64,000 nucleotides of DNA from Acidobacteriota bacterium (GTDB taxonomy: Bacteria > Acidobacteriota > Vicinamibacteria > Fen-336), in contig WYBL01000026.1 in NCBI GenBank assembly GCA_011526565.1, positions 103,928-167,927 of the forward strand, read 5' to 3'. Made by a program: the position numbers and the translations under genes. This document shows, piece after piece, positions 1 to 64,000 of the stretch (its first letter is position 1; every line of letters starts with the position of its first letter). Under the pieces are notes generated by a model, which was not told the origin of the DNA, did no database searches, and was given only the letters and a program-made list of their open reading frames with translations.

Positions 1-604
1 CGCGCACGCCGATCACGGGGCGCAGGTCGAGCTCGGCCGCGGCGGCCAGGATCGTGTCCAGCTCGCCCATGCGGTCCATCGTGATCACGACCCGCCGGCC
101 GAGCTTCTGGGCCAGCAGCGCCGTCTCGATGAACGCCTTGTCCTTGTACCCGTTGCACAGGATCAGCGCCTCGGGGTCGTCGTGCAGCGCGAGCGCCACG
201 AGCAGCTCGGGCTTGGACCCGGCCTCGAGCCCGAGGTGGAACGGGCGGCCGAACTCGATCAGCTCCTCGACGACGTGGCGCTGCTGGTTGACCTTGATCG
301 GGTAGACGCCGCGGAAGGCGCCCTTGTAGTCGTTCTCGACGATCGCCTGCTGGAACGCGCCGAAGAGCTGCTCGACGCGGCGGCGCAGGATGTCGGAGAA
401 GCGGATCAGCAGCGGCAGGTTGCAGCCGCGGCTTCTCAGGTCGTCGACCAGTTCCTTGAGGTCGATGGCCGCGGAACCGGGTCCGCTCGGGGTGACCTGA
501 ACGTTGCCGTTCTCGCCGATGGTGAAGAAGTCCCGGCCCCAGCCGTTGACGTTGTAAAGCTCGAGTGAGTCCCGGACCGTCCACGCGCGGAGCTCGGTCT
601 GCAA
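1..604 (-). CDS. speA: Biosynthetic arginine decarboxylase, N-terminal portion. The gene continues beyond the window start. The start codon is uncertain: a TTG near 604 or an in-frame GTG further upstream. The 3' end is truncated by the window.
   Basis: The reverse-strand translation reads ...TVRDSLELYNVNGWGRDFFTIGENGNVQVTP...VYPIKVNQQRHVVEEL...GLEAGSKPELLVALAL...CNGYKDKAFIETALLAQKLG... These match SpeA N-terminal motifs (YNIAWWG..., YPIKVNQ, GLEAGSKAEL, CNGYKD). There is an AGGAGG upstream of the TTG. Confidence 0.8.
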   Translation of the reverse strand, partial: MQTELRAWTVRDSLELYNVNGWGRDFFTIGENGNVQVTPSGPGSAAIDLKELVDDLRSRGCNLPLLIRFSDILRRRVEQLFGAFQQAIVENDYKGAFRGVYPIKVNQQRHVVEELIEFGRPFHLGLEAGSKPELLVALALHDDPEALILCNGYKDKAFIETALLAQKLGRRVVITMDRMGELDTILAAAAELDLRPVIGVR

Positions 605-674
605 TTCGCCCTGCCACCTCCTGCGCCTCGCGGCGCGCGCGGATTCTAGCGCCCGCGCTCCTGCTGTCCACACA

Positions 675-716
675 AAAACGGGCCCGGGCCGCAAATAGTT
701 CCGCGGCCCCGGCCCG
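675..716 (-). terminator. Rho-independent terminator downstream of the DsbA-like gene
   Basis: On the minus strand there is a GC-rich imperfect inverted repeat, GGGCCGGGGCCGC...GCGGCCCGGGCCC, followed by TTTTT (plus-strand AAAAA at 675-679). It lies immediately 3' of the stop at 742. Confidence 0.65.
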
Positions 717-741
717 TCACGCCGCCGTCACCGGAGGCGAT

Positions 742-1800
742 CTAGCGCGCCAGCTCCTCGTCGATGATCTGCGCGAACGCCGAGAACGGCAGCGCGCCGG
801 CGATCTTGCGGCCGTTGATGAAGAACGTCGGCGTCGAGCTGACGCCGTAGTAGGCCGCCTCCGCCAGGCTCTTGCGGATCTGCTCCTCGTAGCGCTCCGA
901 GGCGTAGCAGGCGTCGAACTTCGCGCCGTCCACGCCCTGCTTCAGGGCCAGGCCGCGGATCTCGGCGTCGGAGAGGTCGCTTGCCTCGAGCAGCAGCGCG
1001 CGGTGCAGCTCCCAGAACTTGCCCTGCTCGCCGGCGCAGTGGGACGCCTTGGAGGCGAACGGCGCGCGGGTGTGGAAGTCGAGCGGGTAGTCGAGCGAGA
1101 CCAGCCGCACCTTGCCCGCGTACTTCGCCATCACCTCGTCCACCGTCTGCTGCGCGCGCTTGCAGAACGGGCACTGGTAGTCGGTGAACTGGACGATCGT
1201 GACCCGGGCGTCGGCCGGCCCCAGGCTCGGCGCGGCCGCGGGAAGCGGGATCGCCGTGCGCGGCGGATCGAGGGCGATCTTGACGCCGTGCTTGCGGAAC
1301 AGCTCGCCCCGGTACGCCTCCATCCGCTCCTGGGCGCCGCGCTGGCGCAGGAAGCGCTCGATCTGGGGCAGCACCGCCGCCTTGGGCTGGTTGCCGAGCC
1401 GGGGGTTGTTCTTGTTCTGCTCGTAGAGCGCGTCGACCTCGGCCGCCGCCGGCGCGGGCACCTTCGCCTCGACCTCGGCCGCGAGCAGCGCCTCGCGGGT
1501 CACGCCCCGGGCCTTCGCTTCGGCGTCGATCAGCTTGTCGAGCGTCAGCTTGTCGAGGGCCATCCGCCGCAGCTCGTACTCCTTGTCGCGCAGCTCGGCG
1601 AGCGGGCCGACGATCTCCTTGTCGACGTCGGCCAGGGTGACCCGGAAGCCGGGGCCCTCGGCGACCACGGTGCTGGCGCCCGACCCGGTCGCGGGGGTGG
1701 GGGCGGCCTTCGCCTGGGGCTCGGCCGCGCAGGCGGCGGCGGCGAGGCACAGGGGGAGCAGGAGCGCGGCGGTCCGCGCGGAAGACGAGTGCAGTCGCAT
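742..1800 (-). CDS. DsbA-family thiol:disulfide oxidoreductase lipoprotein (thioredoxin fold, CPFC active site)
   Basis: The signal/lipobox-like N-terminus is LLLPLCLAAAAC. The catalytic motif is YQCPFCKR. It has the DsbA-like C-terminal region (SSTPTFFINGRKIAGALPF). Confidence 0.85.
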   Translation of the reverse strand: MRLHSSSARTAALLLPLCLAAAACAAEPQAKAAPTPATGSGASTVVAEGPGFRVTLADVDKEIVGPLAELRDKEYELRRMALDKLTLDKLIDAEAKARGVTREALLAAEVEAKVPAPAAAEVDALYEQNKNNPRLGNQPKAAVLPQIERFLRQRGAQERMEAYRGELFRKHGVKIALDPPRTAIPLPAAAPSLGPADARVTIVQFTDYQCPFCKRAQQTVDEVMAKYAGKVRLVSLDYPLDFHTRAPFASKASHCAGEQGKFWELHRALLLEASDLSDAEIRGLALKQGVDGAKFDACYASERYEEQIRKSLAEAAYYGVSSTPTFFINGRKIAGALPFSAFAQIIDEELAR

Positions 1801-1848
1801 ATCCGTTCAGCGTACACGATCGGCGGCCCGTGGCACACTCCGGGGGCC

Positions 1849-4020
1849 ATGCGCCGCCTGCTCGCCGTGGCCGCCCTGCTGGCGCTCTTCGCGCTGGCGC
1901 GCGGTCCCCTTCACCGGGCCACCTTCGCGCTGCCGGTGTCGAACGACGACGCGATCCCGCTGCTGATCGCCCGCCACCTGCTCGCGGGCGAGGCCGCCAC
2001 CATCCTGTGGAACCAGCCCTACAACGGCACCCTCGACGCGTTCCTGCTGGCGCCGCTGCTGGCCGCGCTGCCGCACCACGCCGCGTTCCGACTCTACGAG
2101 CTCCTGTGCGCCCTGGCGATGGTCGGCCTCTGCCACGCCCTCGCGCGGCGGGCGGGGGGCGAGGCCGCCGGCTGGGCCGCCGCGGCGCTGGCCGCGATCG
2201 GCACGCCCTACGCCGCGCTGATGGCCGCGACCGGGCCGACGCCGAACTTCCTGGTCCCGCTGCTGGCGGGAGTCGTCGCGCTGTTCGGCTATCGCGAGCG
2301 CGAGCGGGGCGACGCCTCGACCTCGCTCGCCGCCGGCGTCGGCCTCGTCGCCGGGCTCGCGGTGTGGGACTCGGCGCTGGCGGTGCCGCAACTCTTCGGC
2401 GCGGCCCTCGGGCTGCTGCTGCTGGGCCTGCGGCCGCGGCCGCGGGTGATCGCGGCGCTGGCGCTGGGGGCCGCTCTCGGCGCCTCGCCGCTGCTGCTCG
2501 CGCGCGCGGTCGGCGCTTCGGCGGCCAGCACCGTCACCGACACCCGCCCGCAGTGGCTGTGGGCCGACGGCCTGCGCGACCTCGGCCACGCGACGGCCGG
2601 CCTCTCCGGCCTGGAACTGGCGCTGGTGATCGACGGCCCCGAGCGCGAGACGCTGCCCTTCGCTGCGCGGGCCGCGCTGGGTGCGGGCCTGCTGGCGACG
2701 CTCGCGGCCGGCGTGACCCGTCGCAGCGGCCTGCCGCTGCTGCTCCACGCGCTGGCACTGGCCGGCGCCTTCGCGTGGTCGCGGCGCACGGGCCCCGACG
2801 AGGTGCGCTACCTCTACGGGCTGCTGGTGCCCGGCTACGCGCTGGCGGGCTGCGGCCTGGCGCGGCTCGCGGGGGCGAAGTGGACGTCGGCGCGTGGTGC
2901 AGGCGCTGTCGCCGTGGCGCTGGCCGTCGCCGCACCGTGGGTCCACGGGCACTGGCGGCTGGCCGAAGTGTGGAGCGACCCGGCGCACGCCGCGCGCGTG
3001 TGGCAGGTGCCGCCGGTCGCGCCGGCCGTCGCGGCGCTGCAGTCGGCCGGCTCGACGAGCGCCTACGCCAGCCTCCAGTTCGCGGGCCGGCTCGGCCTCG
3101 AAGGCGGCTGGGGCGTGCGCGCTTCCCAGGCGTGGAACGAACGCATCCCCGACGACCCGCTGCGCTTCCGCGACGAGGTCGACCTCGACCCCGGTGCGTC
3201 GTGGGTGCTGCACCCGCACCTCTCGCGCGGCATGCCGCGCGCGGGCGGCTTCCGCGCGCTGCTCGCGAGCCAGGGCGTGCGGGCGCGCGAGACGGCGGCT
3301 GGCGAAGTGGTCGTGTTCCACGGCTTCGAGGGGCCCTGGGACGAGCGCCGCTCGCTGCCGGCGTCGCAACTCTCCGTCGAGCCGCTGTCCGGGGGCAGTC
3401 CGCTGCCGTCCGTCGTCGACCGCGATGCCGCGAGCGGGTGGACCTCGCCGACCGGGCTCGCTCGCGGCGTGGGCCTGCGGGTGCGGCTGGCGACGCCGCA
3501 GCCGGTCGCCGCGCTGGTGCTGGTCGTGGGCCTCGACGCCGACGTCGAGGAGGTCGCCTGGAGCGCGTCCCTGCGGGCGACGGCGGAGGCCCCCGGCGAG
3601 ATCGTCGCCAGCGGTCCCGCCCGCTTCGGCCTGCGCTTCTGGAACGGCGCGCCGCGCGCGGGGCGACAGGGCGCGATCGTCGTGCCGCTCGGCGGGCGCG
3701 AGGCGGCGGCCGTCGACTGGGTCGCCCAGGCCCCCGGGCCGCCGCTCGACCTGCGCGAGGTGTTCGTGCTGGCGCCCGGAGCTCCCGTCGCCGAGGGCGG
3801 CGGGGCGCAGGCGCGGCAGGCTCTCTCGGCGGCCCGCGACGGAACCTGGCGGGCCGCGGCCTCGTCTTATGCCGAGGCAGCGCGGGAGGCCCCGGAGCGG
3901 GCGTCGTTCCACGCGGCCCGGCTGCGCGCCGAGTGGCGCGCAGGGCGCCGGCAGCGGCTCGACGTGGAATCGCTGCCCGACGGCGCGCCAGGGGAGTGGG
4001 GCAGGTCGAGGCCGGAGTGA
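1849..4020 (+). CDS. Polytopic membrane protein, ArnT/PMT-like (GT39/GT83-type) glycosyltransferase candidate, with a large C-terminal soluble domain
   Basis: There is an ATG at 1849, after which the composition becomes protein-like. There are many hydrophobic helices in the first ~400 aa (LLALFALARGPL..., LLAPLLAALPHH..., GLVAGLAVWDSALAV...). The long ORF upstream of 1849 is antisense to the DsbA-like gene and is Arg-rich. Confidence 0.55.
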   Translation: MRRLLAVAALLALFALARGPLHRATFALPVSNDDAIPLLIARHLLAGEAATILWNQPYNGTLDAFLLAPLLAALPHHAAFRLYELLCALAMVGLCHALARRAGGEAAGWAAAALAAIGTPYAALMAATGPTPNFLVPLLAGVVALFGYRERERGDASTSLAAGVGLVAGLAVWDSALAVPQLFGAALGLLLLGLRPRPRVIAALALGAALGASPLLLARAVGASAASTVTDTRPQWLWADGLRDLGHATAGLSGLELALVIDGPERETLPFAARAALGAGLLATLAAGVTRRSGLPLLLHALALAGAFAWSRRTGPDEVRYLYGLLVPGYALAGCGLARLAGAKWTSARGAGAVAVALAVAAPWVHGHWRLAEVWSDPAHAARVWQVPPVAPAVAALQSAGSTSAYASLQFAGRLGLEGGWGVRASQAWNERIPDDPLRFRDEVDLDPGASWVLHPHLSRGMPRAGGFRALLASQGVRARETAAGEVVVFHGFEGPWDERRSLPASQLSVEPLSGGSPLPSVVDRDAASGWTSPTGLARGVGLRVRLATPQPVAALVLVVGLDADVEEVAWSASLRATAEAPGEIVASGPARFGLRFWNGAPRAGRQGAIVVPLGGREAAAVDWVAQAPGPPLDLREVFVLAPGAPVAEGGGAQARQALSAARDGTWRAAASSYAEAAREAPERASFHAARLRAEWRAGRRQRLDVESLPDGAPGEWGRSRPE

Positions 4021-4577
4021 CGCTGACGACGACCGGAAACGCGCGCGGGGGACTGTTCCTCAACGCGATCGCCTTCGTGCGCGAGCACCACGGCGTCGCC
4101 GCCCACGATGCCGTCGTCCGCGCCCTGCCCGCGGAACTCGCGGGCCCGTTCCTCAACCCGCCCGGCGAGGCCGCGTGGCGGCCGCTGTCGGCCCTGGCGG
4201 CCTACATGGAGACGGCGCAGTCCCGACTGGCCCCCGGCGACGAGGAGTTCTGGCGCGGGATGGGCCGCTTCGGCGGCGCCCACGACCTGCGCGCCCGCGC
4301 GGTCGCCTGGATGCTGCAGACGATCGAGATCGCGGCGCGCATGGCGCCGATCGCGTGGCGCTCGTACTACGACGTGGGCCGCCTCGAGGTCGCGGACCGC
4401 GGCGCCGCGGGCGCCACGGTCCGCCTCCACGACTTCGCCCCGCGCCGCAGCCTCTGCGTGCGCATCCACGGCGCCCTCGAGGGTCAGATGGCCGGCCGCG
4501 TGCGGCTGCGCGAGACGCAGTGCGCGGTGCGCGGCGACGCCTGCTGCGAGTGGCGCGCCGAGTGGGGGGGCTGCTAG
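4017..4577 (+). CDS. Hypothetical protein with a C-terminal Cys cluster. Possibly a V4R/DUF2378-like small-ligand-binding domain (tentative).
   Basis: A GTG start overlaps the upstream stop (GTGA). The translation is non-repetitive: GGLFLNAIAFVREHHGV...CVRIHGALEGQMAGRVRLRETQCAVRGDACCEWRAEW. Confidence 0.45.
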   Translation: MTLTTTGNARGGLFLNAIAFVREHHGVAAHDAVVRALPAELAGPFLNPPGEAAWRPLSALAAYMETAQSRLAPGDEEFWRGMGRFGGAHDLRARAVAWMLQTIEIAARMAPIAWRSYYDVGRLEVADRGAAGATVRLHDFAPRRSLCVRIHGALEGQMAGRVRLRETQCAVRGDACCEWRAEWGGC

Positions 4578-5410
4578 GCGAGGTCGCGGCGCAGGGTCAT
4601 TCCGCCGTCGATCGTGATCACCTGGCCGGTGACGTAGCTGTCGGGCTCGAGCAGCAGGCGCACCACGCGGGCCACGTCTTCGGGGCGGCCGAAGCGGGGG
4701 ATCACGCCGCGCTCGACGAAGCGGTCGTACTTGCCGCTCTCGATCGAGGCCCGCGCCATCCCCGCGCTGGTGGCGCCGGGGGCGATCACGTTGACGCGGA
4801 TGTCGTGGGCGCCGCCCAGCTCCTTGGCGAGCAGGCGCGCCGCGTGCAGCAGCGCGGCCTTCGGGCCCGCGTAGGCGAGGCTGCCCTCGAACGGGTAGAC
4901 GCCCTGCATCGACGAGCACAGCACGATGGCGCCCCGGGTGCCCTTCGCCAGCATCGCCGCCGCGCAGGCGCGGGCCAGCAGCACGGGCGCCGCGTAGTTG
5001 AGGTCGAAGGACGCGGAGAGCGCCGCCGCGTCGAGGTCCTCGGGCTTGACGCGCGCCGGGTCGCCGGTCAGCGCCACCAGCCCGTAGATCTCGCCTTTCA
5101 CCGACAGCGCCGCGTCGAGCATCGCCTGGCGGCCCGCGGCCGTCCCCGCGTCGCCTTCGGCCAGCGTGATCGGGCCGCCGTAGAGGTCCTGCAGCTTCTG
5201 CTGCATCGCCAGCGCGTGGCCGCGCCGGCTGCGGTAGCCGACGACGGGCATCGCGCCCTCGCGCAGCAGCAGCGCGGTGATCGCGGCGCCGAGGCCGCCG
5301 AAGCCCCCGGGCACCAGCACGACGCGGCCGGCGAGGCCGCGGGTCGTGAAGTCGTAGCGGTGCTCGGCCTGGCGGCGGACGTCTTCGGGATCGAGGAACT
5401 GCGACGGCAT
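4574..5410 (-). CDS. Short-chain dehydrogenase/reductase (SDR) family oxidoreductase
   Basis: The Rossmann glycine motif is VLVPGGFGGLGAAI. The catalytic region is SLAYAGPKAALLHAARLLAKE (YxxxK). It has the SDR C-terminal GQVITIDGG. Confidence 0.85.
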   Translation of the reverse strand: MPSQFLDPEDVRRQAEHRYDFTTRGLAGRVVLVPGGFGGLGAAITALLLREGAMPVVGYRSRRGHALAMQQKLQDLYGGPITLAEGDAGTAAGRQAMLDAALSVKGEIYGLVALTGDPARVKPEDLDAAALSASFDLNYAAPVLLARACAAAMLAKGTRGAIVLCSSMQGVYPFEGSLAYAGPKAALLHAARLLAKELGGAHDIRVNVIAPGATSAGMARASIESGKYDRFVERGVIPRFGRPEDVARVVRLLLEPDSYVTGQVITIDGGMTLRRDLA

Positions 5411-5414
5411 CGGG

Positions 5415-6122
5415 TCAGGCCTCCGCGGCGAGGGCGTGCAGGTCGGCGAGGGTGACCCGTTCGAGCGAGTCGACGACGCGCTGGGCCAGGCCCAGCTTCG
5501 GGGCCGGGCACGAGTTGGTGACGGCGACGACGCTCATTCCGGCCGCGCGGGCCGAGGCCACGCCGCCGACCGAGTCCTCGAAGGCGACGCACTCGCGCGA
5601 CGAGAGGCCGGCGGCGCGCGCCGCCGCGAGCCGGTCGCGGGCCGCGAGGAACGGCATCGGGTCGGGCTTCGTGCGCTCCACGTCGTCGGCGCCGCCGACG
5701 GCCGAGAACGCGTCGCGCAACCCGCCGGCGGTCAGGATCGCCTCGATCTCGCCGCGCAGGGCGCCGGAGGCGATCGCCAGCGGCAGCGCCCCGGCGAGGT
5801 CGCGCACCAGCTCGCGGGCACCGGGGAAGAAGCGGATCTCCGGCAGCCGCTGCTGGAACAGCAGCGCCTTGCGCTCCGACGTGGCCTCGAGCCGGGCGCG
5901 GTCGAAGGGCACGGCGTGGCGCTCGAACGCGACCCGGATCGCGGTGCGGTCGTCGTAGGCGAGGTAGACCTGCTCGTACTCCGTCTCGTCGACGGCGATG
6001 CCCTCGGGCGCCAGCGCGTCGCGCAGGCAGGCGAAGTGCAGCGGCTCGGAGTCCACGAGCACTCCGTCGAAGTCGAAGATCACGGCCCGCAACGCCGCCA
6101 CCCGGGTATCCTCCCCGCGCAA
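5415..6122 (-). CDS. HAD-superfamily hydrolase (beta-phosphoglucomutase/phosphatase-like)
   Basis: The HAD motifs are present: motif I VIFDFDGVLVDSEP, motif II LAIASGA, and motif IV ...VAFEDSVGGVASARAAGMSVVAV. Confidence 0.85.
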   Translation of the reverse strand: MRGEDTRVAALRAVIFDFDGVLVDSEPLHFACLRDALAPEGIAVDETEYEQVYLAYDDRTAIRVAFERHAVPFDRARLEATSERKALLFQQRLPEIRFFPGARELVRDLAGALPLAIASGALRGEIEAILTAGGLRDAFSAVGGADDVERTKPDPMPFLAARDRLAAARAAGLSSRECVAFEDSVGGVASARAAGMSVVAVTNSCPAPKLGLAQRVVDSLERVTLADLHALAAEA

Positions 6123-6154
6123 AAGAACGATTCTATCTGGAGGCGCCGCGCTGC

Positions 6155-7312
<1,158 letters not shown>

Positions 7313-7505
7313 CGGGCCTTGAGCGCCGCCGCGTGGCCGGCGTACTCGCGCAGCGGGATCAGGCCGCGCTGCTGGCGGGCCTTGAGCGCGCGCACGTCCT
7401 CCATGTAGCGGTCGTAGAGCCGGCCCTGCAGCTCGCGCGGCGACTCGCCGGGCGCCGGCTCGACGCCGTGGGCGCGGAGCTGCGCCACCACGTCGGCGCG
7501 CAGCG

Positions 7506-7808
7506 TCATGCTCGCGACGCCGGGCGGCGCCGCCGCCGCACGCGGGTGTCGATCAGGTCACCGAGCGGGGCGCCCTGCGCGAGAGCGAGCTTGGCGGCGC
7601 GCGGCAGCCGCTTGATCCGCGCCTCGAACGTCAGCGCGCGGGGAAAGGTGCGCACGGCGTGCGACCAGGCGAGTGCCACCGGCAGCCGGGCCCGGGTGTA
7701 CTTCGCGCCGCGGCCGGCCTGGTGCAGCGCGACGCGCGCCGCCAGGTCGCGCGCCGCTCCCGCGTAGAGCGAGCCGTCGGCGCAGCGCAGCAGGTAGACG
7801 AACGCCAC
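7506..7808 (-). CDS. GIY-YIG nuclease-domain protein (UPF0213-like)
   Basis: VYLLRCADGSLYAGAARDLAARVALHQAGRGAKYTRARLPVALAWSH...FEARIKRL matches the GIY-YIG small endonuclease motif family. Confidence 0.8.
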   Translation of the reverse strand: MAFVYLLRCADGSLYAGAARDLAARVALHQAGRGAKYTRARLPVALAWSHAVRTFPRALTFEARIKRLPRAAKLALAQGAPLGDLIDTRVRRRRRPASRA

Positions 7809-7809
7809 G

Positions 7810-8352
7810 TCACCACTTGTGCTCGGGGCGGTCCAGGCGGTGGTTCGCGTGGCGGGCCAGGACGAACAGCAGGTCGGCCAGGCGGTTCAGGTAGACGATC
7901 AGCAGCGGGTCGACGTGGGCCTGCCGCGACAGCCGCACGACCGCGCGCTCCGCCCGCCGGCACACGGTGCGCGCGAGGTGCAGGTGGGCGCCGAGCCGGG
8001 AGCCGCCGGGCAGGATGAAGGCCCGCAGCGGCGGCAGCTCGGCCTCGTGCTCGTCGATCGCGTCCTCGATCGCCTTGACGTGGGTGTCGGTGATCGCGGC
8101 CTTCTGCTTCTTCTCCGCGATCCGCTCCTTGGGGTCGGCGAGCCGGGCGCCGAGCGCGAACAGGTCGCGCTGCACCTCGTGCAGCAGCGCGTCGAGCGCG
8201 GGGCCCGCCTCTTCGGCCCGGGCCAGGCCCAGCACCGAGTTGAGCTCGTCGACGTCCCCGTAGGCCGAGACCCGCAGGTCGTCCTTGCCCACCCGCGAAC
8301 CGTCGATCAGCCCGGTGTCGCCGGCATCGCCCGTCTTCGTGTAGATCTTCAC
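7810..8352 (-). CDS. pduO: PduO-type ATP:cob(I)alamin adenosyltransferase (MMAB family)
   Basis: The GTG-start N-terminus VKIYTKTGDAGDTGLIDGSRVGKDD is the hallmark of the family. The conserved C-terminus is LRAFILPGGSRLGAHLHLARTVCRRAERAVV. Confidence 0.85.
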   Translation of the reverse strand: MKIYTKTGDAGDTGLIDGSRVGKDDLRVSAYGDVDELNSVLGLARAEEAGPALDALLHEVQRDLFALGARLADPKERIAEKKQKAAITDTHVKAIEDAIDEHEAELPPLRAFILPGGSRLGAHLHLARTVCRRAERAVVRLSRQAHVDPLLIVYLNRLADLLFVLARHANHRLDRPEHKW

Positions 8353-9205
8353 TCCCCGAGTCTCCACCGGATTCCGCCGTTGATCACGCGGCCCTCGAGC
8401 GGGGCCCAGGCGTCCACCGTCCAGCGGCCGTCGACGGCGCGCGCGGGCCGCAGCAGCGGGTCCCACCCGGTCTGCCGCACGTTCGTCAGGTTCTCGCCGT
8501 TGACGAAGACGCTGACTCGGCCGAGACGACGCTCGGCCAGCAGGCCGATCACCACGTAGGGCTCGCTGCGCGCCCGGTACCGTCGCCGTCGACGTCCTGT
8601 TGCGACTGGCGGTGGCCGCCGGCCAGCAGCGTCGCCCCCGAGCGCTCGCCGAGCGGGCCCGAGAGCCACAGCACGCCGTCGCTGGCGTCGCGCGTCGACT
8701 GGTTGAGCAGCAGCTCGCGCGCGGCCTCGTCGCCGGGGCGGCGCGAGAGCAGGTTGACGACGCCGCCCATGGCACCGCCGCCGTAGAGCGCGGAGGCGAC
8801 TCCCTTGACCACCTCGACCTGGCCGAGGTCCATCGGCGGCACCTGCAGCAGGCCGAGGCCACCGGGAGCCATGCCGTGCAGCGGCAGGCCGTCGGCGAGG
8901 AAGCGGGTGTAGCGGCCGCGCAGGCCCTGGACGCGGATGCTGGCGGCGCCCAGCGAAGGCGAGGTCGCCTGCACGCGCAGGCCGCCCATCTCGTTGAGCA
9001 TCATGACCACGTCGCCCGGGGTCATGAGCATCTTCTCCTCGATCTCCTCGCGGGAGAGCACCTCGACCCGCAGCGGCTCCACCACCACCTCTTCTTCGTG
9101 GTGGATCGGCTCGGCGGGCTCGGGGCTCGGGGCGGGCTTCGGTTCGTCGGCCGCGAGGCCCGCCGCGACCGCGAGGGGCAGGGCAACGAGGAGCAGCGAC
9201 CTCAA
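8349..9205 (-). pseudogene. TonB-dependent receptor remnant: signal peptide plus plug domain joined by a frame shift to only the last barrel strands
   Basis: One frame (ending 8549) encodes LRSLLLVALPLAVAAGLAA...LSREEIEEK...GGLRVQATSPSLGAASIRVQGLRGRYTRFLADGLPLHG...VEVVKGVASALYGGGAMGGVVNL, i.e. plug-domain motifs. A second frame (8349..8669) encodes ...VSVFVNGENLTNV...DGRWTVDAWAPLEGRVINGGIRWRL, a TBDR C-terminal-like sequence. Together these total about 280 aa, against more than 650 aa for an intact receptor. Confidence 0.5.
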
Positions 9206-10128
9206 GGGGCGAAGGGGAGGTCGACGACTTCGGCGGCCGCGCCTGCGACTTCGACCCGGGTCCCGGGGGCGAAGTGGTTGCGGTGCACGTAGCCCAGCGC
9301 GATCGGCCCCAGCCGCGGCGAGACCGCGGCCGTCGTCACCCGCCCCACCTCGGCTCCGGCCACGGTGATCGTCGCCCCGGCCGTCGCCGCGGCGCCCAGG
9401 CGCAGGCCGCGAATCGCCTTGTTGACGTGGCCGCCGCGGCCCTCGAGGCGGGCGACCACCTCCTGGCCGACGTAGCAGCCCTTCGAGGCCGAGTGCAGTT
9501 CGTTCAGCAGGCCCGTCTCGTGGAGCAGGTTGTCTTCGGTGACGTCCACGCCGTACCACGGCCGGCCGGCCTCGACCCGGGCGAGGTCGAACGCCTCGCG
9601 CGACAGCGGCGCCGCGCCGGCCGCGGCGAGGGCCGTCGTCAGGGCCGCTTCGCCCTCGGGCTCGACGTGGAGGACGAAGCTGCCCCCGGGGATGTCGCCG
9701 GCGCGGGCGACGCGCACCGCCTGCTCGCCCAGGGTCGTGCGGGCATGGCGCTCTGCTCCGGACTCCGGGACCGCGAGCCCGGCCGCGCGCAGCACGTCCT
9801 CGGCGCCGGCCCCGAGCAGCGCCAGCACGCGTGTCGCGGGCCGCGCGAAGCGCACCGGGGCGGCCACCTTGTAGTGGTTGAACAGGGCCTCGAGCCGCTC
9901 GGCGCGGTCGGCCGGCACCTCGAGCACGACCGGGTTCTCCTCGACCAGCACCCGCAGCAGCGCGAGCAGCTTGCCCTTGACGTCCATCAGCGCGGCCCGC
10001 CGGCCATGGCCGGGCGCGAGACCCGCGACGTCGTTCGACAGCAGCCCGTGCAGGAACTTCACGCGCTGGGGGCCGGTGGCGAGGATCAGCGAGCGCTCGG
10101 GGAGCGCGAGGTAGGTGGCGTCCTTCAT
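9202..10128 (-). CDS. ygfZ: Folate-binding YgfZ/CAF17-family protein (aminomethyltransferase/GcvT-like fold)
   Basis: It has GcvT-like motifs. These are LSNDVAGLAPGHGRRAALMDVKGKLL, the KGCYVGQEVVARL signature near the C-terminus, and GRVTTAAVSPRLGPIALGYV. Confidence 0.75.
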   Translation of the reverse strand: MKDATYLALPERSLILATGPQRVKFLHGLLSNDVAGLAPGHGRRAALMDVKGKLLALLRVLVEENPVVLEVPADRAERLEALFNHYKVAAPVRFARPATRVLALLGAGAEDVLRAAGLAVPESGAERHARTTLGEQAVRVARAGDIPGGSFVLHVEPEGEAALTTALAAAGAAPLSREAFDLARVEAGRPWYGVDVTEDNLLHETGLLNELHSASKGCYVGQEVVARLEGRGGHVNKAIRGLRLGAAATAGATITVAGAEVGRVTTAAVSPRLGPIALGYVHRNHFAPGTRVEVAGAAAEVVDLPFAP

Positions 10129-10140
10129 CGTCGTCGGGGA

Positions 10141-11364
10141 TCAGCTCTCGGTGAAGCGGCGCACGCGCTCGTTGCGGAAGTCCCCGGCGATCAGCGCGTG
10201 GACCTCGGGCATGCGCTCGGGATCGATCGAGACGTGGGGGTCGGCGATCGTCGTCTTGGGCATCAGCACGCCCTCGCGGTAGAGCAGGTCGATCGCGTCC
10301 TTGGCGATGCCCTTCTCGTGGTCCGCGACGCCACGGAAGACGTTGTCCTCGTGGGTGTGGGCGCCGCCGATCTTGCCCTTGGACACCAGCTTGCGCAGCA
10401 TCTGGCGGATCACCCGCCGTTTCGGGTTGGGGTCGGCCGCGATCGTGCTCGGGTGGTCGGGCGGCAGGCTCGCGTCTGCTTCCGCCTCGTCGTCGTCCGC
10501 GTCGCCTTCGTCGGCCTCGATCGCCGCGCCGGCCTCGGCGGCGGCCGCCTTCTCGGCCTCGTCGATCGCGAGCGCCCGCTCCAGCTTGCGGCGCAGGTGC
10601 TCGTTCTCCTTCTCGGCGCGTCGCAGCTTCTTCTCGAGGTCGGCGAGGCGCTCCTCCGACGGCGCGGCCGGCGCGGCGGCCGCCACCGCGCCCACGGCCT
10701 CCTGCAGCCGCTTCTCGAACCTCGCGCGCTCGGAGCGCAGCTCGTGGTTCTCGCGGCGCAGCTTCTTGAGCTCGTCGCGCAGCTCCTGCAGGCGGTCGCG
10801 CTCGCTCTCCAGGTGTTTCTTCAGGTCCTCGGCGTCGGCGGCCCAGTCCTCGAGCTCGTCCGCGGTCCGGCTCTGCTCGTCGAGCACGGCCTCGACGAAG
10901 TCCCAGGTCGGCGGCACGCAGGCGGGCGAGCGGCGGTAGGCGCCTACGCACTCCTCGGCCAGCCGCGGAAAGGCCTTGCGCACGTCCTTCTGGCTGGACA
11001 GGGCCGCGTTCCACAGCGCCTCGAGCGGCCGGTCCGGCGCCATCTGCTCCAGCTCGTCGAGGCTCGCGTCGCGGTCCCAGCCGAGCCGGTCGTGCAGCGC
11101 CTGCAGCACGCCGTAGCCCCAGTCCAGCGAGCGCTCGATCAGCGAGGCGCCCATCGAGGCCCACACCTCGGGCGGCAGCTCGGCGGCCTCGCGCTTCGGG
11201 AAGTTGGGCTTGACCAGCCGGCGCAGCGAGTCGAGCGGCAGCGTGCCGCGCACCAGCGTCTGCACTGCGCGTTCCTTCGACAGGCGAGCCACCGCCTCGT
11301 TCAGGACGTTGTCAGGAGGCAACGGGCGCCGCTTCTCGTCGCGGGCCGATTCCTGGGCGCTCAC
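10141..11364 (-). CDS. Hypothetical protein with a central charged coiled-coil
   Basis: There is a long, well-composed ORF. It has a heptad-like acidic/basic segment (LKKHLESERDRLQELRDELKKLRRENHELRSERARFEKRLQ). The C-terminus is KIGGAHTHEDNVFRGVADHEKGIAKDAIDLLYREGVL. No family was recognised. Confidence 0.55.
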   Translation of the reverse strand: MSAQESARDEKRRPLPPDNVLNEAVARLSKERAVQTLVRGTLPLDSLRRLVKPNFPKREAAELPPEVWASMGASLIERSLDWGYGVLQALHDRLGWDRDASLDELEQMAPDRPLEALWNAALSSQKDVRKAFPRLAEECVGAYRRSPACVPPTWDFVEAVLDEQSRTADELEDWAADAEDLKKHLESERDRLQELRDELKKLRRENHELRSERARFEKRLQEAVGAVAAAAPAAPSEERLADLEKKLRRAEKENEHLRRKLERALAIDEAEKAAAAEAGAAIEADEGDADDDEAEADASLPPDHPSTIAADPNPKRRVIRQMLRKLVSKGKIGGAHTHEDNVFRGVADHEKGIAKDAIDLLYREGVLMPKTTIADPHVSIDPERMPEVHALIAGDFRNERVRRFTES

Positions 11365-11427
11365 CGCTCCAGTCTAGCAAGCGCGCGGCGATTCGCCCGC
11401 CCGGCGGAGCGATACAATGACGGGACC

Positions 11428-11664
11428 ATGAGCGACATCAAGATCACCGTGCGCAACAACGGGCCGCTGCGGCTCGAGGGCAACATGACGATCGTCGACG
11501 CGGACGGCAACGCCTACGGGCTGGCCGGCCGGAGCGTCGTCTCGCTGTGTCGCTGCGGGCACTCGGCCAACAAGCCGTTCTGCGACGGCGCCCACAACCG
11601 GCAGGGCTTCGCCTCGGAGTGCAGGGCTTTCGAGCTGCCGCCGCCGGCGGCGCCGAAGGCCTGA
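11428..11664 (+). CDS. CDGSH-type iron-sulfur domain protein
   Basis: SLCRCGHSANKPFCDGAHNRQGF is the CDGSH motif. There is an ATG at 11428. A TACAAT hexamer lies 9 nt upstream. Confidence 0.8.
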   Translation: MSDIKITVRNNGPLRLEGNMTIVDADGNAYGLAGRSVVSLCRCGHSANKPFCDGAHNRQGFASECRAFELPPPAAPKA

Positions 11665-11722
11665 GAGGACGGCGCTGAACCGCCGGACGACCCGCGGGCT
11701 GCAACTCGCGGTCGCCCTGCTG

Positions 11723-12169
11723 GTGGCGTTCGCCGGCCTTGCCGGCGACGCGTTCTCGCGCTGGTTCGGCTCGGCGCCTGCGGCCGAGCCGCGGGTGGCG
11801 ACGGTCCCCGCGCCGGGCCCGGGAGGCGCGGGCGCCGAAGCGAAGGAGTCGACGCCCGACGCCTCGCCGGCGCTCGCTTCCGTCGGCGACGCCCGGCGCG
11901 ATCGACAGATCGCCGGCGTCGTGGCGGCGATGGACCGCACGGGCCGGCCGCCCGAAGGCGTCGCCCAGGGCGGGAGGCGCGGGGGACAGCGCGGCCTGTT
12001 CGAGAACGCCGAGGGCCGGCTGCCGCGCCGGCCCCGCGGCTACTACGTCGAGAGCGACGTCTGGCCGCGCGGTCCCGGGGGCCGCGGCGCCGAGCGGCTG
12101 GTCTTCGGCCGCGAGGGCGAGGTGTACTACACCAGCGACCACTACGATTCGTTCACGAGGTTGCGCTGA
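11723..12169 (+). CDS. Barnase-family (microbial RNase N1/T1/Sa-like) ribonuclease, probably secreted. The start may be an upstream in-frame CTG at 11675, which would add an RR-containing signal peptide.
   Basis: The C-terminal half, FENAEGRLPRRPRGYYVESDVWPRGPGGRGAERLVFGREGEVYYTSDHYDSFTRLR, parallels barnase ...FSNREGKLP...RILYSSDWLIYKTTDHYQTFTKIR. Confidence 0.7.
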   Translation: MAFAGLAGDAFSRWFGSAPAAEPRVATVPAPGPGGAGAEAKESTPDASPALASVGDARRDRQIAGVVAAMDRTGRPPEGVAQGGRRGGQRGLFENAEGRLPRRPRGYYVESDVWPRGPGGRGAERLVFGREGEVYYTSDHYDSFTRLR

Positions 12170-12588
12170 TGGCGGACTGGGTCGACCTGCACGAGGACTG
12201 GCCGGACCTGCGCGGCACCTTCCTGCACGCGTGGCCCGAGGCGGAGGTCGGCGCGCTGCGGGCGCGGCTGGAAGCGCGGGGCTTCCGCACGCTCTACGTC
12301 GACACCCGCGAGGGGAGCTTCCTCGACGGCCTGGCGGCGGGCCTGGGACGCGCGCGCGGCCCCGGGCTCGACGCCGCCAACGACCTGCTGCTCGACTGGG
12401 CGGGGCTCGACCGCGCGCCGCGCGCGGTGGTGTGGAGCGGCGCCGACGCCCTGGCCGCCCGCGACGCCCAGGCCTGTCTCGACGCCCTCTGGCTGCTCGA
12501 GGCGCTGGTCCCCTCCGACTACGCCGAGCCGCAGTGCGAGGTGTTCGTCGCGGGCGCGGGGCCCGCCTACCTCCGCCGCAGCACGTAG
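12169..12588 (+). CDS. Barstar-like ribonuclease inhibitor (immunity protein), start-coupled to the RNase gene (TGATG)
   Basis: It lies immediately downstream of the barnase-like gene with a 1-nt stop/start overlap. It is acidic, with CLDALWLLEAL resembling the barstar DALWD segment. The size (139 aa) is larger than barstar. Confidence 0.55.
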   Translation: MADWVDLHEDWPDLRGTFLHAWPEAEVGALRARLEARGFRTLYVDTREGSFLDGLAAGLGRARGPGLDAANDLLLDWAGLDRAPRAVVWSGADALAARDAQACLDALWLLEALVPSDYAEPQCEVFVAGAGPAYLRRST

Positions 12589-13400
12589 AAGGGGCGGCGG
12601 CGACCGCTCGCCTCGGTCGGGGCGAAGTCGGCGGCGACGTAGCCGCGGCCGAGGTACGCCGAGAGTGCGACCCGCACCTTGCGCTGCCAGTCGGAGGCGA
12701 CCCGCGGCGCGGCGGAGCTGAGCACGTCCCAGTCGGGCGGGATCTCGAGCAGCAGCGACTCGGCCTCGAGTTCCGTGCTGGGCTCGGAGGAGACCGGCCA
12801 GCCCGCCTTCCACACGACCTCGTTGACCGGCTCGCCGTCCGGGGTCGCGACGCTGCGCGGCAGTTCGCCGGCCGCGGCGCGCTCGCGGACCCGCTCGGAG
12901 TCCAGGTCCCAGCGCACGACCAGGCGGTCGGTGGGCAGCCCGTGATGCAGCGACGAGGTCGTGATGCCGTACATGTCGGGCACGAACTCCGGCGCGACGG
13001 CGCCGAGCCGGCGCAGGTTGAGGTTGGCGTTGCGCGCCTGGAGCGGGTCGAAGGTCCAGGTCACGAAGGACAGGCCGCGGGCCAGCGCTTCGTCGCGCTG
13101 CGCCCACTTGAGACGCGCTCCGATGCCCTGCGCCTGGCGGTTGGGCAGCACCGCCAGCATGTCGGAGTGCAGGTGCGGCACGCCGCCCTTGATCGCGGGG
13201 AACGCGTAGCAGAAGCCCACCGCGCGCCCGTCTGCGCCCTCGGCGAGGTGCACGATCCCGCCCGCGTGCACGGTGGCGATCAACTGGATCGCCGAGGTGA
13301 TCTCGAGGTCGTGCAGGCCCCACACGGCGCGCTGCAACTCGACGCACGCGTCGTAGTCGGCCCGCGACCCCGCGGGCCGGATGCGGATCTCTTCGCTCAT
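12567..13400 (-). CDS. GNAT-family N-acetyltransferase with C-terminal extension
   Basis: ATG start at MSEEIRIRPA. The acetyl-CoA motif region is VHLAEGADGRAVGFCYAFP...RQAQGIGARLKWAQRDEALARGLSFVTWTFDPL. Confidence 0.7.
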   Translation of the reverse strand: MSEEIRIRPAGSRADYDACVELQRAVWGLHDLEITSAIQLIATVHAGGIVHLAEGADGRAVGFCYAFPAIKGGVPHLHSDMLAVLPNRQAQGIGARLKWAQRDEALARGLSFVTWTFDPLQARNANLNLRRLGAVAPEFVPDMYGITTSSLHHGLPTDRLVVRWDLDSERVRERAAAGELPRSVATPDGEPVNEVVWKAGWPVSSEPSTELEAESLLLEIPPDWDVLSSAAPRVASDWQRKVRVALSAYLGRGYVAADFAPTEASGRRRPFYVLRRR

Positions 13401-13426
13401 GGGCGCGGAGTCTACCAAGCCGCGCG

Positions 13427-14392
13427 TCAGCGGCGGCGGCCGGTGCGATGGTCGGCTGCGGCAGCGGAGCGGTACCACTCGACCGCCTGCCGCAACCCGT
13501 CCATGAAGTCGACCCGCGGTTCCCACCCGAGCTCCGCGCGGGCGCGACGGCCGTCGCCGCACATGCGCCAGATCTCGTTCGGGCGGTCAGGCCGTGCCCG
13601 GACCTCGAGCGGCAGGCTCGATCCGGTCAGGGCATGCACCTGTTGCGCCACCTCGAGAACGGTCCGCTCCCGGCCGCTCGCCAGGTTGACGGGCCCCCGC
13701 GGCACCTGCTCCGCCACGGCCGCGGCCAGGATGCCGCGAACGAGGTCGCTCACGTGGTTGAACTCGCGAGTCTGGCGGCCCGACGAGATCCGCAGCGGCT
13801 GGCCGGCCAGGCCCGCGAGGATCAGCTCGGGAATCACCGCCTTCGCGGACTGGCCGGGACCGTAGGCGTTGAAGGGGCGGAGGATCACCACCTCGGGCCC
13901 GCCGGTCCGGCCCTGGAAAAGACGGCAGTACTGCTCGCCGGCCAGCTTGCTGACGCCGTAGGGCGAGGCCGGCTCGGGGGCGAAGCCCTCCTCGAACGGC
14001 ACCCGCTCCAGCCGTCCGTAGACCTCGGAGGTCGAGACGTGCACGAAGCGGCCGACTTCGCGGCACTCGTCGAGCAGGTTGGCCGTGCCCTTCGCGTTGA
14101 CGTCGAAGCACTCCTCGACCTGGACGAAGCTCTGCCCGACGTGGTTGTAGGCCGCGAGGTGGAACACCACGTCGACGCGGCGGCGCAGCGCCTCGCGCAG
14201 GGCCCCGCGGTTGCGCAGGTCGGCCTCGAGGACCTCGAGGTCCGTCCACACCTCGCGCAGCCGCGGGTTCCGCAGCGGATCGCGATAGCGCACGAGCGCC
14301 CGCACCGCCGCTCCGCCCTCGAGCAGCGCCTTCGTCAGCCACGAGCCGATGAACCCGGAAGCCCCCGTGACCAGGACCGCTCGGCCCTTCAT
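13427..14392 (-). CDS. NAD-dependent sugar epimerase/dehydratase (extended SDR; UDP-glucose 4-epimerase / dTDP-glucose 4,6-dehydratase-like)
   Basis: The glycine motif is MKGRAVLVTGASGFIGSWL. The catalytic motif is PASPYGVSKLAGEQY (YxxxK). There is an ATGA overlap with the upstream nucleotidyltransferase. Confidence 0.85.
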   Translation of the reverse strand: MKGRAVLVTGASGFIGSWLTKALLEGGAAVRALVRYRDPLRNPRLREVWTDLEVLEADLRNRGALREALRRRVDVVFHLAAYNHVGQSFVQVEECFDVNAKGTANLLDECREVGRFVHVSTSEVYGRLERVPFEEGFAPEPASPYGVSKLAGEQYCRLFQGRTGGPEVVILRPFNAYGPGQSAKAVIPELILAGLAGQPLRISSGRQTREFNHVSDLVRGILAAAVAEQVPRGPVNLASGRERTVLEVAQQVHALTGSSLPLEVRARPDRPNEIWRMCGDGRRARAELGWEPRVDFMDGLRQAVEWYRSAAAADHRTGRRR

Positions 14393-15111
14393 CGCCGCCA
14401 CTCCCGCATCCCGGGCCGGAAGCGGGCGCGAGCCTCGATCAGTTCGTCTGCGGTGTTGAACGTGAGGTGGTGGCCCCGGTGGCGGTGGGCCGCCAGCCGG
14501 CCGGCCCGGGCCAGCGCCTGGAGCAGGGCGTCGAGGTCGGTTCCGGACCGCAGCCGGTCGAGCGCGGCCGGCTCGCACAGCACGAACCCCACGTTCATCC
14601 AGTGGGGCAGCAGCGGCTTCTCGCGAAAGCGGCATACCCGGCCGTCGGCGGCGACCTCGGCGATCCCACCGGCCGCCCGCATCGGGACCACGGTGATGGT
14701 GGCCAGCGCCGCGCGCGCGCGATGGCGGCGGGCGAGCGCCCGCAGGTCCACGTCCGCCAGGGTGTCGCCGTAGCAGACGAGGACGCGGCCCGGGCAGTGG
14801 CGACGCGCGGCGATCAGGCGGTCGCTCATCGCCGCGGCCCCCGAGTCGACCACGACGACCTGGCGCCCGCGGCGACGCTCGCGGGAGGAGAAGGACGCGA
14901 ACGCCGCCGCTCCGTTTCCGACGGCGATCACGAAGCGCGTGATCCCCTGTCGCGCGAGGTCGTCGAGGAGCCGGCCCAGGATCGGCCGCCCGGCGAGCGG
15001 CACCAGCGGCTTGGGCACGAAGGCCGAGAGCGGGCGCAGGCGCCGAGCCTCGCCGCCGCACAGGATCACTGCGGTCAGGGAGTCGATTCCGGTTTCGGAG
15101 GCCGCGGTCAT
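14389..15111 (-). CDS. Sugar-phosphate nucleotidyltransferase (NDP-sugar pyrophosphorylase family)
   Basis: AVILCGGEARRLRPLSAFVPKPLVPLAGRPIL is the canonical NTP-transferase N-terminal signature. Confidence 0.8.
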   Translation of the reverse strand: MTAASETGIDSLTAVILCGGEARRLRPLSAFVPKPLVPLAGRPILGRLLDDLARQGITRFVIAVGNGAAAFASFSSRERRRGRQVVVVDSGAAAMSDRLIAARRHCPGRVLVCYGDTLADVDLRALARRHRARAALATITVVPMRAAGGIAEVAADGRVCRFREKPLLPHWMNVGFVLCEPAALDRLRSGTDLDALLQALARAGRLAAHRHRGHHLTFNTADELIEARARFRPGMREWRR

Positions 15112-15122
15112 CGGTCGCCGAG

Positions 15123-15142
15123 GCTAGCAGGCTCCTGCTAGC
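15123..15142. promoter_or_regulatory. Perfect 20-bp palindrome GCTAGCAGG-CT-CCTGCTAGC, a likely operator. It fills the ~38-bp divergent gap between the nucleotidyltransferase operon (minus) and the NTP_transf_5-like gene (plus).
   Basis: Read directly from the sequence. It sits 8 nt upstream of the ATG at 15150 and 12 nt from the minus-strand start at 15111. Confidence 0.5.
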
Positions 15143-15143
15143 T

Positions 15144-16250
15144 TTGGGCATGAGCGTGGCGCCGGCGGCCGGAGTCGTCGACTGCTGGCCACGGCCCGTC
15201 GAAGAACTCGTGCTCCAGGCCGGGCTCGGCGAAGGCGCGGCGCGAGACCGGGCCCTGTCGCAACTCGCCGGCCTCGACGTCACCGTCGAACGCCTGTCGC
15301 CCCAGGCGTTGCGCCTGCTCCCGCTCGCCCTGCAGGGAGCTCGCGCCGCCGGGGCTTCCGAGGCGCCGTGGATGGTGGCCGCGGAAGCCGTGTATGCCGG
15401 CTCCTGGCAGCGCCACGAACGCGCCTCGCCGCGCGTGGTCCGCGCCCTGCGAGCCCTCGCGGCCGCGGGCGTTCCCGTTCTCGTGCTGAAGGGCTGGGCG
15501 CTGGGCGACGTCTACGAAGACCCTGCGCTGCGGCCGGCCTCCGACCTCGACCTGCTGGTGCCCGCGGGCTCGTTCGAGGCCGCGGCCCGTGCGCTGGCCG
15601 GCGGAGGCTTTCGTCCACTCGCGGGCCCGGGCCCGACGGCGCACGCGCAGGCCTTCACCGCCCCCGACCTCGACGTCGACCTCCACCATCACGCGCTCGA
15701 GGAGTTCGTCGGCACCGCGCACGACGCCGCGCTGTGGGCCGACGCGGTCGCTTTCGACCTGTTCGGGCACGAGGCGCTACGGCTGGCCCCGATCGACCGG
15801 CTCCTGCTGACGTGCACCCACGGGCTGCGCTGGACGCCGGCCCCGGCTCTCCACTGGATCGCGGACGCGACGCTGGAGATCCGCACCCAGGGAGACGCGC
15901 TCGACTGGGATCGGCTCGCCGTGCGCGCCGAGGCCTTCGAACTCGCCTTGCCACTGCGGGCGGGCCTCGACTATCTCTCCGGGCTGGGCCTCGTGGTCGT
16001 GCCGCCGGAAGTGCTCCGCGCGCTCCACGCGGTCGGCGCACCGTGGGCCCGGCGGGTCGCGTTCGAAGCACGGCAGCGGGCCCCGGAGCGGCGCGGGCTG
16101 CTGCACGCCTGGGCGGTGCGCCACGAGTTCCGGAGACGGGCGCGGCGTGCGGGGTTCTCGCGCGCGCTGCACGCGGGGGGCTGGCGGCAGGACCTCGCCG
16201 GACTGTGGCGCGCGCTGCGCGTCTCGCTCGGGCTCAGCGCTCGCGGCTGA
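15144..16250 (+). CDS. NTP_transf_5-like (PF14907-type) uncharacterised nucleotidyltransferase. This is the family seen in kinase-containing lasso-peptide clusters. The probable true ATG is at 15150.
   Basis: ASDLDLLVPAGSFEAAARALAGGGF resembles the nucleotidyltransferase G[SG]xxDxD core. Size is about 365 aa. It is in genomic context with PqqD/HprK-like genes. Confidence 0.55.
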   Translation: MGMSVAPAAGVVDCWPRPVEELVLQAGLGEGAARDRALSQLAGLDVTVERLSPQALRLLPLALQGARAAGASEAPWMVAAEAVYAGSWQRHERASPRVVRALRALAAAGVPVLVLKGWALGDVYEDPALRPASDLDLLVPAGSFEAAARALAGGGFRPLAGPGPTAHAQAFTAPDLDVDLHHHALEEFVGTAHDAALWADAVAFDLFGHEALRLAPIDRLLLTCTHGLRWTPAPALHWIADATLEIRTQGDALDWDRLAVRAEAFELALPLRAGLDYLSGLGLVVVPPEVLRALHAVGAPWARRVAFEARQRAPERRGLLHAWAVRHEFRRRARRAGFSRALHAGGWRQDLAGLWRALRVSLGLSARG

Positions 16251-16965
16251 GCGGTCGTTGGCTTCCGCGCCCGCGGGCGACGGCGGCCCGCACGATCTCA
16301 CGCGCCGCGCGCGTTCGGCCGCGGACGATGCGGCTTCGAGAACGCTGCTGGAGCCGCCACACCATCGCGAGCAGACCCGGGACCCCGACGAACGTGGCCC
16401 GCTCACGCAGCCGCAGCATCAGGTCCCAGTCTTCCGACAACCGAAGGTGCGGAGCGTAACCGCCGACCGCCTTCAGCAAGCCGGTGCGGATCAGGCTCGC
16501 GGCATGGCAGATCCGGCCCGTCATCAGGTCCCACTGCGTGACCGGGGTCACGCCGATCAGCCGCGGCGGGCGCCGTCGGTCGGCGAACGTCTGGACGAGC
16601 AGGCCGCTCGCCGCGCCGGCGCCCGGGTTCGCGCGCAGCGCCTTCACCAGCGCAGACAGCGCTCCCGGCAGCAGCAGGTCGTCGGCGTCGCACGGGCTGC
16701 AGTAGGGTCCGCGCGCCAGCGCCAGCAGCCGGTTGCGGGTCGCCGCCGGAAACAGCCGCCGGCGATTGCGCAGCAGCCGCACCCGCGGATCGTGCCGCCA
16801 GGCGGCGAGCTTCGCCCAGGTGCCGTCCGTCGAGGCGTCGTCGCAGATCAGCAGCTCGAGGCGGACGCCGCGCTGCGACAACACGCAAACGATCTGCTCC
16901 TCGACCAGGTGCTCGGCGTTGCGGACGGCCATCAGCACGCTGACCTCGGGCCGGCGCTCGGTCAT
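16234..16965 (-). CDS. Family 2 glycosyltransferase
   Basis: VSVLMAVRNAEHLVEEQIVCVLSQ...LLICDDASTDGTW...SPCDADDLLLPGAL are the GT2 DxD motifs. ATGA overlap with upstream gene. Confidence 0.8.
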   Translation of the reverse strand: MTERRPEVSVLMAVRNAEHLVEEQIVCVLSQRGVRLELLICDDASTDGTWAKLAAWRHDPRVRLLRNRRRLFPAATRNRLLALARGPYCSPCDADDLLLPGALSALVKALRANPGAGAASGLLVQTFADRRRPPRLIGVTPVTQWDLMTGRICHAASLIRTGLLKAVGGYAPHLRLSEDWDLMLRLRERATFVGVPGLLAMVWRLQQRSRSRIVRGRTRAAREIVRAAVARGRGSQRPLSRER

Positions 16966-17666
16966 GGCCGGGTAGCTCGGCGTTGCCGTGCACGGCGGGC
17001 GAGGCTCAGGAAGGCGCGGGCCCAGTCCGGCCGCCGGCCACCGCGGGCCCGCCGCCGATAGACGTAGGTCAGCGCCCCCGGCACCAGCCGCAACTGCGTG
17101 ACCTCCGCGAGCTTCAACGTCAGGCTGACGCTGTCGAGTGGCGTGTCTTCGTCGTAGCCGCCGACGCCGAGCGCCAGCTCCCGGCGCAGCAGGGCGCCGG
17201 CGTGGTTGGCGGTGAACTCGAACAGGTCGGCGCCCGGGTCGTGCTGCCGGCCGCGCACCCACGGCGCGCGCTGCAGGCGCCTCCCGCGGCCCGTCTCCAG
17301 CATCAGGAAGCTGCCGTAGCAGTAACCGACCGCGGGATGGCGATCCAGGAAGCGGGCGAGGCGCGACACGCTGCCGGGCAGCAGCCAGTCGTCGGCGTCG
17401 CAAGGCATCACGTAGGCGCCGCGCGCCGCGCGCAGGAGCCGGTTGCGCACGGCGCCCACGGTGGTGCCGACCGCGTTGCGCAGCAGGCGCACGCGGGGGT
17501 CGCCGCGGAAGCGCTCCAGCTCGGCCCAGGTGCCGTCGGCCGAGCCGTTGTCGCAGGCGACCAGCTCGAAGCTCGCGTGGTCCTGGGCCAGCACGCAGCG
17601 CACCTGCTCCGCGACGAAGCGCTCGGCGTTGCGCGCCGGCATCAGCACCGAGACGCGCGGGCTCAA
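16962..17666 (-). CDS. Family 2 glycosyltransferase (second copy)
   Basis: VSVLMPARNAERFVAEQVRCVLAQ...LVACDNGSADGTW...MPCDADDWLLPGSV. The TTG start overlaps the PqqD-like stop (cgaTTGAgccc). Confidence 0.75.
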   Translation of the reverse strand: MSPRVSVLMPARNAERFVAEQVRCVLAQDHASFELVACDNGSADGTWAELERFRGDPRVRLLRNAVGTTVGAVRNRLLRAARGAYVMPCDADDWLLPGSVSRLARFLDRHPAVGYCYGSFLMLETGRGRRLQRAPWVRGRQHDPGADLFEFTANHAGALLRRELALGVGGYDEDTPLDSVSLTLKLAEVTQLRLVPGALTYVYRRRARGGRRPDWARAFLSLARRARQRRATRP

Positions 17667-18073
17667 TCGAGCTGGCCGAGGTACTTCAGGTTCCCGCGCT
17701 TCTCGAGGCGGGGCGCCCGATACGGCTGCGCGGCCGCGGCCCGCGCGCGCCGCGGCGCCGGAGCCGGATCGGCGAGAGTCCCCGGCTCGGCCAGCAGGCC
17801 CGCGGAGCGGAGCTGGCGGACGAACGCGTCGAAGTCCTTCGCCACCCGGGCCTCGGTGCCGCCGAGGGCCGCCGCCACCGCGGTGCAGATCGCCTCGCGC
17901 GTGGTGCGGCCGTCGAGCCGCTTCCAGATCGCGAGCGCCGCGCCGGCGAGTCCGTAGTACTCGCCGTTGGCCAGATCGAGCAGCATGCCTTCCTGCGGTC
18001 CGAACTCCTTGAACGGCACGTCGTCCCGGCGGCAGGGGAGCGCCGCGGGTGTTCGATTGCGATCTCGCGTCAT
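17663..18073 (-). CDS. PqqD-family peptide-binding chaperone (RiPP recognition element-like; lasso B1-like)
   Basis: VPFKEFGPQEGMLLDLANGEYYGLAGAALAIWKRLDGRTTREAICTAVAAALGGTEARVAKDFDAFVRQLRSAGLL follows the PqqD pattern. It has a Pro/Ala-rich tail. ATG at 18073. Confidence 0.7.
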   Translation of the reverse strand: MTRDRNRTPAALPCRRDDVPFKEFGPQEGMLLDLANGEYYGLAGAALAIWKRLDGRTTREAICTAVAAALGGTEARVAKDFDAFVRQLRSAGLLAEPGTLADPAPAPRRARAAAAQPYRAPRLEKRGNLKYLGQLD

Positions 18074-18096
18074 CCGCGGGAACGTAGCAGACGGGA

Positions 18097-18843
18097 ATGG
18101 GACCGGCAAAGAAGGTGGGGCCACGGCTGTTCGTCTTCGGGGGCTGCGACCCGCTCTCCGCGGGGGCGGCCGCTGCGCTCTCGCGGGCGATGCTGCGCCG
18201 TGCCTGCGCGGGTCCGCGCCCGCCCCGGCTCGGCCTGCTGGTGGCGGACGGCGTGGAGTCGGCGGACCTGGCCGGGTGGACGGCTCGCGCGCGCGGCTCC
18301 GGGCTGACGCTCGCCATCGCCGGCTTCGAGGACGTCCTGGCGGCCGCAGTCGCGGGCGACCTGGAGCTCGTGCACGTGCCGGCAGGCCACACCGCGCACC
18401 TGCTGCACCGCCTGGCCCCGTGGTCCGCGAGCCTGCGCGCTCGATGGGAGCGCGGGCTCGTGCTCTCGGGGCAGAGCGGCGGCGGGGCGTGTTTCGCGTT
18501 CCGGCTTTGGAGCGCGTCGCGTTTCGGGACGCCGGAATGGATCGACGGCCTTGGCTTCCTGCCCGTGGCACTGGGCGCGCACTTCGATCAGCCGATGTGG
18601 GCGACGCCCGAGTTGCCGGTGCCGGGGTTCGACGGGGACGTGCTGGCGCTCGATCACCACGCCGTGCTCGACTGGACGCCGGCGCGCGTCGCGTGCGTCG
18701 CCGCCCAGCCTGGCGCTCGAGCCTGGCGCCTGCGGGCGGGGCGGCAGCCGACGCCACTGCCAGCGCGCGATCTCAGCCGCATCCTCGCGTGGTGCACGCG
18801 CGGACGCCGCGCGCTCGGCCGGCTCGTCGGCCGCGCCCTGTAG
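18097..18843 (+). CDS. Peptidase S51-family protein (dipeptidase E/cyanophycinase-like; class I glutamine amidotransferase-like fold)
   Basis: Three blocks align with PepE. LFVFGGCDPLSAGAAAAL aligns with IIVGGGNTFQLL. LVLSGQSGGGACFAF aligns with YIGWSAGANLAC (Ser nucleophile). GLGFLPVALGAHFDQ aligns with LDLFPLQINPHFTN (His). The gene is divergent from PqqD with only a 24-bp gap. Confidence 0.6.
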   Translation: MGPAKKVGPRLFVFGGCDPLSAGAAAALSRAMLRRACAGPRPPRLGLLVADGVESADLAGWTARARGSGLTLAIAGFEDVLAAAVAGDLELVHVPAGHTAHLLHRLAPWSASLRARWERGLVLSGQSGGGACFAFRLWSASRFGTPEWIDGLGFLPVALGAHFDQPMWATPELPVPGFDGDVLALDHHAVLDWTPARVACVAAQPGARAWRLRAGRQPTPLPARDLSRILAWCTRGRRALGRLVGRAL

Positions 18844-18854
18844 AATCCGCGCGC

Positions 18855-19799
18855 GTGGAGACCTGGTACGACGTCTTCGGGCGGCGCTTCGTGGTCCGCT
18901 CTCAGCGTCGAGCCGTGCTCGAGCGGCTGCGCGGCAACGCCGCCTGGAGCCGGCTCGAGGCGCCCCCCGCGCCGAAGGCGGACGCCGAGATCGAGGTGCT
19001 GTTCCCGGCGGAGCCGAACCCGCTCCGCGAGGTGCAGTCCTTCGGCAACGAGACCTTCTTCCTCCACGCCAGCCGCCACAAGCTGATCACGGGACACTGC
19101 GCGGGCCGCCCCTGGCAGGTCCACGTGCAGAGCTTCGTCGCGGATCCCTTCCGCGTGGCTCACGCGATGGTGGTGCCGACGCTGCAGGACCTGGTCGAGC
19201 GCCGCGGGCTCTCGTCGCTGCACGCGGCCGCGGTCGCGTCCCGCGGCCGTGGCGTCCTGCTGTGCGGGGACACCGGCAGCGGCAAGAGCACGACCGCGCT
19301 CGCGCTCGTCGCCCAGGGGTTCGACTTCCTGACCGACAACGACGCGTACCTCGAGCTCGCGCGGGGTGCGGTCCGGGTGCGCAGCCGGGGCGCGAGGGTC
19401 GGCCTGCGGCCGGCAGCGGCCCGGCTGTTGCCCGGCGCGCCGGCGCTCGCTCGCTTCCCGCTGCGCGGGCGCGGCGCGCAGCGCAAGCGACAGGTGGACC
19501 CGGGCGCGATGTGGCCGCGCGCCTGCAGGAGCGCGGCGACCGTTCGGCTGCTGCTGTTCCCCCGCGTCGGCCGCGGCGGCCGCAGCCGGCTGCGGCCACT
19601 GTCGCCGACAGAGGCGCTGTCGAGGCTGCTCGACTCGTACCCGCTCGGTGGCAGCGTGCGAGGCGTGATCCCCGACGGCTGGGCCCAGCAACGGCGCTTC
19701 GAGCGCCTGTCCCTGCTCGTCGCCACGGCACCCGCGTACGCGCTGGACCTCGCTCCCGAGCTGGCGACGCTGGGCGAGCAGGTGCGAGAGCTGCTGTGA
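18855..19799 (+). CDS. HPr kinase C-terminal-domain-like P-loop kinase (HprK-related kinase). GTG start.
   Basis: LHAAAVASRGRGVLLCGDTGSGKSTTALALVAQGFDFLTDND matches HprK [25 protein letters not shown]. Confidence 0.7.
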   Translation: METWYDVFGRRFVVRSQRRAVLERLRGNAAWSRLEAPPAPKADAEIEVLFPAEPNPLREVQSFGNETFFLHASRHKLITGHCAGRPWQVHVQSFVADPFRVAHAMVVPTLQDLVERRGLSSLHAAAVASRGRGVLLCGDTGSGKSTTALALVAQGFDFLTDNDAYLELARGAVRVRSRGARVGLRPAAARLLPGAPALARFPLRGRGAQRKRQVDPGAMWPRACRSAATVRLLLFPRVGRGGRSRLRPLSPTEALSRLLDSYPLGGSVRGVIPDGWAQQRRFERLSLLVATAPAYALDLAPELATLGEQVRELL

Positions 19800-20884
19800 A
19801 GCGCCGCGGGCTGCGGCTCGCCTTCCAGCTCCATCCCCGGCTGTTCGGCGGCCAGGAGCGCTTCCTGCTGCGGCTGCTGGGCGCCCTGCGCGAACGGGGC
19901 CACGCCTGCTTCGTCGTTTCGGCGCCCGCGGGGCGCGTGCTGCGCGAGTTCGAGCGGGCCGGGTTCGAGTCGCTGCGGCTGGCCGGCCGCGACTTCGGCC
20001 GCGACCACGAACGCCTGGCTTCCTGGTTGCGCCAGCAGCGGGCGGACGTGGCGCAGACCAACCTCTACGCGCCGCTGGCGGGGCTGGCTGCCGCCGCTGC
20101 GGGCGTGCCCCACGTCTGGAGGGTCGGTGGCCATCCCGACGTGGCCCTCGCCGACATGGCACCGGCTCCCCGGCGGGGCCTGCTGCGGCTGCTCGCCTCG
20201 CTCTCCGCCGTGGTCGTGTGCAACTCGCGCTTCGTCGCCGGCGGGTTGCGCAACGGCGGTGTGCGCCGGCCTCGGGTGATTCCCAACGGCGCTCCGATCC
20301 CCCCTGCCGCGAGCCCGCGAGCCGCGGGCGACACCGTGCGGTTCGCGCTCGCCGCCCACTTCTATCCGGTGAAGCGCCACGCCGACTTCGTCCGCGCCGC
20401 CGCGTTCGTCGCGCGCCGCGTGCCCGCCCGCTTCCGGATCTACGGCTCGAGCTTCGGCCAGCCGGAGATGCGGCGTCACGAGCGCGCGGTCCGCGACCTG
20501 GTCCGGCGCCTGGGATTGCAGCGCCAGTTCGACTTCCGCTGCGCTCGCGCCGAGGGCGCGATCGCCGCGTGGAGCGACGTGGCCGTGCTGCCTTCGGTCG
20601 GCGAGAGCTGCAGCAACGCGGTGCTGGAGGCGATGGCCGCCGGCAGCGCCGTGGTGGCCGCTCGCTCCGGGGGCAACCCCGAGCTGGTGGTCCACGGGCG
20701 CAGCGGCCGGCTTCATCCACCGGGCGACTGGCGCGGGTTGGCGGCCGAGATGCTCGTCCTTGCCGCCGACCCGCGCCAGCGCGAGAAGCTCGGTCGTGCG
20801 GCTGCCCGGCGAGTGGTCGCGCGCTTCTCGATCGAGCGCTGCGCGTCGGCCTACGAGGAGCTCTACGGCGCGTTGGCCGGCTGA
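19796..20884 (+). CDS. Family 4 (GT-B, group 1) glycosyltransferase. The GTG start overlaps the upstream stop.
   Basis: The C-terminal GT4 signature is PSVGESCSNAVLEAMAAGSAVVAARSGGNPELVVHGRSGRL (E-x7-E region). Confidence 0.8.
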   Translation: MKRRGLRLAFQLHPRLFGGQERFLLRLLGALRERGHACFVVSAPAGRVLREFERAGFESLRLAGRDFGRDHERLASWLRQQRADVAQTNLYAPLAGLAAAAAGVPHVWRVGGHPDVALADMAPAPRRGLLRLLASLSAVVVCNSRFVAGGLRNGGVRRPRVIPNGAPIPPAASPRAAGDTVRFALAAHFYPVKRHADFVRAAAFVARRVPARFRIYGSSFGQPEMRRHERAVRDLVRRLGLQRQFDFRCARAEGAIAAWSDVAVLPSVGESCSNAVLEAMAAGSAVVAARSGGNPELVVHGRSGRLHPPGDWRGLAAEMLVLAADPRQREKLGRAAARRVVARFSIERCASAYEELYGALAG

Positions 20885-22526
20885 GCCAGCTCGCGCTCGA
20901 GCGCCTCCGCGACGACCTTCGCCGCCAGTGCCTGGCCCGCCTCGTTGAAGTGCCCGTCCCACGGCAGGTAGAGGTTGCGCGCCCTGGCGGCGTGGCGGAA
21001 CGCCTCGCTTGGATCGACCCAGGTGATGCGCTGCTCCTCGCAGAACGCGCGCAGCCGGTTCCGCTCCCGATCCAGGTCGAAGTCGGACGCGGCGAGGTTC
21101 CAGCGCCGTGCGAGCACCGACCAGTCCTGGGCCTGCACGGCGTGCCGCTGGGGCAGGTAGACGAGGACGAAGCGGGCGCCGCGTTCCTGCGCGGTCCGGT
21201 TCATCGCCGCGAGCAGCGGCAGCGAGACGGCCCACGAGTCGGCCGCCGGTGGCAGTTCCTCCCGATACGCGAAACCGAGGTTGGGAAACCCGTCGAACAG
21301 CAGCTTGCGGGGTCCCCGCTGGACGAGCGCCCCGCCGCTCACCGTCAGTTCGCCGCGGAACTCGTCGCTTCGCTCCGGGCCCGGCGGCGGCCGCAGCGCC
21401 CGCAGGGAGCGGAGGGCCAGCACGGCCTGCAGCGCCGGATGCGGCGCCCGGGGCGGAGCGGCGGTCGCGGCGATCGACGGATCGCCGTCGCGCGGATACG
21501 TCCACTGGCGCCACTGGCCGAACCGCACCCGGGCGGCCGGCCGTGCGACCCTGCGCAGCCGTCCGTCGGCGTCGAGGCGGATCGCACCCTGCGCCCCGCA
21601 GCCGAGCCAGCCCTGCAGGAGGTCGTTCCCCGAGAGGCCGAACAGCACGATGTCCGGTCGCAATGCGGCGCCGTGACGCTGCAGGTAGAGGGCGCCGTAG
21701 CAGGGATCCGAGACCTCGGCGTTCCAGACCCGCACCGGGCGCCGCAGGGCGGCGACGAGGCGGCGCTGGACCAGCGGACCCAGGAACGCGTGCTGGTCGA
21801 CGCCGAAGCCGATCCCGAACGAGTCGCCGAGGTTCAGCACGGTCAGGCCGCCCGGCAACGGCGGGGTGTCCGGCTCCTCGTCGTTGCGCAGCCCGATCCG
21901 GTTCGTCGCGAACCAGACGCGGCGTTCCGCATCCAGGCCCGAGCGCGCGATCCAGGTTCGTACCGACGGCCGCAGGCGCCCGCCGGGGCCAATCAGCGGT
22001 TCCTGCAGCGGGAAGAGGAACGCGAAGGTCCTGCGGTCGCCCCATCGCGGCACACCCTCGGACCGCTCCGAGCCGAGGCGCGCTGCGAACTCGGGGGCGA
22101 GCAACCCGCTCGCGGCGAGGGCCAGGCTGGCCAGCACGAGCAGTCCCTCGCCGCTGCGGCGCGACACGGCCCACGCCAGCGTCGCGAGATTCGCCGTCCA
22201 GAGCCAGGCGAGCAACCCGGCCACCTGGGAAGGGACCGCGATCGCCCACGCAGCCGCTCCCGCCACGGCGACCGCGCGGATCGCCACCCACCGGCGCGGC
22301 CGGTCCGCGACGGCCGCGGCGAGGGCGGGGAAGCGCCACGCGGCGAGCGCCTGGCCGCACGCGAGCGCCGCCAGCGGCAGCATCACGCCCACCGCATAGC
22401 GCCAGGACCATCCGAGCAGCACAGGGTCGTCACTGGCGTGCCGGCCGGCCAGGGCCAGCGAGACGGCCCCCAGCAACGCAACCGCACCTGCGGTGGCCGC
22501 CGCCAGCGCCGTCGGCACTCGCGGGC

Positions 22527-22530
<4 letters not shown>
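20863..22530 (-). CDS. Membrane-anchored SGNH/GDSL hydrolase-family protein (AlgJ/PatB-like acyl-esterase/acetyltransferase candidate)
   Basis: The N-terminal ~200 aa is polytopic. Block I is GLTVLNLGDSFGIGFG and block V is YLPWDGHFNEAG. The TTG start overlaps the ABC stop (tcTTGAgccc). Confidence 0.7.
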
Positions 22531-24163
<1,633 letters not shown>

Positions 24164-24167
<4 letters not shown>

Positions 24168-25930
24168 GCGGCGTGCCCCGTGGCGGGGCCGTCGACGTGG
24201 CGGCGATGCCAGGCCTCGATCACGAACAGGGCCCAGAGCCGATAGCCGTGCAGGGCCCGCAGCCGCGCATGTTCGTCCCACAGCCGCTGCACGTAACGCT
24301 GGCGGAACAGGCCGCGCTGCCGGCACCGGGGCGAAAAGAGGAGGTCCGCCACCTGGTCGCGGAACGGTCCCGGCTGCCAGAGCCAGGCATCGATCGGGAG
24401 CGCGAACCCGCGCTTGCGGCGCGTGAGCACGGGCGGCGGCAACAGCGCCGCAAAAGCGCGCCGCAGCAGCTTCTTGCCTGAGTGCCGGTCCACGCGCCAG
24501 GCGACCGGAAGGCCGGTGGCGTGGTCGGCGAAGGGGCGGGACAACGCGGGCACGCGGATCTCCAGCCCGGCCAGCATCCCGGCCCGGTCGCACTTGTGCA
24601 GCAGGTCCGCGGGCAGATAGCGGCGCAGGTCGTCGCTGAGCCGACGCTCGCGGCGGCTGGCCAACCGCGCGTGTGGAGGCAGGGACGCCGCCGGCTGCCA
24701 CGCGCCGAGCCGGCGGCGGAAGGCGGCTGACGGCAGGCCGCCCAGCGGAGTTCCCGCGCCGGGCCACGCGGCCAGTGCGTCGGCGGCGAGATCGAGACGG
24801 CGGTGCCAGAAATTGCCGCCATGCAACTCGTCGAGGCCTTCACCTCCCAGCACGGCCTTGACGTGGCCGCGCGCGAAGCGGGCCAGCAGGTGGGTCGGCA
24901 CCACCGAGGCGTCCGCGAACGGCTCGTCGAGGTCCTCGAAGAGCGCGGGGAGCGCGCGGGCGGCGGTCGTGGCGTCGATCGAGATCTCGTGGTGGGTGGT
25001 GCGGAAGCGCTGCGCGACCAGCCGCGCGAACGGCCCCTCGTCGAATCCCGGCGCGGCGATGCGGGCGGAGAAGGTGGGCAATCCGGGGCAGTGGCGGCTG
25101 GCGAGGGCCACGACGGCGCTGGAGTCGAGCCCACCGCTGAGGAACACGCCGACGGGGCCGTCGGCGCGCAAGCAGCGTTCGACCGAGGCGTCCAGGCGCC
25201 GGACCAGCGTGCGCGCCGCGTCGGCGGGCCGCCCGGCCCGCGCGGGGGTTCGCGCGGGCGGAGGCTCGTGGTACCGGCGCAGGGTGCTCGCTCCGTCCGC
25301 CTCGACGACCAGGACGTGTGCGGCCGGGAGGCGGCGCACGTCTCGCCAGATCGACCGCGTGTCGTCGATCGCGAGGCGCGTCAGGCAGTCCGCCAGCGCC
25401 CGCGGATCGACGCGTCGATCGAAGCCGGGAGCCGCCGCCAGCGCCCCGGGCTCGGACGCGAAGCGCAGCCGCCGCGCGTCGCGGACGTAGTAGAGCGGCT
25501 TGATCCCGAACGGGTCGCGGGCCAGCACCAGCCGCCGGCGCCGCGCATCCCACAGCGCGAAGGCGAACATCCCGCCGATCCGCTCGACGAAGCGGAGGGG
25601 ATCGTCCTCGTAGAGGTGCAGGATCACCTCGCAATCGCTGCCCGTGCGCAACGAGTGGCCGCGCCCGGCGAGCCGCACCCCCTGCTCGCGGGCGTCGTCC
25701 ACGTGGCCGTTGCAGACGAGCCACAGGCTCGCGTCCTCGTTGCTCAGCGGCTGGGCTCCCCCCGCGGCATCGATCACGGCGAGACGCCGATGGCCGAGAC
25801 CCAGCGTCCCGTCGAAGTGGAAGCCCGCGCCGTCGGGGCCGCGGTGGGCCAGTCGACGCGTCATCTCGCGCACGGCCCGCCGATCGACCGGCGCCCCGTC
25901 GAACCGCCACTCGCCCGCGATCCCGCACAT
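24164..25930 (-). CDS. Asparagine synthetase (glutamine-hydrolysing) family protein with intact Cys1 glutaminase domain. It is a candidate sugar/peptide amidotransferase or lasso-cyclase-like enzyme.
   Basis: MCGIAGEW is an Ntn Cys1 start. The PP-loop is VGVFLSGGLDSSAVVAL. The AsnB C-terminal domain is present. ATG at 25930. Confidence 0.85.
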
Positions 25931-25986
25931 CCGGCGCCAACGATATACGGATTGGCCGCGGGCGCCGCGGGCTAGGATCCCGGATC

Positions 25987-26784
25987 TTGATCCAGGCAGG
26001 ACGTGCAGCGGAGGACTCGACGCTGGTGCTCGGAGCCGCCGGTCGCGTCGGGCGCGTGCTCGCCGCGCGACGGGTCGGGGGCCCGCGGGCCGCCTTCGTC
26101 GACGTGGACGCCCTGGACGTGAAGGAGCCCGTCGCCCTGGCGCGGGCCGCGCGCTCCCACGAGCGCTGGGTTCACCTGGCGAGCGAACTGCGCACGGCCG
26201 CGGTCGATCCCGCTGCCGCCGACGCCGAGGCCTGGCGGTGGCGGCGGTCGCACGTCGAGATGGCGCGCCGCGTGCTCGCGGCTGCCGTGGCCGGCGGCGT
26301 GCGCCAGGTGGTGCTGGCCAGTTCGGTCCGGGCGGCGGACCAGGATGCCGCCGGTGCCGGCCCCGACAGGTTGACGCACGCCGGTATGAACCGCGCGATC
26401 GAGGAGGCGGGTCGCGAGGCGTCACGCTCCGGACCCGACGTCGCCTGCATTCGGCTCGGCAGCGTCTCGTGGCCCGACCGGCCCCGCAGCCCCGACGAGG
26501 CGCTGTGGCTCTCGCACGAGGACTGCGCGGCCGCGTTCGCGGCCGTGCTCGCCTCGCCCCCGGTCGGCGGCCGCTTCACGGCGTTCACGGCCGTCTCGGC
26601 GCTGGCGGGTACGCACCCGGACACGGCGAACCCCTTCGGCTGGCAACCACACACCAGGCGAGTGGGATGGCGCCGCCGGGCCCACGGGCGGGTCGTCGAC
26701 CTCAAGGGCCGGCTGCTCGACTCGCCGCTGGGACCGTTCCTCCGCGAGTGTCAGCGCTCCGGACGGCGCCTGGTGGGTTCCTGA
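25987..26784 (+). CDS. NAD(P)-binding Rossmann-fold protein (atypical SDR/NmrA/epimerase-like). TTG start inferred.
   Basis: TLVLGAAGRVGRVLAARR glycine-rich loop. It is divergent from the Asn-synthetase gene by 56 bp. Confidence 0.55.
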   Translation: MIQAGRAAEDSTLVLGAAGRVGRVLAARRVGGPRAAFVDVDALDVKEPVALARAARSHERWVHLASELRTAAVDPAAADAEAWRWRRSHVEMARRVLAAAVAGGVRQVVLASSVRAADQDAAGAGPDRLTHAGMNRAIEEAGREASRSGPDVACIRLGSVSWPDRPRSPDEALWLSHEDCAAAFAAVLASPPVGGRFTAFTAVSALAGTHPDTANPFGWQPHTRRVGWRRRAHGRVVDLKGRLLDSPLGPFLRECQRSGRRLVGS

Positions 26785-26805
26785 CGGCGCCTCGGGGACC
26801 CGGGC

Positions 26806-29148
26806 TCAGGCGGTCGGCGGCGCTTCCTTTCCGGAGGCCGTCGCGCCGCGCCACAGGAAGTGGGCGAGGGCGGGCAGCAGCAGGATCGCACCGAGCATGT
26901 TGAACAGGAACAGGAAGGTCAGCAGGATGCCCATGTCGGCCTGGAACTTGAGCGGCGAGAAGATCCAGGTGGCGACGCCCATCGCCAGCGTCAGGCCGGT
27001 GAAGATCACGCCGTTGCCGGTCGTCGTGAGCGCGTCGTGGTAGGCCTGCTTCAGCGGCTCGCCGGCCTCCAGCAGCCCGGCCATGCGCCCGAACAGGTAG
27101 ATCCCGTAGTCGACGCCGATGCCCACGCCGAGCGCGGCCACCGGCAGCGTCGAGACCTTGAGTCCGATCTCGAGCACCGCCATCAGCGCGTAGGCGAGCA
27201 GCGAGACGAGCGCGAGCGGCAGCACGATGCAGACCGCGATGCGCCAGGAGCGGAAGCTCAGCAGGCACAGGGCGATCACCGCGGCGAACACGCCGCCGAG
27301 GATCGGGAACTGGGCCGCGGCCACCTCCTCGTTGGTCGCCGCCATCACCCCCAGGTTGCCGGTCGCCAGCCGGAACTTCACGTCGGGGTTGCCGTGGGAG
27401 GCCTGGTAGGCCTTCACCTCGGCGACGATGCGGTCGATCGTCTGCGCCTTGTGATCTGTGGTGAAGATCAGCACCGGCATCACGCTGCACTCGCCGTTGA
27501 GCAGGCCGGTCGAGGTGTCGACGTAGGTGACGGCCTGGGCCAGCAGCGAGGTGTCGCGCGGCAGCACCCGCCACTCCAGGCTGCCCTCGTTCCAGCCCGC
27601 GGTCAGCAGCTTGGCGACCGTCGGCAGCGCGACGACCGACTGCACGCCGGGCACGTTGCGCATCTCCCACTCGAAGCGGTCGATCACGCTCATCACCGCG
27701 TGGTCGGTGCAGGCCTGGGCCGGCACCTCGGTGATCACCGTCAGCAGGTCGACGCCGATCGAGAAGTGGCGGGTGACCACGTCGGTGTCGATGTTGTAGC
27801 GCGAGTCGGCGTGCAGCTCGGGCACGCCGGCGTGCAGGTCGCCGATCTGCACCTTGTTCGACGTCGGGTAGCCCCAGGCCAGCAGCAGCAGGGCGATGCC
27901 CGCCACGACCAGCGCCCGCCGCCGCTCGGTCAGCCGCGACAGCGCGTGCCACAGCGGGTCGACGTGGGCGTGACGGCGCTTGAGCTGGAGCAGGTAGATC
28001 TCGTCGTGGTGGACCCACGACAGCAGCAGCGGGACCAGCAGCATGTTGATGATCAGGATCATCGCCACGCCGAGCGAGGCCGTGATCGCCATCTCGCGGA
28101 TCATCTGGATGTCGATCAGCAGGATGGTCACGAAGCCGATGCAGTCGGTCAGCAGCGCGACGCTGCCCGGCACCAGCAGCTTGCGGAACGCCGCGCGGGC
28201 CGCCGGTTCTCCCGTGTGGCCCAGCCAGAACTCGGCGCGGTGCACGCTGATCATCTGCACGCCGTGGCTGACGCCCACGGCGAACACCAGGAACGGGACC
28301 AGGATCGACATCGGGTCGATCCCGTAGCCGAGCAGCGGCAGCAGGCCCAGCGTCCACACCACGGCGGTCACGGAGGAGACCAGCGGGATCACGGTCAGCG
28401 CGATCGACTGCGAGTAGACGAACACGAACACCGCGGTCACGAAGAAGGCGATCGCGAAGAACAGCACGACCCGCCGCGCCCCGGACGCGATGTCGCCGAT
28501 CACCTTGGCGAAGCCCAGGATGTGGTAGTCGAAGGCGACGCCGACGCCGTTCGTCGAGTGCTTCAGGCGGATCGCCTCGAGCTGGTCGGCGACGTGGATG
28601 TAGTCGAGCCGGGCGCCGGTGCGCGGGTCGATCTCGAGCAGCTCGGCGCTGACCAGGGCCGCGGTGAAGTCGTTGGCGACCAGGCGGCCGACGTAGCCCG
28701 ACTTGAGCACGTTGCGCCGTACCTTGGCCAGGCCCTCGGCCGTCGGCTCGAAGTCGGCCGGCACCACGTTGCCGCCCGAGATGCCGTCCTCGACGACCTC
28801 CGTGAAGCGCACGTTGGGGGTGAACAGCGAGGAGACCCGCGCGCGGTCGACGCCGGGAATGAAGAACACGTCGTCGGTGACGGACTTGAGCGTCGCGAAG
28901 AACTGGGGCGTGAAGATGTCGCCCTCGCGCACCTTGAGCGCGATCAGCACGCGGTTGGCGCCGCCGAACTCGTCGCGGTACTGCATGTACGTTCGCATGT
29001 ACTCGTGCTGCAGCGGCAGCAGCTTGGCGAAGCCCGCGTCGACGCGCAGCCGCGAGGCGCTGGCGCCGAGCAGCACGGTGACCACGGCAAACAGCACGAG
29101 CACCAGCCGGCGGTGACCGAAGAGGAAGTTCTCGAGCCGGGCCTTCAT
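26806..29148 (-). CDS. MMPL/RND-superfamily exporter (SSD-containing; HpnN/MmpL-like)
   Basis: It has twelve-TM architecture with two large periplasmic loops. The conserved GxxxD/VSHGVQM-type regions are present. The RND-like C-terminal half is FPILGGVFAAVIALCLL... ATG at 29148. Confidence 0.85.
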   Translation of the reverse strand: MKARLENFLFGHRRLVLVLFAVVTVLLGASASRLRVDAGFAKLLPLQHEYMRTYMQYRDEFGGANRVLIALKVREGDIFTPQFFATLKSVTDDVFFIPGVDRARVSSLFTPNVRFTEVVEDGISGGNVVPADFEPTAEGLAKVRRNVLKSGYVGRLVANDFTAALVSAELLEIDPRTGARLDYIHVADQLEAIRLKHSTNGVGVAFDYHILGFAKVIGDIASGARRVVLFFAIAFFVTAVFVFVYSQSIALTVIPLVSSVTAVVWTLGLLPLLGYGIDPMSILVPFLVFAVGVSHGVQMISVHRAEFWLGHTGEPAARAAFRKLLVPGSVALLTDCIGFVTILLIDIQMIREMAITASLGVAMILIINMLLVPLLLSWVHHDEIYLLQLKRRHAHVDPLWHALSRLTERRRALVVAGIALLLLAWGYPTSNKVQIGDLHAGVPELHADSRYNIDTDVVTRHFSIGVDLLTVITEVPAQACTDHAVMSVIDRFEWEMRNVPGVQSVVALPTVAKLLTAGWNEGSLEWRVLPRDTSLLAQAVTYVDTSTGLLNGECSVMPVLIFTTDHKAQTIDRIVAEVKAYQASHGNPDVKFRLATGNLGVMAATNEEVAAAQFPILGGVFAAVIALCLLSFRSWRIAVCIVLPLALVSLLAYALMAVLEIGLKVSTLPVAALGVGIGVDYGIYLFGRMAGLLEAGEPLKQAYHDALTTTGNGVIFTGLTLAMGVATWIFSPLKFQADMGILLTFLFLFNMLGAILLLPALAHFLWRGATASGKEAPPTA

Positions 29149-30101
29149 CGCGTCCCCTCCGCCGCGGCCACGTCGGCCGCCGCCAGCTTGCGCACGCCGA
29201 ACTCGCCGCATTGCGCCAGACCGCCGTCAGGGGTCGGGGCCATCGCCTGGACCCCGAGGCGGTCTGGCCGCGCGTGCAGGGTGAAGGTGCGCCCGCCGTC
29301 GCTGCTGACGAGGACGACGCCAGCCAGTCCGGCCATCACGAGGCGGCCGTCCTTCAGCCGGGCCGCGCTGGTCAGCATGGTGTCGACGCCCGTCTCGAGC
29401 GGCGTCCAGGAGCGGCCGCCGTCGGGCGAACTGAGCGCGTGGCCACGCAGCCCGAAGAGCAGCAGCGCGTCGCCGTCGAGCGGCAGGGTGCCGAACAGCG
29501 AGCCCTCGTAGGGGACTGCCAGCTCGCGCCAGGTGGCGCCCTGGTCGTCGGAGCGCAGCAGCAGGCCTCCTTCGCCGGCGAGGTACAGGGCGCCGGAGGC
29601 GGCGCGCGAGACGTGGTGGTAGTGGGCGTCCGACTCGGTGATCGGCCGCGGCGCCCAGGTCGCGCCGCCGTCGGCCGACTCCAGGAAGCTGCCGTAGGCG
29701 CCGACCGCGAAGGCCCGCGCCGGGTCGACGAAGAAGACGTCGAAGAGCGGGGCGTCGGCCTCGGCGTCGACGTGGACCCGCTCCCACTTCAGGCCGCCGT
29801 CGGTCGTGCGCAGGATCGTCGAGTCGTGGCCGACGGCGAGTCCCAGCTTCGCGTCGGCGAAGGCGACGCCCGTGAGCAGCGCGGTGGTGGGAACCACGAC
29901 CTGACGCCAGTGTGCGCCCTGGTCGTCGGAGAGCAGCACGTGCCCGCGCTCGCCGACGGCCACCAGCCGCGAGCCCGCGGCCTCGACGTCGAGCAGCAGC
30001 GACCTGTCGGCGAGCGGCCGGAGGACGGAGGACTCGTCTGCCATGGCGGAGCTGGCGAGCGCGAGGGTGAGGGCGGCGGCGAGGCGGGCGGCCTTCTCCA
30101 T
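29145..30101 (-). CDS. Ycf48/BNR-repeat beta-propeller protein (photosystem II assembly factor-like) commonly paired with MMPL exporters
   Basis: It has a signal peptide. There are repeated SxDxGxTW BNR motifs (SDDQGAHW, TTDGGLKW, SADGGATW, SDDQGATW, SPDGGRSW, SSDGGRTF). Confidence 0.8.
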   Translation of the reverse strand: MEKAARLAAALTLALASSAMADESSVLRPLADRSLLLDVEAAGSRLVAVGERGHVLLSDDQGAHWRQVVVPTTALLTGVAFADAKLGLAVGHDSTILRTTDGGLKWERVHVDAEADAPLFDVFFVDPARAFAVGAYGSFLESADGGATWAPRPITESDAHYHHVSRAASGALYLAGEGGLLLRSDDQGATWRELAVPYEGSLFGTLPLDGDALLLFGLRGHALSSPDGGRSWTPLETGVDTMLTSAARLKDGRLVMAGLAGVVLVSSDGGRTFTLHARPDRLGVQAMAPTPDGGLAQCGEFGVRKLAAADVAAAEGTR

Positions 30102-30182
30102 GGAGCCTCCGGCGAGGGCGATGTGGCGGGGAGGGAGGGGCGGCCGGGCCCGCGGCGGGGCCCGGCCGGAACGGAGGAACGG

Positions 30183-31544
30183 CTAGCGGACGCCCTCGCG
30201 GCGCAGCGCGTCGGGGGCGAAGTCGGCCTCGACGATCTTCGCGCTGAAGTCGAAGGGGACCGTCTCGTTGGACAGGCCGTAGGCCAGGTACCGGCCAGCC
30301 TGCAGGTCGGTGTGGACCTCGGCCGTCACCCAGGTCAGCGGCACCTCGTAGTAGTTGAGGGCGAAGCCCTCGGACAGCCGCCAGAGCTGGTCGCGGTTGT
30401 CGTACTGGTCGACGGCCAGGATCTGCCACGAGTCCTCGTCGACGTAGAACGTGCGGCGCTTGTAGATGTGGCGCGCGCCTTCCTTCAGCGTCGCGTCGAC
30501 CACCCACACGCGGTGCAGCTCGTAGCGCAGGTGCTCCGGGTTGACGTGCAGCGGGGTCAGGATGTCCTTGTACTTCAGCTTGCCGCTGTGCAGCTTGTAG
30601 GAGTTGTAGGGGACGTACATCTCCTTCTTGCCGACCAGCTTCCAGTCGTAGCGGTCGACGCCGCCGTTGAACATGTCGAGGTTGTCCGAGGTGCGCATGC
30701 CGTCCGACGCCGTGCCCGGGTTGTCGTACGCGACGTTGGGGGCGCGGCGCACGCGGCGCTGGCCGGGGTTGTAGACCCAGGCGTCGCGCGGCTGCTTGAT
30801 CTGGTTGAGGGTCTCGTGCACCAGCAGGATGCCGCCCGCCAGCCGCGCCGGCGCCTGCACCTTCTGGCGGAACAGCAGGATGCGGTTCTTCACCGACGCC
30901 TCGGTCGCGTTCTTCTGCGAGTAGGGCGAGTAGAAGTCCTCCTCGAACTCGACCAGCGTGTAGTTCCCGCCGCGGGTCGGCGCCGCCTGCACGAACTGCC
31001 GCCGGGCGGCCTCGCCGCGGTAGCGCAACAGGTGGTTCCAGATCGGGTGCAGGCCCTCCTTCGGCACCGGGAACGGGATGCCGATCACGGAGTTCTCGAC
31101 CGCGTTGCCGTTGGGGCCGAGCTTGGCGGTGGCCGCCGTCTTCTTCGTGGCGTCGTAGATCCGCTGCGGGGCCGAGGCGCTGCGCCGCGTCGGGTACACG
31201 TTCATCTTGTAGCTGGGGTAGGCCTTCAGCAGCGCCTTGTGGCCCTCGGTCAGCTTCGCCGCGTACTGGTCCATGTTGGCTGCCGTGATCGTGAACTTCA
31301 CGGCGTCGGCGGCGAACGGGTCGACGTGGCGCATGCCCGGCTTGTAGCCGGCCGGCGCCTTGGTGATCCCGCCGTCCCAGGCCGGGATGCTGCCGTCGGC
31401 GTTGCCGGCCTTCTCGCCGCCCATCGGCGTCAGGTCGTTGCCCAGGCGGGCGACGTCGGAAGGCGCGAGCTGCGCCGTGCCGAGGCCGGCCAGCGCCAGC
31501 GCCAGCGCCCCGACCACCAGGGAGTTCTTGGCTCGCATGGTCAT
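30183..31544 (-). CDS. DUF1329-family protein (outer-membrane lipoprotein-sorting-like; LolA-like fold)
   Basis: It has a signal peptide and characteristic family composition. It is in conserved synteny with DUF1302, BNR and MMPL. Confidence 0.7.
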   Translation of the reverse strand: MTMRAKNSLVVGALALALAGLGTAQLAPSDVARLGNDLTPMGGEKAGNADGSIPAWDGGITKAPAGYKPGMRHVDPFAADAVKFTITAANMDQYAAKLTEGHKALLKAYPSYKMNVYPTRRSASAPQRIYDATKKTAATAKLGPNGNAVENSVIGIPFPVPKEGLHPIWNHLLRYRGEAARRQFVQAAPTRGGNYTLVEFEEDFYSPYSQKNATEASVKNRILLFRQKVQAPARLAGGILLVHETLNQIKQPRDAWVYNPGQRRVRRAPNVAYDNPGTASDGMRTSDNLDMFNGGVDRYDWKLVGKKEMYVPYNSYKLHSGKLKYKDILTPLHVNPEHLRYELHRVWVVDATLKEGARHIYKRRTFYVDEDSWQILAVDQYDNRDQLWRLSEGFALNYYEVPLTWVTAEVHTDLQAGRYLAYGLSNETVPFDFSAKIVEADFAPDALRREGVR

Positions 31545-31558
31545 CTGTCCTTTCGCAC

Positions 31559-33457
31559 TCAGAAGGAGAACTTGACGTTGGTCGCGAGGAAGTCGCGATC
31601 CGCGATCAGGTTGTAGCGCCCGGCGCCGCTGAACGCCGTGTAGCTGACGTCGAACTCCCAGTTGATCTTGTAGTTCGCCGTCAGGCCGACGGTCAGCGCC
31701 TTGCGGCCCTCCAGGAAGTTGCCGCCGGGGCCGGGCGAGACGCCCTTCACGTCGTGGGCCCACGAGAAGCGCGGGATCAGGTTCACCGAGCTGAAGGCGT
31801 TGTTGTACTCGAGGCGGCCGGCCACGACGTAGCCCCAGGACGTGGCGTCGGGGAAAGCCGACTCCGGCTCGGTACCGGGCTGCACGCCCGCCTGCTGGTG
31901 GATCGCGTTGCCCGAGGTGTACGTGCCCGGGCCGTCGAGGCGCAGCGTCGACTTGTCCGGCATGTCGTGGACGGTGCTGACCGCGCCCTCCGCAACCAGC
32001 GTCGCCTGGTCGGCGCCGAGCAGGTTGGCGAAGATCTTGGTCGCGGTCATCTGGTACTGGGTGGTGTCGAAGCGGCGGTAGCCCTCGATCACGACAGGGT
32101 TGGTCGCGGTGCTGAACTCGTAGCCGCCGAGCTGGCCGGTCTGGGCCAGCAGGCCGCCGACCTGGGCGAGCCGCACGAAGCTGGGGATCGTGATCCGTCG
32201 CAACGGGGTCAGCGCGGCGTAGAGCAGCTCGAGGTCGTCGACCTGCAGCGGCACGTCCTTGCGGTGGGCGACCTCGCCCTGCAGCGCGATGCCGGTGCGC
32301 CCGAGCTGGGTGTTGAAGCTGGCGCCGAAGAGCTTGATGTCCTCGGGGTAGCTCTGGAAGTAGCGGGCCGAGGCGGCGTAGTTGAGGCCCGGGGCGACGC
32401 CGCCCGGGGTGCCCGGCGGCAGCACCGCGCCGAACTGGCCGGTCACCGCGTTGATGAGCGGCAGCCGCGAGTGGTAGTTGATGAAGTACAGGCCGAACTC
32501 GGTGCCGCCGAGCGAGTCGACGAAGAAGCGCATCGCCGCGCCGTACTGACCCTGGTCGTCCGCCTCGAGGTCCGCCTGGCGGCGCACGACGAAGCCGATC
32601 GGGTTGGTCGGCACCGGAGCGATCGCGATCTGGTCGGGCACCGCGCCGAAGCCCAGCATCACGCGCTCGCCGCCGCGGCCGGCGAGGTCGGAGGTCGAGA
32701 AGTAGGTGCCCGACGGGTCGATGATCGTCGGCTCCCACTCGAACTGGTAGAAGCCTTCGAGCGAGATGGCCTTGGTGAGCCCGATCGAGGTCCACGCGAT
32801 GCCCACCGGCAGCAGGCCTTCGCGCAGCTCGGAGCCGGGCACGCGCAGGGCGCTGACGTCGATCGGGTTGATCACGTTGATGCCGTTCTGGATGAAGGTG
32901 CTCTCGCCCCAGCTCACCACCTGGCGGCCGACGCGCAGCTCGACCGGCACGCTGCCGAGGTCGAAGCCCGCGAACGCGAAGGCGTCGCGCAGCTCGATGC
33001 GGGTGCCGACCCGGTCGAGCGCGTCTTCGCTCAGCGGGGTGCGGGCGCGGTCACCTTCCTCGTTTTCGTAGTCGTAGTAGGCGAAGCCGCGGACGAAGGC
33101 GCCGAAGCGCTTCTTGTAGCGCAGCTCGGCCTCGCTGGTGGCCTTCAGGGCGTTGCTGTAGATGCCCTTGTCGTAGTTCAGGTTGCCGTCGTCCCCGTTC
33201 ACCGAGAAGGCACGACCGCCGTTGGTCAGGCCCACGATGTCGAGGTTGCGTTCGGCCATGCGGAAGGCGAGCCCGTAGGACACGGTCGTGTCCCAGCGGA
33301 ACTCGAGTTCGCTCGGTTGTTCGGAGCGTGGCTCTTCGGCGGGTTCCGCGTCCTGGGCCAGCGCGGTCCCTGCCGCCAGCGGCAGGATCGCGATCCCGAG
33401 GACGAGCCCGCGGAAGGCCGCGGCGTTGGTCCAAGACGACGCCCAGGTCATGCGCAT
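31559..33457 (-). CDS. DUF1302-family outer-membrane beta-barrel-like protein
   Basis: Signal peptide. It is aromatic-rich and ends ...NVKFSF (C-terminal Phe typical of outer-membrane beta-barrels). Synteny as above. Confidence 0.7.
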   Translation of the reverse strand: MRMTWASSWTNAAAFRGLVLGIAILPLAAGTALAQDAEPAEEPRSEQPSELEFRWDTTVSYGLAFRMAERNLDIVGLTNGGRAFSVNGDDGNLNYDKGIYSNALKATSEAELRYKKRFGAFVRGFAYYDYENEEGDRARTPLSEDALDRVGTRIELRDAFAFAGFDLGSVPVELRVGRQVVSWGESTFIQNGINVINPIDVSALRVPGSELREGLLPVGIAWTSIGLTKAISLEGFYQFEWEPTIIDPSGTYFSTSDLAGRGGERVMLGFGAVPDQIAIAPVPTNPIGFVVRRQADLEADDQGQYGAAMRFFVDSLGGTEFGLYFINYHSRLPLINAVTGQFGAVLPPGTPGGVAPGLNYAASARYFQSYPEDIKLFGASFNTQLGRTGIALQGEVAHRKDVPLQVDDLELLYAALTPLRRITIPSFVRLAQVGGLLAQTGQLGGYEFSTATNPVVIEGYRRFDTTQYQMTATKIFANLLGADQATLVAEGAVSTVHDMPDKSTLRLDGPGTYTSGNAIHQQAGVQPGTEPESAFPDATSWGYVVAGRLEYNNAFSSVNLIPRFSWAHDVKGVSPGPGGNFLEGRKALTVGLTANYKINWEFDVSYTAFSGAGRYNLIADRDFLATNVKFSF

Positions 33458-33734
33458 GAATCCCCCTTGTCGAACGGCTGTCGAGGCAATAGCCAAGGCT
33501 ATGCCAGAACCGAGCCACCCCGCGAGCCGGCCACCGACGCGTTCTCCGGCAATCCGTTCGCGGCCGCGCACGGACTGCGCCCGTCTTTTCGTGACGCGAT
33601 GCGTTATGCGGGGTCTCCCTGACGGTTCGTTCAGGGACTCTTCAGCGGCATGGATTCGGTCGGCCGCCGATCTTCCCGGACAGGCAAGGCCTCGGCCTGC
33701 GTTCGTGTGGCTTCGGGGTCTGGCAGGAGGAGCA

Positions 33735-34661
33735 ATGCGACATCATGAACATCGTCGGCGCTGGGCCGTGGGCCTCGCGCTGGCGGGCTGCCTGGCCTGG
33801 ATCACGGCGGCGACCGCCGCCAAGCCCCCGGAGAAGGCCGTGGACTGGCCCGGTTTCAACCCCGCGTTCGCGGGCGCCACCTACGTCGACGACGTCTCCA
33901 CGTGCGCGACCTGCCACGAGGACGCCGTCAAGGGCTTCGGTTCGACCCACCACGCCCGTGCGCTGGCCCAGGGCAAGGCCGAGGCGAACCAGTGCGAGAG
34001 CTGCCACGGCCCGCGGAGCAAGCACGTCGAGAACCCCGGCGACGAGCTGGCGTTCGACAAGCTGACCACGCCCCAGCAGTCCGCCGTCTGTCTCCAGTGC
34101 CACCAGGGCGGGACCCGGATGGGCTGGAAGGCCGGCGCCCACCACCGCGGCGACGTGAGCTGCACGTCGTGCCACGACGTGATGGCCAAGCGCAGCGACC
34201 GCGCGCTGCTGACGAAAGCCAGCGCGACCGACACCTGCTACCAGTGCCACGCCGACGTGCGCGGCGACATGAGCAAGCCTTCGCACCACCCCGTGCGCGA
34301 GGGCGCGATGGACTGCGCGAGCTGCCACAACGTGCACGGCTCCAAGCCGGGCCTGCTGGTGAAGAACACGCTCAACGAAACCTGCACCACCTGCCACGCC
34401 GAGAAGCGCGGGCCGTTCCTGTGGGAGCACGCGCCGGTGCGCGAGAGCTGCGCCAACTGCCACGAGGCGCACGGCTCGGCCAACCGCAACCTGCTCACGA
34501 TCAAGGACTCGTTCCTGTGCCTGAGCTGCCACTCCTACGGCGGCCACATCAACCTGCCGCGCTACAACCGCACCAACAACCCGCTCGGGTCCGGGTGCGT
34601 GAACTGCCACATCGCGACCCACGGATCGAACCACCCGTCGGGCGCCAAGCAGATGCGGTAA
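33735..34661 (+). CDS. mtrA: Periplasmic decaheme c-type cytochrome, MtrA/DmsE/MtoA/PioA family
   Basis: Ten CxxCH motifs: CATCH, CESCH, CLQCH, CTSCH, CYQCH, CASCH, CTTCH, CANCH, CLSCH, CVNCH. Size about 308 aa. Signal peptide. GGAGGAG Shine-Dalgarno before the ATG. Confidence 0.85.
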   Translation: MRHHEHRRRWAVGLALAGCLAWITAATAAKPPEKAVDWPGFNPAFAGATYVDDVSTCATCHEDAVKGFGSTHHARALAQGKAEANQCESCHGPRSKHVENPGDELAFDKLTTPQQSAVCLQCHQGGTRMGWKAGAHHRGDVSCTSCHDVMAKRSDRALLTKASATDTCYQCHADVRGDMSKPSHHPVREGAMDCASCHNVHGSKPGLLVKNTLNETCTTCHAEKRGPFLWEHAPVRESCANCHEAHGSANRNLLTIKDSFLCLSCHSYGGHINLPRYNRTNNPLGSGCVNCHIATHGSNHPSGAKQMR

Positions 34662-34671
34662 GGGAGGCACC

Positions 34672-37104
34672 ATGAACCCGATCATCCGAATCGCCCTCTC
34701 CGCCCTGCTGCTGGCTCCCCTCTGCGCCGTCGCGGAGGACGCCCCGGCCCAGGTCTCGGGCACGGTCAGCACCGGCGCCCGGGCTGTCGACAACGACACC
34801 AACTCGTCGAAGTTCACCGAGTACCGCGACCTCGACGACCAGGTGTTCGTGCCGCGGCTCACGCTCGACGTGTTCGATCCGAAGACGCGCCGGTACTTCG
34901 AGTTCGCCGGCCAGAACGTCAGCCTTGCCGACCAGCGGCTGTTCGGCCGCGTCGGCGAGCTCGATCGCTGGAAGGCCAGCGTCGACTGGGTCGACGTGCC
35001 GCACAACTTCAGCAACAAGGCGCAGACGCCGTACCTGCGCCGCGGCCCGGGCCTGCTCGAGGTGCCGTCGAACGTCGGCATCACCTTCAAGAAGCTGGCG
35101 ACGGCGGCGGCGGACGCGCCGGGCGTCCTGGCCTCGGACCTGCTGATCGCCGCCTACCAGGCGGGCGCTCTCGGCCCCACGCCGCTGGCGACGCAGAACG
35201 CGTTCGGCCGCCTGGCCTTCGAGTACTCCGCCGTCGACGACCTCAAGCTCGGCGTCCAGTACGACCGCCGCGGCCGCGAGGGCCTCAAGGTCGGCTACGG
35301 CCCGATCGGCGACCGGCCGCCGCGCACGCTCGGCGTGCAGCTCCCGGAACCCGTCGACCACCTGAACCAGGACCTGACGCTGTCGGCCGAGTGGGCGCGT
35401 GACCGCTTCCAGGCCCAGCTCAGCTACGTCTACTCCGACTTCGCGAACGCGATCGACACCCTGACCTGGGAGAACCTGTACGCGAGCCAGGCCCCGGGTG
35501 CGACGACCGACGTCTGGGACCGCGCGGTCTCGACCTACGGCCGCCGCCCGCTGGCCCCGGACAACCGCTCGCACACCGTCCAGGCCGCGTTCTCGGTCGA
35601 GCTGCCGAAGGACAGCCTGCTCAGCGCGACGCTCGCCTACGGCCGCCTCGAGCAGGACCAGGAGCTGCTGCCGTACAGCTACAACTCCGACGTTCTGGCC
35701 AACCGCACGCTGCCACGCTCGTCGGCCGAGGCGCAGATGACCACCGTCCAGGCGCTGGTCGACTACGTCGTCGCGCTCGGCTCGCGCGCCGACCTGCGCG
35801 CGTACGTGCGCCACTTCGAGCTCGAGAACGAGACGCCCGAAGCGCGGTGGCAGTACGTGACCTCCGACACGCCCAACCTCAACGGCACCGTCTCGTTCAA
35901 GAACCAGCGCGTCAACCTGGCTTACGCCCAGGACCGCACCAGCGCTGGCGCGACGGCGACCTTCCGCCTCGAGAGCGCGTGGAACGGCAGCCTGGGTCTC
36001 GGCTATGCGTGGGATTCGGTCGACCGCGACTACCGCGAGGCCGACACCGACGAGCACAGCTTCGTCGCCACCTTCCGGGCGCGGCCCGCGAAGTGGGCGC
36101 GCCTGCGCGCCAGCTACACGTACGGCCAGCGCGACGGCGACTACGACCCGTTCGTGACGCGGCAGAGCTACTGGTACCCGCAGTCGGCGGCAACCGACCT
36201 CGACAACCCCGCGCTCTCCTTCAGCAACCACCCGGACATGGTCCGCTACGACGTGTCCGACCGGCTGCGGCATCGGGCCGAGGCCTCGCTGAGCCTGGCC
36301 CCGAAGGACACCTGGTCGCTGACCGGCAGCGTGCGCTACACGAAGGACGACTTCGACTCCGAGGTGCAGCCGTGGGTGGCGAACGTCGGCCAGATCGGCG
36401 CCACCTCGCCGGGCGACCAGCTCGGCCTGCTCGAGCAGCAGTCCCTGCGCTTCGCCCTCGACGGCGTCTGGATGCCGACCGAGCGCGCGACCCTGAACGC
36501 GTTCGTGAGCTGGAACGCCGGCGCCAGCCTCCAGCGTTCGCTGGAGTACAACGAGAACAACAAGCTGAATCCGAGCACGGTGGCCACGGCGGAGCTGGGT
36601 CCCTGGACCCGCGCCTCCAGCCAGTGGACGGCCGACTTCGACGACGTCGCGTTGACGGCCGGCCTCGGCGCGGAGTTCAAGCTGCGCGACCGGGTGACGC
36701 TCAGCGCCCACTACACCGCCTCGATCACGGACATCGAGCTGCTGTATTCGGGCTACGGTGTCACCAACTGGGACGGCACGCCGTATCCGGCCAACCACCA
36801 GTTCGGGTTCCCGCAGAACCCGCCGGTGATCAACCAGGACTGGCATGTCGTCGACGTCCGCCTCGAGTTCCCCGTGATCCGGGACCTGATGGCCACCGTC
36901 GGCTACGGGTACGAGCGCTACCGCACCGACGACTGGCAGCAGTCGGCGGGCCAGTCGTGGTCCGAATCGGTCGGCAGCGAGTTCCTGGTCCGCGACTCGT
37001 CCCGCTCCCACCAGTGGGGCAACCGGTTCTTCAACCTCGGCAGCTACCTGGCGCCGAGCTACGACGCCCACGTCGCGTGGGCGGCGTTCACCTACCGCTT
37101 CTAG
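34672..37104 (+). CDS. mtrB: MtrB/PioB-family outer-membrane beta-barrel porin of a porin-cytochrome conduit
   Basis: It is 810 aa with a signal peptide and alternating amphipathic strands. The C-terminus is ...AWAAFTYRF. It lies immediately downstream of the decaheme gene (10-nt gap with GGGAGG). Confidence 0.8.
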   Translation: MNPIIRIALSALLLAPLCAVAEDAPAQVSGTVSTGARAVDNDTNSSKFTEYRDLDDQVFVPRLTLDVFDPKTRRYFEFAGQNVSLADQRLFGRVGELDRWKASVDWVDVPHNFSNKAQTPYLRRGPGLLEVPSNVGITFKKLATAAADAPGVLASDLLIAAYQAGALGPTPLATQNAFGRLAFEYSAVDDLKLGVQYDRRGREGLKVGYGPIGDRPPRTLGVQLPEPVDHLNQDLTLSAEWARDRFQAQLSYVYSDFANAIDTLTWENLYASQAPGATTDVWDRAVSTYGRRPLAPDNRSHTVQAAFSVELPKDSLLSATLAYGRLEQDQELLPYSYNSDVLANRTLPRSSAEAQMTTVQALVDYVVALGSRADLRAYVRHFELENETPEARWQYVTSDTPNLNGTVSFKNQRVNLAYAQDRTSAGATATFRLESAWNGSLGLGYAWDSVDRDYREADTDEHSFVATFRARPAKWARLRASYTYGQRDGDYDPFVTRQSYWYPQSAATDLDNPALSFSNHPDMVRYDVSDRLRHRAEASLSLAPKDTWSLTGSVRYTKDDFDSEVQPWVANVGQIGATSPGDQLGLLEQQSLRFALDGVWMPTERATLNAFVSWNAGASLQRSLEYNENNKLNPSTVATAELGPWTRASSQWTADFDDVALTAGLGAEFKLRDRVTLSAHYTASITDIELLYSGYGVTNWDGTPYPANHQFGFPQNPPVINQDWHVVDVRLEFPVIRDLMATVGYGYERYRTDDWQQSAGQSWSESVGSEFLVRDSSRSHQWGNRFFNLGSYLAPSYDAHVAWAAFTYRF

Positions 37105-37180
37105 AGCTTCCAGCGGGCGTCGGCCGCCAGAGGCCGGCGCCCGCATCCAAGGCCTGATCGTCCTTTCCGGTGGTGTTCCG

Positions 37181-37229
37181 GGCCGGAGCAGTCTCGCGGG
37201 TCGAGGGCCCCGCGCGACCCGCTCCGGCC
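37181..37229 (+). terminator. Strong nested GC hairpin between mtrB-like and the response regulator. It is a candidate terminator/attenuator with no U-tract.
   Basis: The hairpin is GGCCGGAGC-agtctc-GCGGGTCG-agggccccg-CGACCCGC-TCCGGCC. Confidence 0.35.
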
Positions 37230-37252
37230 CTCCTTTCGGGGAGCGGCCGGGT

Positions 37253-37984
37253 ATGCTCGAGCGCAACGAGATCGAGATGGCCGAGCCCGCCCCCGCCCGC
37301 ATCCTCGTCGTCGAAGACGAGCCGAAGGTCGCCGAGGCCCTGGGGGCCGGGCTCCGCGACGCGGGCTTCGCGATCGACGTGGCCCACGACGGCGAGGAGG
37401 GGTTCTTCCTGGCCGCGTCCGAGAGCTTCGACGCGATCGTGCTCGACCGCGTCCTGCCCGGCCGTGACGGCCTCTCGATCCTGGCCGCGCTGCGCCGCAA
37501 GGGCGTGCTGGTGCCCGTGCTGGTGCTGACCGCGCTGGACGGCGTGGACGAGCGGGTCGCGGGCCTCGAGGCCGGCGCCGACGACTACCTCGCCAAGCCG
37601 TTCGCCTTTCCCGAGCTGGTGGCGCGCCTGAAGGCGCTGCTGCGGCGCGGCCGCGGCGACAACCTGCTCCAGCTCGCCGTGGCCGACCTCAGGATCGCCG
37701 TCGCGCGTCGCGAGGTGACCCGGGCGGATCGGCTAATCGAGCTGACGCCCCGCGAGTACGAGCTGCTCGAGTACCTCGTGCGGCACCGCGGCCAGATCGT
37801 CTCCCGCGAGATGCTGGCCCGCGACGTGTGGAAAGAGACCCAGCGCGGCACGCCACTCGACAACGTGATCGACGTCCACGTCACCCGCCTGCGAAAGAAG
37901 ATCGACCAGGGCTTCGAGCCGCGCCTGATCCACACCGTGCGCGGGGTCGGCTTCCTGCTCGGGCCCCAGGGAGACGGCGCCTGA
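37253..37984 (+). CDS. OmpR/PhoB-family two-component response regulator (alternative start at 37277)
   Basis: The receiver is ILVVEDEPKVAEAL...IVLDRVLPGRDGL...LVLTALDG. The winged-helix output is TPREYELLEYLVRHRGQIVSRE...VRGVGFLL. Confidence 0.85.
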   Translation: MLERNEIEMAEPAPARILVVEDEPKVAEALGAGLRDAGFAIDVAHDGEEGFFLAASESFDAIVLDRVLPGRDGLSILAALRRKGVLVPVLVLTALDGVDERVAGLEAGADDYLAKPFAFPELVARLKALLRRGRGDNLLQLAVADLRIAVARREVTRADRLIELTPREYELLEYLVRHRGQIVSREMLARDVWKETQRGTPLDNVIDVHVTRLRKKIDQGFEPRLIHTVRGVGFLLGPQGDGA

Positions 37985-39378
37985 AGCGCGTCGGCTCGCT
38001 GCGCCGGCGCCTCACCCTCCACTACACTGGGGTGCTGGGCCTGACGCTGGCACTCTACGGGGCAGGCACCTGGGCGCTGCTCCGTTCCCATGCCCGCGAC
38101 GAGCTCGACCACCGGCTCGAGGAGGACCTCGGTCGCGCCGTGCGCGGCGCCGCGGTGGCGGCCGACGGCACGGTCTGGTGGCGCAACCCCGCGGAGTTCG
38201 CGCGGCGCACGTCCGACCCCAGCCGCGGCCACTGGGCCGAGATCTGGAGCGGCGAAGGACGGCTGTTGCTGGACGGGGCGACGAGCCAGCCGCTCGAACT
38301 GGGACCGGTCCCGTCGACCCACGAGTTGCACGCCGAGCCCCGGAGTCGCCGGATCGACGGGCGCCGGGTGCGCGTGATGGCGCGGCTGCAGCCGATCGAC
38401 GGCCAGCTCTTCGCCGTCCGTGTCGCCATCTCCGAAGAGCCGATGCACCACCGGCTCGGCGACCTGCTCAAGGGGCTGGCGGCCGCGTTCCCCCTGATGC
38501 TGGGCCTGGCCGCGCTGGGCGGCCGCGCGGTGCTGGGCCGGGCCCTGGCCCCGCTGGCGGAGATGGCGCGCCGCGCCCACCGCATCAGCGCCGAGCGGCT
38601 GTCCGATCGGCTGGCGGTCCCGGAGGACGGCGGCGAGCTCGCGCAGCTCGCTGCGGCCTTCAACGAGGCGTTCGCCCGGCTCGAGCAGTCGTTCGGCCAG
38701 TTGCAGCGCTTCACTGCCGACGCCTCGCACGAGCTGCGCACGCCGCTCACGGCGCTGCGCAGCGTCGGCGAGGTGGGCCTGGCCCCGGGCAAGTCCGCCG
38801 CGGAGTACCGCGAGGTCGTGGCCTCGATGCTGGAGGAAGCGGACCGGCTCACGCGGCTGGTCGACGCGCTGCTCCAGTTGTCGCGGGCGGAAGCGGGGCG
38901 CCTGGCGTTGCACGTGGAGCGGCTCGACCTCGGGGCGCTGGCCTGCGACGTCGCCCAGCAGCTCGCGGTGCTGGCCGAGGAGCGCGGCCAGCAGCTCGCC
39001 TGCGATTCCTGCGCGCGGGCCGAGATCGACGGCGACCGGGTCGTGCTGCGGATGGCCGTGATGAACCTGATCGACAATGCGATCAAGTACGGGCGGGTCG
39101 GCGGCCGCGTGGAACTTGCCACGACCACGCGCGACGACGGGGCGATCGATGTCGCCATTCGCGACGACGGCCCCGGGATCTCCCCCGAACACCACGAGCG
39201 CGTGTTCGACCGCTTCTTCCGCGTCGATCGCGACCGCGCCCGGGTGCCGGGCGGGGCGGGCCTCGGCCTGGCGCTGGCGCGCTGGGCCGCCGAAGCCCAC
39301 GGCGGGCGCATCGAGCTGGAGAGCACGCCCGGGGCGGGCAGCACGTTCCGCCTGGTGCTGCCCGCCGCCGCGCGCTGA
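37981..39378 (+). CDS. Sensor histidine kinase (HisKA plus HATPase_c). The start is uncertain: CTG at 37981 or GTG near 38028.
   Basis: H-box FTADASHELRTPLTAL. N-box NLIDNAIKY. G-boxes DDGPGI and GGAGLGLAL. Confidence 0.8.
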   Translation: MKRVGSLRRRLTLHYTGVLGLTLALYGAGTWALLRSHARDELDHRLEEDLGRAVRGAAVAADGTVWWRNPAEFARRTSDPSRGHWAEIWSGEGRLLLDGATSQPLELGPVPSTHELHAEPRSRRIDGRRVRVMARLQPIDGQLFAVRVAISEEPMHHRLGDLLKGLAAAFPLMLGLAALGGRAVLGRALAPLAEMARRAHRISAERLSDRLAVPEDGGELAQLAAAFNEAFARLEQSFGQLQRFTADASHELRTPLTALRSVGEVGLAPGKSAAEYREVVASMLEEADRLTRLVDALLQLSRAEAGRLALHVERLDLGALACDVAQQLAVLAEERGQQLACDSCARAEIDGDRVVLRMAVMNLIDNAIKYGRVGGRVELATTTRDDGAIDVAIRDDGPGISPEHHERVFDRFFRVDRDRARVPGGAGLGLALARWAAEAHGGRIELESTPGAGSTFRLVLPAAAR

Positions 39379-39382
39379 GCCG

Positions 39383-39748
39383 TCAGGCCTTGCGGCGGGC
39401 CTCCACGAAGGAGCGCACGCACAGGATCACGAACACGAGGCACAGCGCCGCCGTCAGCGACTGGCCGGCGACCGCTGCGGGGCGCGCGAGCGGCTCGCCG
39501 GAGAGCAGGGCGGGCAGCTGAGCCAGGCCGCGGGCCGACCCGAGGAAGCCGAGCAGGCCGAGCGCGGCCGCGCCGTGCATCGCGTGGCGGCGCAGGTTCT
39601 CGCGCGTCGCGAGGCCGCCGAGCAGGGCCAACGGCAGGCCGATGAAGGCGGGGATCAGGGCGGTGACGCTGGCGGCGCCGGTTCCGACGTAGAAACCGAC
39701 GCCGACCAGGACGAGCAGGGAGCCGAAGACGATCGCGATCCGGGGCAT
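39383..39748 (-). CDS. Small integral membrane protein (4 predicted TM helices), hypothetical
   Basis: MPRIAIVFGSLLVLVGVGFYVG...LIPAFIGLPLALLGGLA...AALGLLGFLG...LCLVFVILCV. ATG at 39748. Confidence 0.55.
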   Translation of the reverse strand: MPRIAIVFGSLLVLVGVGFYVGTGAASVTALIPAFIGLPLALLGGLATRENLRRHAMHGAAALGLLGFLGSARGLAQLPALLSGEPLARPAAVAGQSLTAALCLVFVILCVRSFVEARRKA

Positions 39749-39758
39749 GGCGGCAAGT

Positions 39759-41990
39759 CTACCGGGCGGCGCCCAGGAGCGTCTCCGCGGTGAACGCGTA
39801 CATCTGCTGCCGCATGTGCCACAGCAGCTTCGGGTCGGTGACACCGTGGCGCGACTTCGGGTACAGCATCAGCCGGAACGGCTTGCCGGCCTTCTGCAGC
39901 TCCCACGCGAACTGCATCGTGTTGGCGGGGTGCACGTTGTCGTCGAGCGCGCCGTGGATCAGCAGCAGCTCGCCGTGGAGGTCCTTCGCGGCCGCCCGCG
40001 GCGCGGTGCGCGCGTAGCCGTCGGGGTTGTTGGCCGGCGTCTTCATGTAGCGCTCGGTGTAGACCGAGTCGTAGTTGCGCCAGTCGGTGACCGAGCCGCC
40101 GGCGATACCCATCGCGAAGCTCTTCGAGTGGGTGAGCGCGTAGCTGACCATGAACCCGCCGTAGCTCCAGCCGTTGATGCCGATCCGCGCGGCGTCGACC
40201 CACGGCTGCTGCTTCAGGAACGCGATCCCGTCCTCGACGTCGGCCAGTTCCGTCTCGCCCAGCCGCAGGTAGCCGTGCCACGCCGACTGCGCGCCCTTGC
40301 CCGAGGCCGTGCGGTTGTCGCAGACCCAGACGACGATGCCCTGCTGGGCCAGGAACTGGCTGTACATGAACGACGTCCCGCCCCAGGCGTCGCGCACCTG
40401 CGGCGCGTGCGGACCGCCGTAGGTGAGCTGGAACACCGGGTACTTCTTCGCCGGGTCGAAGTCGGGCGGCTTGACCAGCATCGCCTCCATCTCGAACCCG
40501 TCGCGGGTCTTCACCTTCAGCAGCTCGGGCTTGCCGATCCGGAACTGCGCCAGGGCCTTCACCTCGTTGCCGTCGATCAGCCGCACCAGCTTGCCGTCCG
40601 CCGTGTGGAGCCGGACCTGGGTGGGCGTCGTGAGGTCGCTCCACGAGTCGACGTAGTGGGTGAAGCCGGGGTTGAAGGTCGCCGAGTGGGTGCCGGGTGT
40701 CTCGCTGAGGCGGCGCCGGCCGCTGCCGTCGAGCTTCACCGCGTAGACGTCGCTGCCGATCGGGCTGCGCTCGGTGCCCGAGAAGTAGACGAGCCCGGCC
40801 TTCTCGTCGACGCCGTGCAGCGTGCGCGCCTCCCACTCGCCCGTGGTCACGGCGCGGACGAGCGTCGCGTCCTTCGCGTAGTGGTAGAGGTGCTTGAAGC
40901 CGCTGCGCTCCGAGAACCACAGGAAGCCGCCGTCCTGAAGCCAGTGCGGCGCGCCCTGCGGCTCGACCCACGCCTTCGTGGTCTCGCGCAGCAGCACCTT
41001 CGTCTCGCCGCGCGTGCTCGCGGTCGCCAGGTCGAGCCAGGTCTGCTCGCGGTCCTGGACCTGGAACCCGACGCGGTCGGAGGCCGGCGCCCACGACACC
41101 TCGACGATCAGGATCTCGGAGGTGCCCCAGCGCCCGAGGTCGGCGAAGACCGGCGCACCGCCCGCGGCCGAAACGATGCCGAGCTTCACGCCCGGGTTCG
41201 GGTCACCGGCCTTGGGGTACGGCCACTGCTCGACGTCGGGGCGGTAGGCCATGTCGTCGACCAGCGTGAAGCGCGGCACCGCGTGCTCGTCGAGGCGCAG
41301 GAAGGCGAGCCGCGCCGAGTCCGGGCTCCACCAGTACGCGCGGCGCTGGCCGCGGCCGTAGATCTCCTCCTCGTAGACCCAGTCGAACTCGCCGTTCAGC
41401 ACGTTCGCCGAGCCGTCGGTGGTCAGCCGCCGCTCGCGCGCCGTCTCCACGTCGACGACGTGCAGGTCGTGCTCGCGCACGAAGGCGACGCTGCGGGCGT
41501 CGGGGCTGAAGCTGGCGAGGATCTCCTCGCCGGGCGTCGCGGTCAGCCGCACCAGTCGATCGCTGCCGAACCGCCACAGCCACAGGTCGCGGGCGAACGA
41601 GACGAGCGCGAGCTGGCGCGCCGGGTCCTTGACCAGGCCGCGCGAGCGGGCCAGCCGCTTCGCCTCGTCCGCGCCCGCACCCGGCACACGCGCGATGGCG
41701 GCGGTCAGCTTCGCGCTGTCGAACAGCGGCTCCTCGCGGCCGGTGGCCACGTCCACCTTGCGCCACTCGCCCCCGCTCGCGCGGCGCTCGCCGCCCGTCG
41801 GCGCGTCCGCCTTGAAGTAGACGTACGCGCGGTCGTCGAGCCACTCGACGCCCGACACGGGCTGCCCGGCGAAGTCGAGCTTCTTCTCGGGGTGGTACAG
41901 GTCCTCGAGCGTGAGCGGTCGCTGCTGCGCGAGGGCGGGGACGGAGAGGGTCGCGGCCAGCGCCGCGGCGGCGAACGGGGAGAATCGCAA
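39759..41990 (-). CDS. Dipeptidyl-peptidase IV-like S9B serine peptidase (beta-propeller plus alpha/beta-hydrolase)
   Basis: The DPP-IV N-terminal propeller has SPDSARLAF...EEEIYGR. The catalytic GWSYGG nucleophile motif is INGWSYGGFMVSYAL. Signal peptide. Confidence 0.85.
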   Translation of the reverse strand: MRFSPFAAAALAATLSVPALAQQRPLTLEDLYHPEKKLDFAGQPVSGVEWLDDRAYVYFKADAPTGGERRASGGEWRKVDVATGREEPLFDSAKLTAAIARVPGAGADEAKRLARSRGLVKDPARQLALVSFARDLWLWRFGSDRLVRLTATPGEEILASFSPDARSVAFVREHDLHVVDVETARERRLTTDGSANVLNGEFDWVYEEEIYGRGQRRAYWWSPDSARLAFLRLDEHAVPRFTLVDDMAYRPDVEQWPYPKAGDPNPGVKLGIVSAAGGAPVFADLGRWGTSEILIVEVSWAPASDRVGFQVQDREQTWLDLATASTRGETKVLLRETTKAWVEPQGAPHWLQDGGFLWFSERSGFKHLYHYAKDATLVRAVTTGEWEARTLHGVDEKAGLVYFSGTERSPIGSDVYAVKLDGSGRRRLSETPGTHSATFNPGFTHYVDSWSDLTTPTQVRLHTADGKLVRLIDGNEVKALAQFRIGKPELLKVKTRDGFEMEAMLVKPPDFDPAKKYPVFQLTYGGPHAPQVRDAWGGTSFMYSQFLAQQGIVVWVCDNRTASGKGAQSAWHGYLRLGETELADVEDGIAFLKQQPWVDAARIGINGWSYGGFMVSYALTHSKSFAMGIAGGSVTDWRNYDSVYTERYMKTPANNPDGYARTAPRAAAKDLHGELLLIHGALDDNVHPANTMQFAWELQKAGKPFRLMLYPKSRHGVTDPKLLWHMRQQMYAFTAETLLGAAR

Positions 41991-42044
41991 GGTGGGCCTC
42001 CTGCAGCGCCGGCCGGGGCCGACGCGCAGGAAGTATAGGCGGCG

Positions 42045-42452
42045 TCAGCGCGCGGGCGGCGACGGCGAAGGCGCGGCGGTTCCGCGGGGCTCGACGATCA
42101 GGTAGGCGACCGTCGTGTCGCCGACGTTCAGGACCTCGTGCCAGGCGACGCCGTCGCTCGCGAAGCTGGAGCCCGCCGCGATCTCGACCTCGCGCGTGCC
42201 GCGCTCGTCGGTGATCCGCATCCGGCCGCCGGACAGGGCGTAGCCGAAGTGCCGCGCGTGGAAGTGGCGCTCGTGGCCGACGCCGGGGGCGAAGCTGCAG
42301 CGCAGCACGCGCAGCGCCTCGTCCTCGCGCAGCCGCTCGCAGACGGGCGCCCCGCGCCAGCCCGCCGCCAGCGGATCGGGCAGCGGGGCCGGCGCCTCCG
42401 CGGCGAGCGCGAGCGGCACCACGACGATCGCGGCGACGCCCGCGGCTCGCAC
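42045..42452 (-). CDS. Secreted cupin-domain protein
   Basis: It has a GTG start with a signal peptide (RAAGVAAIVVVPLALAAEAP). The cupin motifs are GHERHFHARHFGYALSGG and EVLNVGDTTVAYLIVE. Confidence 0.65.
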   Translation of the reverse strand: MRAAGVAAIVVVPLALAAEAPAPLPDPLAAGWRGAPVCERLREDEALRVLRCSFAPGVGHERHFHARHFGYALSGGRMRITDERGTREVEIAAGSSFASDGVAWHEVLNVGDTTVAYLIVEPRGTAAPSPSPPAR

Positions 42453-42463
42453 GGCGACGCGGG

Positions 42464-44635
42464 CTACTGGCCGGCCGGCTTCGCGGGCGCCGGGGCCGGC
42501 GGCATCGCGAAGCGCGACGCGTCGAGCTGTGGGTCGACCTTCGCGGTCGCGACCTCCATCACCTCGACGCGGGCGTTGAACTCCAGCTCCAGCCGGAACG
42601 GCAGCATCAGCCCGTCGACCGCGCGGAAGTCGGAGTAGTAGGCGCGCTGGGCGAACGGCTGGGCGCCCTGCGTGTAGTCGAGGACCTGGCTGTCGACCGC
42701 GACCTCGAGGAACGTGCGCGGGTCGAGGTGCCAGGTCTCGACGGCCGCGGGCTGGCCGTCGCGCGCGGGGAAGGAGACCTTCAGCGCGATCGTCGGCGCG
42801 CCGTTGACCTCGCCGCGTCCGGCCTTCTCGACGGCCAGGCCGTGGGCAGCCGGATCGAGCAGCGGCGGGGCGAAGATCGCCTCGCGCCGCATCTGCGGCC
42901 CGTACGTCGCCATGTCCTTGTGGCCCGGCACGCGCAGCGGGGTCTGGCTGAGGAAGTGGTGCTGCAGCCAGGCGCCGGCTTCGTCCCACGCGCGGATCGC
43001 CGGCGTGCCGGCGACGCTGTACTGGAGGCGGAAGAGGTCGGCGGGCAGCGCGCGCTGCCGCAGCAGGACGAAGTCCGAGCGCTCGCTGAACGCGCGGTAC
43101 GTGCCGCGCAGCTCGAGGCCCTTCGCCTGCTTCCAGCGAGTGGCGCCGCCGCGGGCCGCAGCGTAGCGGCGCAGGATCTCGTCGGCCGCGAGGTCGCCCG
43201 AGGGCGCTTCGGGCGCCGCCGCACTCGCCGCGCCCTTCGCGGGCGCTGCGGGCGCGACCGGCGTCGCCGCGGCGGCCAGCGCCTTCTCGCCCACGTCGTA
43301 GGCGACCAGGTCCTGGTGGTCGCGCACGTAGAGGCGCGTCCCCGCCAGGCTCGGCGCGGTCCACGCGCGGGAGTTGCCGCTCAGCGCGCGCACGCGGCCC
43401 AGCTCCTGGTACGACTCGGGCGTCGCCCGCACCAGCGCGAGCGTGCCTTCGTCGCCGAGCACGAACAGCAGGTCGCCCGCCGCGATCAGCGAACCTTTGC
43501 CGAAGCCGCGGGCCGCCCACCGCCGCGCGCCGGTGGCTGCGTCGAGGCAGCGAAAGGTGCCGTTGTCGAACCCGTAGAGGTTGTCGCCGACTCGGACCGA
43601 GGCGTTGAAGTGGTTGCGCATCAGCCGCTCGGACCAAAGCGGCTCGGTCTTCCACGCGCCTGCCTCGCGACGCACGCGGATCGCGAGCGAGCCGAACGAG
43701 TCGTCGGAGGTCGAGACGAACACGACGTCGCCCGGCAGGATCACCGGGATCGCGATCGCCGAGCGCGGCGCGGTCTCGTGCTCCCACAGCAACGTGCCGT
43801 CGAGGCCGAGGCCGGCGACGCGCGTGCCGCGCGAGTACACGAGCTGGCGCACGCCGCCCAGCTCGGCGACCACCGGCGACGCGTACGACGCGGGCCCGGC
43901 GAAACCGCCGCGCCAGCGCAGCTCGCCCGTCGCCGCGTCGAACGCGGCCGCGGCGCCGATCGGACGCGGTCGTGCTGCCGCTGCGGCAGGGTTCGGGGTG
44001 GCATCCGGCGCCGGCGTGGGCGTCGGGCCGGCCTTGGCCGCCGCGTCCGCGAGCGCGCGGTCCACCAGGTCTTTCGTCCCCACTTCGACGACCACCAGGC
44101 CGTCGACCACCACCGGCGACATCGCGTAGCCGTAGCGCGGCACCGGGTCGTACGCCGTCAGGTCGCGCTCCCACACCCGCGCCCCGGTCGCCGCGTCGAG
44201 CGCCATCAGCCGCGAGGCGGACGAGACGACGTAGACGCGGTCGCCGTGCACGGTCGGCGTCGAGCGCGGGCCGTCGCCGAACTCCAGCCGGAACGGCTTG
44301 CCGAGCTCGACCCGCCACAACGTCTTGCCGTCGGCGGCGGAGAGCGCCAGCGCGACCTCGACCTCGCCTTCGGCCGCGAGCGTGAAGAGCCGGTCGCCCG
44401 CGGCCGTGATCGAGGAGAAGCCGGCGCCGAGCCCGCGCCGCCACAGCTCGACGGGGCCGCTCGCGGGCCACGCCTGCGCCACGCCTGCGGCGGGAGCCGT
44501 GCCGTCCTGCCGCGGCCCGCGGAACTGCGGCCAGTCTTCGGCCGCGGCGGTGCCCCCGAGCCCGACGACGAGCGCCAGGGCGCTGCAGCCGGCGATACGG
44601 CGGATCGGGCCTTTTTTCTGGCGGCGTGCGTTCAT
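42464..44635 (-). CDS. PQQ-like beta-propeller repeat protein (BamB-like) fused to a C-terminal LolA-like/lipoprotein-sorting-like domain
   Basis: Signal peptide. There are repeated WxxxxG...A.D..TG..W motifs (LWRVELGKP, ALDAATGARVWER, FDAATGELRWRG, LDAATGARRWAA). The C-terminal ~250 aa is distinct. GAGGGAG precedes the ATG. Confidence 0.7.
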   Translation of the reverse strand: MNARRQKKGPIRRIAGCSALALVVGLGGTAAAEDWPQFRGPRQDGTAPAAGVAQAWPASGPVELWRRGLGAGFSSITAAGDRLFTLAAEGEVEVALALSAADGKTLWRVELGKPFRLEFGDGPRSTPTVHGDRVYVVSSASRLMALDAATGARVWERDLTAYDPVPRYGYAMSPVVVDGLVVVEVGTKDLVDRALADAAAKAGPTPTPAPDATPNPAAAAARPRPIGAAAAFDAATGELRWRGGFAGPASYASPVVAELGGVRQLVYSRGTRVAGLGLDGTLLWEHETAPRSAIAIPVILPGDVVFVSTSDDSFGSLAIRVRREAGAWKTEPLWSERLMRNHFNASVRVGDNLYGFDNGTFRCLDAATGARRWAARGFGKGSLIAAGDLLFVLGDEGTLALVRATPESYQELGRVRALSGNSRAWTAPSLAGTRLYVRDHQDLVAYDVGEKALAAAATPVAPAAPAKGAASAAAPEAPSGDLAADEILRRYAAARGGATRWKQAKGLELRGTYRAFSERSDFVLLRQRALPADLFRLQYSVAGTPAIRAWDEAGAWLQHHFLSQTPLRVPGHKDMATYGPQMRREAIFAPPLLDPAAHGLAVEKAGRGEVNGAPTIALKVSFPARDGQPAAVETWHLDPRTFLEVAVDSQVLDYTQGAQPFAQRAYYSDFRAVDGLMLPFRLELEFNARVEVMEVATAKVDPQLDASRFAMPPAPAPAKPAGQ

Positions 44636-44860
44636 CGTGGCTCCCTCGTTGCTCCGGTGCCGGATTCTGGCACGCTGGCGCCGCCACGTGCGCCGGGTCA
44701 TCCAGGTGGCTGGTCACGCCGCAGCAACCGGGTTCCGGAGGCGGCGGAACGCGGGCGCCTAGGCGACGAGCGTCTCCTCGAGTCCCGGCCACGACTCCAG
44801 CAGTTCCGCGACTTTCGTCGACGGCAGGATCGGCACCCGCGGCTTCGGGTCGCCCACGTC

Positions 44861-46237
44861 TCAGGACTCGTACTGCAGCAGGCGGCGTTCGCCCTGCAGG
44901 GAGCGCTCGCGGGTCAGGTCCTGGGTCACCTCGAGGGTGCCGAGGTAGGCGCCCTTCTCGTCGCGCAGCGCGAAGTAGCGGATGTGGGCGAAGCGGCCGT
45001 GGAGCTCGATCCAGAACTCGGCCACGCTCTGCCGACCGGCGCGGAAGTCGGCGAGGATGCGCTCCACGACGTCGACGCTCGACGGCGGGTGGCAGTGCTG
45101 GACCCGTCGGCCGAGGATCGCCTTGGGCCGGGCGAAGACGCGGTTCGGGCCCTCGCTGAAGAAGCGCACGCGATCCTCGGCGTCGACGAAGGTGAGGTCG
45201 ACCGGCAGCGTCGCGAAGATCGCCTTGAGCTGCTCGAGGCCGAGCGCCCCGGTCGGCAGCACCACGAGCCCCTGGGCCAGCGCACCCCCGGGGGCTTGGG
45301 GGCGGAGGAGGCCGGAGTCGTCCGACGGAGCCCCCATGGGACCGGCGGCGGATTCACTCCGCCGCCGGAACCCGATGGTCGTGAACGCAACGCCGGAGCG
45401 CGAGGCCTCGGCCGCGGCTGCCTCGGGCACAGCGCTCGTCGCCGCGGCCGGCGTCCAGCCCGCGCGCGGGTCGACGATGCAGTAACCGAACTGCGGTGAC
45501 TGCGTGAAAATCTCGCCCCACTCGGTCTCAGTCAGGTTCTGGAGCGCCATCGGCAGCAGGATGCGCTCCTCCTTGAAGACCATCTCTTCGAGCGCTGCGA
45601 GCGCCGGCTCGGCCACGGCCTGTGCGACCAGCCGCCACTCGCCGGCGGTGCCGCCGCTCTCGGCGAGCGCCGTACCGAGTTCCTTCAGCAACCCGCGCAC
45701 CTCGTCGTCCTTGCCCCACATCACCTTCGAGGGGCCCGTGATGCCGTGCCGCTCGAGCACGGAGAACAGCAGGTGCTCCTTGCGCTGGTAGTGCTTCTCG
45801 ACGTCCATCAGGCCCGCGAACGCCTTGCGGCACTCGAGCAGCTTGCCAGGGTCGGCGGGCGCCTCCGGGTCGGCGTCCGGCGGCGCCAGCGCGGCGAGGG
45901 CGGCCCGCATCGCGCGCGCCTGCTCGCGCAGCGCCTCGTTCTCGCGGCGGAAGGTGTCGACCGGGTGGCCCGGCGGCGGCGGCGCGCTCGCGCGCTCGAC
46001 GAGGATGTCGCGCACGACCTGCGAGTGCAGGTCGCACATGCCCATGATCTGGCCTACCGGCACGCCTTCGGCCATCAGCTCCTGCTCCATGGCCGCGATC
46101 TCCGACGCGTCGCACTCGCGGACCAGCGCCGCGAGGCGCCGCTTCACCTCGGCCGGCGCGTGACCCTGGTGCAGGTGGCGGATGACTTCTTTGAGGGTGC
46201 GGATACGGTAGGCGCGGTTATCGATCAGTTCGCTCAT
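44861..46237 (-). CDS. DUF438/hemerythrin-like/PAS multi-domain sensor protein
   Basis: The N-terminal DUF438-like segment is ELIDNRAYRIRTLKEVIRHLHQGHAPAEVKRRL. The hemerythrin-like histidines are EKHYQRKEHLLF. The C-terminal PAS-like region is VDLTFVDAEDRVRFFSEG...RRVQHCHPPSSV. Confidence 0.65.
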   Translation of the reverse strand: MSELIDNRAYRIRTLKEVIRHLHQGHAPAEVKRRLAALVRECDASEIAAMEQELMAEGVPVGQIMGMCDLHSQVVRDILVERASAPPPPGHPVDTFRRENEALREQARAMRAALAALAPPDADPEAPADPGKLLECRKAFAGLMDVEKHYQRKEHLLFSVLERHGITGPSKVMWGKDDEVRGLLKELGTALAESGGTAGEWRLVAQAVAEPALAALEEMVFKEERILLPMALQNLTETEWGEIFTQSPQFGYCIVDPRAGWTPAAATSAVPEAAAAEASRSGVAFTTIGFRRRSESAAGPMGAPSDDSGLLRPQAPGGALAQGLVVLPTGALGLEQLKAIFATLPVDLTFVDAEDRVRFFSEGPNRVFARPKAILGRRVQHCHPPSSVDVVERILADFRAGRQSVAEFWIELHGRFAHIRYFALRDEKGAYLGTLEVTQDLTRERSLQGERRLLQYES

Positions 46238-46325
46238 CGGAATGGTCCCCGTGTCCCGCCACTGCGGGAATGACGATGCCAAAGGTCATTCTCTTCGGGC
46301 TCCAGTGCTCGCGACATGACCGCCG

Positions 46326-46832
46326 TCATGTCGCCACAGCCCCAGCCGACCCGAGCAGGCGCAAGGCACGCAGGTAGACGTCGCCCTGGACCCGGACCTG
46401 CAGGTCGCGCACGACCCATCGCCCGTCCCGCGCCAGGCTCCACAGCAACGCGGCGAGGTAGGGGCCGGTCGCACATTGGCGCGAACGCAACCACCAGCCG
46501 GCCAACTCGAACATCGGGCAGCCTCGGACGTGGCCGCGCGTGGCCTCAGTGGCCTCGTCGAGCGCCCGCTCCACCGCCGCGGCCACCGATCCGGGCTGCC
46601 TGCACCGCTCGACGAGGGCGGCCACCGCCGCGTCCTCCCGCGCCGCTTCCGGGGACTCCTCGAGTTCGAGCAAGCGCGCGACCGTGGACGACTCCAGCAG
46701 CACCCCCACTGCCAGGAACACGGCATCGGTCTCGATCTCCCAGATGCGGCGTGGGGCTTCCGGGGGATCTCTCCTGTCGTCGTCGCGCACGTGTGCGTCC
46801 TTTGGGTCGATCGGCCTCCGGTCGAACAACAT
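46326..46832 (-). CDS. Hypothetical protein (168 aa)
   Basis: MLFDRRPIDPKDAHVRDDDRRD...ELAGWWLRSRQCATGPYLAALLWSLARDGRWVV is non-repetitive. There is no family call. It sits between two confidently called genes. Confidence 0.35.
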   Translation of the reverse strand: MLFDRRPIDPKDAHVRDDDRRDPPEAPRRIWEIETDAVFLAVGVLLESSTVARLLELEESPEAAREDAAVAALVERCRQPGSVAAAVERALDEATEATRGHVRGCPMFELAGWWLRSRQCATGPYLAALLWSLARDGRWVVRDLQVRVQGDVYLRALRLLGSAGAVAT

Positions 46833-46873
46833 CGCTTCTCCCTGTCTCTGGACCCGCGCTGCCTCGCGGCGCC

Positions 46874-47446
46874 TCAGCCCATGCCGAAGACAACGAGGGC
46901 CGCGGCCGGCGGCAGGAGTCCCGCCGCGACCAGCCACTTGCCTCGTGCCGTCAGCCCATGGCGACCCTTCAGAATCAGTAGCCCGGTCACGTTGACCAGC
47001 ACGAGCAGCACCGAGAAGGCGTCGGAGAACCACTTCCAGGCCTTCAGGCTGTTGCGGTGGAGGACGTTCACCTCGTAGAAGACGGGGCGCCGAGCGAGCC
47101 GCTCGTAGAGGCCCCGCCGCTGGTCCAGGTACAAGTGCAGCGAAGCGTCGTCGTAGTAGACCTTCACTTGCCCTGGGGTCGGCACGTCGACGATCCGGTG
47201 CTCCTGCTCTCCGACCCGGCCGCCGAGTCTCCGGACGAGAGCCTCGTCGACCTCGGCCTCGGTGTACGCCCTTTCGAGCACGATCTCCTGCTTGTGCACG
47301 ACGAAGTCCGGGTTCCATTCGTCGACGTGGTTGAGGGCGATACCGGAGAGGCAGTACGAGATCACGAATGCCGTCAGGAAATAGCCGAAGTCGCGGTGGA
47401 GAATCCGGCTCCAGCGTCGCACCGCGGCGAAGAACGCCGTCGTCAT
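46874..47446 (-). CDS. PepSY-associated TM-helix family membrane protein
   Basis: ILHRDFGYFLTAFVISYCLSGIALNH...KWFSDAFSVLLVLVNVTGLLIL is the PepSY_TM pattern. Confidence 0.65.
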   Translation of the reverse strand: MTTAFFAAVRRWSRILHRDFGYFLTAFVISYCLSGIALNHVDEWNPDFVVHKQEIVLERAYTEAEVDEALVRRLGGRVGEQEHRIVDVPTPGQVKVYYDDASLHLYLDQRRGLYERLARRPVFYEVNVLHRNSLKAWKWFSDAFSVLLVLVNVTGLLILKGRHGLTARGKWLVAAGLLPPAAALVVFGMG

Positions 47447-48366
47447 CGCTCCCCGACGGGGCTCGGGCGCCCGAGGCCCGCCGCCAGGCCGCGGGCCGCC
47501 TCGACGAGCCAGGCGTCGATCGCGGGGTCAGGGAGGATGGCGTCGGGCGCGTAGGCGACTCGCTCGCGGTGGCGCGGGACGTCCGCGATGCCCTTGCCGA
47601 TGATCTTCACCTGGAACATCTCGTCGAACGCGACGAACACCGGCACCACCACGGCGCGCTCCTTGCGCGCGAGCACCTGCTCGATCGCCCGCGTGGTGTG
47701 GGCGGGGTCGTAGTGAGCGACGTGACCAGCCCAGCCCCACGCGAACTCGTCGATGCCAGCGCCGGCGCGGACGTGGGCGGCGATGTCCTTCATCAGCGCC
47801 GCCCATCGCTCCTCGTACTTCGCGTCGCCGTACGCGATCAGGACGAGGCCTTCGCGGGCAGGAACCTGCGACAACTCGCGCACGCGGCGCAGGACGTTCT
47901 CCCTGACCAGTGGCCCGAAATCGAGGCGCGGCGCGAAGTGGGTGCGGGCGCGAGGCGTGTAACGCTCGATCCTCTCGATCTTCAGTGCCTGGAGAGAGTG
48001 CGCGTCAGCCTTGCGTCCGAGGATCGTCGGGATGTCGTCGAAAGTGTGGGCGCTCACGGTGAGGAATACCGGCACGACGATCACGTCGCTGAAGCCCTCG
48101 GCGTCGAACTCCTTCATGCGCGTCGCAATCGACGGCTCCGTGTACTCCATGAACGCGGTCTTCACGCCGTGCACGAGTCCCGATTCGAGCAGTGGCTGGC
48201 GCACCCGGCGATCGAGGGCAAGCAGGGCCTCACGCCAAGCGGCCGAGCGAGAGCCGTGGTTCGCGAGCAGCACGCCGACCTTCGGCGCCGGCTGGGCGAG
48301 CGCCCTGTCCGGCGCGAGCGCAACCACGACGACGAGGGCGAGGGCGAGTGGCATTCCGCGGGTCAT
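47443..48366 (-). CDS. cbiX: CbiX/SirB-family (class II) chelatase, two-domain, with signal peptide. Predicted periplasmic metal/tetrapyrrole-handling protein.
   Basis: GVLLANHGSRSAAW is the N-terminal CbiX HGS motif. There is a duplicated fold in the second half (LVLIAYGDAKYEERWA). Confidence 0.65.
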   Translation of the reverse strand: MTRGMPLALALVVVVALAPDRALAQPAPKVGVLLANHGSRSAAWREALLALDRRVRQPLLESGLVHGVKTAFMEYTEPSIATRMKEFDAEGFSDVIVVPVFLTVSAHTFDDIPTILGRKADAHSLQALKIERIERYTPRARTHFAPRLDFGPLVRENVLRRVRELSQVPAREGLVLIAYGDAKYEERWAALMKDIAAHVRAGAGIDEFAWGWAGHVAHYDPAHTTRAIEQVLARKERAVVVPVFVAFDEMFQVKIIGKGIADVPRHRERVAYAPDAILPDPAIDAWLVEAARGLAAGLGRPSPVGER

Positions 48367-48367
48367 C

Positions 48368-50740
48368 TCAGAAGCTCGTCACGATCTTGGCCACGACGTA
48401 GCGGCCGGGCTGGTGTAGCGACTCCTGGGCGGGCCGGTAGCCCTCGTCCAGGAGGTTGCCGACCTCGACCGTGAAGCCGACGGGGACTCTCGAGCCGAAC
48501 TCGACGCCGCCGCGAGCCGAGAGGACGGTCCATCCCGGGTAGCGCTCGACGGCCCCGCGCTCCAGTTCCTCGTCGGCGGGGCCTGCGGCGCGCAGCGATA
48601 GCTCGCCGAAGAGCCGGCTGTCGCGCGCCCCCGTGCGGCCGACGCGCAGGCCACCACGCCCCCAGAACCTCGGGATGCCGGTGTCGGCGGTGGTGAAGCC
48701 CGTGTACTGGAACTCCCGGTGGAGGTAGGTCGTCTCGGCGAACACCTCGACCGGCACGAAGTCGAGTCGCCAGGCGGCGGACAGCTCGAGGCCGGTGGTG
48801 CGCGCACCGTTCACGTTGTCGTAGACGCGGTCGAGGCTCGGCGTCGAGCCGGACGGACAAGGAGAGCCTTCTCCGCACAGACGCGTCGTTACGTAGTCGC
48901 TGGCGCGCGTGTAGAAGACCGACGCGTCGAACGAGAGTCGCGTGGTGGCGAGCCGCCCGCCCAGTTCGAAGTTGTGGGAAGTTTCGGGATCGAGGTCCGG
49001 ATTCGGATAAAGCAATCCACCGCCGCCGTGGGCGGTGCCCTCGTACAGCTCGAGCAGCGAGGGGTTTCGATAGCCCTGCGAGTAGCTGGCCCGGAGCGCG
49101 CTCTTGTTCGAGGGCTCGAACACCAGCGAAGCCGCGCCGGAGAGTCGACCGTTGCGCGTGGAACCCGTCTCGAGCCTCTGGCTCGTGGTTGCCAGCAGCG
49201 AGGATGCGAAGGTGTTGAAGCGTGCTCCGAGAACGAGCTTCACCTGGCGGGCGAGGGTCCACTCGTCCTGGACGAAGGCGCCGAACGAGTCCTGGCGGCT
49301 CTCGTTGACGATGCTCTCGGTGGCGACGTCCACGATCGGGGCCGGCATGCGCGGGAAGGTCAGCGTGGTCGTGGACGAGTCCGCGACCGCCGCGTTCATC
49401 TCGTCGCGGACGAGGTCGAAGCCAGCGACCAAGCGATGAGCGCGGTCCGGCCTCCACTCCGCGCTGGCCAGCAGCCCGTGCGTGTCCTGGTCGTAGACGG
49501 TGTCGATCGCCAGGTCGACTTCGAGCCGGGATCCGGGCCCGGCGAAGCCGGTCTGCACGATGCCGAGTTCTTGGGCGAAATCGCGCTTCCGCTGCTGGAC
49601 GTACACCGTTGCTGACAACGAGGGCACTTGCGGCGAGAGGCCAAGGCCGCGCCAGGTGGCTGCGAAGGTGCGACGGTCCTGCCGCGGCAAATCGAGTTGG
49701 AACGAATCGAGCCCCGACTGGAGCACGTCGTCGCTCGTGTGGGACTCGATCGCCGAGCGGAATTCCTCGAGGCGGAACGCGACGCGAGACCCGCCCCAGC
49801 GGCGTCCGATCTCGGCCGTCACCGAGGTCGAGTCGAAGCCGGAGTTCTCGAGGGTTCCGATCGCGTTGGCGTATGCCGCGTTGTCCTGGACTTCGTCCGG
49901 GACTCGCCGATCGCCATGATCCGAGCGGGAGGCCGAGACCCGGTAGTCGAACCAGTCGAGGGTGCCCGACAGGCTGGCGCCACCGTCGTAGCCTGCAGTC
50001 GACGAGTTGAAGGCCCAGCTCGTCCGGCCCGAGACCGGGCGATCGGAGGGCGCCCGCGGGATGAAGTTCACCGTCCCGCCGATCGCCTTGGAGCCGTACA
50101 CGACGCTGCTGGGCCCGCGTACGAGTTCCACCCGCTCGACTTCGGCGAGGTCGAGGAGCAGTGGTGCGGCGCCGTGGAAGCTCCGCTGCTCCGAGAGCTC
50201 GCGCCCGTCGACGAGGACGAGGACGTTCGAACCGACCTCACCCCGGATCCGGACGCGCTTGTTGCCGGCCAGCGACGTGTCGGTGATCTGCACGCCTGGG
50301 ACGTCGCGCAGCAGTTCGCCTGCCGAGTCTGCGCCCGAGGCGTCGATCGCCGTGCGGTCGATCACCGAGATGCTGTAAGGGACCGTCCGCAGCTCGCGCT
50401 CGGCACGGGCGCCCGTCACGACGACAGCCTCCTCGCGCGCCGGGCGGAGAGTCAACACGATTCCGCCAGGCGCGGGGATCACGAAGGTCGCCCGTGCGGG
50501 GGCAAAGCCCGCCCGCAGGGCGGTGATCTCGTAAGCGCCGGCAGCGAGGCCCTGCGCGCAAGCCACGCCGCCGCCATCGGCGGCGATCACTTTGCCGGGC
50601 GGCGCGACGACGACTTCGGCGCCGGGCAGCGGCTGCCCGGTCGCATCGCGAACGACGATCGGGACGCTGCAATCGGCAGCGGAGAGATTCGGTGTGGGGA
50701 GGACGAGCAGATGGATCGCTACGAGGAGAAGGCTGCGCAT
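48368..50740 (-). CDS. TonB-dependent outer-membrane receptor with an N-terminal carboxypeptidase-regulatory-like extension
   Basis: Signal peptide. The plug is AIDASGADSAGELLRDVPGVQIT...VDGRELSEQ...VELVRGPSSVVYGSKAIGGTVNF. The barrel ends ...YVVAKIVTSF. It is adjacent to cbiX-like. Confidence 0.85.
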   Translation of the reverse strand: MRSLLLVAIHLLVLPTPNLSAADCSVPIVVRDATGQPLPGAEVVVAPPGKVIAADGGGVACAQGLAAGAYEITALRAGFAPARATFVIPAPGGIVLTLRPAREEAVVVTGARAERELRTVPYSISVIDRTAIDASGADSAGELLRDVPGVQITDTSLAGNKRVRIRGEVGSNVLVLVDGRELSEQRSFHGAAPLLLDLAEVERVELVRGPSSVVYGSKAIGGTVNFIPRAPSDRPVSGRTSWAFNSSTAGYDGGASLSGTLDWFDYRVSASRSDHGDRRVPDEVQDNAAYANAIGTLENSGFDSTSVTAEIGRRWGGSRVAFRLEEFRSAIESHTSDDVLQSGLDSFQLDLPRQDRRTFAATWRGLGLSPQVPSLSATVYVQQRKRDFAQELGIVQTGFAGPGSRLEVDLAIDTVYDQDTHGLLASAEWRPDRAHRLVAGFDLVRDEMNAAVADSSTTTLTFPRMPAPIVDVATESIVNESRQDSFGAFVQDEWTLARQVKLVLGARFNTFASSLLATTSQRLETGSTRNGRLSGAASLVFEPSNKSALRASYSQGYRNPSLLELYEGTAHGGGGLLYPNPDLDPETSHNFELGGRLATTRLSFDASVFYTRASDYVTTRLCGEGSPCPSGSTPSLDRVYDNVNGARTTGLELSAAWRLDFVPVEVFAETTYLHREFQYTGFTTADTGIPRFWGRGGLRVGRTGARDSRLFGELSLRAAGPADEELERGAVERYPGWTVLSARGGVEFGSRVPVGFTVEVGNLLDEGYRPAQESLHQPGRYVVAKIVTSF

Positions 50741-50745
50741 CGCGC

Positions 50746-50784
50746 CTGACTTCGTCAGTGGAGTGAAACTGAAAGTGACTTTCA
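50746..50784 (-). promoter_or_regulatory. Two inverted repeats in an AT-rich leader of the TBDR-cbiX operon: CTGAC-ttc-GTCAG at 50746-50758 and the perfect palindrome TGAAAGT-G-ACTTTCA at 50770-50784
   Basis: Read directly. They lie 6-45 nt upstream of the TBDR start, in an unusually AT-rich stretch for this GC-rich DNA. Confidence 0.4.
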
Positions 50785-50925
50785 ATATCATAACGACGGA
50801 AAGGTAGGCCGTAGGCAGTCACCTGTCAAGGGGGGGCGCCATCGGGCCGAACTCGCGCGGCCCCGACCTCAACGCTCAGGGGGTGGCCGTCGAGCGGGTC
50901 CCCGCTGGCGGTTGCGGCGGATCGG

Positions 50926-52179
50926 TCAGCGGGCTGGCGGCTGCAGCAGATCGAGGATCACGGCCGCCATGGCTCGGGCTCCCGTCTCGATGGCGGTTTC
51001 GTCGGCGACGTAGTCCGGGCTGTGAGGCACACCGGAGTAGCCCGCTTCGGGGTTGCCGACCCCGAGCCAGTACATCACCGTCGGCGCCAGCTCGCGGTAC
51101 CAGCCGAAGTCCTCGGAGAACGCCGTGGGAGCGGCAGACGAAACCACGAACGCCTCGGGTCCCAGCGCGCGCTGGATGGAGGCGCGGGCCATCGCCTCGA
51201 GCGACGGGTCGTTGGTGGCTCCGGGCACCCGCTGCACCCATTCGATCCGCGCCGCCGACCCGCCGATCTGGTTTCCCGCGAGAGCCGCCTCGAGCGAACG
51301 CCGAGCGGCCTGCCGTGCTTCCGGATCCGAGACCGTCAGGTTGGCGCTGACGCGCCACTCGCTCGCCCTGCCCACCCATTCGATGGTGGGGTCACCCTGC
51401 ACGACGACGAAGGGATCCGGCAGCGATCCGCCTGACGTGGTGGTGCCGAGCGCCGCCAGGGCAGCACGGACACTTTGCGCCCAGTCGCGCTCGTTGGCGG
51501 CGCCCCGCGCGGCCACAGTGACCCGATCGCGCGCCGGCAGCATCGCGCCGGCCTTGCCGGAGACGAAGCCCGCCCGCAACGGCGCCGTGTGGAACGCCAG
51601 GAACGCACTGGGCTCGATGCCCTCGAATGCGCCGGCATCGATCATCGCGCGGGCGCCCGTGGCGGTTTCTTCTGCAGGCTGAAGAACGAAGACGACCGTG
51701 CCGTGGAGTCGAGGCGCCACCGAAGCCAGGCTCTCGGCGAGTGCGAGCCCGACCGTCGTGTGCACGTCGTGGCCGCAGATGTGCCGCACGCCGGGCGTGC
51801 CGGACCGGAACGGGACCGGGTCCGGAGCCGAGGATGGCATCGCATCCATGTCCGCGCGGAACACGATCGTCGGCCCTGGCGATCCGCCACGAAGGATGGC
51901 GATCACCCCGTGGCCTGCGATCGCCGTTCGCACTTCCAGGCCACGCGCGCGCAGGCGTTCGGCCACGACGGTCGAAGTGCGCGCTTCGGAGCCGCTGAGC
52001 TCAGGGTGCTGGTGGAGGTCGCGACGGACCGCGATGTACGTCTCGCGCGCCTGGAGGATGGCCTGCGAAACCGTGTCGAATAGGGTTGGCTCGGCGGCCT
52101 GCGCTGCCGGTGCGCTGGCCAGGCGAGCGCCCAGCCAGAAGGCGAGCAGCCAGGCGGCGCGGCGGGTAAACGATCTCAT
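50926..52179 (-). CDS. Secreted M20-family metallopeptidase/amidohydrolase (M20D hippurate-hydrolase-like)
   Basis: Signal peptide. The metal-binding motifs are HQHPELSGSE, ADMDAMP and HICGHDVHTT. The family C-terminus is present. Confidence 0.8.
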   Translation of the reverse strand: MRSFTRRAAWLLAFWLGARLASAPAAQAAEPTLFDTVSQAILQARETYIAVRRDLHQHPELSGSEARTSTVVAERLRARGLEVRTAIAGHGVIAILRGGSPGPTIVFRADMDAMPSSAPDPVPFRSGTPGVRHICGHDVHTTVGLALAESLASVAPRLHGTVVFVLQPAEETATGARAMIDAGAFEGIEPSAFLAFHTAPLRAGFVSGKAGAMLPARDRVTVAARGAANERDWAQSVRAALAALGTTTSGGSLPDPFVVVQGDPTIEWVGRASEWRVSANLTVSDPEARQAARRSLEAALAGNQIGGSAARIEWVQRVPGATNDPSLEAMARASIQRALGPEAFVVSSAAPTAFSEDFGWYRELAPTVMYWLGVGNPEAGYSGVPHSPDYVADETAIETGARAMAAVILDLLQPPAR

Positions 52180-52349
52180 GTCCGCAGCTTACCCCCGGGG
52201 CTTGGGCCATGGACCAGACGCTCAACTGACTGGACCCGCTGAGCGAGGTCGGAGGCGGTGGCTCGCGTCGAAGTCGCAGGCGGCCGAACGCGCGGCGACC
52301 GTCTTCGCAGACAACCGTGATGTCCCGCTCGGCGTTGGCCCGCCGGTGC

Positions 52350-54137
52350 CTAGCGGGCTCCGAAGGCCAGCCTCAAGATCACGATCGCTTCGAGTGCCAG
52401 CAGCAGCGGCGCCCACGGCTGCTGGTAGGCCTCGCTGACCAGCCACAGGAACGTGAGGGCCGCCCCGGCCGCGAGGCTCGTGCGCGGGCTCCAGCACGCC
52501 CCGCCCCGGCGCCACCACAGGAGGCCCGCCCCGCAGAGGAGCAGCAGGGGCAAGGCCAGCGGCAGCGGGTTCTCCGCGAGGCGCGCGCGGGCCAGCGCCA
52601 GTTCCACGCCGAGGTCGAGGTCGACGACCGTGACGCGGGCCGGCAGCGGGACGTCGAGGCTGAGGAAGGGCGCCCGCCGCCAGCGGTAGTACGCGGAGGC
52701 CGGCTCCTCGCCGGGCGTTCCGGTCCCGAGGAAGGGCACCGGCCGTCCGTCGACGTAGACGAGCAGCGCCTCCGGCCCGTGCAGCTTTCCGGGGCGGCCC
52801 TGCAGCCACTCGTCCGGGATCGTGACCCGCGGGCCCTTGCCGTCCGGCGGCACATCGAGGAGTTCGGCGTGCAAGACGGCACTCGAGTCCCGGCCGAGGG
52901 CACGCTCCAGCGCAGCCTCGCCGGGAGGCTCCAGCCTGTGACCCCACCAGGCCGCGTGCTGCCCGGCCAGCACGGCGAGCAGGATCGCCACGCTGAAGCC
53001 GAGCGCCCGCCGTCGGACCGGCTCCGCCTCGCGCAGCGAGCGTCCGCGCCACAGCGCGAGCAGCGTCTCGCGCGCCGGCTCCTCGACCAGTTCGAAGAGC
53101 AGGGCGCTGACGGCGGTCACGCCGAGGTACAGCGTGAGCAGGTGCACGCCGTCGCCCGGCAGCAGCCAGAACACGAGGTCGTCCCCGAGCGGGCTGAAGT
53201 GGACGAGGTAGAACGCGTAGGACACGCGGCCGAGATAGACGAGCACGCCGGCCGACATCAGCCGCGCGATCGGGGCGCGGCCGCAGGTGAGCGCCAGCAC
53301 GATCGCCGTCGAGCCGGCGGCCGCCAGGTGGTTCCAGCGCCACAGGGCGTTCGGGTCGACCGCGTTGCGGACCATCCCCGCCTGGGCGGCGTAGACCAGG
53401 CCGGCGCCGGCCAGCGTCAGCAGCGTCGAGAGGACGGCGCCGCGCGGCCGGCGCCAGAGCGCGTCCACCCTTCCCGACAGGAAGATCAGGCCTGCCGCGG
53501 TGCCCATCGCGAAGTCGGCGTAGCGCCCGAACAGGGTGAACGAGCGCAGCAGCAGGGGATTGGCGAGGAAGTTCAACCCGGCCGCCGCCAGCGGCTCGGA
53601 GAACTGCAGCACCAGCGCGCCGGCGAGGCCGAGGCCGAGCGTCGTCCCCACGAGGCCGAGCGTCGCGCCGGCCCGCAGCCCCCAGCGGCGGCTGAGCCGG
53701 GCGATCGCGAGGAACACGAGCGGGGCGGAGGCGTAGTAGCACTCCTCGACCGTCAGCGACCAGGAGGTGCCGACGGTCAGATCCTCGAGTGAGGTGCCGA
53801 ACAGGGCCTGGGTCAGCGTCCACTCCGGCAGGTACTGCCAACCGAGCGGCGCGGCGCCCCGGGACACGACGTGCATCAGCACGAAGACGAAGAAGTAGAG
53901 GGGCAGGATGCGCGCGGCACGCCGCACGAAGTACTCGCCGATCCGGTGCTCGCCGCGCGCGATCGCGGGGAAGTAGCGCACCGTGATCAGGAAGCCCGAC
54001 AGCACGAAGAACGCCGTGACCCCGACGTGCCCCTGGCCGCACAGGATCTCCATCAGATCGCTGTCTGCCTGCGGCCGGAAGTGGAAGACGAAGACGAGCA
54101 GCGCGGCCAGCGCCCGGAACGACGTCAGGGCGGGCAT
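52350..54137 (-). CDS. Acyltransferase-3 (OatA/NolL-like) membrane protein with C-terminal extracytoplasmic domain
   Basis: The AT3 N-terminal motif is SFRALAALLVFVFHF...GVTAFFVLSGFLIT (catalytic His in FHF). There are about 10 TM helices, then a soluble C-terminal domain. Confidence 0.7.
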   Translation of the reverse strand: MPALTSFRALAALLVFVFHFRPQADSDLMEILCGQGHVGVTAFFVLSGFLITVRYFPAIARGEHRIGEYFVRRAARILPLYFFVFVLMHVVSRGAAPLGWQYLPEWTLTQALFGTSLEDLTVGTSWSLTVEECYYASAPLVFLAIARLSRRWGLRAGATLGLVGTTLGLGLAGALVLQFSEPLAAAGLNFLANPLLLRSFTLFGRYADFAMGTAAGLIFLSGRVDALWRRPRGAVLSTLLTLAGAGLVYAAQAGMVRNAVDPNALWRWNHLAAAGSTAIVLALTCGRAPIARLMSAGVLVYLGRVSYAFYLVHFSPLGDDLVFWLLPGDGVHLLTLYLGVTAVSALLFELVEEPARETLLALWRGRSLREAEPVRRRALGFSVAILLAVLAGQHAAWWGHRLEPPGEAALERALGRDSSAVLHAELLDVPPDGKGPRVTIPDEWLQGRPGKLHGPEALLVYVDGRPVPFLGTGTPGEEPASAYYRWRRAPFLSLDVPLPARVTVVDLDLGVELALARARLAENPLPLALPLLLLCGAGLLWWRRGGACWSPRTSLAAGAALTFLWLVSEAYQQPWAPLLLALEAIVILRLAFGAR

Positions 54138-54297
54138 GTCGGCGACGCCTCGGGCCTCCCCGGGGGCACCGAGCCCGACCTCCGGGCTGCCGTTCAGCAT
54201 CACTGACCGACTCTATCAGCATGAATGAACCAGCGACTCCCGGGTTGCCGGTCCCGAACGCGTCCGCTAGGGTGGCCGGACCAGGAACGGAGGCGCC

Positions 54298-55392
54298 ATG
54301 GATGAACCGCGCTGGCACGACGTCGGGGCGGCTGAAGAACTGGCCCGTCGACCGGTCACCGCGGTGCGAGCGGGCTCCACGGCCATCGCGCTGGTGTGGC
54401 GCGAGGGCGTCTTCTCGGCGATCTCCGGGGCCTGCAATCACGTGGGTGGCCCCCTCGGCGAAGGACGGCTCGACGGCGAGTACGTCGTCTGCCCCTGGCA
54501 CCAGTGGAAGTTCCACTGCCGGACCGGCGAAGGCGAGCCGGGCTTCGAGGAGGACCGCGTCCCGTCGCACGCCGTGAAGGTCGAAGGCGGCCGCGTTTTC
54601 GTCGACGCGCGGCCGGCGACGCCGCGCCACAAGAAGCCGCACGCGCCGCATCCGCTGGCTCGCGCCGTGCGCCGCGAGCCGGGGCCGGTGCGGGTGGCCG
54701 GCATCTCGACGACGGTGATGGACCGCGACAACCCGCGCTTCTCGGGCTCGGAGGCGCTGCTCGAGCACGCGCTCGCCCACGCCGCCGAGACGCTCGGCGC
54801 GCAGACCCGGATGCTGAAGCTCGGCGAGTTGTCGTTCCGCGCCTGCGAGGGCTACTACTCGAAGGCCGCTCGCGCCTGCACCTGGCCGTGCTCGATCACC
54901 CAGATGGACGCGGACGATCAGCTCGACCGGGTGTACGAGGCGCTCGTCCACTGGGCCGACGTGATCCTGGTGGCGACGCCGATCCGCTGGGGCGCGGCCA
55001 GCTCGCTCTACTACCGCATGGCCGAGCGCATGAACTGCATCCAGAACCAGGTCACCACCCACGACCGGGTGCTGATCCGCGACAAGGTCGCGGGCTTCAT
55101 CGTGATCGGCGGCCAGGACAACGTGCAGGCCGTGGCCGGGCAGATGCTCGGCTTCTTCGCGGAGCTCGGCTTCCTGTTCCCGCAGTTCCCCTACGTCGCC
55201 CACTCCCGCGGCTGGACGGCGGAGGACATGGAGCGCAACGTCGCCATCCTGCGCACGAGCGCGGAGCTGCGCGAGGGCGTCGAGTCGCTGGTGGCGCGCT
55301 GCGCGGAGCTGGCCGGGCGCCTGCTCGCCACCGGCGCGACGCCCGAGCGCGTCGCCCGCGGCGGGCGCAAGGCGCACGCGCTGCCGGAGTAG
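54298..55392 (+). CDS. Rieske [2Fe-2S] domain fused to an NADPH-dependent FMN-reductase/flavodoxin-like domain
   Basis: The Rieske ligands are CNHVGGPL...CPWHQWKF. The flavodoxin-like P-loop is GISTTVMDRDNPRFSGSEAL and ...ATPIRWGAASSLYYRMAER. Confidence 0.75.
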   Translation: MDEPRWHDVGAAEELARRPVTAVRAGSTAIALVWREGVFSAISGACNHVGGPLGEGRLDGEYVVCPWHQWKFHCRTGEGEPGFEEDRVPSHAVKVEGGRVFVDARPATPRHKKPHAPHPLARAVRREPGPVRVAGISTTVMDRDNPRFSGSEALLEHALAHAAETLGAQTRMLKLGELSFRACEGYYSKAARACTWPCSITQMDADDQLDRVYEALVHWADVILVATPIRWGAASSLYYRMAERMNCIQNQVTTHDRVLIRDKVAGFIVIGGQDNVQAVAGQMLGFFAELGFLFPQFPYVAHSRGWTAEDMERNVAILRTSAELREGVESLVARCAELAGRLLATGATPERVARGGRKAHALPE

Positions 55393-55407
55393 CGCGCCCG
55401 CCTTGGC

Positions 55408-56187
55408 TCAAGGCTGTGCGTTGAGCGACCAGTCGTAGGGCAGCCAGCGGACGCGCACCTGCACGCCGGCGTCGAGGGCTGCGCGCACCGCCGGCAACTC
55501 GCGGCCGACGTACTCCGCCACTGAAGGGGCCTGCTTCCGGAAGTCGTCGCCGTACCAGTCGTACAGGTGCGTCAGGTGCAGAACCCCGGTGGCGGCCTCG
55601 AACCGCACGAAACGCTCGTCCTGGTGCATCCGCCGTGACTGGTCGGCGAGCTGCTCGGCGAGGCGTGAACCCTCGTAGGCCTCTCTCCGCAGGGGCGGGC
55701 ATCCGCGCGCGGCGCAGACCAGCGCGAAGTGGATGCGCGGCTCGTCGAACTGCCGCCGAATCCGCTGGTGCTCGAGATCGTCCAGGCTCAACGTCTCGCC
55801 GGCGAGCCGGAAGCGGCGGGCACGCCAGCGTTCGCCGGACGGGATGTCCTTGATCGAAGCGACGGGATGGTGGTCGAGGATCAGGCGCAGCGTGAACGCG
55901 TTGTACGCGTTGATCTGCAGCGCGAGCTGCTCTTCGGGCGCCAGGCCGGAGAGCGCCACAGTGGCCAGCGAGGCGAGGTAGGCGTCGAGCTCCCGCGAGT
56001 CGCCTCGCAGCCGCCCGTAGTCCACCTGCCCATCCGCGTCGACCCGGGCCTTCAGCAGCCGGTCCAGGCCCGAGTGGTCGAAGCGGGCGGAGCCCGGAGC
56101 CTGGGCCGCGGCCGACGGGTGCAGCGCCAGGGTGGCGAGGGTGACGACGACGAGCGAGCGGGCCAGGGGGTTCGGGCTCTGGTTCAT
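55408..56187 (-). CDS. Secreted DUF547-domain protein
   Basis: Signal peptide. The DUF547 core is QLALQINAYNAFTLRLIL...IHFALVCAARGCPPL. Confidence 0.7.
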   Translation of the reverse strand: MNQSPNPLARSLVVVTLATLALHPSAAAQAPGSARFDHSGLDRLLKARVDADGQVDYGRLRGDSRELDAYLASLATVALSGLAPEEQLALQINAYNAFTLRLILDHHPVASIKDIPSGERWRARRFRLAGETLSLDDLEHQRIRRQFDEPRIHFALVCAARGCPPLRREAYEGSRLAEQLADQSRRMHQDERFVRFEAATGVLHLTHLYDWYGDDFRKQAPSVAEYVGRELPAVRAALDAGVQVRVRWLPYDWSLNAQP

Positions 56188-56457
56188 GGCCTCTCCATCA
56201 TCGCCCCGAGAGCGGATTGCGGCCGTCGGGCCGCAGGCCCTCACGGCTCGCGGCGCGGGGGATGAACGTGGTGCACGGCGCCGGCAGGTCGGGGCCCGGT
56301 AGCGGGGGTGGTCGAGCGGGAGGACGACGGCACGCCAGGCGTCGCAGTCTTCACCGAGGCAATATGACAACTCCCCGTCACTGACGACTCGGCGACGCGC
56401 CGCGGGAATGGGGTGCCCGGGCGCGGCGTTCTCGGTACGGGAGGAAGGGCACCGTCG

Positions 56458-57756
56458 ATGCGCTACGTGATCCTGGGCAACGGCGTCGCGGGGATGGAGA
56501 CGGCGCTCGCGCTGCGGCGGCGCGACGAGACGGCGTCGATCGCGCTGGTCTCGGCCGAGCACGACCACTTCTTCTCGCGGCCGGCGCTGATGTACGTCTT
56601 CGCCGGGCAGCTCGCGCTGAAGGACACCGAGCCCTACGACCGGGGCCTTTACGAGCGGATGGGCTTCGAGCGGGTGCGCGGGGCGGTGACGGCGCTGGAC
56701 GCGGCGGGCAAGGCGCTCGTGCTCGAGGGCGGGGCGCGCGTGGCGTACGACCGGCTGCTGCTGGCCTGTGGCTCGAAGGCGCGGCCGGCGCCGTGGCCCG
56801 GCAGCGACGGGCCGGGCGTGCACGGGTTCGTGACGCTGCGCGACCTCGAGCGGCTCGACGCCGAGGCGAAGCCCGGGGGGCGCGCCGTCGTGATCGGTGG
56901 CGGGCTGATCGGCGTCGAGGTGGCCGAGATCCTGAAGGACAGGGGACTCCACGTCACCTTCGTGGTGCGCGAGAGCTGGTACTTCCCGCTGGCGCTCGAC
57001 GCGCGCGAGGCGGCGCTGGTCGGCGAGCACATGCGCGACCACGGCATCGACGTGCGGCTGGGCGCCAACGTCGCCGAGATCCTGCGCGGCGGCGCCGGCT
57101 CCCGGCCGCGGGCGGTCCGACTCGCCGAGACGGGCGAAGAACTGGGCTGCGACCTGGCCGCCTGCTGCATCGGCGTGGTGCCCAACACGGGCTTCCTCGC
57201 CGGCAGCGGGCTCGCGCTGTCGAAAGGCGGGGCGATCGAGACGGACGACGACCTGCGCACGAACCTCGACGGCGTGTGGGCGGCGGGCGACTGCGCCAAC
57301 GTGACCTGGGCCGACGGCTCGCGGCGGCCGGAGCCGCTGTGGTACACGGCGCGCGACCAGGGCCGCGCCGCCGCCGCGTCGATGCTGGGCGACGAGGTCC
57401 GCTACCGGCGCGGCACCTGGTACAACTCGGCCAAGTTCTTCGACCTCGAGTGGACGACGGCCGGCTTCGTCCCGGTCGCGCTCAACTTCGACAACACGCC
57501 GCTGCCGCGGCCCGAGGGCGTGCGCGAGTGGTTCCAGCGGGTGCCCGGGCGCCCCGAGAGCCAGCGCATCGTGCTGAAGGGCGACCGGGTGGTGGGCTTC
57601 AACATGCTCGGCTCACGCTGGAACCACGAGCCGCTGCTCGAGTGGATCCACGAGCGGCGCGAGTTGCCGTGGGTGCTCAAGCACCTGCCCGAGGCCCAGT
57701 TCGACGAGGAGTTCGCGCCCCGTTTCGCCGTGCAGCCCACGGCGGAAGTGGCGTAG
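56458..57756 (+). CDS. FAD/NAD(P)-dependent pyridine-nucleotide-disulfide-family oxidoreductase
   Basis: FAD motif RYVILGNGVAGMETA. NAD motif AVVIGGGLIGVEVAE. The second FAD motif is GVWAAGDCA. Confidence 0.8.
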   Translation: MRYVILGNGVAGMETALALRRRDETASIALVSAEHDHFFSRPALMYVFAGQLALKDTEPYDRGLYERMGFERVRGAVTALDAAGKALVLEGGARVAYDRLLLACGSKARPAPWPGSDGPGVHGFVTLRDLERLDAEAKPGGRAVVIGGGLIGVEVAEILKDRGLHVTFVVRESWYFPLALDAREAALVGEHMRDHGIDVRLGANVAEILRGGAGSRPRAVRLAETGEELGCDLAACCIGVVPNTGFLAGSGLALSKGGAIETDDDLRTNLDGVWAAGDCANVTWADGSRRPEPLWYTARDQGRAAAASMLGDEVRYRRGTWYNSAKFFDLEWTTAGFVPVALNFDNTPLPRPEGVREWFQRVPGRPESQRIVLKGDRVVGFNMLGSRWNHEPLLEWIHERRELPWVLKHLPEAQFDEEFAPRFAVQPTAEVA

Positions 57757-57766
57757 GAGGGGCGCG

Positions 57767-58864
57767 ATGCAGGCAGGGCTCCTCAACACCTACCAGCACC
57801 CGGTCAGCCGCCGCGCGTGGCCCGCGTGGGCGCTCTCGGCGCTGCTGCTCGTCTCCTACGTGCTGCTGTACTTCGGCCCGATGCCGAAGCTCGGCATCCC
57901 GATCGACGTCTTCGAGACGCTCGCCAAGGCGGTCGGCCTCGGCTCCAAGTGGACGCTCTACGGACTCGCCTACACCGTGGCGATGATCGCGGGCGGCGCA
58001 TTCGTGCTGCGCCGCCACGGCAACAGCCCGTACCAGCGCGTGCGCACGATCACCGTCGTGCTCGTGCAGGTCGTGCTGGCCTTCGCGCTGCCGATCGTGC
58101 TGACGGTGTTCCGGCAGAAGGAGTACTACTTCTCGTACTTCTGGCCGCTGAAGATCGAGTACTTCTACCCGGGCGTGATCCTGCAGCAGCCGTTCCTGAT
58201 CGTCGCCTGGAGCTTTCTCGGCTCGCTGGTCGCCTTCCCGCTGCTCGCGTACTTCTTCGGCAAGCGCTTCTACTGCTCCTGGATCTGCGGCTGCGGCGGT
58301 CTCGCCAACACCGCGGGCGAACCGTGGCGCCACCTCTCCGACAAGTCCGCCGGCGCCTGGCGCCTGGAGCGGATCTCGATCCACCTGGTGCTGTTCGTCG
58401 CGCTGGTGACCACCGCGATCGTCTGGGTCAACTGGGCGGTGGGCAAGCAGTACCCGGCGTTCTCGCGCTTCGCGTTCCAGGTCCAGGACTGGTACGGCTT
58501 CGCGATCGGCGCGATGTTCGCGGGCGTGATCGGCGTCGGCCTCTATCCGCTGATGGGGACCCGTGTCTGGTGCCGCTTCGGCTGCCCGATGGCGGCGATG
58601 CTGGGCCTCGCCCAGAAGCTGGGCCGCTTCCGCATCACCGTCAAGAAGGACATGTGCATCTCGTGCGGCAACTGCTCGACCTACTGCGAGATGGGCATCG
58701 ACGTGCGCCAGTACGCGATGGCCAACCAGAGCTTCACCCGCGCGGCGTGCGTCGGCTGCGGGATGTGCGCGCACGTCTGCCCGCGCGGGGTGCTGAAGCT
58801 CGAGAATCGGCCGCGCACCTTCGCCGCCGGCCGCCAGATCCGCGTGGTCTCGATCGATCTCTGA
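57767..58864 (+). CDS. NapH/MauN-like integral-membrane polyferredoxin (two 4Fe-4S CxxCxxCxxxCP motifs)
   Basis: The TM helices are followed by CISCGNCSTYCE and CVGCGMCAHVCP. CSWICGCGG is a NapH-like membrane Cys motif. Confidence 0.7.
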   Translation: MQAGLLNTYQHPVSRRAWPAWALSALLLVSYVLLYFGPMPKLGIPIDVFETLAKAVGLGSKWTLYGLAYTVAMIAGGAFVLRRHGNSPYQRVRTITVVLVQVVLAFALPIVLTVFRQKEYYFSYFWPLKIEYFYPGVILQQPFLIVAWSFLGSLVAFPLLAYFFGKRFYCSWICGCGGLANTAGEPWRHLSDKSAGAWRLERISIHLVLFVALVTTAIVWVNWAVGKQYPAFSRFAFQVQDWYGFAIGAMFAGVIGVGLYPLMGTRVWCRFGCPMAAMLGLAQKLGRFRITVKKDMCISCGNCSTYCEMGIDVRQYAMANQSFTRAACVGCGMCAHVCPRGVLKLENRPRTFAAGRQIRVVSIDL

Positions 58865-58922
58865 GCCCGGCCGCCCCGCTCGCGTAGGCACGGCGACGAC
58901 GATGCGCGACAATCGGAGGGTG

Positions 58923-60062
58923 ATGCGCTCCGGGTGGTCGCGAGTGCTGGTGGTCGCGGCGGTGGTCGGCGCCGGGTTCGCGCTGCGGGCGACCGTGTTC
59001 GCGCCCGCGCCGATCGAGGTCAAGGTCTTCGTCGTCGCCGCGGGCCGGGTCGAAGAAACGGTGACCAACTCGCGCGCCGGCACCGTCAAGGCGCGGCGGC
59101 GCGCCAAGCTCGCGCCGGAGACGGGCGGCCACGTCGTCCTGCTGCCGCACCGGCGCGGTGCCCAGGTCCGGCGAGGCGACGTGCTGCTGAAGATCGACGA
59201 TGCCCTGCAGCAGGCGCAGCTCGGCCTCGCCCGCGACGAGGCGCGCGCCGGGGCCGCCCAGCGCGACCAGGCCTGCCTCGTGGCCGAGCGGGCGGCCCGC
59301 GAGCGCGGCCGCACCCGCGAGCTCGCCGCCCAGGGCATCGTCTCCACCGACCTCGTGGACGGCGTCGAGAGCCAGGCGCGCACCGCGGAAGCCGCCTGCC
59401 GCGCCGCCGAGGCGGTGGCCGCGCGCCATGCCTCCGCGGTGGCGCTGGCCGAGGCCCAGCTCGCGCAGACGGTGCTGCGCGCGCCGTTCGACGGGCTCGT
59501 TGCCGAGACGCTCGTCGAGGTGGGCGAGTGGACGTCGCCGTCGCCCGCGGCGCTGCCGATCCCGCCGGTGCTGGACCTGATCGACACCCGCTCCATCTAC
59601 GTCAGCGCGCCGATGGACGAGGTCGACTCCGCGCGCATCCAGGCCGGGCAGCCGGCGCGCGTCACGGTCGACTCCCACCGCGGGCAGCAGTTCGCGGCCC
59701 GCGTGGGCGTGGTCGCGCCGTACGTCACCGACCGCCTGGAGCAGAACCGCACGATCGAGATCGAGCTGGAGCTGGACGACGCCGAGGTGGCCCGCTCGCT
59801 GCTGCCCGGGACCTCCGCCGACGTCGAGGTGATCCTGATCGCCCGCGAGGGCGCGCTGCACGTGCCGACCTCCGCGCTGCTCGAGGGCGGCAAGGTGCTG
59901 GTGCTCGAGGACGGGATCCTGGTCGAGCGCGCGCTCGAGGTCGGGCTGCGCAACTGGGACCGCACCGAGGTGCGATCGGGCCTGCGCGCGGGCGAAGCCG
60001 TCGTCACCTCGCTCGACCGCCCCGAGGTCAAGGCCGGCGCCCGCGCCCGCGCCGCGCCGTGA
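58923..60062 (+). CDS. HlyD/MacA-family periplasmic adaptor subunit
   Basis: It has an N-terminal TM and a coiled-coil (QQAQLGLARDEARAGAAQRDQACLVAERAARERGRTRELAAQG). The beta-barrel/MP domain is LVAETLVEVGEWTSP. Confidence 0.8.
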   Translation: MRSGWSRVLVVAAVVGAGFALRATVFAPAPIEVKVFVVAAGRVEETVTNSRAGTVKARRRAKLAPETGGHVVLLPHRRGAQVRRGDVLLKIDDALQQAQLGLARDEARAGAAQRDQACLVAERAARERGRTRELAAQGIVSTDLVDGVESQARTAEAACRAAEAVAARHASAVALAEAQLAQTVLRAPFDGLVAETLVEVGEWTSPSPAALPIPPVLDLIDTRSIYVSAPMDEVDSARIQAGQPARVTVDSHRGQQFAARVGVVAPYVTDRLEQNRTIEIELELDDAEVARSLLPGTSADVEVILIAREGALHVPTSALLEGGKVLVLEDGILVERALEVGLRNWDRTEVRSGLRAGEAVVTSLDRPEVKAGARARAAP

Positions 60063-60811
60063 TCCGCCTCGTCGACATCTGCCGCACCTACGACCTCGGC
60101 GGTAACCCGGTCCGGGCCCTGGTCGACGTCACCGAAGAGATCGCGAGCGGCGAGCACCTCGCGATCATGGGGCCCTCGGGCTCCGGAAAGTCGACGCTGC
60201 TGCACGTGCTGGGCTGCCTCGACCGCCCCGACGCCGGCCGCTACGAGCTGGACGGCCGCGACGTCTCGGCGCTCGACGACGACGCTCTCAGCCTGCTGCG
60301 CCGCCACACGATCGGCTTCGTGTTCCAGTCGTTCCACCTGGTGCCGCGGCTCACCGCACGGGAGAACGTCGAGCTGCCGATGGTGTTCGCGGGGGTGCCG
60401 GCCGCGGAACGCCGCGAGCGGGCGATGGCGAAGCTGCGCGCCGTCGGCCTCGAGCCGCGCGCCTCGCACCGCCCCGACCAGCTCTCGGGCGGCGAGCGGC
60501 AGCGCGTGGCGCTGGCGCGGGCCACGGTGCTCGAGCCCAAGCTGCTGCTGGCCGACGAACCCACGGGCAACCTCGACGGCGCGTCGGGGCGGCACGTGCT
60601 CGAGATCCTGTCGCGGATGAACGCCGACGGGCTGACGCTCGTCGTCGTCACCCACGACCCCGCGGTGGCGCGGCGGGCGCGCCGGCTGATCGTGCTGCGC
60701 GACGGCCACGTCGTGTTCCGCGGCAGCGGCGAGCAGATCCACGAGGCGGTCGAGCTGCTGTCGACGGGTGACGGCGAGGGCGACGCCGCCCCGGCGCCCG
60801 GCCGGCCGTGA
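60059..60811 (+). CDS. MacB/LolD-type ABC transporter ATP-binding protein
   Basis: The GTG start overlaps the upstream stop. Walker A GPSGSGKST. Signature LSGGERQRVALARA. Walker B LLLADEPT. Confidence 0.85.
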   Translation: MIRLVDICRTYDLGGNPVRALVDVTEEIASGEHLAIMGPSGSGKSTLLHVLGCLDRPDAGRYELDGRDVSALDDDALSLLRRHTIGFVFQSFHLVPRLTARENVELPMVFAGVPAAERRERAMAKLRAVGLEPRASHRPDQLSGGERQRVALARATVLEPKLLLADEPTGNLDGASGRHVLEILSRMNADGLTLVVVTHDPAVARRARRLIVLRDGHVVFRGSGEQIHEAVELLSTGDGEGDAAPAPGRP

Positions 60812-62010
60812 CCGCGGGCGACGTCGTCGGCTTCGCCTTCCGCGCGCTGCGCGGGCATCGGCTGCGCACCGCCCTGAGCCTGCTCGGCGTCTCGATCGGC
60901 GTGGCGGCCGTGATCACGCTGACCGCGCTGGGCGAAGGCGCGCGGCGCTACGTGCTGGCGCAGTTCGCGGCGGTCGGCAGCAACATGGTCGTCGTGCTGC
61001 CGGGCCGCGCCGAGACGACGGGGGCGATGCCGGGCTTCGGCGGCACGCCGCGCGACCTGACGCTCGACGACGCGCTCGCGGTCGCGCGCGGCGTGCCCGG
61101 CGTCGACAAGGCGGCGCCGCTGGTGATCGGCACCGAGACCGTGGCGTTCGGCGCGCGCCGCCGCCAGGTGGCGGTCGCGGGCAGCAGTCACGAGATGCTC
61201 GAGGTGCGGCGGCTGAGCGTGGCCCGCGGGCGCTTCCTGCCGGAGCAGCCCTGGGACCGCGGCGCGCCGGTCGTGGTGCTGGGCAGCAAGCTCGCGGCCG
61301 AGCTGTTCCCCGGCGCCGAGCCGCTCGGCCAGGTGGTCCGCATCGGCGACTGGCGGATGCGGGTGATCGGCGTGACCGCGCCGCGCGGACAGCAGCTCGG
61401 CATGGACATGGACGACGTCGCGATCGTGCCGGTCGCCACCGCGATGCAGATGTTCGACCGCAGCAGCCTGTTCCGGCTGCTGCTGCAGGCCCGCAGCCAC
61501 CACCGGCTCGACACCGTGAAGGCCGCCACGCTGAAGCTGCTGAGCGAGCGCCACGGCGAGGAGGACGTCACCGTCATCACCCAGGATGCCGTGCTGTCGG
61601 CCTTCGACTCGATCCTCGGCGCCCTGACCCGCGCGCTGGGCGGGCTGGCCGCGATCTCGCTGGCGGTCGCCGGGGTCGGGATCATGAACGTGATGCTGGT
61701 CTCGGTCTCGGAGCGTACCCGCGAGATCGGCCTGCTCAAGGCTCTGGGCGCGGGCCGCCGGCAGGTGCTCGCCGCGTTCCTCGCGGAGGCCGTGCTCATC
61801 TCCTCGGCCGGCGGCGTGCTCGGCCTCGCCCTCGGCTTCGCCGCCGTGCAGGTGCTGGTCGCGATCTTTCCGGCGCTGCCGGCGTCGCCGCCCGCGTGGG
61901 CCGTGGCGGCGGCGTTCCTGATGTCGGTCGCGGTCGGCGCCGTGTTCGGCGTGGTGCCCGCGCGCCGCGCCACCCGCCTCGACCCGGTGGCGGCGCTGGG
62001 TGGCCGCTGA
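60808..62010 (+). CDS. FtsX-like ABC permease (MacB-type, with MacB_PCD periplasmic domain)
   Basis: There is an N-terminal TM, then the periplasmic domain, then the C-terminal FtsX helices (ISLAVAGVGIMNVMLVSVSERTREIGLLKALGA). Confidence 0.85.
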   Translation: MTAGDVVGFAFRALRGHRLRTALSLLGVSIGVAAVITLTALGEGARRYVLAQFAAVGSNMVVVLPGRAETTGAMPGFGGTPRDLTLDDALAVARGVPGVDKAAPLVIGTETVAFGARRRQVAVAGSSHEMLEVRRLSVARGRFLPEQPWDRGAPVVVLGSKLAAELFPGAEPLGQVVRIGDWRMRVIGVTAPRGQQLGMDMDDVAIVPVATAMQMFDRSSLFRLLLQARSHHRLDTVKAATLKLLSERHGEEDVTVITQDAVLSAFDSILGALTRALGGLAAISLAVAGVGIMNVMLVSVSERTREIGLLKALGAGRRQVLAAFLAEAVLISSAGGVLGLALGFAAVQVLVAIFPALPASPPAWAVAAAFLMSVAVGAVFGVVPARRATRLDPVAALGGR

Positions 62011-63206
62011 TGGCGGGAGAGCTGCTGCGGCTGGCGCTCGGCGCGGTGCGCGCCCATCGCCTGCGTTCCTTCCTGTCCGCCCTCGGCATCGCGATCGGGG
62101 TGGCGGCGGTGATCCTGCTGACCTCGATCGGCGAGGGCACCCGACTGTACGTCGTCTCCCAGTTCACCCAGTTCGGCACCAACATCATCGCGATCAACCC
62201 GGGCCGCTCGAAGACGATGGGCATCCCTGGCGTGCTCGGCGGCAGCACCCGCAAGCTGACCATCGACGACGCCGAGGCGCTGACGCGAATCCGCGGCGTC
62301 GAGGTCGTGGTGCCGGTGACGATGGGCCTCGGCGCGGTCGAGCTCGGGGGGCGCTCGCGCAGCGTGACGATCCTCGGCGCGACGCCCGATCTCCCGGTGC
62401 TCTGGCGCTTCGGAGCGCGCCAGGGCTCGTTCTGGCCGCGCGGCGACCCGCGCCAGGGCGGGGCGAGCGCCGTGCTGGGGCCGAAGCTCGCGCGCGAGCT
62501 GTTCGGCGAGCGCAGCCCGCTGGGTGCCGTCGTGCGCATCGCCGGCGGGCGCTTCCGGGTCGTCGGCGTGATGCAGCCCAAAGGACAGATGATGGGCTTC
62601 GACGTCGACGACATCGCGATCGTGCCGGTCGCCAGCGCGCTGCGGCTGTTCAACCAGGACGAGCTGATGGAGATCGACCTCGTCTACGCCAACGCGCGCG
62701 ACACCGCCCGCGTCGAGGCCGAGGTCAAGCGCGTGCTGATCGAGCGCCACGGCGACGAGGACTTCACGGTCACCACCCAGGAGGCGATGCTCGACGTCTT
62801 CGGCAACGTGATGGACGTGCTGACGACCGCCGTCGGCGCGATCGCCTCCATCTCGCTGCTGGTCGGCGCGACCGGCATCCTGACCATGATGTGGATCGCG
62901 GTCGGCGAGCGCACGTCCGAGATCGGGCTGCTGCGCGCGGTCGGCGCGACCGCGGCGCAGGTGCAGGCCGTCTTCCTGGCCGAGGCCGCGGCGCTGGCGA
63001 CGCTGGGGGGCGTGCTCGGCATCGCGATCGGGCTCGGGGGCGGGCTCCTGCTGCGGCTGGTGGTGCCGGGGCTGCCGCTGGAGACGCCGCTGCGCTTCGT
63101 GCTGGCCGGCCTCGCGGTCAGCGCCGCCACCGGGCTCGTCGCCGGCGTCGGCCCGGCCCGCCGCGCCGCCGCGCTCGACCCCATCGACGCCCTGCGCGCA
63201 GAGTAG
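62010..63206 (+). CDS. Second FtsX-like ABC permease (paralog)
   Basis: TGATG start overlap. The architecture is the same (ISLLVGATGILTMMWIAVGERTSEIGLLRAVGA). Confidence 0.85.
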   Translation: MAGELLRLALGAVRAHRLRSFLSALGIAIGVAAVILLTSIGEGTRLYVVSQFTQFGTNIIAINPGRSKTMGIPGVLGGSTRKLTIDDAEALTRIRGVEVVVPVTMGLGAVELGGRSRSVTILGATPDLPVLWRFGARQGSFWPRGDPRQGGASAVLGPKLARELFGERSPLGAVVRIAGGRFRVVGVMQPKGQMMGFDVDDIAIVPVASALRLFNQDELMEIDLVYANARDTARVEAEVKRVLIERHGDEDFTVTTQEAMLDVFGNVMDVLTTAVGAIASISLLVGATGILTMMWIAVGERTSEIGLLRAVGATAAQVQAVFLAEAAALATLGGVLGIAIGLGGGLLLRLVVPGLPLETPLRFVLAGLAVSAATGLVAGVGPARRAAALDPIDALRAE

Positions 63207-63217
63207 TCGCGAAGCGG

Positions 63218-63240
63218 CGCGCGAGCCGCCGGGCTCGCGC
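63218..63240 (+). terminator. Short GC hairpin after the permease operon (GCGCGAGCC-gcc-GGGCTCGCGC), a candidate terminator
   Basis: It is a perfect 9-bp stem with no U-tract. It is followed by GGAGG before the next ATG. Confidence 0.35.
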
Positions 63241-63268
63241 ATAATCGGAGGCGGGGGAGTTCTCGTCG

Positions 63269-64000
63269 ATGAGAACGCGTGACACGGCTGCCGTGGCGGG
63301 CGTCGTGATCGCGACGGCGCTCGCGATCGGGCTGCCGGCCTGTCGCGCGCCGGAGCAGCGCGCGCCCGCGGCGCCGTCGGCACTGCAGGTGACGCGCGAC
63401 CCGGACCTCGAGTTCTACCCGAGCCTGTCGCCCGACGGCGAGCGGATCGCCTTCGCCGCCGAGCGCGAGGGCCGCTTCGAGCTGTTCGTGGCGGCCCGCG
63501 ACGGCAGCGGGGTGCGGGCCCTGACCAGCGACGGCTTCCACAACGTGCAGCCCGCGTGGTCACCGGACGGGCGGCGCATCGCCTACTTCTCCCGCGAGCG
63601 AGGCGGCATCTGGACCGTGCCGGCGGAAGGCGGCGCGCCAGCGCAGGTCTCGACGTTCGGGGCTCGCGCCGCCTGGTCCCCGGACGGCAAGTGGATCGCG
63701 TTCCAGTCGGAGCCGCAGATCGACGTCTCCTACACGTCCGTCGTGCCGCTGCCGCCGTGCTCGATCTGGGTGGTCGCGGCCGCGGGCGGGGAGCCGCGGC
63801 AGGTGACGCGGCCGGGGCAGCCGGCGGGCGGCCACGGCACGCCCGCCTGGACGCCGGACGGCGCGGAGATCGTGTTCGTGGCCTACGACCGCGTCGGCGC
63901 GGCGCTGTGGCGGGTGCGGCCCGACGGCCAGCAGGTGCGGCGGGTGCCGCTGCCCGCGGACCAGCCGTCCGTCAGCGATCCCGCCTCGTGTCCCCGCTGC
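63269..64000 (+). CDS. TolB-like/WD40-like beta-propeller (PD40 repeat) lipoprotein, 5' part. It continues past the window end.
   Basis: ATG at 63269. The lipobox-like motif is LAIGLPAC. The PD40 repeats are SLSPDGERIAFAAEREGRFELFV, PAWSPDGRRIAYFS, AAWSPDGKWIAFQS and PAWTPDGAEIVFVA. Confidence 0.7.
   Translation, partial: MRTRDTAAVAGVVIATALAIGLPACRAPEQRAPAAPSALQVTRDPDLEFYPSLSPDGERIAFAAEREGRFELFVAARDGSGVRALTSDGFHNVQPAWSPDGRRIAYFSRERGGIWTVPAEGGAPAQVSTFGARAAWSPDGKWIAFQSEPQIDVSYTSVVPLPPCSIWVVAAAGGEPRQVTRPGQPAGGHGTPAWTPDGAEIVFVAYDRVGAALWRVRPDGQQVRRVPLPADQPSVSDPASCPRC

Follow-up and report, generated by a model that had tools for sequence, protein, structure and literature searches.

A gene pair encoding a decahaem cytochrome and an outer-membrane barrel, followed directly by the genes of a two-component system, raises three questions about its host, which is probably a soil Acidobacterium: what kind of conduit the pair forms, what controls it, and in which direction electrons would pass through it. 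MtoAB/PioAB-like pairs in soil and groundwater metagenomes are routinely flagged as markers of iron oxidation, and the Vicinamibacteria and Gemmatimonadota are abundant and mostly uncultured. Here, the locus is described within the window, i.e., the whole stretch of 64,000 nucleotides (64 kb) that was analysed, and is compared with related genome loci, with soil metagenomes, and with characterised systems.

The cytochrome and the barrel

The first gene (33735-34661, + strand) encodes a periplasmic decahaem c-type cytochrome of the MtrA/MtoA/DmsE family, 308 aa long and with a predicted Sec signal peptide. Its ATG is preceded, at a gap of 5 nt, by the ribosome-binding site AGGAGGAG. By inspection, the N-terminus consists of RRR, a hydrophobic core and ATA before AK, a Sec-like signal, and the protein would be exported to the periplasm and covalently loaded with haem. 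A recount of the CxxCH motifs gave exactly ten, the number stated in an earlier note on this DNA, at residues 57, 87, 119, 143, 168, 194, 217, 239, 262, and 288, and this count and the protein size fit the family range of ~300-350 aa. Ten further histidines, at residues 73, 97, 136, 185, 201, 232, 246, 271, 296, and 300, are candidates for the distal ligands of bis-His haems; across 66 sequences they vary hardly or not at all, and MtrA, too, has a His at each of these positions. The family check suggested in the earlier note was clear, with 247.8 bits against TIGR03508, the DmsE/MtrA decahaem model (cut-off 192.2), and the IMG label is "DmsE family decaheme c-type cytochrome". MtrA of the Shewanella MtrCAB complex (PDB 6R2Q, 6r2q_A) matches with E=6e-55 and 40% identity, all ten haem sites being aligned.

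The stop codon of this gene (TAA, 34659-34661) is separated by the 10 nt GGGAGGCACC, a ribosome-binding site, from the ATG of the barrel gene at 34672, and each gene thus has a ribosome-binding site of its own. Independent gene calls on public contigs of identical sequence agree on products of 308 aa and 810 aa; the barrel gene (34672-37104, + strand) thus stands as in the earlier description of an 810-aa barrel 10 nt downstream. The product is an outer-membrane porin of the MtrB/MtoB/PioB family that ends in a C-terminal Phe; its signal peptide ends in AVA before ED and contains the only Cys, leaving the mature protein with none. It matches Pfam PF11854 (MtrB_PioB) over the full length, at 291.7 bits and profile positions 2-635 of 635, while its score against NCBIfam TIGR03509, 188.7, lies under the cut-off of 240.05, and a phmmer search against the PDB gave no match. 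The AlphaFold model has 26 long strands of high confidence and long loops that are all of low confidence (mean pLDDT 66.8). With this model, the best PDB match in Foldseek is MtrB (6r2q_B, E=1.2e-27, target-normalised TM 0.75), and the runner-up is a 22-strand TonB receptor (E=1.9e-10), so that profile and model both uphold the MtrB/PioB assignment. Directly 3' of the barrel stop codon lies a GC-rich hairpin (37113-37144, + strand) with a 13-bp stem and no U-tract. The region has a z-score of -3.8, and the hairpin is not kept in the related loci L008 or L018; whether it acts is uncertain, and it might serve for partial termination or stabilise the mRNA between the conduit and the regulator genes.

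An isolated pair and its known relatives

Regarding partner genes, the window contains no second ORF with at least two CxxCH motifs, and the only ORF with one such motif (39667-40014, + strand) lies antisense to a DPP-IV gene. The 64 kb encode neither an MtrC/OmcA-type extracellular decahaem protein nor a periplasmic or inner-membrane partner of the CymA/MtoC, MtoD or PioC type. Within 5 kb of the conduit, no gene resembles HiPIP or NapC/CymA genes, and its neighbourhood has no NapC/NrfH-type, monohaem or HiPIP-like ORF. The statement that MtrC/OmcA, CymA and HiPIP genes are missing nearby therefore holds, and the mtrC-like gene that might have lain just beyond the context considered earlier is absent from the whole window. 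Such isolation is usual: the cytochrome-barrel pairing recurs in 64 related loci, in ~60 related loci the pair mostly stands alone, most having no other multihaem gene within 10 kb, and in a set of 74 related genome loci nothing is widely conserved in the neighbourhood apart from the two conduit genes and those of a regulator and a kinase.

A pair without MtrC is also compatible with a module like Shewanella DmsEF, which serves the DMSO reductase DmsAB, and the best curated family of the cytochrome, TIGR03508, is named after DmsE. The pair would then feed a non-haem terminal oxidoreductase outside the cell, whose gene would lie elsewhere in the genome. However, the locus adjoins no gene for a molybdoenzyme or another secreted oxidoreductase, and none is conserved in the 74 related loci; we regard this explanation as highly improbable.

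The closer counterparts are the iron-oxidation systems. MtoAB of Sideroxydans lithotrophicus ES-1, a proposed Fe(II)-oxidising conduit (PMC3274759), likewise has a decahaem gene followed by a porin gene without MtrC. By published sizes, the cytochrome of 308 aa compares with 317 aa for MtoA, and the barrel is ~110 aa longer than Shewanella MtrB, the same excess as is reported for MtoB and PioB (PMC3274759). In the mto cluster, however, cymA/mtoC and mtoD adjoin mtoAB (PMC3274759; PMC8805035), whereas neither is present in the 64 kb studied here and a CusRS-like sensor system with an operator is attached instead. PioAB(C) of Rhodopseudomonas palustris TIE-1, a system of phototrophic Fe(II) oxidation and electron uptake, is another porin-cytochrome pair that lacks an outer cytochrome, and its PioB gave its name to the Pfam family of our barrel; but PioA carries a long extension at its N-terminus and pioB is followed by the HiPIP gene pioC (PMC10654088), whereas the present cytochrome is minimal and the HiPIP is absent. 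With MtrCAB, the locus shares the ten haem sites and the ten distal histidines of the cytochrome and, as far as the model goes, a 26-strand barrel that superposes on MtrB. It differs from MtrCAB in the missing MtrC/OmcA gene and in the barrel, which in the structural alignment is just 18% identical to MtrB. The MtoAB/PioAB arrangement proposed in the earlier note is thus well founded, both family profiles being matched and no outer cytochrome gene being present, and the conduit, by its sequence, is an ordinary member of a known family.

This kinship is informative about architecture rather than direction. Published trees give MtoA and PioA no function-specific clade apart from MtrA, with which they are intermixed, so that the direction of electron flow is not inferable from sequence (PMC8805035). 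MtrAB alone can conduct both ways (PMC8805035), and the pair might work outward, disposing of electrons from respiration or in excess on acceptors outside the cell, among them Fe(III)/Mn(IV) minerals, humics, and chelated Fe(III). Its role would then be anaerobic or microaerobic respiration, or reductive iron acquisition, induced when the metal substrate or a chelate is sensed. Against such a role stand the absence of the extracellular MtrC/OmcA-type reductase that characterised mineral reducers use and the lack of a quinol dehydrogenase nearby. In addition, the barrel sequence, read directly, has no N-terminal CXXC, a motif typical of MtrB in metal-reducing Gammaproteobacteria.

The adjoining sensor system and its candidate operator

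The gene downstream of the conduit (37253-37984, + strand) encodes a response regulator of 243 aa with Response_reg and Trans_reg_C domains, and its start codon context is kept in relatives. Full-length identity to E. coli CusR is 48%, and IMG names a member of its 90% cluster "CusR". The kinase gene that follows (37981-39378, + strand) has an ambiguous start, either CTG at 37981 or 37999 or GTG at 38032, and encodes a membrane sensor histidine kinase of the CusS/CopS-like subfamily with the TM-sensor-TM-HAMP-HisKA-HATPase layout of CusRS/CopRS kinases, i.e., two TM helices, a periplasmic sensor, HAMP, HisKA, and HATPase_c. The best-scoring families of the two proteins are TIGR01387 for the regulator (230.9 bits, cut-off 279.2) and TIGR01386 for the kinase (281.6, cut-off 292.55), although both proteins miss these subfamily cut-offs. 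The OmpR-type label given to the system earlier stands at the level of the OmpR/PhoB class and can be sharpened to a CusR/CopR-like heavy-metal subfamily.

The kinship with CusS, 32% identity, covers only the cytoplasmic part of the kinase (BLASTP aligns residues 141-464, from TM2 onward). BLASTP found no significant similarity between the sensor domains, which means that the signal is not readable from homology. The sensor domain of the kinase carries the motif LDH(H/R)LxED...(R/H)W(V/A)E(V/I), common to orthologues beside other conduits. Gene orders vary among the loci with an adjoining sensor system, and the adjacency itself is conserved in Vicinamibacteria-type (15/20), "Solibacteraceae" (3/4) and Gemmatimonadota loci (7/8), with one case among the three loci of Thermoanaerobaculia. 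None of the 14 loci of Desulfobacterota, Ignavibacteriales/Bacteroidota, Elusimicrobiota, and Schekmanbacteria has such a system beside the conduit.

Upstream of the cytochrome, the divergent spacer measures 277 bp (33458-33734), provided that the start of the DUF1302 gene is ATG 33457, where gene callers place it. The length and the imperfect inverted repeats reported for this region before are both confirmed, with two repeats present; of these, relatives do not keep the palindrome at 33549-33578, and only the repeat at 33618-33635 is conserved and hence meaningful. The latter belongs to a candidate operator for the adjoining regulator (33618-33645, + strand), composed of three half-sites, CCTGAC-GGTTCG-TTCAGG-gactc-TTCAG, of which two form an inverted pair and the last is a direct repeat, spaced by 11 bp; an alignment of the sites shows this arrangement. 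The centre lies ~108 nt 5' of the cytochrome ATG. In relatives with ~76% protein identity, one of them with a different upstream gene, it is the best-conserved intergenic block, and its general form is CCTGAAC-N4-GTTCAGG-N5-TTCAG. The exact pattern occurs once in the 64 kb against 0.01 occurrences expected by chance, and a leave-one-out weight matrix gives the site 24.6 bits, the next best site in the window scoring -3.7. All 24 loci with the Acidobacteriota-type sensor system have an operator site, 76-204 nt upstream of the cytochrome gene (24.6-50.4 bits, the present site being the lowest of its group), and none of the 38 loci without that system has one. Where the order is regulator-kinase-cytochrome-barrel, a second copy lies upstream of the regulator gene. 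CusRS/CopRS-type systems have palindrome-based operators at the promoters of their targets and of their own genes, and the candidate operator, to judge by sequence, agrees with this at the cytochrome gene and, in some loci, also at the regulator gene. The suggestion that the adjacent regulator and kinase control the conduit thereby gains comparative backing from both the conserved adjacency and the conserved operator.

The operator resembles CopR sites in being palindrome-based and in its half-site CTGAC, the P. aeruginosa CopR consensus being CTGACAn5GTAAT (PMC11195947). It differs in its second half-site, TTCAGG rather than GTAAT, and in its additional third half-site. Gemmatimonadota loci have T(G/T)ACA-N5-GTAAT upstream of the cytochrome gene instead, where six of the seven sites found in 0.85 Mb lie; the match to the published consensus (PMC11195947) makes this, as a sequence, a canonical CopR-type box. 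Concerning the promoter, a scan of the region for the sigma-70 consensus found nothing, and GATCTT (33669-33674, + strand), 23 nt past the third half-site, is tentatively put forward as a -10 element. Most related loci have a TAGACT/TACACT hexamer ~22 nt past the third half-site, while the block conserved at that place among the window, L008, and L056 reads GCCGAT(C/T)(C/T)TC. Overall, the comparative genomics on which all these regulatory assignments rest suggests that the conduit is hard-wired to a neighbouring copper/heavy-metal-type sensor system. This link through a conserved operator is previously unreported; what the system would control is an electron conduit, not the efflux pump or multicopper oxidase of CusRS/CopRS, and its sensor domain is unrelated to that of CusS.

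Signal, direction, and a possible wider regulon

The same operator was found in soil metagenomes, where it stands in front of genes for Met-rich outer-membrane proteins, TonB receptors, PepSY_TM proteins, and c-type cytochromes. These matches are backed by an internal control: a third half-site that was not part of the search was completed in 49 of 65 matches on high-GC contigs and in 0 of 55 on low-GC contigs. On the soil contigs, the commonest gene after the Acidobacteriota-type operator encodes an outer-membrane protein whose Met-rich repeats, MPxMP, are a hallmark of proteins that bind Cu(I), and a His-rich protein is also among the genes so placed.

These neighbours, together with the likeness of the regulator to CusR and the best family hits, which are to the Cu/Ag/Zn heavy-metal two-component families, could place the conduit in a copper or soft-metal homeostasis regulon rather than in energy metabolism. 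It would then alter the redox state of a toxic metal at the outer membrane or beyond it, for instance oxidising Cu(I) ahead of its entry or making another metal insoluble by reduction. The CopR-type box of the Gemmatimonadota relatives and the conserved C(A/V)EC motif in their kinase sensors point the same way. In the sensor encoded in the window, however, the conserved residues are His, Asp, Glu, and Trp, with neither a Met nor a Cys motif, and genes for a multicopper oxidase, a P-type ATPase or Cus-type efflux are absent after the operator in the sample and from the window. Decahaem potentials reported in the MtrA-type family are, moreover, low for oxidising Cu(I). Among related Pseudomonas regulators whose boxes are similar, the signals differ, being Cu, Zn, and unknown ones (PMC11195947). 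Altogether, we think a metal-stress role unlikely.

Outward flow finds some support here as well, given that TonB-dependent receptors and PepSY_TM/cytochrome-b561-like proteins, which the operator precedes on soil contigs, belong to families that typically serve the uptake of metals or siderophores and the reduction of ferric iron. A TonB receptor/CbiX/PepSY_TM cluster also lies 7.5 kb from the conduit in the window, but the weight-matrix scan of the window found no operator at it. With the points raised above, an outward conduit seems to us rather unlikely, if less so than metal stress.

Our preferred reading, held with moderate confidence, is an MtoAB/PioAB-type trans-outer-membrane conduit that is controlled by a CusRS/CopRS-family system and, in the direction that we favour, carries electrons inward. 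The secreted decahaem cytochrome would be threaded through the 26-strand porin in a complex that exposes its terminal haem at the cell surface, where an extracellular MtrC-type cytochrome is absent. The membrane kinase would respond to a signal in the periplasm, most probably a metal ion or a redox cue tied to a metal, and phosphorylate the regulator, which we infer to bind the operator and activate the promoter just downstream; with the genes ordered as they are here, those of the regulator and kinase are probably expressed, at least in part, by read-through from the conduit promoter. The conduit would then link a metal substrate outside the cell with periplasmic carriers whose genes lie elsewhere and exchange electrons between the two, in the favoured direction by oxidising an extracellular reduced metal such as Fe(II), by analogy with what is proposed for MtoAB and PioAB.

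Whichever way the electrons move, the sensor system and the operator offer an experimental handle, comprising a defined promoter element, a purifiable regulator, and a sensor domain for metal titration, and the operator motif could enumerate the rest of the regulon, candidate periplasmic electron carriers included. If the signal is copper or another toxic metal, the use of conduit genes as iron-cycling markers in surveys needs to be revisited. A broader possibility, which we advance only tentatively, is that the conduits of soil Acidobacteriota and Gemmatimonadota are members of a metal-sensing, CusRS/CopRS-like envelope regulon rather than stand-alone respiratory modules, and that a periplasmic metal signal turns them on for metal detoxification or acquisition, along with Met-rich outer-membrane proteins, TonB receptors, PepSY_TM proteins, and small periplasmic cytochromes. 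Were this true, the "missing" periplasmic partners of these conduits would be findable by scanning each genome for the operator.

Family assignment of the gene pair

On the forward strand of the window, which has a G+C content of ~73%, a decahaem cytochrome gene (33735-34661; 308 aa), with AGGAGGAG just upstream, is followed by a gene for an outer-membrane barrel protein (34672-37104; 810 aa), whose ATG lies 10 nt (GGGAGGCACC) after the cytochrome TAA stop codon. Direct reading bears out the spacing, the barrel size and the exact count of ten CxxCH motifs in the cytochrome, all of which were claimed in the earlier note, and publicly deposited gene predictions for identical contigs give the locus the same coordinates.

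The cytochrome scores 247.8 bits against TIGR03508, "DmsE family decaheme c-type cytochrome", which is above the curated cut-off of 192.2, and it matches MtrA from the solved Shewanella baltica MtrCAB complex (6r2q_A) with E=6e-55 and 40% identity, all ten haem sites being aligned. In the sequence-search table, this chain of PDB entry 6r2q bears the molecule name "Cystathionine beta-synthase", a mislabelling by which automated annotation could be led astray. When the protein was aligned with 64 relatives and MtrA (66 sequences in total), all ten CxxCH motifs were invariant, and ten more histidines (73, 97, 136, 185, 201, 232, 246, 271, 296, and 300), each of which is also His in MtrA, were invariant or nearly so; together, they provide what bis-His ligation of ten haems would require. 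A further motif found throughout the clade, (V/I)DWxxLNPAFxGAxFV, precedes haem 1.

Regarding export, the N-terminus of the cytochrome reads as a Sec-type signal, MRHHEHRRRWAVGLALAGCLAWITAATA|AK. The signal peptide (window 33735-33830) also holds a lipobox-like LAGC, and lipoprotein anchoring was considered and rejected: the Cys occurs only in the window and in two related loci, L008 and L056, and is missing in ~60 other orthologues, making an ordinary Sec signal more likely.

The barrel protein starts with a signal peptide (…LCAVA|ED) and ends in …FTYRF, and its mature part is free of cysteine. Its membership of the MtrB/PioB family, on which the earlier reading depended, is borne out by the PF11854 profile (MtrB_PioB), matched from position 2 to 635 of 635 with 291.7 bits; the stricter NCBIfam model TIGR03509 gives 188.7, below its cut-off of 240.05. 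A phmmer search of the PDB with the barrel returned no match, and MtrB was reached by fold search only. The AlphaFold model used, built on 20 homologues (mean pLDDT 66.8; strands of high confidence, long loops of low confidence), has 26 long strands with the long loops all on one face, and Foldseek placed it closest to MtrB (6r2q_B; E=1.2e-27, TM 0.75 normalised to the target, 18% identity), ahead of 22-strand TonB-dependent receptors at 1.9e-10 and weaker. The two proteins thus belong to the MtrA and MtrB/PioB families, and, by analogy with 6R2Q, the barrel would enclose the cytochrome and leave the last haem of the latter exposed on the surface. Three invariant motifs of the barrel, GPIGDRPPR (210-218), HPD (520-522), and RDSSRSHQWGNR (774-785), fall in predicted long loops of low model confidence and could be elements of cytochrome contact or of a surface site.

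This tight gene pair has neither an outer cytochrome nor local inner partners. A six-frame scan of the whole 64 kb window found no ORF with two or more CxxCH motifs other than the cytochrome itself, and one ORF with a single motif, antisense to a DPP-IV peptidase gene; among the neighbouring genes of the conduit, there are none of the MtrC/OmcA, CymA/NapC, MtoD-like or HiPIP types. The absence of MtrC/OmcA and CymA/HiPIP partners, first noticed close to the pair, is therefore confirmed, and no mtrC lies just outside that context. In the opposite direction, a four-gene cluster (26806-33457, reverse strand) encodes an RND/MMPL HAE3 transporter, a BNR/Ycf48-like protein, a DUF1329 (LolA-like) protein, and a DUF1302 protein, whose gene starts at 33457 and leaves the divergent spacer of 277 bp that had been reported. 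A functional link with the conduit was dropped: the adjacency is kept solely in the nearest relative, L056, and the cluster is thus probably unrelated. Other neighbours include a small four-TM membrane protein (39383-39844), the DPP-IV peptidase, and a PQQ-repeat propeller protein; Rfam identified no known RNA in 33300-39600.

Relatives of the conduit and the adjoining sensor system

An exhaustive search with the barrel against 1.84 billion representatives gave 1,429 clusters at E≤1e-3 and 136 at E≤1e-30, and homologues with >50% identity are numerous in metagenomes, where they are mostly labelled Acidobacteria. Scanning one genome per species yielded 74 loci, the nearest in MAGs of Vicinamibacteria (76% identity), the most likely class of origin of the window, and the more distant in Gemmatimonadota, Thermoanaerobaculia, Desulfobacterota, Ignavibacteriales/Bacteroidota, and Elusimicrobiota. 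Across these loci, the order decahaem gene then barrel gene is constant, most have no further multihaem ORF within 10 kb, and a clustering of all flanking ORFs left a response regulator and a histidine kinase as the only widely conserved neighbours. Such a pattern is what marks the stand-alone two-gene conduit as typical of the clade and, as judged by genome comparison, as a property of the clade and not an accident of one genome. Two loci have a different layout: L011 (8652-19851), from a Vicinamibacterales MAG, has three tandem decahaem-barrel pairs, and L033 (6607-11350), from a Gemmatimonadetes MAG, has ORFs with 9, 17, and 11 haem motifs 3-7 kb downstream of the pair.

In the window, the regulator gene (37253-37984) and the kinase gene (ending at 39378) follow the barrel on the same strand. 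Their best families are TIGR01387 and TIGR01386 (CztRS/SilRS/CopRS, heavy-metal), with both scores just below the cut-offs, and a member of the 90% cluster of the regulator carries the IMG label "CusR". The regulator shares 48% identity with E. coli CusR over its full length, and the kinase 32% with E. coli CusS from the second TM helix on, whereas its periplasmic sensor (about residues 40-185) has no similarity. Around the start of the kinase gene (37828-38060), no ATG, GTG or TTG occurs from 37829 to 38031, yet the conserved N-terminal segment SLRRRLTLHY, which aligns with the orthologues and with CusS, is encoded from ~37996. The only candidate starts are CTG 37981, which overlaps the regulator stop codon, and CTG 37999; the kinase of L008 has TTG at the equivalent Leu, and the GTG 38032 chosen by gene callers truncates the first TM helix.

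Close homologues of both genes adjoin the conduit in 15 of the 20 informative Vicinamibacteria-type loci, 3 of 4 from "Solibacteraceae", 1 of 3 from Thermoanaerobaculia, and 7 of 8 from Gemmatimonadota, and in none of the 14 loci from Desulfobacterota, Ignavibacteriales/Bacteroidota, Elusimicrobiota, and Schekmanbacteria. In Acidobacteriota, the sensor system usually lies upstream (regulator-kinase-cytochrome-barrel), while in the window, its nearest relatives, and Gemmatimonadota it follows the conduit genes. Two sensor classes can be told apart: the Acidobacteriota type has LDH(H/R)LxED(L/M)E just past TM1 and a second block, (R/H)W(V/A)E(V/I), and the Gemmatimonadota kinases (L036-L041, L075) share a conserved C(A/V)EC that is missing from the Acidobacteriota type.

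Candidate operators and the genes they precede

Alignment of the 277-bp spacer with those of relatives at ~76% protein identity, including L008, where the upstream gene is different, left one standout conserved block besides the ribosome-binding site, TCCCTGA-N8-TCAGGGACTCTTCAG. Across loci, this candidate operator (33618-33645, centred ~108 nt before the cytochrome ATG) is built of three half-sites, CCTGAAC-N4-GTTCAGG-(a/g)(a/t)CTC-TTCAG: the first two form an inverted pair, and the third repeats TTCAG in direct orientation at a spacing of 11 bp. In most loci a -10-like TAGACT/TACACT lies ~22 nt past it; scanning for the sigma-70 consensus gave no promoter. The 64 kb contain a single copy of the core pattern, where 0.01 would be expected. 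With a leave-one-out 29-nt weight matrix, each of the 24 loci with the Acidobacteriota-type sensor system, three of which were outside matrix construction, proved to have a site of 24.6-50.4 bits at 76-204 nt before the cytochrome start, while the best upstream score in the 38 loci without this system was at most 5.7 bits. Two incomplete contigs, L035 and L056, whose sensor-system region falls outside the contig, also bear the site; the regulator genes are present in L018, which comes from the MAG that also contains L056.

Where the order is regulator-kinase-cytochrome-barrel, the regulator gene is itself preceded by a second strong site, as would be expected for autoregulation. The window and L008, in which the order is cytochrome-barrel-regulator-kinase, have a single site, which suggests that there transcription of the regulator genes is by read-through from the cytochrome promoter. 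Elsewhere in the window, no site scores above -3.7 bits. A string with the same spacing, CCTGAT-N6-TTCCGG-N5-TTCCG at 37153-37180, was rejected as a second operator, as two-mismatch matches occur at chance level (7 found, 4.6 expected) and the segment is missing from L008 and L018. Within the barrel-regulator spacer around it (37105-37252; z=-3.8), the RNA fold has two strong GC-rich hairpins, and L008 and L018 likewise lack the first. A palindrome (33549-33578) and a terminator-like hairpin (33566-33580) upstream of the operator were also dropped, neither being conserved in L056 or L008.

Gemmatimonadota loci, together with one locus labelled Bacteriovoracaceae, have the other sensor type and, 97-252 nt before the cytochrome gene, another box, T(G/T)ACA-N5-GTAAT (L036, L038-L041, and L049, at ~100-250 nt); of seven such sites in 0.85 Mb, six fall upstream of this gene. 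The box matches the Pseudomonas aeruginosa CopR consensus, CTGACAn5GTAAT, and closely resembles the CusR/PcoR palindromes quoted in the same source, according to which CopR/CusR-type regulators bind palindrome-based sites at their own and target promoters (PMC11195947). The conduit is thus linked by genomic position and by its operator to a CusRS/CopRS-like sensor system. Since two boxes, each paired with its own sensor type, precede the same conduit genes in two phyla, the comparative case for direct control of the conduit by these regulators is considered strong, and the proposal of the earlier note that the adjacent system is a candidate for its control gains comparative backing from both the conserved adjacency and the conserved operator. 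The phosphorylated regulator would activate the promoter that directly follows the operator, presumably in response to a periplasmic metal or a metal-linked cue.

An exact-pattern scan of metagenome contigs returned at least 120 stretches with the operator, and completion by TCAG, the rest of the third half-site that lay outside the query, served as an internal control. Among the matches listed, TCAG follows 49 of 65 in contigs of at least 57% G+C and none of 55 in contigs of lower G+C. Downstream of these 49 complete operators, again among the matches listed, are 10 outer-membrane proteins that combine CarboxypepD_reg with a weak OprB-like porin match and Met-rich MPxMP repeats, six cytochrome c'-like monohaem proteins, five small monohaem cytochromes c, four TonB-dependent receptors, four PepSY_TM/cytochrome-b561-like proteins, three DUF6152 proteins, and four multihaem cytochromes, one of which (contig L140) has an MtrA-like N-terminal motif. 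Examples are L103:6518-8182, L149:3639-4328, L099:521-799, L188:914-2434, and L177:2751-3200. These genes associate the operator family with envelope metal and redox proteins, and the periplasmic partners missing from the surroundings of the conduit could be among the small operator-led cytochromes. The box may be common to several paralogous regulators, so that operator-led genes need not all obey the same sensor. The recurrent envelope set in these high-GC soil contigs (L083-L202) also includes DUF6644 and a His-rich protein. In the window itself, similar families occur at 44861-50791 (reverse strand), where a DUF438-hemerythrin-PAS_10 protein is followed by PepSY_TM-like, CbiX, and TonB-dependent receptor (with CarboxypepD_reg) proteins; no operator was found there.

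The Met-rich proteins that appear to be co-regulated, the CopR-type box, and the CxEC sensors, the last two in Gemmatimonadota, suggest a rival reading, a role of the conduit in copper or soft-metal stress.

Electron flow and significance

MtrB proteins from metal reducers typically have a CXXC motif, which the barrel lacks. This difference, the absence of MtrC, and the likeness in size of the pair to MtoA/MtoB (PMC3274759) favour inward electron flow of the MtoAB/PioAB kind, a preference and not a demonstration. In published trees, oxidising and reducing homologues do not fall into separate groups (PMC8805035), so that the direction is not readable from sequence; outward reduction, including reductive iron acquisition, remains an alternative, as does a DmsEF-like role with a distant partner enzyme. 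The conduit is a further member of the MtoAB/PioAB kind and ordinary as a gene family, and automated pipelines already name both proteins correctly.

Surveys have noted PioA/B homologues in Acidobacteria in passing only (PMC10654088), and a large MtrCAB survey required MtrC and thus did not cover the clade of this conduit (PMC8805035). In a literature search that mostly covered sources other than subscription journals, we found nothing on MtoA in Vicinamibacteria or on MtoA/MtoB with two-component sensors, and no link of MtoAB-type conduits to a two-component system or a CopR/CusR-type regulator. The contribution of this analysis consists of the four-gene module, its candidate operator, and the outline of a regulon. 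As a result, a marker that is widespread in the environment becomes directly testable in its regulation and possibly in its function.
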